A DNA stretch of 64,000 nucleotides. It comes from Balanoglossus misakiensis (lineage: Eukaryota; Animalia; Hemichordata). The notes beneath the pieces were generated by a model. The model was not told the origin of the DNA. It ran no database searches and was given only the letters and a program-made list of their open reading frames with translations. Shown here in pieces: positions 1 through 64,000 of the stretch (the stretch's first letter is position 1; each line of letters begins with the position of its first letter). The DNA is taken from contig CM082597.2 of the NCBI GenBank assembly GCA_040954595.2, forward strand, positions 3,991,924-4,055,923. Direction: 5' to 3'. The position numbers were made by a program, and so were the translations under genes.

Positions 1-334
1 TGATGAACACGAAGACCATGATGTCCACGAGTCTCAGACCAACTACAACCCATTCAACATCCACATGGGACAGATGACAGTTTACAGACTGACTCTGAAA
101 TGTACGTGTGAAGGCGATCCCAGACTTGAAGACACCAGCAACCACTGCAGTAAAATATTACCGTTTGATCAACAAGAATGGGCGGCATACATGGGGACAC
201 ATGGAAACAGTCTGTTCAACTCCAGAGAAAATCACCAAAAAAGGTCTCATTGATGCAGTTGGCAGTAATTTGCTAATGAAAAAACCCTTATGTATGTATT
301 GGATGTTTGTCAAAATTTCCAACTCAAGTGGTAC

Positions 335-505
335 GTACATACATACATACATACATACATACATACATACATACATACATACATACATACATACATACAT
401 ACATACATACATACATACATACATACATACATACATACATACATACATACATACATACATACATACATACATACATACATACATACATACATACATACAT
501 ACATA
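335..505. repeat. (ACAT)n tetranucleotide microsatellite
   Basis: About 42 near-perfect ACAT units read directly. It generates the spurious YIHT/MYVC ORFs. Confidence 0.99.
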
Positions 506-2492
506 AATACACACACATGCATGCACATTTATAGTATGTGTACCGGTATGATTGATGTATGTGTGATGGATATACACTGTTTTATGTGAACAAATATATG
601 TATAATATATATACATAAAGGTGTGCATTATAGGCTGGAAGTCTCCTGTAGACTATATAGTGGAATACAATTGAGTAGCTGAACGAGAAACTATTCTGGC
701 ACTATATATAGCTGTATAGTCTAGATTTATGCGCATGTACATTTAATACGTTGTATCCTATATGTAGAACATATTGTTATATGATATTATCTATACAGAT
801 CTATATATACATTATATACATTAAATAGACATACAGCTTTAAGTAATAGCTAATGAGATTGATTGAATATACATAAGATTATATATTCATATAACAAATC
901 AAGATTTTATTATTTTTCTGACAATATGCCTGTTTCCTGCTACATGATTGTTACAAAGGTGCATTCAACAGGTTATCAAGTCTTTCAGTGTTTTGTCATT
1001 TATACAAAACAAAACCATATGTCCATGCATGTATTTACTATTCGTTATCTATGCGGAAAAGACACTCAATATCCAGTGTTTCCAATACAAGGGCAAGGTT
1101 CTGTGCACACACACAGCGTCCATGGTTTATATGTATGAAATATAGGCTTTCAAAATATCCACCAGCTCTTAGTACCTGGAACATAATACACAAATTTAGT
1201 ACAGTTTTATAATACATGTACAAACATGCATAGTTAATGCAAACAACACATTTCTTGGAATAGCTATTGTCGTACATGTTTTGAATACAAATGTGAATAT
1301 GTCAACATATTAACCTAGAGTTACACGTCGATAATAAAGAGAGCTTCATGTTTTATGCAGAAATGTGTGAGCGTTTTTATTTTATGTCCCTTATAGCCAG
1401 ATAAACATTTCGCTCGCTTCATCTGGACGTCTAGACGTTAACCATCTAAGCATGGATATATTGACGCTTTAGCAGGACAATTTTGTGATAATATAACTTA
1501 TAAGGTATCGTATAAAGCTTATGAGAAACTGAATTGGCATCCTTTGCACATTGTTTTCCAGTAACAAATGTTGAACAGAGAAATTGAAGCCAGTTCATGC
1601 TATTCTAGATGTCATCATTACAAAGTTCTATAATATGTAATTCCTATCGTGTTGTGTATATTGTTAATCATTCTCACAAAGTGCCCAGACAACTAAGTGG
1701 TATCTTCTGAACTGGGTGTGGCCGTGTTGTCATAATGAATGATTTATATGTCAACCATTAGAATGTGCATTAAGACAAATACATGCCGAAATAGCTTTGG
1801 AGGTTTCTGTTGTTTAGTGCACATTAATTTCAGCTCTTCTGAATTGGTTGTTATAATGATTTATATGTCAACCATTAGGATGTGCATTAAGACAAATACA
1901 TGCCGAAATAGCTTTGGGGTTTCTGTCATGTTTAGCACACGTTATTGTTGTGTTTACAGGACTAATGGATTTTCAATAATCATTCCACTTACCCTAAGTG
2001 CGCGAAGACAAAGGGAATTGTTTTGTTCATCTTTTATGATGGGGTTTCTGTCATGTTTAGCGCACGTTATTGTTGTGTTTACAGGACTAATGGATTATCA
2101 ATACTTCATTCTACTTGGCACTTACCCTAAGTGCGCGAAGACTAAGGGAATTGTTTTATTCATCTTTTATGAATGTTTTCATATTTTCAAAACCCAAATT
2201 GCCTCCGTCTAAATTAGGAAAGTTTATAGACAGACAATAGCATATAAGTGTGATTAAAAACCCGAAGTTTCTCAATTGCCATCCTATCTTCAACAAATTG
2301 ACATCAGACAACTGTAAGAGCCAAGCTGTGCGACGCTGTACCAGGTTTGTCAATAACTTTACAATTGACTTTGCTACGATCTTAGCTATACTGACGCCAA
2401 ATGATAGACTCTTGATAAGACAAGTTACCATGTCTGTAATCTCGAACGCTTCGACGTGTTTGCATATATTTAACTCTTTAATGAAGTAGGTG

Positions 2493-2498
2493 TATAAA
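2493..2498 (+). promoter_or_regulatory. Candidate TATA box of chitin-binding gene A (paralogous TATA at 7138-7143)
   Basis: TATAAA ~120 bp upstream of the ATG at 2613, kept in both copies. AATAAA signals lie at 4319 and 8239 downstream of the stops. Confidence 0.5.
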
Positions 2499-2612
2499 TG
2501 CGGGGATCTAAGGCAGAAAATGCGATTCCAAAGTCTAAGTTTCTCTCACATTTTGCTCATTCTCTGTGTTAACTCTATGGCGATTTTCAAGAAGACAACT
2601 TCAAAACCGAAA

Positions 2613-4162
2613 ATGAAGATTCACGTTGCAGTATTGGTTGTACTTTCTGTGGCAAGTTCATATTCTTATGAAGGTCAGTCTATTCATTGTAAATGGTTGT
2701 GCAGATCAAGTTGATTTAAGTAAGCTTTGAAAATCGTATCTCTTGATTGACAGGATATTTGTATTCACTACAGCTAGCACGCTTCGTCAGAAACCTCACC
2801 GCTAAAAATTCTGAGGAACGACTAATGGCGAAGACATCCTGATTTTACAGAGCTGCCATAGGGGTTTCCAAAAGTTTAGACAGACAAAAAATAAACAGTC
2901 TACGAGACCGAATAACAAAGAAGTTTCGACTTTCTTTTACTTTGTCTGAGAAGTTTTTTCACGACCACCTAAAGTTTACTTGTCAGTTTGTCTTTAAAAC
3001 TACAGTTCCAGTAACAATTGGAGGCGTTGCATTGACTCGTTCTTATTTCTGTATTCATTAGATGTGAATCTGGGGTGTTGGGCAGACACTCCAGATAGAG
3101 CTATACCGACAATAGAAAGGACTGACAGGTTGCTTGGTGATAACTACATGTTGAGATCCGATCCACTGGGAAAATGTAAAGCGGTCGCGCAGCATCGGGG
3201 TTTCGAAGTCTTTGCCTTACAGAATGGAGGGGAGTGTTTCTCAAGTGCAGACGCTGAAAGTACATATCAAAAGTATGGAGAATCTAGTGATTGTGGAACC
3301 GACGGTGAAGGTGGAGCCTGGGCTAGCCAGGTGTACAAAATAGGAGGTAATTAGATCGTCTTTCTCATATTAATATTTTATTAAAGGGACAAAGTATCTC
3401 TCTCGCTGCCTTTTTCCATGAATCATGTTTGCTATAAGACACTGTTTATGTTATTCTACATGTGGATAGATAGTGAATCAACGTTCGACCACACACAACT
3501 TCCATCTTTCTTGTAGAATATGAGAGTAAAAATCTCGCCAAAATGAATAAATGTTAGAGACCGATTATTCATTTTTGTGAGTTTTTCACTCCTGTATCTA
3601 CAAGTGGGATGGAAGTTGTGTGTGGTCGAACGTTGATTCACTATATATCTACATGTTTATTCACACAAATAGGGTGATTTGCATCAAACATAGTTAATGG
3701 AAAAAGGGCAGCGAGAGAGAGACTTTGTCCCTTTTGTATCTGTGTTGATAAGAACTGCCACAGGCATGTGTCTACCCATAGAGTAATTAAATATAGATTT
3801 AGTAAAGTTTTGATATTAATTTGTTGATATCAACATTATGACATGAACTTTCTGCCTGTCTCAGCACCCGTAGGCACAGGACTGTATAGTGCTAGGCCTT
3901 GTGCTGCGAACACACAAAGAATCGCCAAATATAGCGGCGAAGATTACTGGGTTGATTCTGGCAAAATAATTAAGGGTATACTTTTTTATTCACAGGGCCT
4001 AAGTGTACCGCAGATGGCTTGTTTCCACATCCGACCGACTGCACCAAGTTCCACAAATGTGTAAGCGGTGTTAGACACGATTCCCAATGCTTTTTTGGCC
4101 AGGTGTTTAACCCTGAGAATGGGTTTTGTGATTTCAAATCAAACGTGCCAGGTTGTAACTGA
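2613..4162 (+). CDS. Secreted WSC-like + chitin-binding type-2 (CBM14/peritrophin-A) protein, copy A
   Basis: Exons 2613-2673 (signal peptide MKIHVAVLVVLSVASSYSYE), 3062-3346 (LGCWADTPDRAI...FALQNGGECFSS...CGTDGEGGAWASQVY, WSC-like), 3996-4162 (CTADGLFPHPTDCTKFHKC...CFFGQVFNPENGFCDFKSNVPGCN*, six-Cys CBM14). All introns are phase-1 GT-AG. Confidence 0.85.
3381..3736. mobile_element. Palindromic MITE with AGGGACAAAG terminal inverted repeats (Kolobok-like)
   Basis: TTAA-AGGGACAAAG...CTTTGTCCCT ends and long internal inverted arms. Related copies at ~7487-7652 (right half), ~40997-41682 and ~43584-43805. Confidence 0.75.
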
Positions 4163-4544
4163 AAAGTGTTGAGATAATTGAACGCTCTGATTATGGTATT
4201 CTCATGCGCATTAATTTGCATTTTGGCACAACCAAGCATGTGTTTACTCATAGACCCTTTCTCTGGGGTCCATGGTCTACTGTAGTAAGCTTACTTGGGT
4301 GGGGGTGATGGATAATCCAATAAAACATGCATTAACTGAACAACATATGCTGTACGTGTTTCTGTTAACGTTGTCAATGTGGGATTTATTTTTCCAAGAT
4401 TAAAAGATGAAAATGGTATGATGTGCGCCCCATTTTCACATTGAAGCCAGAGCAATGCAGTACCCGTTGACCTTACAAGTCACGCTGCCTTAAATACATT
4501 TTTATTTCGTGCTAGGGGTCAAATCACATTATAATAATTGAATT

Positions 4545-5007
4545 CAATGGGCAAACACTGGCTGACCCATTAGCTGCCAATGGCATATGTACTGTACATA
4601 CACTAAATAGAACAGCTGGCTTCTTTAAAACTTAGCCAGTTATGTAATCATTCAGGAATTTGCTGTGTTTATATGAATCACAAAGGGGAGTTCCTGCCTA
4701 ATTAAAACAACTCAATAAAGTAAATACAAACCACTTTGCAAAGCAATCTGACCAGTAGTTCTTGAGTTACTGAGTTTTGACCAAATTCACATTTTTCCAG
4801 CTAATTTGCCAATTTTTGGCAATGACAACTTCATTTGAACAAACTCCCATCTACAGCCCAGCCTGCATCAGCACACTGAATATCAAGGTGATACACGCAG
4901 CGGTTTTCAAGTTTTTGATGTGGACGGACATACAGACATACATCCATCCATACATACAGGCGCAACCGATCCCATAAGGTCCAATGGTACATATCAATGG
5001 GACCCAA
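4545..5007 (+). mobile_element. Helentron/DINE-like non-autonomous element, copy 1
   Basis: ~460 bp repeated at 5595-6080. Contains a GACA/CATA microsatellite followed by a 3' hairpin (GGTCC...TGGGACC). Family assignment is inferred from structure only. Confidence 0.55.
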
Positions 5008-5091
5008 CAACAATCTAATATCGGACTGTCGACACAGAGATCTGATGGGACGATGAATGCCAAGATGAACTGTATAGCTCTCAAATCACAG

Positions 5092-5542
5092 CAAAAGAAG
5101 GCGATACAAAATTTTGGGGTGTGTTGCGCTGACCTGCGTTAACAGATCCCGTGAGGAGTACGGTGCCCAGAGCGCTAACACATCCCCAATACGAACTCAT
5201 GGACACAAACTATTTACATTTCTAGGTCCAAAACTTTGACTACAGTGAGACAAAACTGTTAGGCTTTTCTCATTTTTAAATCAAGTATTGAAATGCAAAA
5301 TAAAGTGTTAAAATGCAAAGAAGGCGATACAAAAGCTTGGGGTGTGTTGCGCTGACCTGCCTTAACAGATCCCGTGAGGAGTACGGTGCCCAGAGCGCTA
5401 ACACATCCCCAATACGAACTCATGGACACAAACTATTTACATTTCTAGGTCCAAAACTTTGACTACAGTGAGACAAAACTATTAGGCTTTTCTTATATTT
5501 AAATCAAGTATTGAAATGCAAAATAAAGTGTTAAAATGCAAA
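5092..5542. repeat. Tandem duplication, 2 x ~223 bp
   Basis: GAAGGCGATACAAAA...AAATGCAAA repeated at 5097 and 5320. Confidence 0.9.
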
Positions 5543-5594
5543 TTAAGACCGACGGGAGTGGTTCTTCTTTTCTCCAATGAAGTTCAACTTTGCT

Positions 5595-6080
5595 CAATGG
5601 GCAAACACTGACTGACCCATAAGCTGCCAATGGCATATGTACTGTACATACACTAAATAGAACAGTTGGCCTCTTTAAAACTTAGCCAGTTACGTAATCA
5701 TTCAGGAATTTGCTGTGTTTATATGAATCACAGAGGGGAGTTCCTGCCTAATTAAAACAACTCAATAAAGTAAATACACACCACTTTGCAAAGCAATCTG
5801 ACCAGTAATTCTTGAGTTACTGAGTTTTGACCAAATTCATATTTTCCAGCTAATTTGCACATTTTTAGCAATGACAACTTCATTTGAACAAACTCCCATC
5901 TACAGCCCAGCCTGCATCAGCACACCAAATATCAAGGTGATACACGCAGCGGTTTTCAAGTTTTTGATGTGGACGGACATACAGACAGACAAACATCCAT
6001 CCATCCATACATACATCCATACATACATACAGACGCAACCGATCCCATAAGGTCCCATGGTACATACCAATGGGACCCAA
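5595..6080 (+). mobile_element. Helentron/DINE-like non-autonomous element, copy 2
   Basis: Direct repeat of 4545-5007 with a longer microsatellite and the hairpin GGTCCCATGGTACATACCAATGGGACC. Confidence 0.55.
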
Positions 6081-6196
6081 AAACAATTTCAATGATTCCA
6101 ATATGGCCTCACAACATTGTTTTATATTGAGTTACAGGCAAGTTTAAATTTCTAACTTAAGGTTGGGAACTACCCATATGCAGTGCATGGTTATAT

Positions 6197-8383
6197 ATAA
6201 TATAACTTATAAGGTATCGTATAAAGCTTATAAGAAACGGAATTGGCATTCTTTGCACATTGTTTTCCAGTAAAAAATGTAGAACAGAGAAATTGAAGCC
6301 AGTTCATGCTATTCTAGATGTCATCATTACAAAGTTCTATATGTAATTCCTATCGTGTTGTGTATATTGTTAATCATTCTCACAAAGTGCCCAGACAACT
6401 AAGTGGTATTCTAAATAATTTGTTCTAATAATTTCGGCTCTTCTGAATTGGGTGTGGCCGAGTTGTCATAATGAATGATTTGAATGTCAACCATTAGAAT
6501 GTGCATTAAGACAAATGCCGAAATAGCTTTGGAGGTTTCTGTTGTTTGGTGCACATTAATTTCAGCTCTTCTGAATTGGTTGTCATAATGATTTATATGT
6601 CAACCATTAGAATGTGCATTAAAACAAATACATGCCGATTAGCTTAGGACGTTTCTGTTATGTTTAGCGCACGTTATTGTTGTGTTTACAGGGCTAATGG
6701 ATTTTCAATACTTCATTCCACTTACCCTAAGTGCGCGAAGACAAAGGGAATTGTTTTGTTCATCTTTTATGATGGGGTTTTTGTCATGTTTAGCGCACGT
6801 TATTGTTGTGTTTACAGGACTAATGGATTTTCAATAATCATTCCACTTACCCTAAGTGCGCGAAGACAAAGGGAATTGTTTTATTCATCTTTTATGAATG
6901 TTTTCATGTTTTCAAAACCCAAATTGCCTGTCTAAGTTAGGAAAGTTTATACACATGACAATAGCATATAAATGTGATTAAAAACCCGCAGTTTCTCAAT
7001 TGCCATCCTATCTTCAAAAAGTTGACATCAGACAACTGTAAGAGCCAAGCTGTGCGACGCTGTACCAGGTTTGTCAGAACTTTACAATTGACTTCGCTAC
7101 GATCTTAGCTATATTTAACTCTTTAATTAAGTTGGTGTATAAATGCGGGGATCTAAGGGAGAAAATGCGTTTCCAAAATCAAGTCTAAGTTTCTCTTACA
7201 TTTTGCTCATTCTCTGTGTTCACTCTATGGCGATTTTCAAGAAGACATCCGTTCAAAACCGAAAATGAAGATTCACGTTGCAGTATTGGTTGTACTTTCT
7301 GTGGCAAGTTCATATTCTTATGAAGGTCAGTCTATTCATTGTAAATGGTTGTGCAGATCAAGTTGATTTAAGTAAGCTTTGAAAATCGTATCTCTTGATT
7401 GGCACGCTTTGTCAGATCGAGGGTACCTTAATGAAACCTCACCGCTAAAAAATTCTGAGGAACGACTAATGGCGAAGACATCCACTGATTATTCATTTTG
7501 GTGGGGTTTTCACTCCCGTGTCTACAAGTGGGTTGGAAGTTGTGTGTGACTGAACGTTGATTCACTATATATCCACATGTACAGTAACATAAATGGTGTC
7601 TTGTATCAAACATAATTAATGGAAAAGGGCAGCGAGAAAGAGACTTTGTCCCTTTTGTATCTGTGTTGATAAGAACTGCCACAGGCATGTGTCTACCCAT
7701 AGATTAATTAAATATAGATTTAGTAAAGTTTTGATATTAATTTGTTGATATCAACATTATGACATGAACTTTCTGCCTGTCTCAGCACCCGTAGGCACAG
7801 GACTGTATAGTGCTAGGCCTTGTGCTGCGAACACACAAAGAATCGCCAAATATAGTGGCGAAGATTACTGGGTTGATTCTGGCAAAATAATTATACTTTT
7901 TTTATTCACAGAGCTTCAGTGTTCCTTACATGTAGATGGCTTCTTTCCACATGCGACCGACTGCACCAAGTACTACCAATGTCAAGGCGGTGTTAAATCC
8001 GAACAGGATTGCCTATGGGGCTTGGTGTTTAACCCTGAGACGGAGGCTTGTGATTTTCAACAATACGTGCCAGACTGTAACTGAAAAGTGTTGAGATTTG
8101 AACGCTCTGATTATGGTATTCTCATGCGCATTAATTTGCATTTTGGCACAACCAAGCATGTGTTTACCATTAGACCCTTTCTCTGGGGTCCATGGTCTAC
8201 TGTAGTAAGCTTACATGGGTGAGGGTGATGGATAATCAAATAAAACATGCATTAACTCAACTACATATGCTGTACGTGTTTCTGTTTTCAATGTGGGATT
8301 TGTTTTTCCAAGATTAAAAGATGAAAATGGTATGATGTGCACCCCATTTTCACATTGAAGCCAGAGCAATGCAGTACCCGTTG
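6197..8383. repeat. Tandem segmental duplication, copy B
   Basis: Matches 1488-4469 apart from a ~720-bp deletion (copy A ~2840-3563) and small indels. Confidence 0.95.
7265..8084 (+). CDS. Small secreted chitin-binding type-2 (CBM14) protein, copy B, lacking the WSC exon
   Basis: Exons 7265-7325 (signal exon identical to copy A) and 7912-8084 (LQCSLHVDGFFPHATDCTKYYQC...CLWGLVFNPETEACDFQQYVPDCN*). The phase-1 junction keeps the frame. Confidence 0.82.
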
Positions 8384-8715
8384 TCGTAAAAGGGCCCTGT
8401 TTTGCGACTTTGCTGGGGACTCTGACTCTCTGATGAGGGCAGGGTAGTCAGGTTCCCTTCCCCATTCCTACCGCTGTCTGCGCCTAGGTTTAAGGGGAGG
8501 GTCAAGGCCCATCGTCCGCTCACACAGGTCGTTGGCTCGACCACTGTACTGTCTCCCTTGGCGGATGAAGATGGTCTCTCACAGCCCCTGTCGCTGTTCA
8601 TGCAGGCTTATGGTCTGATTGCATGTGTGCCTGCCACACAGCACCATATGGAACGCTTCTCTTTTGCTAAACAGTTGAGGGCGTGTTCGTGAAGAGCCGT
8701 GGGCTGTGAGAGAGT

Positions 8716-8740
8716 CAAGGTCACGCCGGCACTATATAAA
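8716..8740 (+). promoter_or_regulatory. Candidate GNAT core promoter: TCAAGGTCA extended half-site plus TATATAAA
   Basis: Motifs seen directly. They are followed by a plausible 5' UTR donor (CAG|GTTAGT, ~8812) and an acceptor at 9324 just before the ATG. Confidence 0.4.
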
Positions 8741-9351
8741 CAAGGCCAGCAAGATTGCTCTTGTGTAGCAAAACATTATCCATAACTAAGGCCAGTTGGA
8801 GTTAAGCCTCAGGTTAGTTCTAATAAGACTAAGTGTATTAATGTTTTCTATTATTTTGATGGTATATAAACTTTAATCCAATATTAGCTACCACGGCATA
8901 CATAATAATGAGACACAATCCGTTTGTCTGGATCGATCAGTCGATGTCTTATATTTGAAACGGACCCATCTAAGTAAGAAAGTAAAATCATCAGAAATAG
9001 GACAAAATAGCCACTTGAATTGCATTATTGAGCAAGGGGTAAATATGTCATTTGTCCAAGGATGACTATTTTTAGCCTTTTGAACGAAAGTAGGTCAATT
9101 TACTGCATAATACATGTGAAATGTACACTGAAAACCTGAACCATGCAAGTCTTATTGGTACATTTGAAACTGAAAAAGACCCGTAGAAACTAGAATATTC
9201 TGCAGAAGACTTCAAATTATCACCACTGTGTCCTATGTTTTGTGTACACATTTCAACTGTCTCTCTCTAACCCATGTCTTATTCTTCTCTCTCTGTCTCA
9301 GTCTACCCCCTGACTCTTCTTCAGATATCATATATTGCATTACAACAAACA

Positions 9352-10194
9352 ATGGCCGTCAAGGCAACACCACAGGACATCCCAGCCTTGTTGACGACAG
9401 TAGAAAAATGGTTACCAGAGAGTTTACAGCTATACTACCACATCAAAAACAGTCACAAAACAGGCAACAGATGGCCTTGCCTCCAGATCTATGTGGATGA
9501 TCCAGATATGGCACTCGTAACAAGTGTGATGGTGGTTTGGCACCAAAATTTCACTCCTCCATATAGATGGTACACAATTTTCACATCAGATGTGAACAAA
9601 CTCGAAGTCTTAATCAGAAGTCCAGGTGTCATCAACATTTTAAGAGATGCCCGAATTCGAGTTATATGTGGGGGACCGGCATGTGGTGTTTTTGAAAATT
9701 TCCTTACCAGGGAAATGGTCGTGAAAGAATACGACATGTTACCATTTCACATCTACACATTTCATGATGTTGAACAGCTCGATAAGACATTAGACAGGCC
9801 AGTGCCGGCAGAATTCAGAATAGCTCCTCTAGAAACCAAACACGCTGAGTTGCTTTGTGATGCATGGGCGTATGGGTGCAGACAAGCAGATGAGACGTTT
9901 GAAAACACCATCAAATACCAAGAAAATCTAGCCATCTACAATGAAGCTGGAGAACCGGTGTCCTGGGTGGTCGTGAAAGAGTGGGGTGATATCGGCATGA
10001 CTTACACTGCACCGGAGTACAGACGGAGAGGATTTGCCAGTATTCTGACGGCAAAGATGACAAAATTAGTGTTAGAATCGAACGAGGTCCCTTTTGTGGA
10101 AATCTATTTGAGCACCAGTGGCAGTATGTCAGCTGCAATGCATCAAAAAACGGGATACCAATTCAGAACACCAATGAAAATATACTATTTGTAA
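9352..10194 (+). CDS. Glycine N-acyltransferase-like GNAT protein (single coding exon, 280 aa)
   Basis: N-terminal LPESLQLY motif and C-terminal GEPVSW...GDIGMTYTAPEYRRRGFAS acetyl-CoA-binding motif A, typical of GLYATL/FR47-like proteins. Confidence 0.88.
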   Translation: MAVKATPQDIPALLTTVEKWLPESLQLYYHIKNSHKTGNRWPCLQIYVDDPDMALVTSVMVVWHQNFTPPYRWYTIFTSDVNKLEVLIRSPGVINILRDARIRVICGGPACGVFENFLTREMVVKEYDMLPFHIYTFHDVEQLDKTLDRPVPAEFRIAPLETKHAELLCDAWAYGCRQADETFENTIKYQENLAIYNEAGEPVSWVVVKEWGDIGMTYTAPEYRRRGFASILTAKMTKLVLESNEVPFVEIYLSTSGSMSAAMHQKTGYQFRTPMKIYYL

Positions 10195-11920
10195 ACGCAC
10201 ATAGTGGAACGAAGAAAAAATGCCGGCAGCTTGCTAAATACAACCAGCTATTAATAACACAGAAATGAGATAAAAAGGTGCATCCATTTTACCTACGAAA
10301 ACCAACACAGCTATATTTAATAAAACTGTGCGGCAAACAATCTATTCATGAAGCCACACACTTTAATTTAAATCCTTTGAAATTCTCAACCCCTAATTGA
10401 AATTCTCAACCAGTAAAACTATTTTATTGCAGGGGTATCCATAAAGGTACATGTATACCAAAATTCAACTATTTAACTTATTACTTATAACTTGACTATT
10501 CATTTCTCATTTATATCATTGTGCAAACATTCATGACAATTGTATCAACACTGGTGTTAATCAAATTATTATTTTTATTTTGTTCTGTAGACAATGTACA
10601 TGTTTGGCATGTGCAGTTACTTTACAGGTATAGTGGGTGACCCTTACAAGTCACTTGGCTACCTTCAATTCTTGTTGTAGTAAGAGATGACAACATTATC
10701 TTGTTCGCAAATGACATCTAAAGGTGTGTATATAACTTAGCCATTTTTGGAAGTAAACCGTTGTAATATTTTCTAAAAGGAAATTAAGATGTGGAAAAAA
10801 CATTCTTGTTCAACCTTAACATTGTATTGTAATGAAATGTAATGTAAAATGTTTCTAAGATTCACTTGCTTTCCCTTGGTGGGAAATCCATGCACAGTAA
10901 TTTTACAGCTTTAACAAATATTGTGTTGCAAGAGTTGGTTACAATGTAATGCAAGATATTATTCGGCAATGACTAAGTCCGATCCAATACTGGGATCTTC
11001 AAACTTTAATCCCAACTGTTTTTCAATAACAACCTGAGTAAATTGAAATCATTATATTCTGTTTCTATGCCTACATATCTCTATTCTGTTAGACTAAATT
11101 ACAAAGTCATAAAGACAGATTTCTAACTACCACTTCATCATTATTTTAAGGAAAAAAATTGTTGTAAAATATTTCAGCAAAGATCTTATTCCATATATAC
11201 AGGCTCATTATGTACAAAAGTTACACACTTGAATTTTCACAAAAAATGAAAAAAAAAAGTTTGTTTGTTAAATCGGCATTAAGTCTTGACTATAGTTTGA
11301 ATCAAAAAACAATTTCAATGATTCCAATATGGCCTCACAACATTGCTTTCTTATTGAATTACCGGCAAGTTTAATTAATTAAATTTCCTACTTAAGGTAG
11401 GGACTACCCAGATACAATACATGCTTATCACTGTTGCCACACTGTCATTTCCTTGAAATTTATATACAAATACCGTATATTCTTTCATAAGTCATACACG
11501 CACAGTAATGTGAATGACTGCCAACTGAACTCTTTCCAGAGGGTAATCATCCACCTAAAGTTTACAGTATGTGATGATTGAAATTATAATGTAATGGTTT
11601 ATGAAAAGGAACAAAACAAATAATTGAAATTATAATGTAATGGTTTATGAAAAGGAACAAAACAAATAATTCACAATCATTTGTCTAGTTTTTTTTGTCT
11701 TTGTCAGCCTCTGTTTTGGGGAACATCTGATGTTCTAATTGCATGCAAGACTGTGTTTCGTCGAGTATAACAACCACAAGACACACTGCATTACAGCATG
11801 ACAACATTTACCATCCATCAATCAGCTCTGTAAATATTGTATTTTGGCCTATCAAGTATTGCAACACATAACCACCAGCCAATCATTTGTCACAACACTC
11901 AGAAATTAGCCAATCGGATC

Positions 11921-14900
11921 TTAGAAAACTGGAATCTTGGTCCTTGGTGTTTTGTCAAGATCATCATCAAGTGTCAATAAAGTCTGAAAACAAAATACAG
12001 ATAGTCTGTGTCAATTAGGTAAAAATTTGCAAATTGAAGTAATAAATCAAATTTTTAAGACATCAGGTTTCTTTTAAACAGCAAACATAAACAGTTCTAA
12101 GAAAATGATTATTAGAAAGAATTGCCTTGATTGCATTGTTATTTATTGAGTGTTTGCACTCACCATAAATGAGAAGAACATAGCACAGGCTGACAAGAAG
12201 TGCCATACATCATGATGGTCATAGAAATCAAACAGTATACAGTCGCGATTTCCTTCACGGGAGACTGCTGGAGTTTTCTGCAAAAAGGGAAAATTGATTT
12301 TTTTAACTTAACTTATTTCATGGTAGAAGTTGAATGTTATGTTATGTTATGTTATGTTTATGTCTGTTTATTTCTCATTGTTATACATGTAATACCATCA
12401 TACTTACGTCCCACTGAGCCAGTCCTTGCAGAAAGAAGTACAATGCGGCTGCCCAGAACGCACATGTCAATACAATAAACACAAATGCTCTGAGTACAAT
12501 TCTTTCTCCAAATCGCAACTGAAACACAAAAACGACGATACAGAGAACACATTTCAATTTTCTATCTCTGACTTCTTACAATGTTACAAATTGATGCAAA
12601 TAAATGGATACTCTCCAGAGATTAGGGCATTCAGTCAATCAGAACAAGATACATACATGTACATGTACATGTACACAAATGCGTCATCTTCCTATTTTGA
12701 AACTATGTCCATACTGATAATACTTAAATTTATTGTAAAATTTAACAGCATATGTTACAGTAGCAGGTCTATAAGATCTTTCAAAGTATTCTTGTTTACC
12801 TTCATTATAATGTAAAATGCCAAATATAGCATTGAGTTGATGATGAATATCGCCAAGAGATAAGACGCAAAGTCATGAGGCTGTGTAATGACCCCATATA
12901 TTGCACTGCAATGAAAAGAACAGAAAACAGAAAGTGTGATATGAATTAATAGGCAAAAATCTCTTATATGAGATGATTCAATAGACCAAGTGTATTTCTT
13001 CTTAGGCTAATGAAAAAGATAATATTACAGTTATCAGCAGTCTGACTTTTAATTAACAAAACCATGATTTGATATGTCAATTGCAATATTTCGTTTATTT
13101 TAATATGCTTACTTACAGTGACCAATTGATTGCATTCCCAAAAATTAGCAGAATCATGCGATCCTACAAACATAATAAAAGACCAGGGGGTTAAAATAGT
13201 ATTTATTAATAGTAACTCATGTACACTAAAGTATACATATATCAAACGATCATTCTATAGAAATACAACTTTTCATACATATGATATATTCATTTATCAT
13301 CATATTTTAATAATACTACTCTCCTAAAACTAGAACATATCTTTATAATGGTTGATAACTTACTGTGTACATTGGTCGTGCACAGCTCAAACAGTCTGTT
13401 TTCATTACTAAGTAAATTCTTTTAAAAATTCCTAAATCTGTGGACAAAAAAGATTGCGAAAAGACATGAGCTACTATCTGTAAGCTGTAAACAGGACATA
13501 TTGCTTCAAAGTTCAATAGATGGTAACGTTCCCCTTTTGGGTGAGATAATTGTATCCAACTCACCTAATTTCCATCTACCCATGTAGTACAGCTGAGCTG
13601 TCAGCACGCAGCATGTCACAATATGCAGTACAGCAAATAAAATCCAGAAATACAGAGTACCAAAAATCTGTAAGAAAAGTATAGGTTGACAAAAAATCAA
13701 AACAAAAGCAAGTGTTCTGTTTCAATGAATGATGACAAGATATCATTTATGTCGATGAATTTTTCTTAGTTTTTATTTCTAAGATAACAAATATATGTTC
13801 ATATATGTCATTATGAAAAAGGTAACTTGGCAAGAAATATGAAAGACTGTTCTCCTGGTCTCGCCAATAGATCAAACTATTTTCATAATAATTGACATTT
13901 ATGATGGCATATTAAGTGACCATTTAATGCAATCATTAACTGCAGGATGACTCAATAAATCTTCCAGAAGTTTCAATAAAAACAATTTTAATTTCCCCTG
14001 GAGAGAGTTAAAATTCCAGGATTGTCAAGGCCTTTACTGCAGTGTGTGGAACAATTTGCATTTTTTACATATTTCAGAATGAGGTATGCCATTAAGAAAA
14101 ATCAGTGAAAAGCAATATTTCATATCTACGAATAATACCATGAGATATGGAGAAACAAATGCTATTATTAATTTTTAATGCAAATTATGTAGATTTGCAA
14201 AATATTTTTTCAAAGACAGCATATTCATTATCAATGAGGTGTAATGTGTGTTGATCCAGATATCAGTGGAATAGCCAGAAAGTGGCCTGTCATAATATGA
14301 TCATATCTCACTTCCCAGCTAGTACATCCTGTGGGTTAAATTACTAAATCTATTTCGGGTTGTGTTGTATATAAGACAGTCAAAACCCGTCTCCAATATT
14401 TGAAAGACAAATTGCAAATTAAATTGCACTAAACGAAAGTTAGAAGAATTTTGGTAATTCAATTTCTTTTTAGCAAAGACTTTATTTAATTCAAAATTTT
14501 GATGCCAGCAATGTTGACTAATTATGTATCATTAGTGAAAAGCATGATAAAAACCATATATCGGTAGTGGAGAGACAATAGTAGAAAAAGTTGACAGTTT
14601 TATCTTCAAGCTGTGGATCGTGACCGAGATATAACCAGAAGCATGAAGGAAACGCCCTGGAAAGCCACGATTTCCTGATGTACAAGGATTCTTGTGTATA
14701 TCAGGGTTTCCTGACTTGTGTTCACAGCTGATTATTTCAAACCTTGGGTGTTGTGTGTGTATGATACACTGTGGTTAAGAGTTGAATGTTATCAGAGAGT
14801 TTTGACGTCAGAAGCAGTCAATGTGAGTGTGTACATGGAAAGACCTGAGCAGTAGTGTAACGGAAAACCAGCTGTTTTGAAAACACAACTGCCAGTAAGT

Positions 14901-17900
14901 CGTACTGAACTGAACACTTGTGGGCACATGCACAAGTGTAATTCTACAGGGACAAGACAATATTGCAAGTCAGCTCTTTCAGGAATAAAACTGACTGTAA
15001 CTTCGGCTACACACTTATTTCAGTCGACGTTATGGAATGCTGCGGAACTAGCTATCCTTAGGATATAACTGGCCTGCATGCGTGCTAAGTCTAGTACTGC
15101 CTGGAAGACTGATGATACTGTCATGGCATTTGCCACACTGTGCTGCATCTTTGCTGTATGTTTCAGCATCAGTGTAGGGTATGCCTCGGAACAAACCAAT
15201 ATAATCATTGTCGGGAAGGGACAAGTCAGCAACTTGATAGTGGATGAGGTGTTTCCAATGCAGAGACTTGCAGAGAGCGAGAATGCTTTTACTGAGGAAC
15301 AGCCTACAAACCCTGACACAGAGAAACCATCAAGACAAGGTCAGTTCATTTCATTCTCTGTACACCTAACTTCATATCAATGAAAGTACATAATGCCATT
15401 ATAATTCAGAAACTGGGTTCTGCAAAATCTAGTTGATTTTTCGTCGAATGTGGAAGAAACTAGGACCACACAATTTGAACAGATGCAACCTTTTTGCACC
15501 ATATTCCTCTCACAAATTAATGATTTAGTCCATATTGCGAGGGTCAAACGTTACACTATTTATATACAAGAGCTGTTAAAATCTAGTGTACTTTTTCAAT
15601 TTTCACTTTTCAGTGAGAATACATTTCACTGTTATACATGTACTTCATATTCTCTATTAAGATGTGATAACTGTCTTAAATTGTCATTTATCTTTCTCTT
15701 TATTTCTTCAAAATGAAACTTTGGCAAATATATTTATAAAAATGCCTGCAAAAATAAATGACTGATCTTATGAATATCAATTAAATTAATTAATATAATT
15801 ACCATCCTACACTATAATATATTCCAGAGAGATTGTAGTTACTTATTCAATTAATTTTATTATTTTACAGAAAACATCGATTCTGTGTCCACAAGCAATC
15901 TTAGATTCACCGACAGTGTGTTTTCCAAAGACAAACTAAATTCTACTACACTATCCAAGTCTGAGAGGACAAGAAATGCAACTGGAACGTTCAAGTCAAC
16001 ACAGAAACTCAGTTCTACGGAAAAGATTACTTCTAGAAGGAGACATATTGAAACACCCACTCTGACTTCGTCATTCGGGGTGAAAAGTGAAGATCAACTC
16101 TTTACTGGTGAAAGACGAAATTTGACAGGCAAGCCTGATTCTCCTGTGCGATCAACATTTGCAAAGAAAAGTGGCATTGTAAAGATATCAAGTCACATAT
16201 TTAATATCAGTTCAGCTTTCAAATCACATAATAAAACCGACTCTGGAGGTAGATGGACAACAGATGGCAGTGACAACAGAGCACAGGTGACCTCATTTCA
16301 CGGAAATGAGGTCATGTCAACTGCACTTGAAGTATCGAATGACCTGGTGTTGGTTAAAGCTGGAACTGCCCCAGAGAGTTCTGCAGTTGGGCACCGGTTC
16401 GCGAAGACAAGAATTACCACCCCAGCAAGAAGAAACGCTCTGGTATCGTCTGTAGCTAGAACTCCCCACAGACAATCCACAGCCGGAAGTTCCCAGATGG
16501 AATCTGCAGCTGCAGCTCCAATGGCAAGGACTCCAGCTAGATCAAGGGCTCCCCAGGCAGGGTCTGCAGCGAACACCGGCGTTTCCGTCAAACATCTGCA
16601 CACAAAATCAAGGGCAGAAGAAACAAGGGAATTCACTTCAAAGTCAGCTGCTTCTCAGAAACTGCTAACTTCAATGCTGGGATTTACGAGAACCCAAAAC
16701 ATAACATCATCATCAACACCACAGAGAACTCTCTCAAAGGACCTGCTCACGAAATTGAGAACAGCCACTTCAAGATCAACAAAAACAAAATCAAAGCTTG
16801 TCACAGACTTCTTTGTAACCAAGGTAACAGAGGAAGATACTGAGGACGTGATAACCGCTCTTGTGATTTCAGAGTCTGATGATCAAGCGACTAATAATGA
16901 GTTAGAGGTGATAACCTCATCAACAAAACTACATCGTTACTTGAAAACATGGCATGCAAGACTCGTGACTGAACACCACAAGACAAATGCACTGCGGACG
17001 GGAAAAGGCAAGGTCGGGGAGGGAACATTGATTGAAATGGCCACCAGGGGGCGAAAGACTTCTGAAAGTTGGTACACTCATTGGCGATCCAGCACAGCAG
17101 CCAACAGAAGTGCTATGCGATCCCAGGAAACTGATGCTATCACTTGGCCTGTACAGAGCGATGGCTTAAAGACACAGGGTCACCTGACAACCAAAACATC
17201 ATCAGGTAAACAGCCATCAAGGCACCCAGTGCCAAGTTCACCAAACTTAGAAGTTTCTGGACATAACGCGAAGTGGACCAGTCACGAAATGAGAAGCAGT
17301 CGCCATAGAAACACAGTGATGACAAAGCGAAAGACCAGAAACGCTGAACAGGGGAAACGCACGACAAAAGAGCCATCGACTGTAACCATGACAATGGAGC
17401 AAGGTGATAAAAATGCCACTCAAGAAGATTTCAGCAGTTGGGGAGGCACTGCGAACCCAATGGCAACAACACAGACATGGCATACTGGAGTAACAGAAGA
17501 CTTGTACAACCAAACCACCACTGAATCCACAACTAGCGAGACAGACGTCTTGGTGACCAGTACACAGTCTGCATCATTCCCACATGATACAACCCAGGCG
17601 CAAATGACACCCAATCTGTACACAACACCAGTGATGACAGACTTCACTAAAATTGAGACCACCACCGTGTCAGCAACTAACTTTCCAACTTCTTGCTCAG
17701 TCAATCCATGCAAACACGGTGGAACATGTGTGGAGGCCAAGAATGGGCAGGTCAGATGTTCCTGCACTCAGATCTACATGGGAACGATATGCGACAAACT
17801 GAGACCCTTTCCGAAGGACGTGACGGCCCACTACAAGACCACAGACACCATCACAGTCAAGTGGCAATGGCCCCAGCAGAGGGGCGCAGGAATCAGCGGC

Positions 17901-20900
17901 TACATAGTGCAGTACAATACCTTCGGCGACGACAACATCAAACACAGCCTGCTGCTGCACCCGACGGTCAACGTGTTCACGGTGCGAGAGCTGCGACCAG
18001 CCACCCAGTACACGGTGTGCGTGTGCGTCACCACTGACGACCACATCCACACGCCGTGCGCGGTGCTGCGCGACCAGTGCCTGGAGGTGACCACTTTGCC
18101 CGAGAAGATGACGACGATCTCGATCAAAGTAGCTGCCTGCATTTTAGCAGCCACGGTGCTTTTCTTCCTACTAGTCATATGCGGAATCCAGCTTTCACAG
18201 TGGAAAAAGAACAGGAAGTACCGTGTCCCGTTTAAGACGATCCGTAGGTTCGTCCCCGACCAAATGACCCCCAACACCGACTCCCCACCCATGCAGCAAC
18301 GGCCGAAACAGGTCAATGTCACCGAGAACATCCCAATGTCAAGGATATCAGGACCAAAGGACGAGCAGCAAGATCGCTGCAGCAATTCTGTGTCGAGCAG
18401 TTTATACGACGAGAAGCGACCACCTAGCTCTGACGAGACTATTCCCAAACACAGTGCAACACCGCGACATTCTGATGCAGGGAATGAGTTTGATTTTGAA
18501 AATGTCTACTTTCTGCCGAAAAATCTCTCATAAATAATTATAACTACTTAAATCCTTCCCACGTGAACTAGAGGTGATTGTAGTTCTTTTAATAGTCCTG
18601 CTTAACTTTCAGTGACTTTTTGACTAATTTAATTTTAAAGCGATTTTATTGTCAAGCTGAAACCAGAAAAACTTTAATTCCGGTTTCAAGTGTTCATTTT
18701 ATTACCATAGCCAGTTGATATTGAAACTAACATAAATTTTTTCATTGTCCAGAGATAGATACAGAATATTGAAAAAAAAATAGTCAGAGATTACAGATTA
18801 TCGTTCCTTAACTGGGTGTACTTACCACACCGAGGACAGCTAGGAATATCACTAAGGCAAAGCATGCATAGGCAATGTAAGCATTGGCATTGATGTCTGG
18901 ATGCCTGGTTTGATACAGCTTCAAGATACCAAGGCCAGCTATTATGTACATGAATGATGTATCTAGAAAGTCAAATGGTAGAGACACATTTGCTGTATCA
19001 GAATTTGTGCATTTTGACGATATGTTATAATTTGACATTGATTTATTACTGTACAATTACAATTAGAAACCACAACTTCAAATCGGATTTGATGAATGTA
19101 TGTATGTATGTATGTATGTATGTATGTATGTATGTATGTATGTATGTATGTATGTATGTATCTATGAATGTCCACTGTATGTATCATTAGAGTCTCAGTC
19201 ATTTGCAATGTATCTACTGGGTCACAAGCAACTAAATCAAAACTGTCTCCTGGATACAAGGAATTCAGGATATACAAACAAATATCGACGTTCAATGGCT
19301 ATAGCAAAGAACAGTGCCGTGTGTGACATCATCTTACCAAACTGGAAATTGGAATATGTCGGACACACATGGTAACAGCCACTGAGAACTCCTTCCATGA
19401 CCAGAGCAATGCCAAGGGCGTAGAATAAACCAAAATGTTTGGGGATTCCATAATTCTGCAAAAAATTTAATATACAATTGCAAGAATGAATTAAGTTAAC
19501 ATGATTAAATTGCAAATTGCCGCGAGCGAATTCTATCACAGTGTTGCCGCGCGGCAAAACAACACAATATTATCTGATATTGTAAACCAATGTGCGGAGG
19601 AAATTGACAAACAAACATTTGACCGTACCTTTTCCATCTCATCATTACTCTCCACCAAATTCTTGTGGATGAGGTCTTCTCTCCAAGTCACAAACAAAAA
19701 TAATATACCCAATAAAATGTATCCCATGTTACTGAAGATGTTGTTGAAAGCACTGTAGGGAGAAAATGATGAAAAGATATCAAGTTTGCAAAGTGACGAG
19801 CAAAATGTAAATCATGTGATGCAACAGCCTGGTGGAAAGTCACATGACAGAGAATGAAAGCTGTGATTGGTGGCTACTCCACCTATAAAAACTCATGGAA
19901 AGTCACATGACAGAAAATGAAAGCTGTGATTGGTGGATACTCCACCTACCTGATGACTCCAAGTGGATTGGCACACAGGAAGTTGTAGTAACAGATATCT
20001 TCATTGCCAGTTTTGTTGAAAATCTGACAAATAAAAATACAGATACTGTTATAGAAAACAGGAAAATATCACCAGTGTATTTCTCAAGTTGAATCTCTAT
20101 AGCTGACTGATTGAAAGATGTACATGTAACTATATGGCGATGATCCCATTTACTTACTGTCTGGTAGGTGATGACAAGTTGTATGACTGGCAATGCATAG
20201 AACACAGCAATGGGAAGTAGATTCCAGTGGTAAAGCTTGTATTTCTTTCTCAGAGTCTTCCGATCTTTCCGGGATAGATCACTCACATATAGGAAGGTCT
20301 GGGGAAACGGAATGACAGAAAGTATTAATCGAACTGTACTTTGCCAGTTACTGATAATGTCAGATCTATGTGTCCAGCGATGTAGGTATGTTTTGGAACA
20401 GGGGCCAATAGGAACTAGTAACAGCCGATAATGGCAGAAAAGATTTGCTCATTAACGTGCCTGCTTCTATGGGGTTTAGAAACATTCTAGGCAGTCACAT
20501 GCTAAGTTCAGACGGGCATTTTAACAGACCAGCTATTATCTAAATCACTGTGTGTGTATCACCAGTGTGTTCATTTTACCTTCGTTCTGTAGACATCCTT
20601 CTCTTGTTCAATGTCATGAAGCATGTCAATATCGCTATCATCCAGCGAGATGTTATCAATAGAGCTGTCGCTCGACAGACGACGTCTTCGAGTGAGGCTG
20701 GGCTGCTCATCGTGCTGGACACTTGGCTGACCATTGGGTGGGAAAGTAGTCTGACCTGAGGGATAACAACCACATAAGATTGTTCATGTATACAGCAACT
20801 CAGCAGATCAATAGTTGCAGAACACATGATGTAATGAAATCAGTCACAGTGTATATGCAAAGTGACTGTGATTATGTTTTGAAAAAAGTAATAACTAGGT

Positions 20901-23900
20901 ACAGTCGAACCTAGCTAAGACAAACAGCAAGGGACTGTGAAAACATGTTTGTTGAACCCAGAGTCATTATATAAGTAACTTTGATGGCTTCTAACGGTAA
21001 CTTCTTTTTCACTTGTAACGCATTTACAGTAATGTTATTAAAGCTAGAAATACTAGTAAAGAGAGTGAGACTCTCCCAGTTTGAAAAGATTCACATGCAT
21101 TGCGGCAAGTACTCTGATAAAGTCACATTTATATTTTCATCATTTCCGAATTGTTTTATTGTATTTTGCAGAAAGTGTTGGCAATGCTCAGGTTAGACAG
21201 TTAGAATGCATCTAGTCAGCTTCTCAAGAACCAAAACTCCCAAGTATAATTGTTACATTTTGTTTTTGTAAGTAATAACCTGAACCAGTATATGTATGTC
21301 TTATGTACATTCTATTTTGCATAATGATTACAAGTAAGGACCTGATTGTCAGTCGACTGTTTGAACTGGAACTTAAAAAATAATTTTTTCAATAGATCAA
21401 TAATAAATAATTAGCACAAGAAGAGATATAATCAAAATAAAATTATGTCCAATGAATGTGACATGTACTGAGCATATGTGCATATGTTAAATATATGTAT
21501 ACATACAAAAACACATACACATAATTCTGTATTTTTTGTACAATGTATTCATGTATATTCACATATATGATAATTTCTGTCAAACCATGTGATGAAGTAA
21601 AATGGTCTAGGAATGGCAGCATGCCGGCAATGTTTAAAATGGAAGCTTGGTTCTAGACTGCAGGTGGCTGAAGGAATCATTCACTGCCCAACACAAAACA
21701 CTGAATGCATTCATGCAAAAGGATGGGGAGATCTAAGCTGCAGAGCTGTGTGTTTTTCTCGCTCTCAGTTTTGCATTTTTAGGAAGAGCAAATTTGTCTT
21801 GCATCAGTGGGTAACCCACAAATGCAGTCAAGTGGAAAAAAGTCCTTATAATGTAACATTTCATAGCTGGGAATATCTACAATACTTGAGAGCTGATGTG
21901 CGGTGTGTGGATTAGGGAGGGATAATCCATGGATCATAAAGACAACTTAGGAAAGGGTTAGTCGGCCATGACAGTTGCACAGCATTGTGGGAAAGTTCAT
22001 GAGAGCTGCACAGCATTGTGGGAGTGTCCATCAGAGTTGCAGAGCATGGTGAAAATTTCCAAGGTGTTTTTTTGGAAGAGAGAGACTCACTACTTGGTAG
22101 CTCACAGGCGTGTCTCATCTCACCCGTGCCATAGCTTGGTTGCTTAGATGCCCCTATCGGTGCCGAGGGGTCTTCAGTGCTATCGCCAGCTGAGGAAAAA
22201 ATAAAATAAACACTTATCATACACAGCACATGGCAGACCTATTGCACCAAATGTGTTTCTGAGTCTCAAACAGGGGTTAGACAAGCCTCAACCAGGCCTC
22301 TTGCCTGTGACCTGCTAGTCCTGCCCGGACTCTCCTGGGTCTGCCAGTGCCACATGGAAACACACAGTCTGCTTTGGTGTGTGATAGTTATCACTGTCAC
22401 AAAATTTACATAATGTCAGTGTCCATAGGCAGTTTCCTTTAGGTGTTATAAACTGTTGTTGTTTATATGTTCCCAATGTGACATTCTGAGGCTACTCTCA
22501 CTTCACCGAGGCATTAAGTCTGAGGCAAGTTTCAGATGGTGCAAAGTTCTGGTACATACTGTCCCCAGAATCATACAGTTTCCAAATGTATATCTTCTCT
22601 TTTCACTACTAAGGAGAGGTATAAAAATCCTTTGGACTAAAAAATTACAATGAATGCCTTGAAATGGTGAAAAAGATGTGATTAAATCAAACAAAGAAAA
22701 CACAGATAGTCACAAAGGTTGAATGTACTTCCAATATCGCAAAAATGAATGTACTTTCAATATCATACCTAGAAGTGGTTCTGTGACGTAAACATGCCAG
22801 CATACAAGAGTTAATAATCAGCAAACAAACCGATCAGATAAAAAAGTAGACAATAAAATAATTAGTGGCAAATATGAGCATTACAGGCACACAAATTCAA
22901 GGCCGTCGAACATAAAATTGTGATCTGAACACAACAGAAATTATACAGGCAATAATAACAGATCACGTTCTGTAATACTGCGGAACATTCAAAGAGCGTA
23001 CACAGAAAACAAGTCTATCTACATTGCAGCATTGTGAATCAAATAATTGTATATAACTAATGAAAACATGTTAGTCATTGAACAGCATATAGGGACAACA
23101 CACAGCATGATGTACATGTACTAGCATGGTTTACAAGTTTCTAACATGAAAAAGTAATGTTTCCCTTTGACGTATATTGACCAATCTAATATGTTGGCAT
23201 GGAATTTATCCAAATATTATTAAGTCAGATAACATTACACCAAGTAGTAAATAACTACATGTAAGCGTGTTGAATGATGAAATTTAATTGCCCATGAAAT
23301 AAATCCAGTGAATATATGGAAAATAAAGTAAAATTATAATAAAGCATCAAACAAAATCTTACTTGCGTAGAAGCCAGAAGTTGCAATTCATCTAATGAAA
23401 TGAAAACTTTTAACTCTTACACCCTTTACTTATTAGTACCCTTAATTATGAGCCCAGCCTTGCCAGTGCAACCCACAGGTTTATACTTAAAATTCAAAGC
23501 TAAAGGATTAAGCTGGGTTATATTATGTTAGCATAAGTATATGGTGTATAGCGACATACAAGTGTTGATGAAATGAGGACACTGCAACAGAAGTGCATTT
23601 ATGTGACTATCCCAGTAGCTGATTTCCACCCTTTCACCACCATAAATTGGACTACTCCATTGTTGTCAATGGCAGTCATGGACCTCTGTACTTGGAAATG
23701 GGGGTGAAAGGGTTAAATCTTGCCATGCACACCGCTATTAGAATTTCACATTCAGCTTTACAAAATTCACCCAGAATAGGGGTGAAAGGGTTAAAGAAAT
23801 GCAAAAGACAACTCCCTGTGAGTCAACATTACCAGTTTCTCTTTGGCTGCTCTCGACGTCTTCAGACGTGTCTCTCTTCCTGTCAAGATGCACCAAAGGT

Positions 23901-26900
23901 GGGAGAAAAAACGAGAAATCAAGATAAAAAGCTTGGCACATCTCTAGTACATTCACAGCATAGTGTTGGCACAAGGGGTTAGAATGCAAGACACCGTGTG
24001 ATTATGGGACCTTAGAAATACTAACATTTGCACCAGGAATATACCAGCACAGTATGAAAAAAGGGCCAGGTAAATGCTGGCATTGGATGAAAAAGTGCCA
24101 GCAGAATGCCGGCACATATGCTAGGTTGTATCATATCTGTACTGTATGTGCACTATGTCATACGTGCATATATGTATAGTTAATGTATACAAAGAAATTC
24201 GGAGTCCATTATCAGTCATGATGATTGAAGTCATTTGAATTAATGTCAAACGATCTACACTTTGTCACTGTAACACATTGCACGTAGAGGTTTTACGCGT
24301 CACATTGATATAACACACAAGCAACAAATCTATGACTTGTGATAAATTGCACACAGTTGACGACCTACCTATACCACTGTATGAAGAACACCGCAAAAGA
24401 GAAGAGATAAAAAGACATGAAGAATGCAACGACACCCATCACAGCTTTCCAGTATTGGTTCCCTGCAGAGCAACAAGAAAGGTGATTTGCATACAAAGGA
24501 CAGTACATCTGGTGTATGCATGATAGCACAGAATAGTTTTATAGGATATATCTAAAGTTTTACAGTATTTGAAGTCAGGCATCTGTAGTGTTATTGTCAA
24601 TTTACTAGAGGACCAAATTTTGTTGTACATATAGATTTAACTTTTTGACAAATATTACTTACTTGATATAGTGGGTACAATGCTAATAGTTATATTTTTA
24701 ATCCTACCAATACCTGGTAGAGGATTCAATGCAACTGTAAATGGGAAAAAAATATAATAATCTTTGTTAGAGATAGCCCATCACACCTTATAAGTAGATG
24801 AAAGACATATATGCCAATACATGTATACATGGAAACTTAAAGTCCAATCTTTCACATTGCTTTGGATATTTTTGTGATATAAATTCATTTGTCTATATGC
24901 TGTTGTGCGAAAATGTACTTTTGGAATGTTGGTGATTAGCTGCATGTGATTGGACAATTGAGTTCATGTGACTACCCTTGAAGTTGATTTGATTGGACGA
25001 ATCAGACATTACCATGGCGATGATTCATATTTAGTGAGTTCTCAGTGGGTAAAGCAGGTTGCAGTTTGGTCAGGCCGTTGCAGTCAGCATCATCTGGGTG
25101 GACGACGACCACTATGAAAAATTCTTTCTTCTGAAAATCATTACCCTACAGAAAGAACAGAAAGTGTATTTTAAAATGGCATTTCAAGTTTTTGGTCAAA
25201 AAGATTAATTGAAAGGTTGTCCCAAACTTTCTTAATGTTGTATAAAGCAGAATACTGAATGGACATTAGATTTTTGTGTACAGTATATATTCATTCATAT
25301 TAATCAGCTTCTTGTCATATTTTCTACATCATCCACAAGCCATTTTACTTTTGCAAATAGACAAAAGTCTAGATTCAACCCTTTCATCACCATAGTTTGG
25401 CCAAAATCCATTGTTTTCTATGGTATAGTTGGACCTCTACACAGGGAACCAGGTTGAAAGGATAACATTAATTTCAATTTTCAACAAATATCACCCATCC
25501 AAATTCCCTCCCTCCCCTTCTCCCCCCCCCCCTCTCAACTTACCTGTACTGTAATGGATGACTGCGATGTCTGTGTCTGGTAGATGCCAGTGAATTCTAC
25601 ATTACGATTCAAATCAAAAACTGGACACTGAAAAAAAATGAAAAAAATGATCAGCTTGCCACATATAACGATGACATACTATAAACACTTTATTTTCGCG
25701 AGTTGAAATTTTTGCGATATCGAGAGAGGCCACTGTTTTGCGAGTATTAATTTTCGCATTCTCATTCGCTTCATCGTTATCTTCAAAAACAATTTACGCG
25801 ACTTTTTATTTTCATGCTATTTTCGCTCTCGCGTATTTGGCGAAAATTTATTGCTCGCGAAATTTTACAGTATGTGTCAAACAGTCATGTACAAGCAACT
25901 GGTTCTCGAAGGATAAAGCATTGACTTACAGTGGTTTCTTGAACTGAAATAGTAGCACAGATGTCATCATCCGAATATCCTCGGACTTGAACAGCATCAG
26001 TATCGCTGGGGAATTTGAAATAGTAGTACTGTGGAGTAAAGACAAGAAACGACCTTAATTAAAGTAGAAAGTGCCTCTGGGACAAAAATGATACTCAATT
26101 CTTTTAAATATTTAAGATCACCAATGGGTGTGGCTGCTGATTTTTTTGTATAAATGGAACTATAATATGCTTACCTTCGGTCTTGATGGTGATACTGTTA
26201 TTTTTTGAGGTTTTGACATACTGAAAATATAAATAATTATAATGATTATACTGTCTCCCAGTGATATCTACATCAAGTAATGTAATTTCTGAAGCATGAA
26301 ATACGTGTAATTTGTCATCATGGATATTATTATTGCAAATCATATGAAATATTAATATATATAACAGCCCTGTCTTAATTAGTGCGATTAACTATTAATG
26401 TACGTAAGGTTATCAAAACGGTCATGTTAACTTTCTGGGTATATAACACACCTTTAGATAAACACTAAATTGCATACAACTTTGATATGCATATATTGGC
26501 AGGGTCTCACTGAATATTGAAAACAATGCTGATGGTTTGTTATTTCTAAACAGAAAAGTGGAACGTGCGCATTTCGGTGAAAGGGTTAGAACAAGTAAAC
26601 TTTGACTTACAAGATGTCAAAATCATCAACGATGGTCACGTTGAGAGTATAGAAAGTAACATTTGCTGAGGAACATGAAACGTCAATGACCACTTCATTG
26701 ATGGTGGTATTGCCGAAATCCATCGGACACAGTGTCCTAGCAACCGCATCGTACTCATATCTGGAACATAAAGAGTAAATGGTAATATGAGATTATAACT
26801 AAGGTACTAGATGCAATGTGCTGAACTGTCTTCACCCTTTCACTACCATGGTTCAGTCCAAACCCATAGTTTTCAATGGTAAGGTTGGACCTGTATAGAG

Positions 26901-29104
26901 GAAACTGGGGGTGAAAGGGTTAAGGCACCCACATATTAGAGGAGCAAAAAGTATTTTCAAGAACTTTGCTCAGCAAATTTCTTCTTCTGTACAGACGATT
27001 TTTATTTCAGAATTTTAGATAACTACAGAAAATTGCAATACTTACAATGAGAGTATAGTCATTGGTATCGGCCATGACATTATTCCCTTCTGTTGCCGAA
27101 CGACAAATAAGATTGGAAATTGTGAATTTGCATTGCTGCTGTCGACATGTACTCGGATTGCTGACGACTGAAAATAAACACAAAAATAAAGATTTGATAG
27201 TATTGAGTTGTAAATATTTCAGCATTTCATCCTTTTTCAGGAATTTGAGCAAGAAATTACAGTAAATATATAAAACTAAAATACTGATGACATAGTTATA
27301 GCTAATTATGCTTTAATACAGTCATGTAATTCTGAGTGAGAAGGCAAGAGGCCTCTTCAGGTTTCCCTGACTCAGTCAAACTCAAAGGCTCAATTCTTGG
27401 TGCTATAGTTCTGTCAAGTGCAGAAGTTATAGATAACCTGCACAATACACAAGTAACTAACTATGACAGCATCCTGTACTTGCGGAAATTGCAAATTTAA
27501 GCCACAAGATACTATTTTCCATCGAGCATTAGTTGAAATTCTGACAGTTAACAACAAAGATGAGAAATTTTTCATTCAATGACAGATGACCTAGCCATTC
27601 AGCCCTTGTGAAATGCCTGAAAAAGTTAATTATCTAGAAGGAGCTCTTTGAAACTAATTAAGGGACATTACCAGTGATAAATTGAAGACAAGTGACATAC
27701 TTTTATAGTTGCTACACTCTTTGCATATAAATTTTATACTTTAATCACTTGTCAATTCACTATCTCTGTTCTTTTTTGACAGGTTTTCATGGCAATAAAT
27801 TATCACATATCAGCTTTTTATTTTGTGATATTACTGCTGTATACATAAAATGATTAATAACAGAATTCAATTTCTGATACTGGTAAATTATATATTCTGA
27901 AAAGCTACCAATTTCCGGAACTGCTTAAACAGCAGAGTAGTAATTTTTGGGATTTAACTATAATTTGTCATTTTCAGCTGATTACATCAATTCTCTCAAT
28001 TTTCTGTTCCGAATAAGGCAGGAACCAAAATATTCCAATAGACCATTACATGTATATATGTAAAATAAAATATGAAACATCCATCATTGTGGTATCATTA
28101 ACAACATACACCATGTTTTTCTTATGGTTCAATAATTTCATCCGACCTAATGCAGATCTGCCTAATGAAATGAAAAATGAAGCTATGATTATCATTTTTC
28201 ATCAGACACTTTCTCCTTTCCATTATATGAATTATTTATGACCACAGGGCAGTGGAAAATGAATGCCATCATTCTTACAAAGGTCTTCATTTTTTCACTT
28301 GTACATTTGTGTTTGTTTGTTTGTTTGTTTGCTTTTATGTTTTGTTTGCTTTGGGGATCTATAGAAAAGTACAGCATCAAGCATTTAAAAACATGTATAC
28401 TACTACCTGGGTCGTACAAAACACTTCATGATCTCATTTATTTATTTATTTTTGTACAATCTAGCATTGGGGGTAAACATGTTTGTAAAATTTAAGTGAG
28501 TATTACGTCAGTCACACGGTGAACACATGACCAATGTCATGTGACACATACGCAAACGCCACATGTGACACAAGGTCATTCGCAGTGCAGGAAACAGACA
28601 ACATTATTCTGGACTCATCGATCGTCGGTGGACAATTCATCAGAATCGTATTGTTATGATCCGGATACACACTAATCCAAACTATAGTTTCGTTTTCTAT
28701 TTAGCTTTTGGTTTCATGTCACGGTTCGCAACCGACGATCGAAGTTAGTGCATAATTTAATTCATAAAATACAAGGCAGAAGTAACGCACATCATGTTCT
28801 TATACTTAATGTGTACATTCATCACATTGATAACGGAAGCTGGTGTATGAAATCAACTCACCATTTTCATTCCATCTTCCACTGTGAAGATATACTGATC
28901 TTCCTTTCCTTGACTTACATTTCCGTGATATGTCCTGTTAAATTCGTGACTAGAATAGCCACTCGATCGGCCAGACGAACTGGCATCATCGCCAATGGCC
29001 GCTGTGTCTGCAGCCCACGACGATCGGATCAGACAAAACACACCGATCGCTAGTAATAACACTAGCCACGCATTTGAGCGCAAGCCTTTCATGTCATTTG
29101 CCAT
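11921..29104 (-). CDS. SIDT: SID-1 transmembrane family member (SIDT1/SIDT2 co-orthologue, ChUP family), complete gene
   Basis: Exons 5'->3': 28862-29104, 27046-27167, 26611-26760, 26175-26220, 25930-26028, 25544-25627, 25013-25145, 24663-24734, 24369-24462, 23843-23879, (22769-22780 putative), 22124-22189, 20580-20755, 20158-20298, 19950-20023, 19629-19752, 19338-19455, 18826-18962, 13565-13667, 13364-13437, 13117-13163, 12800-12905, 12408-12518, 12164-12277, 11921-11983. Motifs: [85 protein letters not shown]...IPVF*. Confidence 0.96.
15078..18533 (+). CDS. Type I membrane protein (signal, Ser/Thr-rich mucin-like stalk, EGF, FN3, TM, tail; ~974 aa), nested antisense in a SIDT intron
   Basis: Exons 15078-15339 (hydrophobic signal [20 protein letters not shown]) and 15871-18533, phase 1. 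EGF: [12 protein letters not shown]...[14 protein letters not shown]3: TITVKWQWP...GYIVQY...[18 protein letters not shown]: [20 protein letters not shown]. The EGF-FN3-TM order resembles vasorin. Confidence 0.88.
19096..19160. repeat. (ATGT)n microsatellite in a SIDT intron
   Basis: About 16 ATGT units. Confidence 0.97.
25677..25872. mobile_element. TA-flanked MITE (Tc1/mariner-like), degenerate copy
   Basis: Same sequence family as 31992-32203 (CACTTTATTTTCGCG...GCTCGCGAAA...TTTTACAGTA). Confidence 0.7.
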
Positions 29105-30096
29105 CTTCGACGCTAAGTTTCATCGTAGGCTACCTAAAGTCTTCAGGAACACTGGATCAGTTCGCGTCTTCCCTGGCCTGCAGCTGGACGTCCAGAGCTT
29201 CCGCAAAAACAAAGGCCCTCCAGCTTACCTAAGAATATTGCTAGACTTTATGTACATTACATGAAATGTATCACACACCTAATTATTCATATAAAAATAT
29301 AAAAAAGGGGGGGGGGGGGGCATTCATCAAAGTCATTTGCCATCGTATATATGTATTTACCAAAAGAGAGAGATTCGACCTAGTTCTGCCTAGATCAATC
29401 AGAATGTTCTGTTCCATTTGGAGAAACATCAAAGAGTGGGAGCTCAGCTTCAAAATGTGAACTTCTTTCATTAATTAGAAAAAAATACGTCATACTGTTA
29501 AGCTGTATGTCCAAAGAGACACTTAAAAGTTTAGAAGCGGACAACTGAATATTTTAAGCCTTAATTTTATTTATTTCTCTTTGTCTGTGGTTTTATAAAG
29601 CAACAGGTACATACAATTTAAGATACCAAAATGTAATCTGAGTGCATTTTATATTGAAGATATGATCCCTCTTAGACAAGAAAGGTTTATTTCATACATT
29701 ACATAGTATTATGTAAGCATGCGTGTAACGTGTGGACGTCAATGCATTGTCGGGAGTGGTTACCATGGTAACCCTTCATTAGTTCTTCACCAGGGGAAGC
29801 TCATGACCCACCCGGCGGCATGGCAACAAAAAGCTCCCTCAAATTGGTTGCTCCATGTCTGTAACTTATGAAAAACATAGACGCCAAATTTGTCTGTGTC
29901 AGGAAATAAGTTAATTTTGGACGTAAAGATTATGTATGCAGGATATATGAGGTGGTATCCCGTCATATTTCTTCCAATGCTACTAAGTGGTTCTTGCTCC
30001 CACACTCCATGCGACCGCCCCCGTGCTGAATGGTTTAGCCGAAGGTGTAAACAAAAAGTATAACCGCGAACTTGGGGAGTCGGAATATTGGGAAAC

Positions 30097-33000
30097 ATGG
30101 CTGCCGATAATCGGGGAGCGATATCGAAAAGATGTTCGACGATTAATAACGACGAACCGTCGACATCGAGAGAGGAGGAACCGACGACAACAAATGCAGT
30201 GACGACAACCAGCGAGCTGCTTTGCCTGGTGTGTTCCGACAAAGCGTCGGGGTACCATTACTCCGTGTATTCCTGCGAAGGCTGCAAGGGCTTCTTCAAA
30301 AGGACTGTTCAGAAACAACTTAAATATTCCTGCAAGGAGAAAAATAACTGCGAAGTGACCAAGTTCAGTCGGAATAACTGTCAGTTCTGCAGGTTTCAGA
30401 AATGTCTGAACATGGGAATGAAAGTAGAAGGTGTGTAGATAACAAAGTACTTTTGTTGCAGTCGATCTAACATATTACAGTCACCAATTTTGTCACATAT
30501 CTCATGTTAAAATTAGGTCAATGTGAAATGAGGTTATGATCATGTATAATGATATGTAACAACAGTTGCTCCTGTTATGTAATAACTGCAGCCATGTATT
30601 TGTGCACCAGATAAACACTAGGAACAACCATGTGTTGTAATCAAATAAGTTTGGGGGAGGTGTAATATTTGTTGACTACATTCTTAAAATAGATGTTTGG
30701 GTCATCTTGTTCCATATCATATACCACATGCACCAAATTCAAAGTATTATCTTTGTTATCTTTTTTTTTATGCAGATTAGCTTCATGCTTAGATACATTA
30801 CCAATCAGTTTTTCACAAAATGTTTGCAGTTTTGCACTTAATTCTAATTTCTATACACATTGTACAGCCACGTTGACTTTTGTGAGAAATCTGGCTTTTG
30901 TAAAAGAAATGTGTTGATACATTGTAACATGCATCAGGAGTTTACACCTAGTCATGGCTGACAATACGCAGTCTAGTACGAACCCATAATTCTTAATATG
31001 ACAGAAATGAAGAAATAATGATCGAATTTCCATTTAGATTGGTTAAAAAAAGCAACAGTATAATGGGGTTTGATGCCAGACAGCTGTTGAGTGTGACCGA
31101 TATTTACGTTCTTTTGTTCATGACCCAAATTCTCACAATGAACTCAGTCTGAACTCACAATAGAATGAAAGCCGAAGTTTATGGTGGTGTGCACGTACAG
31201 ATGGTTTGGTCCGGGTCAACAACTTCTATGCACACTCCATGAAAGTTTATAAAAACAATAATGATAATAATTAGTCGTAGTAATAGTAGTAGTATCATGA
31301 TCATTCTCATCATCATCATCATATAATAATTATTAAAAGTTTCTGTGAAACACACTGCACAAACACCTCATAGAAAAATAACAAAAATTAAATAATTATT
31401 TGACGATAAAAGATATAGATAAAACAGTACAGAAAGGTTAGTTTTTTTAAAAATACAATGCCTAAAATAATCAACAGTATTGGTATCTTTATTTAAAGTG
31501 GCAGATTATTCCAGAGTGCAGGCTCGTACATGTTACAGATATTGCTGTCTGACTATGCATCTAATTAGGGCAGTTGGAAGTGCAAGATATCTCTCTCACT
31601 AGTTCCTGTATATCTTGATAATAGCAGCTAGTGTTCCTTCAACAATTCTAAAAAAACTTTTAACTTTTTATTGCCAGCTGTGAGGGAAGACCGAATGCCG
31701 GGGGGTAAACAGAAAACGAAAAAGCTGAAAGTTGACAGCGACACAGAAATCGCCACCCAGCCGTCGCCGAGTGTAAGTGAGAACAGCAGCGATGTGTCGT
31801 ACGAGTCGAAGGTGTCGGGGTTGTCGGTTGATGACAGCCCCTTGAAGGCAGTGGACACGCCACCAGGGAGGAGGACGAGTGCTGATGCGGCATGTGCTCT
31901 TCCTGAGCAGAATGCTGAGTACGAAAAATTGGCCGAAAGTCTGATCGCTGCTCGACCAGACATCATACCCAATGTCGAGTGTGAGTCTACATACTGTAAA
32001 ACACTTTATTTTCGCAAGTTAAATCTTTCGCGATATCGAGAGAGGCCACTGTTTCGCGAGTATTAATTTTCGCGTTCTCTTATTTCATTCACTGCATCAT
32101 TATCTTCAAAAACAATTTACGCGACTTATTATATTCACACTATTTTGGCTGTCGCGTATTTGGCGAAAATTAATTGCTCGCGAAAATAAAGTGTTTTACA
32201 GTATATAGTACATATATAAGCATGATAATTCTAGAGACATGCAACGAAAATATTTTTCTGTTTTAATCAAGGTGTGTATGTATGCAAAAATGTAGATTTT
32301 TTAAAAGTTAAACTAATAGGTGTGTCAAATTTAGTTTCTGTTTTGCTTCTTTCCCATACAGCGTTGAAAGACATGAGTTATTTTGGGATCGATGAACTGA
32401 TGCAGTATGGGTACAAAGAGTTGCAGCTGATTATCAAGTGGGCGAGACAGGTCCCTGGCTTTCGTGATCTCCTTCTGGAAGATCAGATGGCTTTATTAAA
32501 AGCATCTTTCATGGAATTGAATGTATTACGGCTGGCATATAGGTCAGTACATGTATAATACAAATAATGTACATCACAAGTATATCAAACTGTTGTGTTT
32601 CTTTTATTTTCAAATGCAGTGTGTAGTTTTAGAGAAACATCTTATTGGTGTTTTTGTGGCTTTTTTTTCTGAAATTTTTATGTGGATTTTGTATGTTCTA
32701 TGTACTTGTCCTTGAGTTGCTATAAATAGATCATCTCTATTCTAAGTGCAGCATCTTCAAATCAATGTTGATTGTTCGTGTGAGTATGGTTGCTTAGCAA
32801 CAGCTTTTATGTAAAAGCTGAGTGTATTGTAACATTCGAAGGATGCGTTCTTTTGAAAATTGAACAAATCCAAACAGGACAATCCTTTAAATTTTTTCTG
32901 AAAAAATGAAATGGAAAAAAATATCATTTTGAGAGCATCAGTACAGTACATTTTACCATGTTTTTTTTCGCTTTCTAAAAATGAGTATAATCCTACAAGG

Positions 33001-33831
33001 TAGTTGGACCTCAGGGCCAAGTGAAATACATTAATAATACATGCAGCTGATATTGATGTGAACTTTGGTGCATTTTTTGACGACAGGTCCAAGAACACTC
33101 AGGGCCATGTCAAGTTCGGCTGCAATGTCAAACTAACCACGGAGCAATCCATTGAGATCGGGTGGGGCAATGAGCTCATCTCGTCCACGCTGGAATATGT
33201 CATTAGAATCAAGGAAATCAACTTGGACCATCCGGAATTTTGTTTCCTCAATGCTATAGTACTGACTTACCCTGGTAAGTGTAACTCCATGACATGTCAG
33301 TTACTCTAGAACGAACTTCTTTTTGCATATGTCAGTGGAAATAGCTTGATGGTAGGTACCGCTGTAAAATATGTTTATTTTTATTTTTTCATGGTTTCAG
33401 TCGGTAACAAGTAGGTTAAGTGTCTTTTAAGCCCAAAAGGATGGATTTGGCAGTTTTGAAACAAACAATTGTATTATGAATCAATATTGGATGTAAACCT
33501 GAAGTCCACATAGGACACAATAATCAATTTAACTAACTAAATAAACACACATAGCAAAATCACAGTTATTGAGTTTTCTTCAATCCCTCCGACAGATGCA
33601 GCAGGCTTGAAAGACAAAGCAAGTGTCACAGAGCTGCAGGCCAAGATGGTGGACGCCCTCCGATACTATGTCAAGTCACGTTACCCGTCTGACCAGAAGC
33701 GGTACGCCAAAGTGTTGCTACGACTACCAGCGTTGCGTACAGTAGCGTCCAAGGCAACGGAAAGGTTCCTGTCTATGACTCTCGATGGGACCATCCAGCT
33801 TAACGAACTTGTATCAGAAATGATGGGTTAG
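30097..33831 (+). CDS. Orphan nuclear receptor, probably NR7/NR8 subfamily
   Basis: Exons 30097-30430, 31678-31980, 32362-32542, 33087-33274, 33596-33831. C4 DBD: [31 protein letters not shown]...CQFCRFQKC, then [14 protein letters not shown] signature [33 protein letters not shown] and an AF-2-like LVSEMM end. NR identity is certain; the subfamily is from memory. Confidence 0.92.
31992..32203. mobile_element. TA-flanked MITE with CTGTAAAACACTTTATTTTCGC TIRs, in NR intron 2
   Basis: TA-CTGTAAAACACTTTATTTTCGC...GCGAAAATAAAGTGTTTTACAG-TA: perfect TIRs with a TA target duplication. Confidence 0.85.
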
Positions 33832-35607
33832 ACTTCGTAATTATTAATAGGGTGATCCTTCGTTGCTTTCAATGCAAGGGTTGGACCTTAGCATACTTGG
33901 GATTTCAAGCGTCTTATCAAATCAAAAATTACTAAAAAATAACAGCTTTGTGCCTTTGTATAATGCATTTGCCAAAATGATGAGATATTCAACATTAAAT
34001 ATGGCTGTCATAGACTTGTTGCCAGGGGCAACAAATTTTTGCTGAAAATGTTTACAAAGTGGCTTTAAAATTTTTAATTGTAATTTATCACTAAAATATT
34101 TTCAAAAGAAAGTTATGTCTACAAAATTAAAAAAAGCTGTAGGTTTTTTATGTGGCAGCAATCTTTGCAGCTAGAGGTGTACTTGCTTTAACATGAGGAT
34201 ATATTATACAATTTTAATTAACTCGTATTATGTTTGTAAATCTAGTAATTTGCATGTCATTTGCATATAATTGTTTTAGAATTTCCTTGTATTCATAATA
34301 TTTGTGCACAAAATATGATCTTATATTCAGTGTATACTACTCTTTAGTTTCATAAAATATCCCAAATGCAGACAACATTGGTTAAAGGGCCACTATCTGT
34401 AACTTCTGGTTATTTTTTAGTATTTTTTTGTGTGTGTTAACTGCATTTTCTTGTTCTTCTCCGATATTGTCCTTAAATTCTCAGTTTTCTTGTCATCAAC
34501 ATGATGTATATACAGACCAAGGTTCTTGTTGATAAATGCATTCAAGTTTGGATTTGAATATAATTTTCAACAGTAACAATGTTGACAAGGTAAATACAAT
34601 GTATTAGGTATTTCATCATTCTGAAGGGGGTCGAACAAGAAACCATGATTGATGGATAAAAATAATGAAACGGGTAATGGAGCATGGAAAACAAAAGATT
34701 GGATAAATGGATGTTGGGGGCGCTGTATAAATTGCATTATGGGAAGCCTATCGGATATAAAAGAAGTTTTTCTTTCTTTCTTTCACAAATCCAATAGCTG
34801 TCGTAATTATAATCTGTCTTTTTAGAATCAACTGATTAGTACACATCTTGGAATAAAAATGTAACTTGTATTATCACAGTTTTGTGTATTAAATCGGGTA
34901 ATACTTTGTACTTGAGAAACCTTTTTTCATTCCTGGTTTGGTTGTGTTCGCAATAGAGTTTTTCCTTAACAATGAAAGAATTTCACTTTGCAATTTAGTT
35001 TAATTGCACGTTTGGGAGAGAGGAAGAGAGCGTCTGGAGAAAGCTCCCGGATGTGTGATAAAAGTGACGCGCCGATGTGATAGTGCTTGAAACTTGAGAC
35101 TTTGTAAGGGATAACACATCATGTACCAACAAGAGGGCCCCCGACATGCAAAGTCAAGCATTAAATAATAATAGTGTTAACTTTCACATCTTGTTTGGTT
35201 CACAAAAATCGAAAATGAGAATTTTCTGTCGGTCAGTACAAATAACCTCCGTTTAAAAGTTAGACAGACTTGCAGAATAAACGCAGAGACTTTCCACTCG
35301 AGTGCAAACACTGCTGAATGATAGATTCTGGGGATAGACTTTGCATTCCGATCTTTGTGGCCAGCGATTGTGACATGTCTTATTGGATATGTCGAGATTA
35401 ATTGGCTTATTAAAACTTTAATTATTTCTGTTTATAAAATGTTAATTCATGTATAAACGAAACTGTGTAAGAAACCCGTGAAAATCTGGTGCCAGTTTTA
35501 ACATGCATCGTCGACTTAAATACCCACCCGAATAAAAAAAATGAACTTGCCCTGAAATTCAAGACGTTGCTGGCTGCAAAGAGCATGACAGATGAAACTT
35601 GTTCACC

Positions 35608-38600
35608 ATGGTACGCCCATCGCTGCGGATTTTACCTCAAATTTTCGGGAATTTCCTGAGCATGTGTTCATGCGGATCTACAGTGGCGTTGTTTCTGGTT
35701 TTCTCAAGTCATTTTACTTTCACTTTAGGAGGTAAGTGTCTGATTTTCTGTTTCGATGGCACAGATCGGATATGTTTATCACCCAGACGACTGAAATGAT
35801 GCCGGGCCTGAATGAGTTGTCGGCACTAGAGCGGCTATACTTGAAATAAAAATACTTCGATCGTAAAGATGTTTTACCGAATCATTGACAGTGGTGTTTA
35901 ATTTTTCCGTGTTCAACTTTATTGAAACGATTCGCGGTACAAACTTGTGCTAAACTTGGTCGCAAACATTGAAAGACGCAGTCGTGTCAGTGAAATGAAC
36001 AAGACAACAAAAAGTGATCTATTTCTGAAATCGGACACAGCACTTGATGTCTTGAAGCTTTTGTTGAAACATCCGACTGACACAGTCAGACACAGGGTTT
36101 TTCAACAAATGTGTTATCACACATCTGTCAATTATTTTTCCATCGGGATTTTAGAAAAATCATGTGTTGCACAGTTATGCTTTTTTTGCATAATATGTTT
36201 TGAAATGGACATCGTTTCACAATCCTCGCCGGGCAGTGGCAATGGGGCCTAAAAACCTGCCAAGCGGGGGTGTTGAATTAGAAAGTGTTGTATATCGACA
36301 GTGCCTTTGATCTGGAAACTTTGTTTACATTTCAACCATTCAACAATGAAGTTTGATAATCTGGGAAGGGCTGGGCGGAAAATATAAACAGTGGAATAGC
36401 TGACGTGTGGCCAAAAGTTAAAGGTTATTATAAATAGTCTGATATCACGGGCCGAATTGGTCCAATTCTCAAAACATGCGGTATGCTGACATATGACAAC
36501 GTAATTTATGATTTTCCACCTCAGAATTCACAACATCTGCAACTATTTAAATGTGAAAGTTTTTTTTTCTATGTCTACTGTGTATTGTCCAAACTTTAGC
36601 CTGATGAGTAATTTGCATATTCATGTATTCACATGGTCAATGCTAATTGGCTGAATTGGACCACATGGTAAACTTTTGTCATGACAGCATTTCCGAGGAG
36701 GAACTTTACATGGCATTGTTTGCTTTGTTGAAAAGTAGTGTTTTTTTTCTTGAATAAAATGTTTCTTTAAGTCTATTCAGATTTTTTATTGGTTGGTCAG
36801 ATAATGCTATTGGTAAACTTTGTAGTACTACCAGCTTAGTAACACACAGCATGATTTCATGTATGACAAGAACTATGTCATTGACAGTAGTATATCCAAC
36901 TGTGTTTGTACAAATACACTTTAGCACACCAAGCCAAAATGGAAAACTATTGAAGTACTTTGCTCAGTGACTTACAAAGTTCTGTCCTCAATTGATTCTG
37001 ACATTGAACTAGTGGATTAGTTGAAACTGAGGCTAGGTCAGTGATCTTTTTGGCATTTAGAGGGTGGTGGATCTGAAAAGGGATTTGCTTTATTTTTACC
37101 CCTGAGCTATGTGGAAAATCCAGTAAATAGGTACAACAGGAGCAATATACACTGGTTATAGTTTGCATGGATTTATTGCGAAAAGACCAAGGCGGTTGTT
37201 TTGACTGTAATCATAACACAAGTGACAATTGTATGTATCAGTGGTTCTTCTACAGTGTTTATTTTCCACTAACAGACAAAGTGCAGTGATTCCTAACAAG
37301 TGTGTTGGCTTGTTTTCTGTAATAAATATTTCTTTTTGGTCCGTAATAAATAATAGCAAGAATTCCTGAGCTGTGAGATGGTAGGATTGAACTCTTACTT
37401 CAGTAGATTTTACAGCAGAGGAAAACATTAGATTTGTAAGCAAAATATTCCACTAAGACTGGAGACATTTTTTGGTGAGTAAAATAGATGTTTTAAAAAT
37501 CTACACTACTGAGAAATCATTACATCTGTAAATGTGATGTTAGCTGAACAAAGATATCTTTATCTTGAGTCCATGACAGTGACTCCATATGGTTAAGTAA
37601 AAACGCCTGCCCCATTGTGAACTTTTTCAGGTCAAAATCATTAAATCTTTTTAGTCTGAGTGAAAATTTATGATAGCAGCTGTGGGTAACTAAAACTCCT
37701 ATTTAAATGATTCAAGTAGCACGTCCTGAGAAATGGGTCACAAATGTGTCCACCAGTAAAACAGACAGATTTCTCTCAAATCAAAAATAGAAATTTTACC
37801 ATCTGCAACTACTGGTACTACAAGAAGATTTCACAAACTGACTAACACTTACAAGTACAAGTGTATTCCACATACCAACCAGGGGTGTGGGTGAGTTCTT
37901 TGGTCAACAGAAATTTGAAAACTTTGGATCAACAAACAAACTAAGTTCAATGTCATTGTCAAATTAAAAAAACTTGGTTCCTTTATTTTTTTCAGAGTGG
38001 GTAGGAGTTTTATCCCTAAAAGTTTTTATCCAACAAATAAATTTGAGAAAAATTGTGCCCATCTTCAAAGCTCATTTCTGTCTGTCTTTTATGCAACATA
38101 CAGACATTTCATCACTTTCACAGTAAACCCGTTTCTGGAATTTGTTTGCAAATTCAAGTTTCTTGAGTCAAGGAGAACAACCCAAGATTTTGAGGGACAC
38201 ATCATCATCACAAATTCCTGCTATTAAATACAAATACCGTGATGATTTGTGATGCCATGTGTCAACAACCTTCCATCCCCCGACTATCAGATTCCGGGGC
38301 TAGTCCAATATCCTGCATCGTTTACTCAACTAGTCAAGGTGGAGGACACCCTCACAAGACAGAAAAACAAGTCAAAGGTCAAGCGATCACAGGTCAAGAA
38401 GCCAATAATGATGTCTCAAACCAGGAAGATTCCTTATCTGTGATTAACTTTGGATTGGGTTTCATAATAAAGAGATTGGATTGATTTTTTGATACTCTTG
38501 GACAGACAGTGTCATTTGTGAAATAACATAATCTACGGTACTCTTTTATCAAAGACTTTAGTAAAGTGAGTTTGTAAGTTTTTGTGTTGTGCTCTGAAGG

Positions 38601-41600
38601 GTTTTTACATTCTGTCTACCAGTTAGTTGAATGTTGAATGTCATTTAATACCATGTCTCTGCCAAGCCTGACCTCAGCTAAAGCTAGATAGCCAGGCAGC
38701 CATATTGGATCATGTTCTGTGTTCAATGTTTATGCCTGTGTTTAGATAACTTTATACACAGACACTGAACTATGCCGATTGTTACAAGATGTCCTAAACA
38801 TTCAGTACTTTGTACTCTCAAGAAATCGGAGATAAGTTATTTTCAATAAACTCACTGGCAAGGGCTGTGACATACTCAAGAGGTTACACAGTCAAATCTT
38901 CATTCTGGTTGGACCTTGAATACAAGAATCCCCCCTTCTGCTATGTCATATTGGTGAAGTCTATTTGTACTGGTTGTCTAGCTATTATTTAATATATTCT
39001 AAATTGTACTACTGTAGTTTTATATCTCAGATTACCATGTGACCTACTGCCATATTATAATTAGAATACCTAGCATCTTGTCTTGAATATCTGGGTCATA
39101 TGAGAAAATAAACTGTCTGATCTGAACACTTTGCAGTTTCTATTAAAGTTGACCTCTATTCTTTCCCAAATGAGTTCAAGTTCCTAAATATTGCTGCTAT
39201 GACGGTATTGTAAGATTTGTTTATTGCTGTAAGATTAATTATTTGATAACCGCAATTGTAAATTTACTTTACATTTAGACTGTTTACTAATAGATTTAAA
39301 ATAAACACTACAGATAGAATCTGAATCAAGTACTCTGACAGATTGTATCTTTGCCATGGATGCCATGTCATAGCCTCAGGCTGTGCAATCCACTGATTTC
39401 AAAATTCCTCGGATAGTTTAGACAGGGCTATTTGTCATCCAATATCTGGAGCAGATATCTGTCTGCTCAACTTGGTCAAAGAGAGAGTCCACTCATAATA
39501 ACTTGTGAAAATGAGAAATTTACTTGAGTGAAATCAATCTTTGTAAGCAGTGGCCATGTCACCACACAGGGCAAGCTGCACCTGTCGTCAGCGACTGAAA
39601 GACCCCTTCCAACATGTGTAAAATTCAGTGAAAGAAATTATACTGTCTCTTGGAATTCCAGGCTGGTTGAACTCCACACACATTTTGGCTGGAATTGTCA
39701 ACAAGCCACACACACCCACTCATAATATGTGATCATGGTATGCACACGTCTCTGTTGTAAATCTTGAATGAAACACTGATGATACAAAACATGCCAGGTC
39801 AATAATTGAAGTATCGGATGCCATGCATATAATATACATCATGACTGCAATGTGAGCTGCAGTGTGCCCTCTAAAAAAACATGATTTGAGTCAAGAAGAA
39901 GATTTCTAAAAAATTCTCTGAGTCAGCCCTATACCATTGCATGTAGTGTGGAAAAATTTTCTTGAGTCACCAGTGAGTTTGTTGAGTTAGAGCCGTGTCG
40001 TATGGGCTTAGAGGGCACATTGGTGAGCAGACATTTAAATGTTATAATTTAATAGCTGTGACAGAGACAGGTCACGGATGTCAGGAATCTTGATATAGTC
40101 AAGGATTGTAGAGTCATTTTCCAAAGGATAGAATGTTTGCAGTAGCAAGGTCGGAGGTCACGGTTGATCACTGCATCACAGGTTTCTGTTTACTGTGCAT
40201 ATTCCACAGTTGGGTGTAGTCATGTTGGCCAATTCTTGTAATAAAGACTTCCACTGTCGCTGTGTACAGTGTGTACTTGGTGACAGGAAACAACTCACTG
40301 TTAGTGCTACTTAGTACTTCTGTATTACCAAAAGTTTCAAGACATGAATTCACAACTTACATGTCATTTACTAGTCTCTGTCCATTCATAAATTTGATGG
40401 TTTAATTAGTATAACCACACAGAAAATACAAAGCACAATATGTTGTATTTCTGAGATTTAATAATACTTGCTGGGGTTTCATAAATAAAAATATACCGGT
40501 ACATGTAAATACTGAACACTGATGAAGTATAATTATAATTAAAACATGACAATAACTATAATACATTGTACTTTTATAGGCCTAAATATCACTGATGTAT
40601 TTTTTCCAGATCAACAGGCATTTCGCATTCAACCTGATGAAGTCACATCAGTTAACGGCGGGGCTGATCAAGTCATTTTGATGTGTGTTATAAACGACCG
40701 AGCTGGTGAGGTGCAGTGGACGAAAGATGGGTTTCCTCTGGGAAATATCCGCGATATTCCGGGTTACGACCGATATTCCATGGTCGGTTTTGAACACAAC
40801 GGGGAATTTAATTTGAGGATAGCACCCGTGACTCTGGAGGACGACGGGATTTACCAATGCCAGGTTGGACCGGCGCCGAATCATTCGCATATCGCATCTG
40901 TCCAAGCTCAACTCATAGTACAAAGTAAGTTGCTCGTATAATTCAAAGGTGAAGAATTCCACAGAATGGGTGATGCACTGAGCAAAGCATTGTTATTTAA
41001 AGGGACAAAGTCTCTCTCTTCTTCCCCATTTTGCATTAATTATGTGTGCTACTCACCACAATGAATAATTGGTCTCTACCATTTATTCATTTTGGGCGAG
41101 TTTTTACTCTCATATCATACAAGCAGAATGGAAGTTGTGTGTAGTTGAACTTTCATTCACCACACATACACATGTACATTAAACCCCGGTGCGGGGTATA
41201 AAAGACCCCCCAAATCAGTGGCGAATCTTAATGCCGTTTGACTGACAACAGACAACACCAACGATCTTGGCTCTATGAAAATCGGCCCAAACAGGTCCAA
41301 GCATAAAGAATTACACCACACAACGACAATAGTTGGCTTTATAAACACACACAACATAAAGTTATCGACGAAAAAGTACACGAGTTTTTGAAACAACGAT
41401 GATTTTGGGAGAAATCTGGTTTCAGTGCTTTTCAGAAGCGTCCCGGTGAAACAATAACCACGCCATTCAAACAGCTGTCAATTGCGTAGAGGTGTAAAGT
41501 GTTCAATTATTTTCTATGTACATGAGATCAATTACACAGTCATTATGCACGACGACCACTCCCAAATAAACAACTATACAAACACACGTTAATCCGAACC

Positions 41601-44600
41601 CCAGGACTTTCCGCACCGGGGTTTAACAAAAATGGTGTCTTGTATCAAACATAATTAATGGAAAAAGTGCAGCGAGAGAGAGATTAATAAGATATTAACA
41701 TTGACTGACTCTTTCTGATTTCAGTACCGCCTGACCCACCTGTGATAACCAACAGTCCAGTTGTCACAGTGGATGCAGATGTACCAACAAACTTAACCTG
41801 CAGCTCACAAAATGGTAACCCTGCTCCAACTCTGATCTGGAAGAAAAATGGCGAAGTTGTTACGGGCGCTCCTTATCGAAGCTACTCTGCTGGTATGTAC
41901 ATGTACAGTCACATCAAAAAATAAAATCTGAGCCATGGTTTAATTTTTGACATATATATATTTTATAACATACCTGAAACCATTTTATAACAGAAGACAT
42001 GCTCTGGTATATGAGCGAGACATACAGAACATGTTTGGAAATTTTTAAGTTGCGAGAATTCCTTTGATGTAACTCAGTATCTTTTTTGTCAAAATTTTCA
42101 GGAGATGCGACTGGTAAACTATCCAGTGCAGTGACTGCCCTCGCCATCACACCAACACTGGATGACATCGACTCAGAATTCACCTGTGAATCGATCAACC
42201 TGGCTTTGATATCACCATTGTCAACATCAGTCACACTGAATGTACGATGTAAGTATAGGCATGTGTACAGAATCTGTTTCAGAATATTGTTAGGTGTATA
42301 TATGCAACACTTTTGGTAACTCGTCGTGTTTGTTTTCTGAACTGTGATTGGTCAGTGACGGGTATGTAATTTTTGCACTGATATATTCATCGAGCACATT
42401 ATTTTCGAACTGTTACCCACCAGGTAACCATTCTAACAACTGTAACCTGGAATTTGCATAACTGGACACATGAAGAAAGAATCAATACTCTATCAAGAAG
42501 AAAAATAGATTTAAAAAAAAATCTCATTAAAACAAATTTGTTATGCTAAAAATAAAATGAGCATTTATTCTCAAATCAATAATTTTATGCATTGCTAGAA
42601 ATAAAGTATTAATATTAATAATGATAATAAAAGCAGAAAAAAGGCATCTTCAAAATGGATGATTTTATGCATTGCCAGATATCCCTATAGTAAGTGTCAT
42701 CATGGACCCAGAGATAGCAAGAGAAGGGGACACTGTCTATCTCAAATGTAAAGCCAAAGGAAACCCACAAGATGGCATCACCTACCAGTGGTTGAAAAAT
42801 GGCGTTAGCATGTCTGGCGAGTCGGCAGAGAACACCATGGAATTGGCGGCTGTACCTCTTGGGTATAACGGCATTACTGTCACCTGTGCGGCTAAGAATA
42901 TTATTGGGACTGGAGAGGCATCGGTTACTGTCACTGTGGAGTGTGAGTATTGCTTTGTGTGTTGAAAGTTTAGAATGACAGGCAAAGTACTATGTGTCAT
43001 TGTCAGGTTTTATTTGGTGACAATGTAAGTTTGTAAAATGTTATAATATTTGCTGCTTTAATTTGTATTGACTGTCCACGTTTGATTGCTGTGTTCAGTA
43101 AATATACTGAAATTACAAACTGACATGCAAGCAGTCTAACAGACATTGATTGATTGATTGGTTGATTGATTGGTGCACTGACTGATCAGTCTTACGAAAT
43201 TTACTCCCTGTTTTTTTGGCTCTCGCATAAATTTATTGCTCGCGAAAATAACCCGTTTTGCAGTAACTCCAAAGAAAACTCTTTCTTGACAGACGGTCCC
43301 AGAATAACAACCCCACCCGAGGACACAGCAGTTGACTTGGGCAGCACAGCAACATTCCAATGCGAAGCCTTAGGTAACCCCACACCTAAGATCACCTGGA
43401 AGAGATTGGGAAGCAATGTCTTACTCAGCAGTATGTCAACACTGCAGATTGATAATGTCCATTCGTCGGACAGTGGTGGCTATGTGTGTACAGCTAAGGT
43501 ACCTGGCTTTGATGAGGTCTCTGCTGTGGCTACGCTACATATCAGAAGTGAGTAGACTAGTACATAAATGTCAGTTCTATACATAAAGTGACAAAGTCTC
43601 CTCTCACTGCCCTTTTTCCATTAATTATGTTTGATATAGGGCGCCGTTTATGTTATTCTACATATGGATATATAGTGAATCAATGTTCGACCACACACAA
43701 CATCCATCCCGTTTCAAGGATATGAGAGAAAAAATCTTGCCAAAATGAATAAATGGTAAAGACCGATTATTCATTTTGGTGCAGTTGTTCACTCTTGTGT
43801 CTAGAACCACTTGTTAAAACCTCTATAAACTGGACACCTTTGGAAACCAAACAATTTCTTCATGTCCCTTAGATGTTCAGTTAAGACAGGTTTTACTGTA
43901 TATGGTAGTAATTATCTAATATGGCATTATAATTTGTTTTTCACTTGCTGTGTATAGGTACCCCCGTGATCACAAGCAACCCTACCCAGTTTGCCAAGAT
44001 CGGGAAGACGGCATCTTTGGAGTGTTTCACAAACACCCGGCCACCACCAGACAGAATCCTATGGCAATGGGAAGGTGGAGAGATAGAAGAAGGAAGAAAT
44101 GGCAGATATTCTGCCACTACAGTAAGTGTAAGAGCTCTTTCATGTTTTATGGTAGCTGCTAATTCTAGTCAAATATCTCTTAACCCCATCATTCTTTCGT
44201 CATCCAATAGCTGCATGAAAATGAATACTTTTATAATACGTGGCAACCAAGCTACTTATTATGTCCTATATTGACAGGTGAATGTGTATGGTGGTACGAA
44301 GAGTACATTGAATATTGTAAACATCACAAAGAAGGACCTCATACATTATAATTGTACTGTGTGGAACAGTATAGGATCTGAAGTATTCGCTATAAAGTTA
44401 CGCGAAGAAGGTAAAACATGTTTTAACTGTTTCATCCTAATTTTCTTGAATGTATACTAGTAGCTGCAATTAGTTTATGGCATTAGTTTCATGGATCATC
44501 CGTAATTATACCTTGCCCCTCTAGACCCTGCTTGATGAATTCTTTTTTTAAATCCATTTTCAGAACCTTCGCCACTGGTGATAATCATAGGAGGTGGTGT

Positions 44601-46302
44601 AGCCGGAGGAGCCGCTCTCCTCTTTATCATTGCAATAATTGTTGCGTTGTTACTCAGACACAGAGCAAAGAAACGTCGTAAGTGAAGCATCAAGTATCTG
44701 TCAGAGATTACTTTTCCTTGTCTGTTGTTAACTAATAGTTGTCATATTAATATAGTGATCATGATTGTGTTCGTGAATCTGGCAATCATGTTTAGTACAT
44801 GTTGTGTTTAGTTTTGTAATCAAGTACAGCAAACCTGGTTAACATGGAAACACTGTTGCCAATTTTAACACTCTACATGTACCGGTACAATAATTGTTGC
44901 ATTGTTACTCAGACACAGAGCAAAGAAACGACGTAAGTGAACCAGAGATGTACTTTTATTATCTATTGCTAACTTATATTGGCCTTGTTTGTGAAGATTG
45001 TGTTTGTGAATCTTGCATTCATGTTTAGTACGTGTCGTGTTTAGTTTTGTAATCCAGTTCAGCAAATCTGGTTAACATGGAAACACTGTTGCCAATTTTA
45101 ACACTCTACATGTACACTCTGTGTAGCCATCTGAAACTGTCTATAGATGAATATGAAACACTGTAACCATTGCAGAGCACTGTAAATTTTGCAACAATGT
45201 ATCATCAGTAATCTGTCACTGTCAGAGGTGTACATGTCCTTGTCATGTTAGTGCTAGTGATGATTGTGGTTGTAAATCTTGCTATCATGTTTAGCACGTA
45301 TTTAGTTGAGTTTTGCAATCAAGTTCAGCAAAGCTGTTTAAATTGGAAACAGTGTACCCAATCTAGTATAAACATGTACATTGTAGCCAATTGAATGTGA
45401 AACAGTCAGACGAATATGAAACATTGTAGCTATTGCAGTGCACTGTAATTGTAACATAGTATCATCAGTGTTCAACCTCTCTGTAATATTTGTAGCAATT
45501 TTGTAATGTTTGTGACAGTTACTAGCTACAAAGTTGCAACTTCAAAAGTATCCAGTTTTTTTTTCACGAAGCATATTATATGTTTTCCTTTTCAGAGAGA
45601 AAACTCTCTGAGAAAGAAAGAGTGGAAATTACTCCCTCGGAGCAAAAGGTGGAATCGCATGAACCCTTCTATGCCGAAGATGTCCCGTATGGTACCCTGA
45701 ATAAACCGCGCTACACAGCCCCACCAGAGAACATGTACGGATCTCAGCGATCTCAACCGCGAAGTCGCATGTCTTCTGATTCCCAGTATTCAACACATTC
45801 TGTTGACGCGTACGGAGAACCTCAACCAGCTGATTATCAGGTCTGTGACGTTAACCCTTTCACCCCCAGTTCCTTGTAGAGAGGTCCAATTATTCTATAG
45901 AAAACAATAGATTTGGAACAAATCATTGAGGTGAAAAGGTAGACTCTAGATAAATGTCGCTTATGCCTTCAGTAATCATTTATAAAGAATTGGTGATGAC
46001 CTTTGTTTTGACAGGGACCTGCGGGCTATGGTGTACCTTACGACCGACGTCCATTAGATTTCGACGCCCGGGAATTTGATGATCCCAATTATGACGCAAG
46101 AGGTAATCCAGACAGGGATTATCCTAGTCCCAGGGATTACGACCAGGATTATCCACCACCTGAACCAAGGCCATATGATAATCCCGGACCTCGGCCAGAG
46201 GATGTGGATTATCGTCCACCTTCACGGGCATCGGTCGGTTCCCATCACGATGAATTTTACGGACCACAACCACCACTGGGTACACTGGCTACTAATGTCT
46301 AA
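35608..46302 (+). CDS. KIRREL: Kin of IRRE-like / Neph / SYG-1 family Ig adhesion protein (5 Ig, TM, PDZ-binding tail)
   Basis: Exons 35608-35731 (signal), 40610-40924, 41725-41892, 42102-42248, 42679-42942, 43293-43547, 43958-44121, 44278-44410, 44564-44677 (TM), 45596-45840, 46015-46302. Ig1 GEVQWTKDGFPLG...YSMVG...FNLRI...DDGIYQCQV is typical of Neph/nephrin. No FN3 domain. C-terminus LATNV*. Confidence 0.9.
41179..41626. mobile_element. TTAA-flanked MITE nested inside a Kolobok-like MITE (40997-41682)
   Basis: TTAA-ACCCCGGTGCGG...CCGCACCGGGGT-TTAA interrupts a copy of the 3381-3736 family. Confidence 0.75.
44634..45115. repeat. Tandem duplication (~255 bp) including the 3' end and donor of the KIRREL TM exon
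   Basis: CAATAATTGTTGC.TTGTTACTCAGACACAGAGCAAAGAAACG.CGTAAGTGA at 44634 and 44888. A further degenerate unit lies at ~45250-45470. Confidence 0.85.
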
Positions 46303-48107
46303 CAAGTCGGAGTTCCATTCTGTTACCTGTACTTGCCTTTGTAGAGGTCCAACATCACTAATTTGCAGACAACTGGATCTTGAAAATTACCTTCTCAGCT
46401 TTTGAATACATGCTACAAGAGATAATTGAATAGTGAGATTATTCTTATCAAATTGACATCAGAATAGATGGATGCTTACTGTTTGCCTTCACAAATGTGA
46501 AAAGATGACATAGTATTATTTTTACAAGGTTTGGATGGGTGTTTTTTGTGATACAGAGCATGGTTTTTTCCAAACAAAAATTTTATACTATCAATAATTT
46601 GAATTTTATGGTCTTCTTTAGATTTGTGATAAAAATGTATAGAATTTTAACGAATTAATAAATAGTCGTATAGTCTACTGAGTATGAAAAAAAATTTTTT
46701 TAGCGAAGTTAAAAGTTCTTTTATAACAGAATTGTTGTAATAACAGCTAAGTTATCTTTTTTTACTTCAGAAATGTTAGATTTTAATAATTGCACAAAGA
46801 ACTGTGTGTAAAGTGTTAAGACACATTACACAATTAAGTTTGTGCGATTTGATGTTGTGATACTGTGAACATTTGGCCTGGACCAGTGGAAATAAATTCA
46901 GTTACTGGACTAGCCGTCTCTTGATCAAACCACATAGTGGTGACAAAATTATGTTTTTGTATTGACATATTTGTGTAATAATACATTATTGCAATTACCT
47001 GTAACCTTGCCATCTCTACATTCCCATACAGGTATATTTTTCAACAAATTTCTTTGTATCTTTCACTGTAGAAATTTCTAGCCGTAAATTTTTGCATGAG
47101 TTCATAATGGAAAATCTAATGTCTATTAGTGACATTGATTTAACACAAAAACTGAACTCATTCAGTTTCAGATAAATATTGAAATACATGCAACGCTGAA
47201 GCATTATCAAAATTAAACCTTTCATGTTTTGTCCATTTTGAAATGTACATTGCTGAATTTAACTTCAGATATTGAAACTGATAAAAAATTAATTTTAAAT
47301 TTAGTCTTTATAACTTCTTTTTAGTTTTTCTCTTATCAGTAAAAGCAGTTTCATTCTCAACCTTTTAAAAAAGTTTATGTGCTTTTTTACTCTTGCAAAA
47401 TTAATTTAATATAGGCAAACAGAAGTTCTGCAAAAATTACTGGAACTGTTTTGTATACATGTATATTTTTAATATAAGTGATTTCTGTATCGTAGTATTG
47501 TAATGTTTCATTCTCATGGAATTTACTTCCACAGTAAAATCTTTCTACAATAAAATCTAACTGAAAATTTAAATATTTTTTTTCCGTAAAAATAGCGAAT
47601 TCTATAGTTAGACCCTATTTAATAAATGTAGCTACGTATACATAATTTTGAATTGGTATTATTTGAAGCAGTTGAGTTTTCACATAGAAGTCTTCTGGCC
47701 AGTTTGATCTTCAATGTGCCTTTTGTGTTTTGGAACAGATAATTTAATTCCATAGCTACTTGCATTATGTATAATCTTTTTAGGCAAAAATGAATTAAAA
47801 GTTTTATTTTTCTTTGATAATTCTCTTTTGTGGAGAGGTTTTGAAGACATCAGTCGTACTGAAATAAAGGATTTTATGCAATCGAAGTTGCTGAGATACT
47901 ACTAGTACGCTGTTGTTGCTTTGAACTACTTTTAAAGAAACTCACAGCTGAGTGACCAGCCCTTTCACTCAGCTGAAAAATTCATCCGCGTGCACGCGGC
48001 CATTATAGTTCAAGAAGTTAGGTGACGTCACGAAAATTATCAACACTTGGTGGCGACATTTACAAGTCCCGAACAGACCTCAATCCCCGGCCTCAATCTC
48101 TTTGCCT

Positions 48108-48593
48108 ACCAGGTGCGAATCTGTCTGGCATGTGCGCGTTTTCAATATATATTTAAATAAATTGTAGACAGGCGTGTTGAATTAGGTCAACGGGTCAACG
48201 TAAATTGGAGCGTCTACGTTGCACGCCTGTTCAAAGAGCGTCTAGCCTAATTGACCAATCACAAGTGCTGTGGTCTGCCTGTTTTGGGCTGTAGGTAGTA
48301 ACTGACCAATCAGAATTGTCGGGTCGAAATAAATAATTAATTAGCTCTTTGCCCACCAGGTGCGAATCTGTCTGGCAACGTGCACGTTTTCAATATATAT
48401 TTAAATTTTGTGGACAGGCGCGTTGAATTAGGTCAACGCCCGGGTCAACGTAAATTGGAGTGTCTACTGCATGCCTGTTCAAAGCGTGTCTAGCCTAATT
48501 GACCAATCACAAGTGCTGTAGTCTACCTGTTTTGGTTGCGGGTAGTAACTGACCAATCAGAATTGTCGGGTCGAAATAAATAATTAATTAGCT
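48108..48593. repeat. Tandem duplication 2 x ~248 bp, each unit with two CCAAT boxes
   Basis: ACCAGGTGCGAATCTGTCTGGCA...AATAATTAATTAGCT repeated. Confidence 0.88.
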
Positions 48594-50963
48594 AGACAGG
48601 GCCTCGCTTGCATGACGTGTTTGCTATCTGAACTTCTTGTCCGTACTGCAGTTTATTTTAGCTGAGATGCAGCTATTTGCTCATGTGTCAATAATTTCTT
48701 CACCAGGAAAAACATCAAAAAAGTTGCATATAACAAAGTTTAAAAAAGAAACAAAAATCGTCCACACATAACAGGAAATAATTGTTGAGAAAACTGCTTC
48801 GAGTGACCATTTACTCGCATGCAGCGGCCATTTTAGTTCAAAAAGTTGGGTGACGTCACGAAAATACCCAACATTTGGTGGCGACATTTAGAACAGACTG
48901 CAGACCTAATTAGCATGTCTTCAAAGAAACAAACAATTAGTTTGAGATGCTAGTAAAGTTAATTCCAAACTATAAATGTACACGAAATTAATTGTAACAC
49001 GTTAAAACAATAAAACATATAATTTTGACCAGAATAGGCCCCCATATGACTGGTCTCGTCCATAAGATTATAACCATCTATTTTTACTTTTTCAATCTCT
49101 CTTTTACTTATTTGAAATTCCTTCAGCCCCACCCACAGATTTGTGGGTACAACCTTACTTTGATGGCCTTGTTTATCCCAGTTTATTTTCAAACATCAAC
49201 TGTCCCGACGTTCGTGTCGTGTTGCTGCCTAGAGCAAGTCTCGTCATTTCACATTACAGGTAACAATTTTATTTCCATGTCACACATCTACGTCTAACAG
49301 TAGCAGGTTCTGTGTGATGGTTCCAAAAGCAAATTTTCCGTGTGTTTTAATTGTTTTCTCGCGGATTTGAACATATAAGCTTATGTGCGACCCTGAATAC
49401 TATAGTATATCGAGAACAGTAAAGTAACACATTGCCGAACCACAGATTATAATGTATAATAGTATAGGTGTATTGCCTATAACCAAACTTTTTCGGTGGA
49501 CTTGGGAAACATTATCTTGTGTATTAGTCCCAGAAACGCATCAAGTTTTACTATTTCCGCTTCTTTTACAGGTTTTCTCTCTGATTTTTTCAGTATTTCA
49601 TTCGTTGTTTTCGGTTTACTGGTGTTGTTTTTAAACCATTCGTCCTTTCCAAGGGCAAGTTTTGTGTACGGCAGCGCCCCCGACGGCCTTGCCTTTGTTT
49701 TTATCACGTTTGTCGAGGTCGCTCCGGAACTAACCAAGCGTCACATGATAATCATGTCCCTATCATGGATCCTTCACCAGGGGACCATCTCTTAATTTAA
49801 AATTCCAATTGTGGTTTCTTCACAAATAAACACGTTCACACATTTTTTAATTAATGTACCAGCACTACACATAGGTCGCCATATCTCTTGGAAATTCGCA
49901 GGTCTACCTAGCGTACTGGTTATTAGATGTCGGAAACTGAGCCACTTTTGCCCCCGCCGACCATGGCGGCTCCACTCGGACTTGGAATTCGACTGGTGCG
50001 GAAGATCACGCCGTCGTTTTCGCAGACCACCAGAAATAAAGGGTAAGATATGGACTGTAGTTCACTCGTCGTATAATTTATTCATGATTGGTGCATTGTC
50101 TTCAACGCATTCATTAGTTTTCTAAAGAAGCAACACGTCATACACTCCTACGCGATAATGGTTTCTCAATCGATCGAACCACGATCGTTGCCTTTTTCTC
50201 AGAAATCACTCGTTTTAAACGTTCAGCCATGATGCATATTTCTCACCTATGCTAAATTCTGCAAAATCCGAATCACGGTTTAATTGCAGTAATGACACGA
50301 AAAACAAGGGCTTCATTTACATGTATATGCCGTAAACAATAGGTGTATGTAAATCTGAACTTTGACCTTTTTTCTCAAGATAAATACTGATCAACTCGGA
50401 AGCTGTATAATAAAAATAACAGCAAAACAATAGAAAGCAGGCGCTTGTTTCCCGTTAGAGTAAATGTCACATGCCAGCTGAATTCGATGAGCTTACAGAA
50501 TTCGCTTTGGCCATATGGTTTCCAATAATAAATTGTTTAGACAATGCATGCGTCAAGGGACCAGCTGATGTATATATACACTGTTTAGAATTACGCTGTG
50601 CTATGGAGTCTCGTTGTACACGTTGACATGTCAGCTGTCTGGGAATTGATGATCAGGCTACCGGCATCGGGAAAGTGATCGCTTTTCGATCAAATCGCCG
50701 GCACAAGTTCGCCGATCTCCCGAGGGATAGCTGCTTGTACATATTCTGCAGTGACAGCAGCCAGGACAATAACGGTTTGCCACGGATTGTCTGTTTTTAT
50801 TCTCAAAACACCGGGCGTCGCTGTCAGTGTCAGCAGGGTTTCAGACTTGTTGTCAAGTAATTAGCATCCTTAACGATGGACATTGTCAAAGTCGCCGCGC
50901 CGATTTACATGATTACTTAACCTCAACGTGAGAAAAATTGACGATAGTGTAAACTTTTTCATA

Positions 50964-53900
50964 ATGGTTGTGAAAAAACAGGCTATTGTCGATGTCTTGT
51001 CCCCTTCATGGGGGCGGGCAACAGTACTTGACAGGTACGTGCGAAATCTCGAACATATCTCATAACGGGGAAGAAAATATTGTCCCATTTATGGAAATTG
51101 CAATTATTGAGGAAAATCTCCCTTCCTGTGCCTCTTTGCCATTTTTAAATATTTAATAGTTCCTTTTGTGAGTTCATGTAGCATTGCATTTTTTGTTTCT
51201 TTCTTATTATTGTCAATGTGTAGTGTTCATTTCAAGAAATTGACGGATATTACTAGAAAATTTCTGATAGTCACTGGGTGTTTATACAGGCTCTTATACA
51301 GACCTTAAATTAAATTATTTGTCTTTTCATGGGCAAAGATTTTGTCCCCTTGATCAGCATTTTGTAATGTTTAATTTAAAGTTAAACAGATGTTGGCAGT
51401 AACTTTTTAGATGTATTTTTAGTACAGTGTATGTTGCTTATCAACTTCACCTGATATAAACAACATTCATCGTTGCTTTTGACATGTGAATTTAATCCAG
51501 ACTTGAATTCAATATTACAACTGCCGGCCAACATACAGACTGTGCTTATAACAGGACAGTTTATCATATTCTTTGGAAGTCGAAAAAGAGATTTCAGTTA
51601 TCGATACATGTACATAAAAAAAATTGTGGAAAAAAATTCCAAAGTAACAGCTGTTGGTTATAACCGTACAATACTAAGAAGCAAATATAAGAACTTTGGC
51701 CTTTCAACACCGACATAGCCAGATGTTAATTTATAATATTTATAATACCCTTTTTATATGTCTGTTAAATATATGGCTAGCTGTTGTCAGTATCATTTAC
51801 CATTGAATTGTATGTTGCTTTTGTAGTGCCATATTGATTGCTTTAAACCATTTTCCAATGTGTGGCATGACTTGCCACGTTCGTAAAAGCAGTATAGAGG
51901 CCTTTTTCATGTCACGCGATTTTTATCATCAGCTCAAAGCTGTTGCACACAAGAGACATATGCTGACCAAAAAGTCATTCCAGAAACTTTGCTCTGCTAA
52001 TTTCTCTTGTGTGCAGCAGTCTTGAGTAATTTTCCTCGCGAGGAAAAAATGTGCATTTTTGGACTAGAATTGCTGCCGTCTTTACAGAAGCAATAAAAAT
52101 CAACTTCCACCAAGAAATTGGAATGAAATAAAAGTATTTATGGCAGACAACTCATTTGACATTTCTTTTTTTCTTCTTCTGCAGTTACCGTTTATTGGTG
52201 ATAGTCTTGACGTTTCTTGGGTACACAAGCTATCATCTTTCAAGAAAACCGATAAGTGTAGTTAAGGTGAGCACATACATCTTTAAATGATCATGTGACC
52301 AAGATAGAACCAATCACATCACTGTAGTTCTAAGCCACAAAGAAAGCTAACTGACAGTCTAGATTTTAAGTTCTAGCACATTGGAAAACTTCCGAATCTG
52401 ATAAGCGATTACAAAAAATATTTGCTGATAAACTGATATACAGTATCAGATATCAGGGTTGCCACATATGATAAAATCAGATAATTGATGAAATATGATC
52501 ATTTGGAAGAGTTATTCACATGATATTGTCTGTCTTCTCTGTGATTGGTCCAGTCTCCTCAGATATATTATTTTAAAAATGCTATTTAATTTTTTTTTTT
52601 GACATTTTTATTGAATTTGAGAAAATGTGAAAAGTGGTGCTTACACAGTATGTTGCCACTTTGGGTCAGTTCAACAAGTTGAACTTTTATTTTATTTTCT
52701 GTCCGCAGAGCGTTCTAAATCGTAACTGTCAGGTTCCTCTTCACAGCGATGATTATATCGATTACAGAGATCATACGAACGACAGCTGCTACTGCTGTTG
52801 GGCTCCATTCAGTAAGTCAGTTTTTTGGCATTCAAATATGCATGTGCCCTTTGAAACAGCCAGTAAATTGCATCCATTAATAGCCTGAACAGTACCAGTA
52901 AATTCAACTCTGCCTGGTATCCAATTCAGTGACCAAATCTATTTCAGGTCGTTAGATTAATCAATGTAGACAGTAACTCAAATTAACTTCAAGACTCAAA
53001 GAGTGATTTTACATGTGGTTGGTTTGGGTATGGCACGTGCCTTTCAAAATGGCCATCTAAATTGCCCACAAATTCCCACACTAGAAAATGTGTAACACAC
53101 TTTTAAAATTCTTTTGTCAGAGCTGTCCATTGAAATGTTTTGTCTAGTAATTAAGTACCCTGACAAACAAAGCTGATAATTACAGCAGCTTTAATTAATG
53201 GAATGGAATGGAAACCAAAATTGGACATTGTAGTGTCTTTTTGTTAAACTGACAAAATCTTTCCATATAATTATTATTTCAGACGGAGACAATGCTAATG
53301 AGTTATTAGGAAGTCTTGATCTTGCCTACTTATTTTCATATGCAGTGGCCATGTTTTTCAGGTAAGCAGGACATCCCTATCTGTTTACTTATAGTGGAAT
53401 AACCCTATTTTAGTGTTTGCTAGGCTGTACCACTTTACTAAAAATGGGGGTTTTAAATATAGAATATTATAATATTACCACTTGTGCATTTAGCTACATT
53501 TCAGAGAAATTAAGCAATAAAATCATACATGTAAAATATTTCACAACAATTGAAGAATAGAAATCAAATTTGAGTTTGTGTAATTAAAAACATGTTATTT
53601 ATTTTTCAATTACAGTGGCCACATAGGAGAGAGAGTTAATCTCCGATATTTCCTAACTATTGGTATGCTAATGAGTGGTTTATTTACAATTTTATTTGGT
53701 ATGGGATATTTCCTGAATATTCATACACTTACGTATTATATCATTGTTCAGGTAAGTGGTTATTGAAATTGCTTGGTTTATAGTATACAAATAGAAAAAT
53801 AAATTGGTCACAATATTAATGAATTTTCATCAATTTCATTTGCTATATTTCCCATTATGGGGTTCATATCCCCATGGGTAAACCTTGAAAGTCATGGCAT

Positions 53901-56900
53901 TTGATAATTACAACTGCAGCATTATTCAAGTTGTTTTAACTTCCCCCAATTACAGATTATTGGTGGTGCTTTTCAATCTACTGGTTGGCCAAGTATGGTT
54001 GCCATCATGGGGAATTGGTTTGGCAAAGGCAGGTAAGTTCATCCACAAATACTGCAGGGATTGTGATAGAAAGATTCACTGACTCCTTGCCCAGCTAATA
54101 CTCAACGTATTTTGTACGGTATTTTAGCTCTTGGAAGGTAGCGAACTACACTCTGAGATTGTAGAAACATTTAAACCCTTTCACCTCCAGTTCCCTCTAT
54201 AGAGGTCCAACCTTACCACAGAGAACAATGTGATTGGATCAAACCATGGTGGTCCAAGGGTTACAACTTCAACTTTCTGTGATTTTGTATTAATCTAAAA
54301 GACCCCACAAAGCACATTTTGACAATTAGGGTTTGTCGATAATAGAAAGACACTGTCTTAGAGAATTTTTTGAGATCTCTGGTAGCCTAACCCTTTAGAA
54401 ATACTAAGAAACCATGCGAGTGATTTTGAAGCAGATAATGACTGCTCTCTTCTGTGTTCTTGTAGACGTGGACTGATCATGGGAATATGGAATTCACACA
54501 CAAGTGTTGGCAACATCCTGGGATCGTTGATAGCCGGGCTGTTCGTAGACGATGCATGGGGCTTATCTTTCATAGTTCCCGGTATCATCATAGCCACCAT
54601 GGGAATTGTTACATTTTTCTACTTGGTTGTGCGTAAGTAGTCGTTATGTATTTGTTCAAATATGTAATTAGTCGTTACATATTCGTTCAAATATGTACAT
54701 TAGTAAATATAGTTGTTATATCTGTCTGTCAAATTTTCATTCATAAACTACCAAAGTTAATGTGTATCTGCAATTTTCTACGGCTTTGGATAACTCATAG
54801 AATATTTGGAAAACAATTTATATTCATGTCTGGATCAGATTGGCTCATACTTGGTCACTGTATATTTATGCTTGCATGGAATGAAGGTTAAAGAATATTT
54901 GAGGTGCACAACATTTAGAATCACATTAACATTCCTTGTGTCTCATCTTTTGATCTGTATGAAAGCGATTAATTTTCCAGTGACATCTTGAAACTGGTCA
55001 ACATTGTTGATCCAAAATCACACTTGCAGAAGTACTAGAATTTTTTGTCGACCACCTAAATGTAAACACTGATTCTGGTAAATTTGACATTTCTCTCTTA
55101 GATCCATCGGATGTTGGATGCACTCTTCCAAACCACGAAGATAAGGTACAAGATAAGGTACGTGTTTTGCACACAACATGGTGTCTCTAGAAAATCAAAG
55201 GCTACGTGCAGTGCACCCTCTTGCGACAGACAATATATCAACTTTTTTTTGTTTCAATGCAACTGCAAATAAGCATCTGGTATTTTTGAGCTTACAGAAT
55301 TTAGAACATATCCAAGTTGTGTAACAATTAATTTTATTTCAATTTTTCAGCCATCTTATAGCCCAGCACGTTTAACAGACAGCCAGAAAGCAATATCTTT
55401 AGCAAAAGCTATTAGAATCCCGGTAAGTGTCAACACTGTTGAAGAATTAGTACACGTCTGGGAGACAGGTTTTCAAAAGAATATTGTCCTCCAAACCTAT
55501 AAATTCTTTGGTATATTAAAATGTGAGTCAGTTTTTATTCATGCATCATACACAAATGTTTTGTAGGTCTACATTGAAAGAAGGGGTACTTCAGTGCTTG
55601 ATTTTAACAAAACATTATTTTTTTTTATCTTTATCTTTCAGGGTGTTATAGAATTTTCTTGCTGTTTATTTTTTGCTAAATTAGTCAGTTACACATTTCT
55701 GTTCTGGCTACCAGTCTACATCGCAAAATCAAGTAAGTTGTTGCAATTTGATAAAGTAAAACTACATTCATATGATTTTCTACTAGAGTGATTACATTTA
55801 TAAGGAACTCAGAGGAATATATAAATTGTAAACTGAAAGTTGATCCTATAGAAAATAATTCAGGTTATCATGAAACCACTCCTATTTTGCTTTTGTAAAA
55901 AAATAAAATACTTATTGACAAATACACACGGGTAAAGTCTACAATAATGGTTAATATTATTTATTTTTCAGCAAAATTTTCAGATGAACAGTCTGCGGAC
56001 TTGTCCACTCTGTTTGACATAGGGGGTATCACGGGAGGCATCATCTCTGGAGTTATATCAGATGCACTAGGGGGTCGGGCGTGTACTGTGTTTGTTAGTT
56101 TGATGCTTGGTGCTCCAATGGTAAGACAGATTTCCTCCACATACAATTGTTTTACGATGACCTTTGGTGATGTAAAGTCATTGTTGTAGCCCATAATGAG
56201 CTGTGTATATTAAAGTTGTGTTTTCTCCTGATCTTGTAAACAAATTCCAAATGAATGTTTACTCGTTTTACTCCCCAGATGTACATATACAGTACCTTTG
56301 GTCATATTGGCATAGCTGAAAATATCATTATGCTAATTCTGTGTGGCGTTCTGGTCAATGGTCCTTATGCATTGATCACGACAGCAGTAGCTGCAGATTT
56401 GGTAAGTCCAGGCAGAGGTAGATTTGAAGATTCTGACAAAGAAACTGCAGTTAGATACACAAGACAAAAAAACAGAAAACATGATAAGCATAAAAGCTAA
56501 TGGACCTTTAACCCTTTCACCCCTAGTTCCCTCTTTAGAGGTTCAACCTTACTAAAGAAAACAATAGGTTTGGACTGAACTATGTTGGTGAAAGGGTTAA
56601 TCTGACCAATACTGTAAAATATGAATCTTTTGCGAACTTTGCGAGAGCCAAACAAACACGATACTAAATAGTCGTGAAAGAACCATACGCACAATACAAT
56701 TTTATTTGAGTAAAGAGAACGCGAAAATTAATCGTTTCGGAATGGTTACCTCTCTGTTGATATCGCGAAAATTTTCTGTCGTGAAAATTTCCCGTGTTAC
56801 AATCTGTTGATTCCCACACACAGGGTACACATCCGTCCCTAGAGGGCAATTCGAAAGCTCTTTCTACAGTGACAGCCCTCATTGATGGCACAGGGTCAAT

Positions 56901-57662
56901 TGGAGCCGCCCTGGGTCCATTACTGACCGGGATCATCAGTCCGTCGGGTTGGGAAAATGTTTTCTATATGCTGATAGCGGCTGATCTCGCTGCTTGTGTG
57001 GTAAGTTGAAAAGGGTTATGGTATACATGTACAACCTTTTCATAAATCTAGCTAGTTTGCATTGCTTTGAGTTAACATTCATGAAGGCTGTGTGAGGGTG
57101 GTAGACCTGTGAGTAGGGTGTATTTACCATGCACAGTCACTACAGGTAAAGCTCAAATTTCTTCACATTTCTTCGATGTTACTATCCCATTCCGATACAT
57201 GTTCTTTTGAGTCTACTCTAAAAATTAACAAAGACACTTGTCATCTTTACAGTTTATGGTCCGTCTGGTCTTAAAGGAAGTGAGTGAATGGTGTTGCAAC
57301 TCTCAACCTGTCTATACAAAGTTAGACACCGAATCTGACAGGTATGTGAAAACATGGCTTCCGTATATTTTTTAGAGTTGACATGACAGTTGACTCATCT
57401 GGAGAGATACCTAGGGATCACAGAGGGTACATGACTACAACTCATTTGTAGACCACACCAATACACAAAGGTTATAGGTCTGCATATACAATCAGTACAC
57501 ACAATCGAGACTTTGGTGTCTTACTAATACGTCATTTGGTGATTGATTTGCAGGGAAGCCCTCCTACCTGACGACATCATCCAAGATGGCGACAACAGTG
57601 ATGATATGATCCATAACAAGTTGATGGCCGATGGAGACTACAGAAACATTACCATTCAATGA
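50964..57662 (+). CDS. SLC37A2: Glucose-6-phosphate/Pi exchanger, SLC37A1/A2-type MFS transporter
   Basis: Exons 50964-51034 (first exon uncertain), 52185-52266, 52709-52811, 53283-53361, 53616-53751, 53956-54032, 54466-54632, 55102-55145/55157, 55351-55422, 55642-55732, 55972-56120, 56279-56401, 56824-57000, 57253-57341, 57554-57662. Motifs: YHLSRKPISVVK, QSTGWP...GNWFGKGRRGLIMGIWNSHTSVGNILGS, LFFAKLVSYTFLFWLP, NGPYALITTAVAADLGTHPSL, ALSTVTALIDGTGSIGAALGP. Confidence 0.93.
56508..56600. mobile_element. ~90-bp piggyBac-like MITE (TTAA-CCCTTTCACC...GGTGAAAGGG-TTAA)
   Basis: TTAA target duplication and CCC termini. Other copies at ~23628-23716, 25376-25464, 26832-26923, 45851-45942, 54171-54264 and 58475-58567. 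Confidence 0.8.
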
Positions 57663-59243
57663 TTTTGCCATCCTTGGCGATAATTGCAGTTCTGATACAA
57701 TCACTGCTACTTTCCAAAGTATTTCAACTCCTAAAGGGAGTTTAAAAATCAGGTTGACATCAAATCCAAGTAGTGAATGCATCAATGTCTTAGTCAAGAT
57801 GGGTTTATCATGGCTGTCTTTCAACCTGTAGGGGGACACTCATCTTTATATTTATGCACTACACACTGATGCCATTAATGCATACAGTCAATGTATCTTC
57901 GCAAAAACTAACCTGGCATAGATGCGACTCAAGACATCTTGTAATTCATAACAGATGAGAAGACGTTGTACATAGTGTACACATAAAAAAAATTCTGCTC
58001 GGGGAAAGTGTTTATTCTATTTTGTGCCTTCAAACAAGGGTGACTTCACTGCATACAAGTGGCTAAATTCTTTCAATTGTGTTGTGGTGTCTTGTCTTTT
58101 GACTTTGTCAAACAAAGTGAATTTGACTCTTTGTATATAACTTTTTTGGTGATCTTCATTCCTTTAGAAAACGGGCAAAATAAATGCCAAATCTATTCTA
58201 CAAATTCTTTATTTCTTACGGGTTATGTTATGTGTTCTTTTGGTGAAAAAAGTACACCAAAGAAAAATTGGTTTAAATATTTTATCTGTTATTTACAGCT
58301 TTTTAGACAGTTGATAAGTCTTGTGACAGGCTGAAAACTTCAATTGGAATTCCCAAATGTCAAATAATTTAAGGAGATTTTCACCTTTGAGAATCTCTCA
58401 GTATTTTCTGAATCCACAATAAAGAATTTGTGTGTCTGTCAGAGAGGTGGTCTTTTGACGTGGCTATCATTTAATCAACCCTTTTACTGCTATGGTTTGG
58501 TCCAAATCCATTGTTTCCTATGGATAAGTTCGACCTCAACAAAGGAAACTGGGGGTGAAAGGGTTAAACTCTGACTCAAGTCAATAGACTTGAATGTCCA
58601 CAAAATGTAAGTGCATATATTCAGTTATGTACATTCAGGTGCTTGTTCCTTATACATTACAAATAAACAGAAATGAATACAAATTGAGATGTAACTTTGC
58701 CAACTAGAACAACTACAATAATATACATCTCGCTTGTCTGTCAGTAGACAATCTACATGAGGATTTATTTGCGTCAAGTAAATTTGACATGGCTAAATAC
58801 TGCCCTCTGTGTCAGTAAATTAAAACAATAGTGCCCTTATATCAAGTGCAATTTTAATGTTTTAACACCTGGGTTAGAAATTGTGGGTCAAATATTGGGA
58901 GAATTTTGTAAATGTATATAAATTACCAAATATGTTTGAGTTCAGTCTGTAATATTTATTAGATTGAAATTTTTAACCTTAAACCAACCAGTCTGAAATA
59001 AAGAATTTTGTATTCACAAACTTGCAGTAGTATATTTAATTTTTATTGTGACATAGAACTTATTCTGAGTTGTCTAGCCCAATTTCAGTCATCATTGTAC
59101 ATTAAATGTTTACAGACACTGTGTAGAATATAATTCTGAATCCAGTTCTGAATCTTTCTGTAGCGCAGCGGATTAGTCTGAATCCAGTTCTGAATCTTTC
59201 TGTAGCAAGCGGAAGGAGCAGAGGAGTCTGGGTAACCAAGCTG

Positions 59244-59476
59244 CAGCCATCTTGACTCATGACGTCATCTCACCACTTCACGTTCCTGGTTACTCACAAG
59301 TGGGTTTCTTTCACATTTTCTGACTTCTCTTATATTTCCTGGCTTTCAAATTTAAAATAAATATACATTATATTAAATTCTGTCGATCTTATGCGCGATA
59401 ATTTGCTGATTGTATATTTTCAAACACGTGACCAGGCGACGTAGCGAGATGATGACGTCATGATTCAATATGGCTG
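59244..59476. mobile_element. MITE-like inverted-repeat element
   Basis: CAGCCATCTTGACTCATGACGTCATC pairs imperfectly with GATGACGTCATGATTCAATATGGCTG. Confidence 0.55.
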
Positions 59477-59670
59477 TCCATCGTGCTGACAGACTGGATT
59501 CCTCCCTAAAATGCACAAAACGCGCTATTTGTGGTGACTTAACATTCATAGCCTAACTCAGTTCTTGGAATGATATTAATTTTTAACTGGCAATATGATA
59601 TTGTCTAACTGTTTACCATATATAATTTTTAACTGGCAATATAATATTGTCTAACTGTTTACCATATATA

Positions 59671-62542
59671 ACATAATTCAATATGCAAATAAGCAATTAA
59701 TTAATAAATCACAACCACAAAAATCTAATTAATTTAGATCTTATCATAACAATGCTACATACCAAATTTCTTAACATTGGACTCAACGGTTCTCAAGTTA
59801 TGACCCTAATTACGAAACATCATTAAATATGCAAATGAGCAAGTAAGTAATAAACCACAGCTACCAAATTCTAATCAGATCCAGATCTTATCATAACAAT
59901 GCTACATACCAAATTTCTTAATATTGGACTCAACGGTTCTCAAGTTATCGCCCTAATTGCAAAACATCATTAAATATGCAAATGAGCAATTAAGTAATAA
60001 ACCACAACCACCAAATTCTAATCAGATCCAGATCTTATCATAACAATGCTACATACCAAATTTCTTAAAATTGGACTCATCGGTTCTCAAGTTATCGCCC
60101 TAATTACAAAACATCATTAAATATGCAAATAAGCATTTAATAATAAGCCACAACCACCAAAATCTAATCAGATCCAGATCTTATCATAACAATGCTACGT
60201 ACCAAATTTCATAACATTGGACTCATCGGTTTTGAAGTTATGGCCCTAATTACAAAACATGGTTTAATATGCAAATAAGCAAGAAATTAATAAAGCACAA
60301 CTACTAAATTCTAATCATATGTAGATCTTATCATAACAATGCTACATACCAAATTTCATAACAGTGGACTCATCGGTTCTCAAGTTATGACCCTAATTAC
60401 AAAACATCATTAAATATGCAAATGAGCAATTACAAATAAAGAGTGATATTAATTTTTAACAGGCGATATGATTTTGCCTAACTGTTTACCATTGGGAATG
60501 GGTGGCAGTACATGGTGACTAACATTTGTTGCCTAACCCAGTATGTGGAATAATAGCAATGTTTAACAGTCAATATGATATTGCCTAACAGTTAGCCATT
60601 GGGCATGGATGGCTGTTAATGGTGCAAGACATATGTTACCTAACTCAATACATGGATGGAGTGATTAATTTTTTAACAGTCAATATGATTTTGCCTAACT
60701 GTTTACCATTGGGAATGGATGGCAGTTCATGGTGACTAACATTTGTTGCCTAACCCAGTACATGCCCAATGGTAAACAGTTAGGCAATATCATATCGACT
60801 GTAAAAAATTAACATCACTCCACGTACTGAGTTAGGCATCAAATGTTGGTCACCATGAACAGCCAGCCATCCATACCCAATGGCTAACAGTTAGGCAAAA
60901 TCATATTGACTGTTAAAAATTAATCACTCCATGTAATGAGTTAGGTAACATATGTCTTGCCACCATAAACAGCCATCCATGCTCAATGGCTTACTGTTAG
61001 GCAAAAACATATCGCCTGTTAAAAATTAATATCACTCTTTATTGGTAATTGCTCATTTGCATATTTAATGATGTTTTGTAATTAGGGTCATAACTTGAGA
61101 ACCGTTGAGTCCACTGTTATGAAATTTGGTTTGTAGCATTGTTATGATAAAATCTACATCTGATTAGATTTTGGTGGCTGTGGTTTATTACTTAATTGCT
61201 CATTTGCATATTTAATGATGTTTTGTAATTAGGGTCATAACTTGAGAACCGTTGAGTCCACTGTTATGAAATTTGGTTTGTAGCATTGTTATGATAAAAT
61301 CTACATCTGATTAGATTTTGGTGGCTGTGGTTTATTACTTAATTGCTCATTTGCATATTTAATGATGTTTTGTAATTAGGGTCATAACTTGAGAACCGTT
61401 GAGTCCACTGTTATGAAATTTGGTATGTAGCATTGTTATGATAAGATCTACATCTGATTAGAATTTGGTAGCTGTGGTTTATTACTTAATTGCTCATTTG
61501 CATATTTAATGGTGTTTTGTAATTAGGGCAATAACCTCAGAACCGATGAGTCCAATGTTATGAAACTTGGTATGTAGAATTGTTATGATAAGATCTGGAT
61601 CTGATTAGATTTTGGTGGTTGTGGCTTATTACTAAATGCTCATTTGCATATTTAATGATGTTTTGTAATTAGGGCCATAACTTCAGAACCGTTAAGTCCA
61701 ATGTTATAAAATTTGGTTTGTAGCATGGTTATGATAAGATCTACATCTGATTAGAATTTGGTAGCTGTGGTTTATTACTTAATTGCTCATTTGCATATTT
61801 AATGGTGTTTTGTAATTAGGGTCATAACTTGAGAACCAATGAGTCCAATGTTATGAAATTTTGTATGTAGCATTATTATGATGAGATCTACATCTATTTA
61901 GAATTTGGTGGTTGTGATTTATTTATTAATTGCTTATTTGCATATTAAATGATGTTTTGTAATTAGGGCCATAACCTCAGAACCGATGAGTCCAATGTTA
62001 TGAAACTTGGTTTGTAGCATGGTTATGATAAGTTCTGGATCAGATAAGAATTCAGTGGTTGTGCTTTATTAATTTCTTGCTCATTTGCATATTTAATGAT
62101 GTTTTGTAATTAGGGCCATAACTTGAGAACCAATGAGTCCAATGTTATGAAATTTTGTATGTAGCATTATTATGATGAGATCTACATCTATTTAGAATTT
62201 GGTGGTTGTGATTTATTTATTAATTGCTTATTTGCATATTAAATGATGTTTTGTAATTAGGGCCATAACCTCAGAACCGATGAGTCCAATGTTATAAAAT
62301 TTGGTTTGTAGCATGGTTATGATAAGTTCTGGATCAGATAAGAATTCAGTGGTTGTGCTTTATTAATTTCTTGCTCATTTGCATATTTAATGATGTTTTG
62401 TAATTAGGGCCATAACTTCAGAACCGTTATATCCAATGGTATGAAATTTTGGATTTAGCATTATTATGATAAGATGTAGATCTGATCAGATTTTGGTGGT
62501 TGTTTGTGTTTTAATTAATTGCTCATTTGCATATTAAGTATG
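59671..62542. repeat. Foldback-like inverted array of 147-bp and ~108-bp tandem units
   Basis: Left arm: five 147-bp units then ~3 units of ~108 bp. Axis at ~60763 (CATG). Right arm: ~2.5 inverted 108-bp units then ten inverted 147-bp units. The outer ends are mirror images. Confidence 0.93.
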
Positions 62543-63532
62543 TTCAGTGGTTTCCAATTATTTACGTGTTTTCTCGCAGTTCATTTATGCCATATTTTAC
62601 AGCGGCATGAACGTGCCTATTTGTAAATATAAACGGAGATACCGTCCCTCCACGTTTACTCTGCCTTCCCTCTCGGCGAGAATGGTAAAATCAATTTGTT
62701 ATGCAAATAACGTCGGATGACCGCGTTGAGGTCAAAGTGCATACTTTATGTATCGTGGGAAGGTTGGAATCTCCATGAAGGATTTGATGTGCGTATATGT
62801 TGCGGTTTCTCGTGAACGTTTCGTTAGTAAGTTTATATTTAGACTTTTTTGGTGAATATGTATTCTTCTGCATAAATTGAGACTCCACCCAGAAAATTGT
62901 GGACTTTGTATAATGTAAATAACAACATAGCAACGTCGGCGTGGCCGTGAGCTCGACGTTGGTATGGTATGTTTCAACAGGCATTTCTTTTCAGCGAGGG
63001 TTTTTTTGGGGACATATGGTAGGAAAGGGTTTCATGTTCAGGTGATCAATCGCTTGACAGGAAATATGTATAATAACAGTGAGACTGTAGCAGCGATGTA
63101 TATGGTTGACGCTGTGAGGGCGTGGAATTTTAGAAGCCCCTGGTCCACATACCTGTGCGGACATTATCGAAGCCAGGTCAAAGGTCATATCTGCTGTCAT
63201 ATGGTGATGTCCTTGGGGCGCACCGCACATCCATCACGAAATTACAATTATTGTGACGAAGGAAGTGTGATTTGGGCTAACCACAGGATATATGGTGGAC
63301 AGGCGCTTTGAGTTGCTTGACGGAGAGTTTGAATATTTGGGGCCCATTTCATGATGATATGTATCACACTGTTATGTTACTTTCAAAATAGTGACTGTGC
63401 AAATTGTCATCTCCTGGTTTGTCACACTCACAGTCCCGCGAAAAATATAGAAAAGGGTTTCCTTTGACACAGATTCTGCTGTTTATACTAACGATAGTTA
63501 AAGATAATGAACATTTTTGCGGAATCTGATTT

Positions 63533-63534
<2 letters not shown>

Positions 63535-63574
<40 letters not shown>
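63535..63574. repeat. (CAT)n trinucleotide microsatellite
   Basis: About 13 CAT units. Explains the poly-Met ORF on the minus strand. Confidence 0.97.
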
Positions 63575-63575
<1 letters not shown>

Positions 63576-63643
63576 CTGTTAATGAATGATTATGCCATAG
63601 TAAAGGCCTCTCCAATTTTTGTGTGTTTCAGACGTGATTAAAG

Positions 63644-63851
63644 ATGGAGTTTGACCGACAGACATTGCTTCAGGCATCGACGTCAGCACTGCTGTTCTGG
63701 TATTCCCTGTACAACATCTCCTGTCTCGTCTTCCCGGCCAAGAGTTACGAATGGAATTGTAGAGTTGTCACTTTCATCCATGCAGTGGCAGTCAGCACGT
63801 TGTCATGGATATGGGGCGTTTATTACAATCCGTGGGTTTTCACAGATCCAG
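63644..63851 (+). CDS. TLCD5: TLC domain-containing protein 5 (TMEM136), first coding exon; gene continues past the window
   Basis: KSYEWNCRVVTFIHA...NPWVFTDPG resembles the vertebrate TMEM136 N-terminus as I recall it (RSYEWSCRLVTFTHG...GPWPFTHPG). Acceptor at 63631, donor G|GTGGG after 63851. Confidence 0.85.
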
Positions 63852-64000
63852 GTGGGTTCTATACAATGACTGCTATTTTGCAGTCCCTGTGCAATTTACA
63901 TGTACATTAATTGACCTGTCTAAAAGGCCACCTGTCTATATAGGCCAGTTCAGAAAGTCCCTTGACTGGCCACTATAAACAGGTTTGACTGTATATCATT

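What the first reader, a model, noticed from the sequence alone, without database searches (positions are those of the whole stretch)
3996..8084. Duplicated chitin-binding exon diverged almost only by amino-acid changes inside near-identical DNA
Seen by hand alignment of 3996-4162 with 7912-8084: 27 of 55 aligned residues differ, plus a 2-aa indel. All six Cys are kept, and only one of the 28 conserved codons has a synonymous change (TTC/TTT). The 61-nt signal exon is identical, and the adjacent intron and 3' UTR are nearly identical. Inference: intense diversifying selection focused on the ligand-binding domain, as in immune recognition or effector peptides. This suggests a rapidly diversifying family of secreted glycan sensors. 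Amphioxus VCBPs are the known precedent for chitin-binding domains in variable immune proteins, but those carry Ig V domains, which these lack.
Basis: partly seen in the sequence, partly recalled or inferred. Interest (0 to 1): 0.85.

Follow-up and report, generated by a model that had tools for sequence, protein, structure and literature searches.

The report
Rapidly diverging twin chitin-binding lectins
Two neighbouring, spliced gene copies in what is likely an acorn worm encode predicted secreted sugar-binding proteins, one with a WSC plus a chitin-binding-type domain and one that has lost the WSC part, and their shared domain differs at half its residues with few silent changes, which likely reflects positive selection on a defence lectin.

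Summary
The counts hold: 27 of 55 residues differ, with a 2-aa indel, six Cys kept, one silent change in 28 unchanged codons and an identical signal exon.

Copy A is signal+WSC+CBM14 (170 aa); copy B lost that exon by a 720-nt deletion (77 aa). Contigs of one run show both spliced.

Selection support is moderate. About 5 of 40 differences are silent. Codon-model dN/dS is about 3 (p 0.03-0.11), and 4-6 at family-variable positions (p 0.002-0.01). Flank differences are clustered (p 0.0004), so conversion probably hides part of the pair's age. No near-identical donor exon shows in the sample's contigs.

Changes are not enriched at the mapped chitin site (5 of 12). All 9 charge changes make B more acidic. 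A likely second allele of A varies in the WSC exon (5 replacement, 1 silent).

It likely works like a VCBP with WSC in place of Ig-V, but is not a VCBP. Ligand and immune role are untested. The scan noted a similar pattern in ankyrin exons of this genome, not this gene.

The parts
1488..4469 (+). Duplication unit A (upstream region, gene A, 3' region)
   Evidence: Self-BLAST to 6197-8383 in three blocks at 89-91% identity; alignment
2613..2673 (+). Gene A coding exon 1: ATG plus 20-residue hydrophobic leader, predicted signal peptide (judged by eye), phase-1 GT donor
   Evidence: identical to 7265-7325. Its splice to the WSC exon was not among the joints shown
3062..3346 (+).
   Evidence: PF01822 27.8 bits, equal to the cut-off; 56-64% identical to Ptychodera, Saccoglossus and Branchiostoma proteins; spliced to the CBM14 exon in run X3
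3383..3734 (.). Palindromic high-copy MITE-like element in intron 2 of A; only its right half survives in B
   Evidence: Self-BLAST inverted match and further copies at 41052-41683 and 43579-43806; very high contig depth
3996..4162 (+). Gene A last coding exon: CBM14/peritrophin-A domain, pI about 7.0
   Evidence: PF01607 50.2 bits, cut-off 22.1; spliced contig 3994-4207 with 0 differences; pI
4319..4324 (+). AATAAA, candidate polyadenylation signal of A
   Evidence: Sequence; use not shown
4470..6196 (.). Repeat-rich spacer between the two units
   Evidence: Internal repeats 4544-5014/5594-6087 and a 223-nt tandem; high depth
6197..8383 (+). Duplication unit B
7069..7244 (+). 5' UTR intron of gene B (GT..AG, 176 nt)
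   Evidence: Joint 7066>7243 'cut +2' in run X3; sequence
7265..7325 (+). Gene B signal-peptide coding exon
   Evidence: spliced to 7912 in run X3
7483..7484 (+). Deletion joint in B: A 2840-3559 (WSC exon and left arm of the MITE) is missing
   Evidence: Alignment; breakpoints
7912..8084 (+). Gene B last coding exon: CBM14 domain, two residues longer, pI about 4.2
   Evidence: PF01607 58.5 bits; spliced contig 7910-8104 with 0 differences; pI
8239..8244 (+). AATAAA, candidate polyadenylation signal of B
   Evidence: Sequence; use not shown

Best explanation
This is a tandem pair of spliced genes, one encoding a leader, a WSC domain and a CBM14 domain and the other only leader and CBM14, whose CBM14 exon was likely driven apart by positive selection on a predicted secreted defence lectin. 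Shown: the exon layouts, splicing of both, 35 replacement versus about 5 silent differences, kept Cys and core. Inferred order: an ancestral signal+WSC+CBM14 gene was duplicated; copy B lost the WSC exon by a deletion ending in the middle of a palindromic element; patchy gene conversion kept parts of the flanks alike while the CBM14 exons diverged, probably on both branches, leaving B an acidic stand-alone domain. Inferred function: A would work as a two-handed lectin, with CBM14 holding chitin (own mucus matrix, or a fungus or copepod surface) and WSC reading a second glycan such as beta-glucan, as VCBPs pair a tether with a recognition module. B would be a free CBM14 with changed surface. 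The fast change would come from a moving biological partner.
For: Layout and deletion. Spliced GT..AG joints for both genes in run X3. dN 0.36, dS 0.115, dN/dS 3.1, p 0.038-0.054; 2.4-4.2, p 0.034-0.11 over three gap placements with and without double-nucleotide mutations; parametric bootstrap P 0.029-0.037 in 1230 simulations. Family-variable columns dN/dS 4.4-5.6, p 0.002-0.010; conserved columns 0.4-1.0. Neutral drift keeps all six Cys in only 1.7% of 6000 simulations. Replacement divergence (35 of 130) exceeds even the most diverged flank, the MITE half (21 of 172), p 0.001. Each copy carries rare residues at columns where the other has the family consensus (A: His21, Gln37; B: Ala14, Tyr51). 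A second haplotype differs from A's WSC exon by 5 replacement and 1 silent change. More distant CBM14 paralogues exist. VCBP precedent: PMC4757023 abstract, PMC2632668 passages. Fungal WSC proteins described as glucan-binding: PMC9252488 passages.
Against: Only one pair of 55 codons with about 35 silent sites; NG86 is not significant (p 0.09-0.17) and one gap placement gives p 0.10 by likelihood. The models are my own scripts, not codeml. Silent divergence in the exon exceeds that of non-coding DNA (5 of 35 versus 89 of 1881, p 0.026) and flank differences are clustered (p 0.0004), so the flanks are not a clean clock. No enrichment at residues matching the human chitotriosidase binding site (5 of 12). 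The second haplotype's CBM14 exon encodes the same protein as A, which is not what a hypervariable binding domain would show. The best PDB sequence match, EHEP, does not bind chitin. The WSC score only equals the Pfam cut-off. No tissue, induction or binding data.
Confidence: 0.6

Rival explanations
1. One-off change of job rather than an arms race: after B lost the WSC domain, directional selection remodelled its CBM14 surface into an acidic stand-alone protein, and A stayed put.
For: All 9 charge-changing substitutions lower the charge from A to B (sign test p 0.004; 7 of 7 without His, p 0.016); pI 7.0 versus 4.2; simulation from A gives P 0.002 for this shift. The second A haplotype has the same CBM14 protein as A. 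The other paralogues' fragment lacks B's two extra residues (read from loose ends).
Against: If the ancestor was B-like the charge shift is not significant (P 0.16). A carries non-consensus residues where B has the consensus, which suggests change on A's branch too. No full outgroup exon was available.
Confidence: 0.2
2. Older duplicate with relaxed constraint: gene conversion keeps the flanks alike, the exon escaped conversion and drifted, and the apparent dN/dS above 1 is small-sample noise.
For: Clustered flank differences, longest identical run 248 aligned sites (p 0.002); the MITE half differs by 12%, like the exon's silent rate. Whole-exon tests are borderline.
Against: The test against the exon's own silent sites still gives about 3; P of at least 27 residue changes with at most 1 silent-only codon under neutrality is 0.023, and of keeping six Cys 0.017. 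Changes avoid conserved columns (p 0.001; 0.02 without Cys). Both copies are spliced and intact.
Confidence: 0.12
3. A and B exons are two old balanced alleles of one locus that unequal crossing-over placed in tandem; recombination had already eroded the differences in the flanks.
For: Narrow peak of divergence with raised silent divergence. Contig depths in run X1 suggest two A-type copies and one B (51-68 versus 28, shared 74-96), and the third copy mixes A-type and B-type states 3' of the exon.
Against: Depth is a weak guide to copy number and comes from one sample. It still needs selection on the exon, so it changes the history rather than the cause.
Confidence: 0.1
4. One exon was donated by gene conversion from an older paralogue elsewhere in the genome.
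For: Other CBM14 paralogues exist in the genome (3 contigs in each DNA run). B's longer first loop matches Glandiceps domains without a gap.
Against: Silent sites are far from saturated: 0 of 11 comparable fourfold sites differ, 1 of 28 unchanged codons. Contigs run unbroken across each exon and both flanks (X1 7864-8104 with 0 differences; X2 3718-4294), which a second locus sharing long words should have broken. The other paralogues match A over only 39 nt with 6 differences. Reads were laid at high resolution on exon A only.
Confidence: 0.05
5. The function is not defence (a separate question from the four above): the proteins are mucus-matrix, digestive or phenolic-binding proteins, like EHEP, squid beak protein or peritrophins.
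For: Best PDB sequence matches are EHEP (E 1e-12) and a chitin-binding beak protein (E 2e-11). EHEP and Der p 23 do not bind chitin (passages). Acorn-worm tissue and mucus hold phenolic compounds (PMC12050227, start of abstract in listing). B is acidic, unlike typical antimicrobial peptides (recalled).
Against: Replacement excess in both domains and likely copy-number variation are more typical of conflict-driven genes (established knowledge). The aromatic residue matching Trp465 is kept as Phe in both copies.
Confidence: 0.3

Closest known systems
VCBPs of amphioxus and Ciona (PMC2632668 passages, PMC4757023 abstract)
   Same: Leader, N-terminal module and C-terminal chitin-binding domain; tandem copies; haplotype and copy-number variation (hinted here); conversion discussed for the cluster.
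   Different: No Ig V domain. The N-terminal module is a single WSC exon, and B has none. In VCBP2/5 the hyper-polymorphic part is the first V exon; here the paralogues differ in CBM14 and the alleles in WSC. Gut expression not tested.
Tachycitin and mytichitin-CB type single-CBM14 antimicrobial peptides (recalled; search listing only)
   Same: B is a leader plus one CBM14 domain of about 57 residues.
   Different: B is strongly acidic (pI 4.2); those peptides are recalled as cationic. No activity data.
EHEP of Aplysia kurodai (PDB 8in3; bioRxiv 10.1101/2023.06.04.543649 passages)
   Same: Best PDB sequence match to the CBM14 exons.
   Different: EHEP has three domains and binds tannin, not chitin; here one domain per protein.
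Human chitotriosidase CBM14 (PDB 5hbf, 6so0; PMC5459812 passages)
   Same: Matched over residues 420-465; Trp465 position is Phe in both copies; Gly453 and Val455 kept.
   Different: No catalytic domain; Pro451 is Phe or Leu; Leu454 is Gln in A.
Marine-invertebrate WSC-like repeat proteins (Ptychodera flava, Saccoglossus, Branchiostoma, Ciona, corals; uncharacterised)
   Same: WSC exon is 56-64% identical; 994 relatives in the near-length search.
   Different: 0 of the 126 fetched WSC relatives carried a CBM14 domain; only 120 of the 994 were listed.
Conotoxins, snake-venom PLA2 and defensins (recalled, no call)
   Same: Pattern of conserved leader and introns, fixed Cys and accelerated mature exon after duplication.
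   Different: Unrelated sequences; no sign that these proteins are toxins.

Membership tests
CBM14 / peritrophin-A (PF01607) | Six-Cys domain scoring above the Pfam cut-off | tested here: met
   50.2 and 58.5 bits versus 22.1, full-length match
CBM14 / peritrophin-A (PF01607) | Residues matching the chitotriosidase chitin site (Pro451, Leu454, Trp465) | tested here: inconclusive
   Phe for Trp465 in both; Pro451 lost in both; Leu454 only in B. Mapping from equal-length ranges 3-48 and 420-465
CBM14 / peritrophin-A (PF01607) | Binds chitin | not testable with these tools
   Some members do not
WSC (PF01822) | Pfam score at or above the cut-off | tested here: met
   27.8 bits, exactly the cut-off, E 3e-6; ESM Atlas neighbours score 0.95-0.96 with PF01822 on 12-21% of members
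WSC (PF01822) | Binds beta-glucan as described for fungal WSC proteins | not testable with these tools
   Fungal precedent only; no PDB match by sequence; this domain has four Cys
VCBP | Two tandem Ig V domains | tested here: not met
   The only middle exon is WSC
VCBP | Leader and C-terminal chitin-binding domain | tested here: met
   leader judged by eye, no predictor run
VCBP | High haplotype polymorphism and copy-number variation | tested here: inconclusive
   One sample: WSC 5 replacement + 1 silent; depth hints at 2 A-type and 1 B copy
VCBP | Gut expression, binding to mucus chitin and bacteria | not testable with these tools
   No tissue record for run X3
Tachycitin/mytichitin-type antimicrobial peptide | Secreted single CBM14 domain | tested here: met
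   Gene B, 77 aa
Tachycitin/mytichitin-type antimicrobial peptide | Net positive charge (feature recalled) | tested here: not met
   B charge about -7.5 at pH 7.5, A about -0.6
EHEP | Three peritrophin-A domains in one chain | tested here: not met
   One domain per gene; tblastn finds no third copy in the window

The most novel reading that the evidence does not exclude
Acorn worms have their own VCBP analogue: a family of secreted WSC-CBM14 two-handed lectins with a glycan-reading WSC module in place of Ig-V, diversified by allelic change in WSC, positive selection in CBM14, exon loss and copy-number variation, and aimed at chitin- or glucan-bearing fungi or copepod parasites. This would be a second, independent origin of variable recognition modules tethered to chitin in deuterostomes.
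Probability: 0.3. Interest if true: 0.75.

Novelty: new variant of a known kind. Interest (0 to 1): 0.5.

Why it matters
Hemichordate defence proteins are little described, and the animal WSC-like domain has no named ligand in anything found here. This locus gives a small testable set: two expressed proteins of 170 and 77 residues, a natural domain deletion, a surface switched from neutral to acidic, and an allelic WSC variant. Binding tests would show what the animal WSC domain binds and whether a CBM14 domain can be the target of selection rather than a fixed tether. The evolutionary pattern itself (kept leader and Cys, fast mature exon) is familiar, which limits the surprise.

Tried and rejected
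No whole genome is held for this window, so paralogues could be seen only as contig fragments. tblastn and a Cys-pattern scan found no third copy in the window. A homologue search with B's domain among proteins of 30-98 aa found no candidate. The profile search of cluster representatives gave 3346 hits; the 150 listed are multi-repeat proteins, with best single domains about 40-57% identical, too distant to serve as outgroup. No protein with both WSC and CBM14 among 278 fetched (126 WSC, 152 CBM14); this is weak evidence because 120 of 994 and 150 of 3346 hits were listed. No RNA holder was listed; X3 is taken as RNA only from its GT..AG joints. The single-sequence AlphaFold model of B had mean pLDDT 52.9 and was not used; no fold search or complex prediction was run. 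No PDB match for the WSC exon. A two-class site model gave p 0.004-0.006 but its low class sat at the boundary and the script stopped part-way, so I rely on the fixed partition. Paper searches: WSC domain + chitin-binding + hemichordate, 0 papers; WSC domain + chitin-binding domain + amphioxus, 0; CBM14 + positive selection + duplication + antimicrobial peptide, 3 papers, the 2 listed unrelated by title; one search was uninformative because two terms collapsed into one. Whether acorn worms make chitin was not settled. Supplements were not read. Rejected: pseudogene (both intact and spliced); two haplotypes assembled side by side as an artefact (not excluded by long reads, but a third A-type copy appears in the sample); enrichment at the mapped chitin site (5 of 12).
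Full report
Observation. Exons 3996-4162 and 7912-8084 give 27 differences in 55 aligned residues, a 2-residue indel, six kept Cys and one silent change among 28 unchanged codons; the 61-nt signal exons are identical. Both exons match PF01607 well above the cut-off. The exon differs at 40 of 167 aligned sites; non-coding DNA of the duplication differs at 68 of 1709 without the MITE half and 89 of 1881 with it (a 41-nt badly aligned patch was left out).

Unit A (1488-4469) has a 285-nt phase 1-1 exon at 3062-3346 that encodes a WSC-type domain (PF01822, 27.8 bits, equal to the cut-off). Unit B (6197-8383) lacks A 2840-3559. The deletion ends in the middle of a palindromic high-copy element that is whole in A and halved in B, so B is the derived form (inference). 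A encodes 170 residues, B 77. Run X3 has GT..AG joints 3346>3996, 7325>7912 and 7068>7245, so both genes are spliced. The signal-to-WSC joint was not among the rows shown (159 rows were hidden). The three runs are one sample and may be the one the window came from, so they are not independent.

Organism. The WSC exon's 6 longer relatives are from Ptychodera flava (3), Saccoglossus, Branchiostoma belcheri and one unnamed source, at 56-64%. The best-scoring CBM14 domains are from Glandiceps talaboti. An acorn worm is likely; earlier notes on this genome say the same, unchecked.

Is it selection? NG86 counts about 35 replacement and 5 silent differences (range 4-6) on 130 and 35 sites: dN/dS 1.7-2.1, p 0.09-0.17. 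My codon-likelihood script gives dN 0.36, dS 0.115, dN/dS 3.1, p 0.038-0.054; over three gap placements, with and without double-nucleotide mutations, 2.4-4.2 and p 0.034-0.11. A bootstrap of 1230 neutral simulations gives P 0.029-0.037. Splitting 52 codons by column entropy in 970 distinct fetched CBM14 domains gives dN/dS 4.4-5.6 at variable columns (p 0.002-0.010, three thresholds) and 0.4-1.0 at conserved ones. Neutral drift keeps all six Cys in 1.7% of simulations. So the fold is kept while the variable positions change faster than silent sites. The support is moderate: one pair, few silent sites, no codeml.

The flanks are not a clean clock. Their differences are clustered (permutation p 0.0004; longest identical run 248 sites, p 0.002), the MITE half differs by 12%, and exon silent sites differ more than non-coding DNA (p 0.026). 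Patchy gene conversion is the likely cause, though alignment patches in tandem repeats can add clustering. The contrast 'half the residues changed inside near-identical DNA' therefore overstates the speed. Replacement divergence still exceeds the MITE half (p 0.001).

Donor exon. Silent sites are far from saturated (0 of 11 comparable fourfold sites). Contigs run unbroken over each exon and its flanks. The other CBM14 loci seen, 3 contigs in each of the two DNA runs and one deep X3 contig, match A only at 4012-4050 (6 differences in the X3 contig). No near-identical donor is visible in this sample. The X3 contig's upstream letters read as an exon ending KKLG, like the end of A's WSC exon, which hints, from about 13 letters only, that these paralogues are also WSC-CBM14.

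Second haplotype. Contigs carry six differences in A's WSC exon, five replacement and one silent (Ile>Met, Arg>Lys, Leu>Trp, Ser>Ile by two bases), against one in about 315 nt of adjoining intron (p 0.057). The CBM14 exon of that copy differs from A only by one silent base at 4153, where it has B's letter. X1 depths are 51-68 on A-only contigs, 28 on B's exon and 74-96 on shared ones, which suggests two A-type copies and one B, that is, B on one haplotype only. Depth is a weak guide, and contigs drop variants.

Where the changes fall. Mapped on the 12 chitotriosidase residues tested by alanine scanning (PMC5459812, passages), 5 differ, no more than the domain average. Two of three high-impact positions differ (Phe/Leu at 451, Gln/Leu at 454) and the key aromatic is Phe in both. 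In Avr4 the binding site spans the whole domain (PMC6128652, abstract), so this mapping may be too narrow. All 9 charge-changing substitutions make B more acidic (p 0.004; pI 7.0 to 4.2); this is significant if the ancestor was A-like (P 0.002) and not if B-like (P 0.16). Each copy has rare residues where the other has the consensus, so both branches probably changed.

Mechanism. Shown: layout, splicing, replacement excess, kept core. Inferred: duplication, WSC loss in B, conversion of flanks, positive selection. Least supported: function. By analogy with VCBPs, which bind host chitin and co-localise with bacteria in gut mucus (PMC4757023, abstract) and vary in copy number and haplotype (PMC2632668, passages), A would be a two-handed lectin and B a free, resurfaced CBM14. 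Fungal WSC proteins are described as glucan-binding (PMC9252488, passages). Chitin-bearing antagonists of acorn worms are on record: an endoparasitic copepod (PMC9990918, abstract) and fungi (PMC12050227, listing). Against: the best PDB match, EHEP, binds tannin and not chitin.

Novelty and score. It is not a VCBP (no Ig V). The WSC+CBM14 layout was not seen in 278 fetched proteins or in two direct paper searches; both are limited samples. The evolutionary pattern is well known from other secreted Cys-rich proteins (recalled). Verdict: a real feature, new variant of a known kind, interest 0.5; the bolder reading (an independent VCBP analogue in hemichordates) has probability 0.3 and interest 0.75.

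Noticed in passing
window 9352-10194 (+): Intronless 280-aa ORF of a GNAT acetyltransferase with glycine N-acyltransferase-like N and C regions (Pfam), right behind unit B.
   Followed up: partly
window 15069-18533 (+): Predicted membrane protein: leader exon, then an 892-codon ORF with a long Ser/Thr-rich region, an EGF-like and a fibronectin-III-like stretch and a hydrophobic segment (read by eye).
   Followed up: no
window about 19237-27312 (-): Exon fragments that look like a SID-1/SIDT transmembrane gene (resemblance recalled).
   Followed up: no
window 30064-32558 (+): Nuclear receptor gene: C4 zinc-finger exon and a ligand-binding-domain fragment (read by eye).
   Followed up: no
window 40543-46405 (+): Multi-Ig-domain gene resembling Kirrel/NEPH (resemblance recalled).
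   Followed up: no
window 59670-62544: Large inverted arrangement of arrays with a unit of about 147 nt (85-92% identity) around a palindromic centre at about 60441-61037.
   Followed up: no
window 3383-3734, 7484-7655, 41052-41683, 43579-43806: A palindromic MITE-like family with very high contig depth; one copy marks the deletion end in gene B.
   Followed up: partly
window 4012-4050 (contigs of X1-X3): At least three more distant CBM14 loci in the genome; one X3 contig has depth 5757 against 540-710 for A and B contigs (depth cannot rank expression).
   Followed up: partly
window 1726-2172 and 6429-6897: Short tandem repeats of about 117-126 nt upstream of both genes.
   Followed up: no
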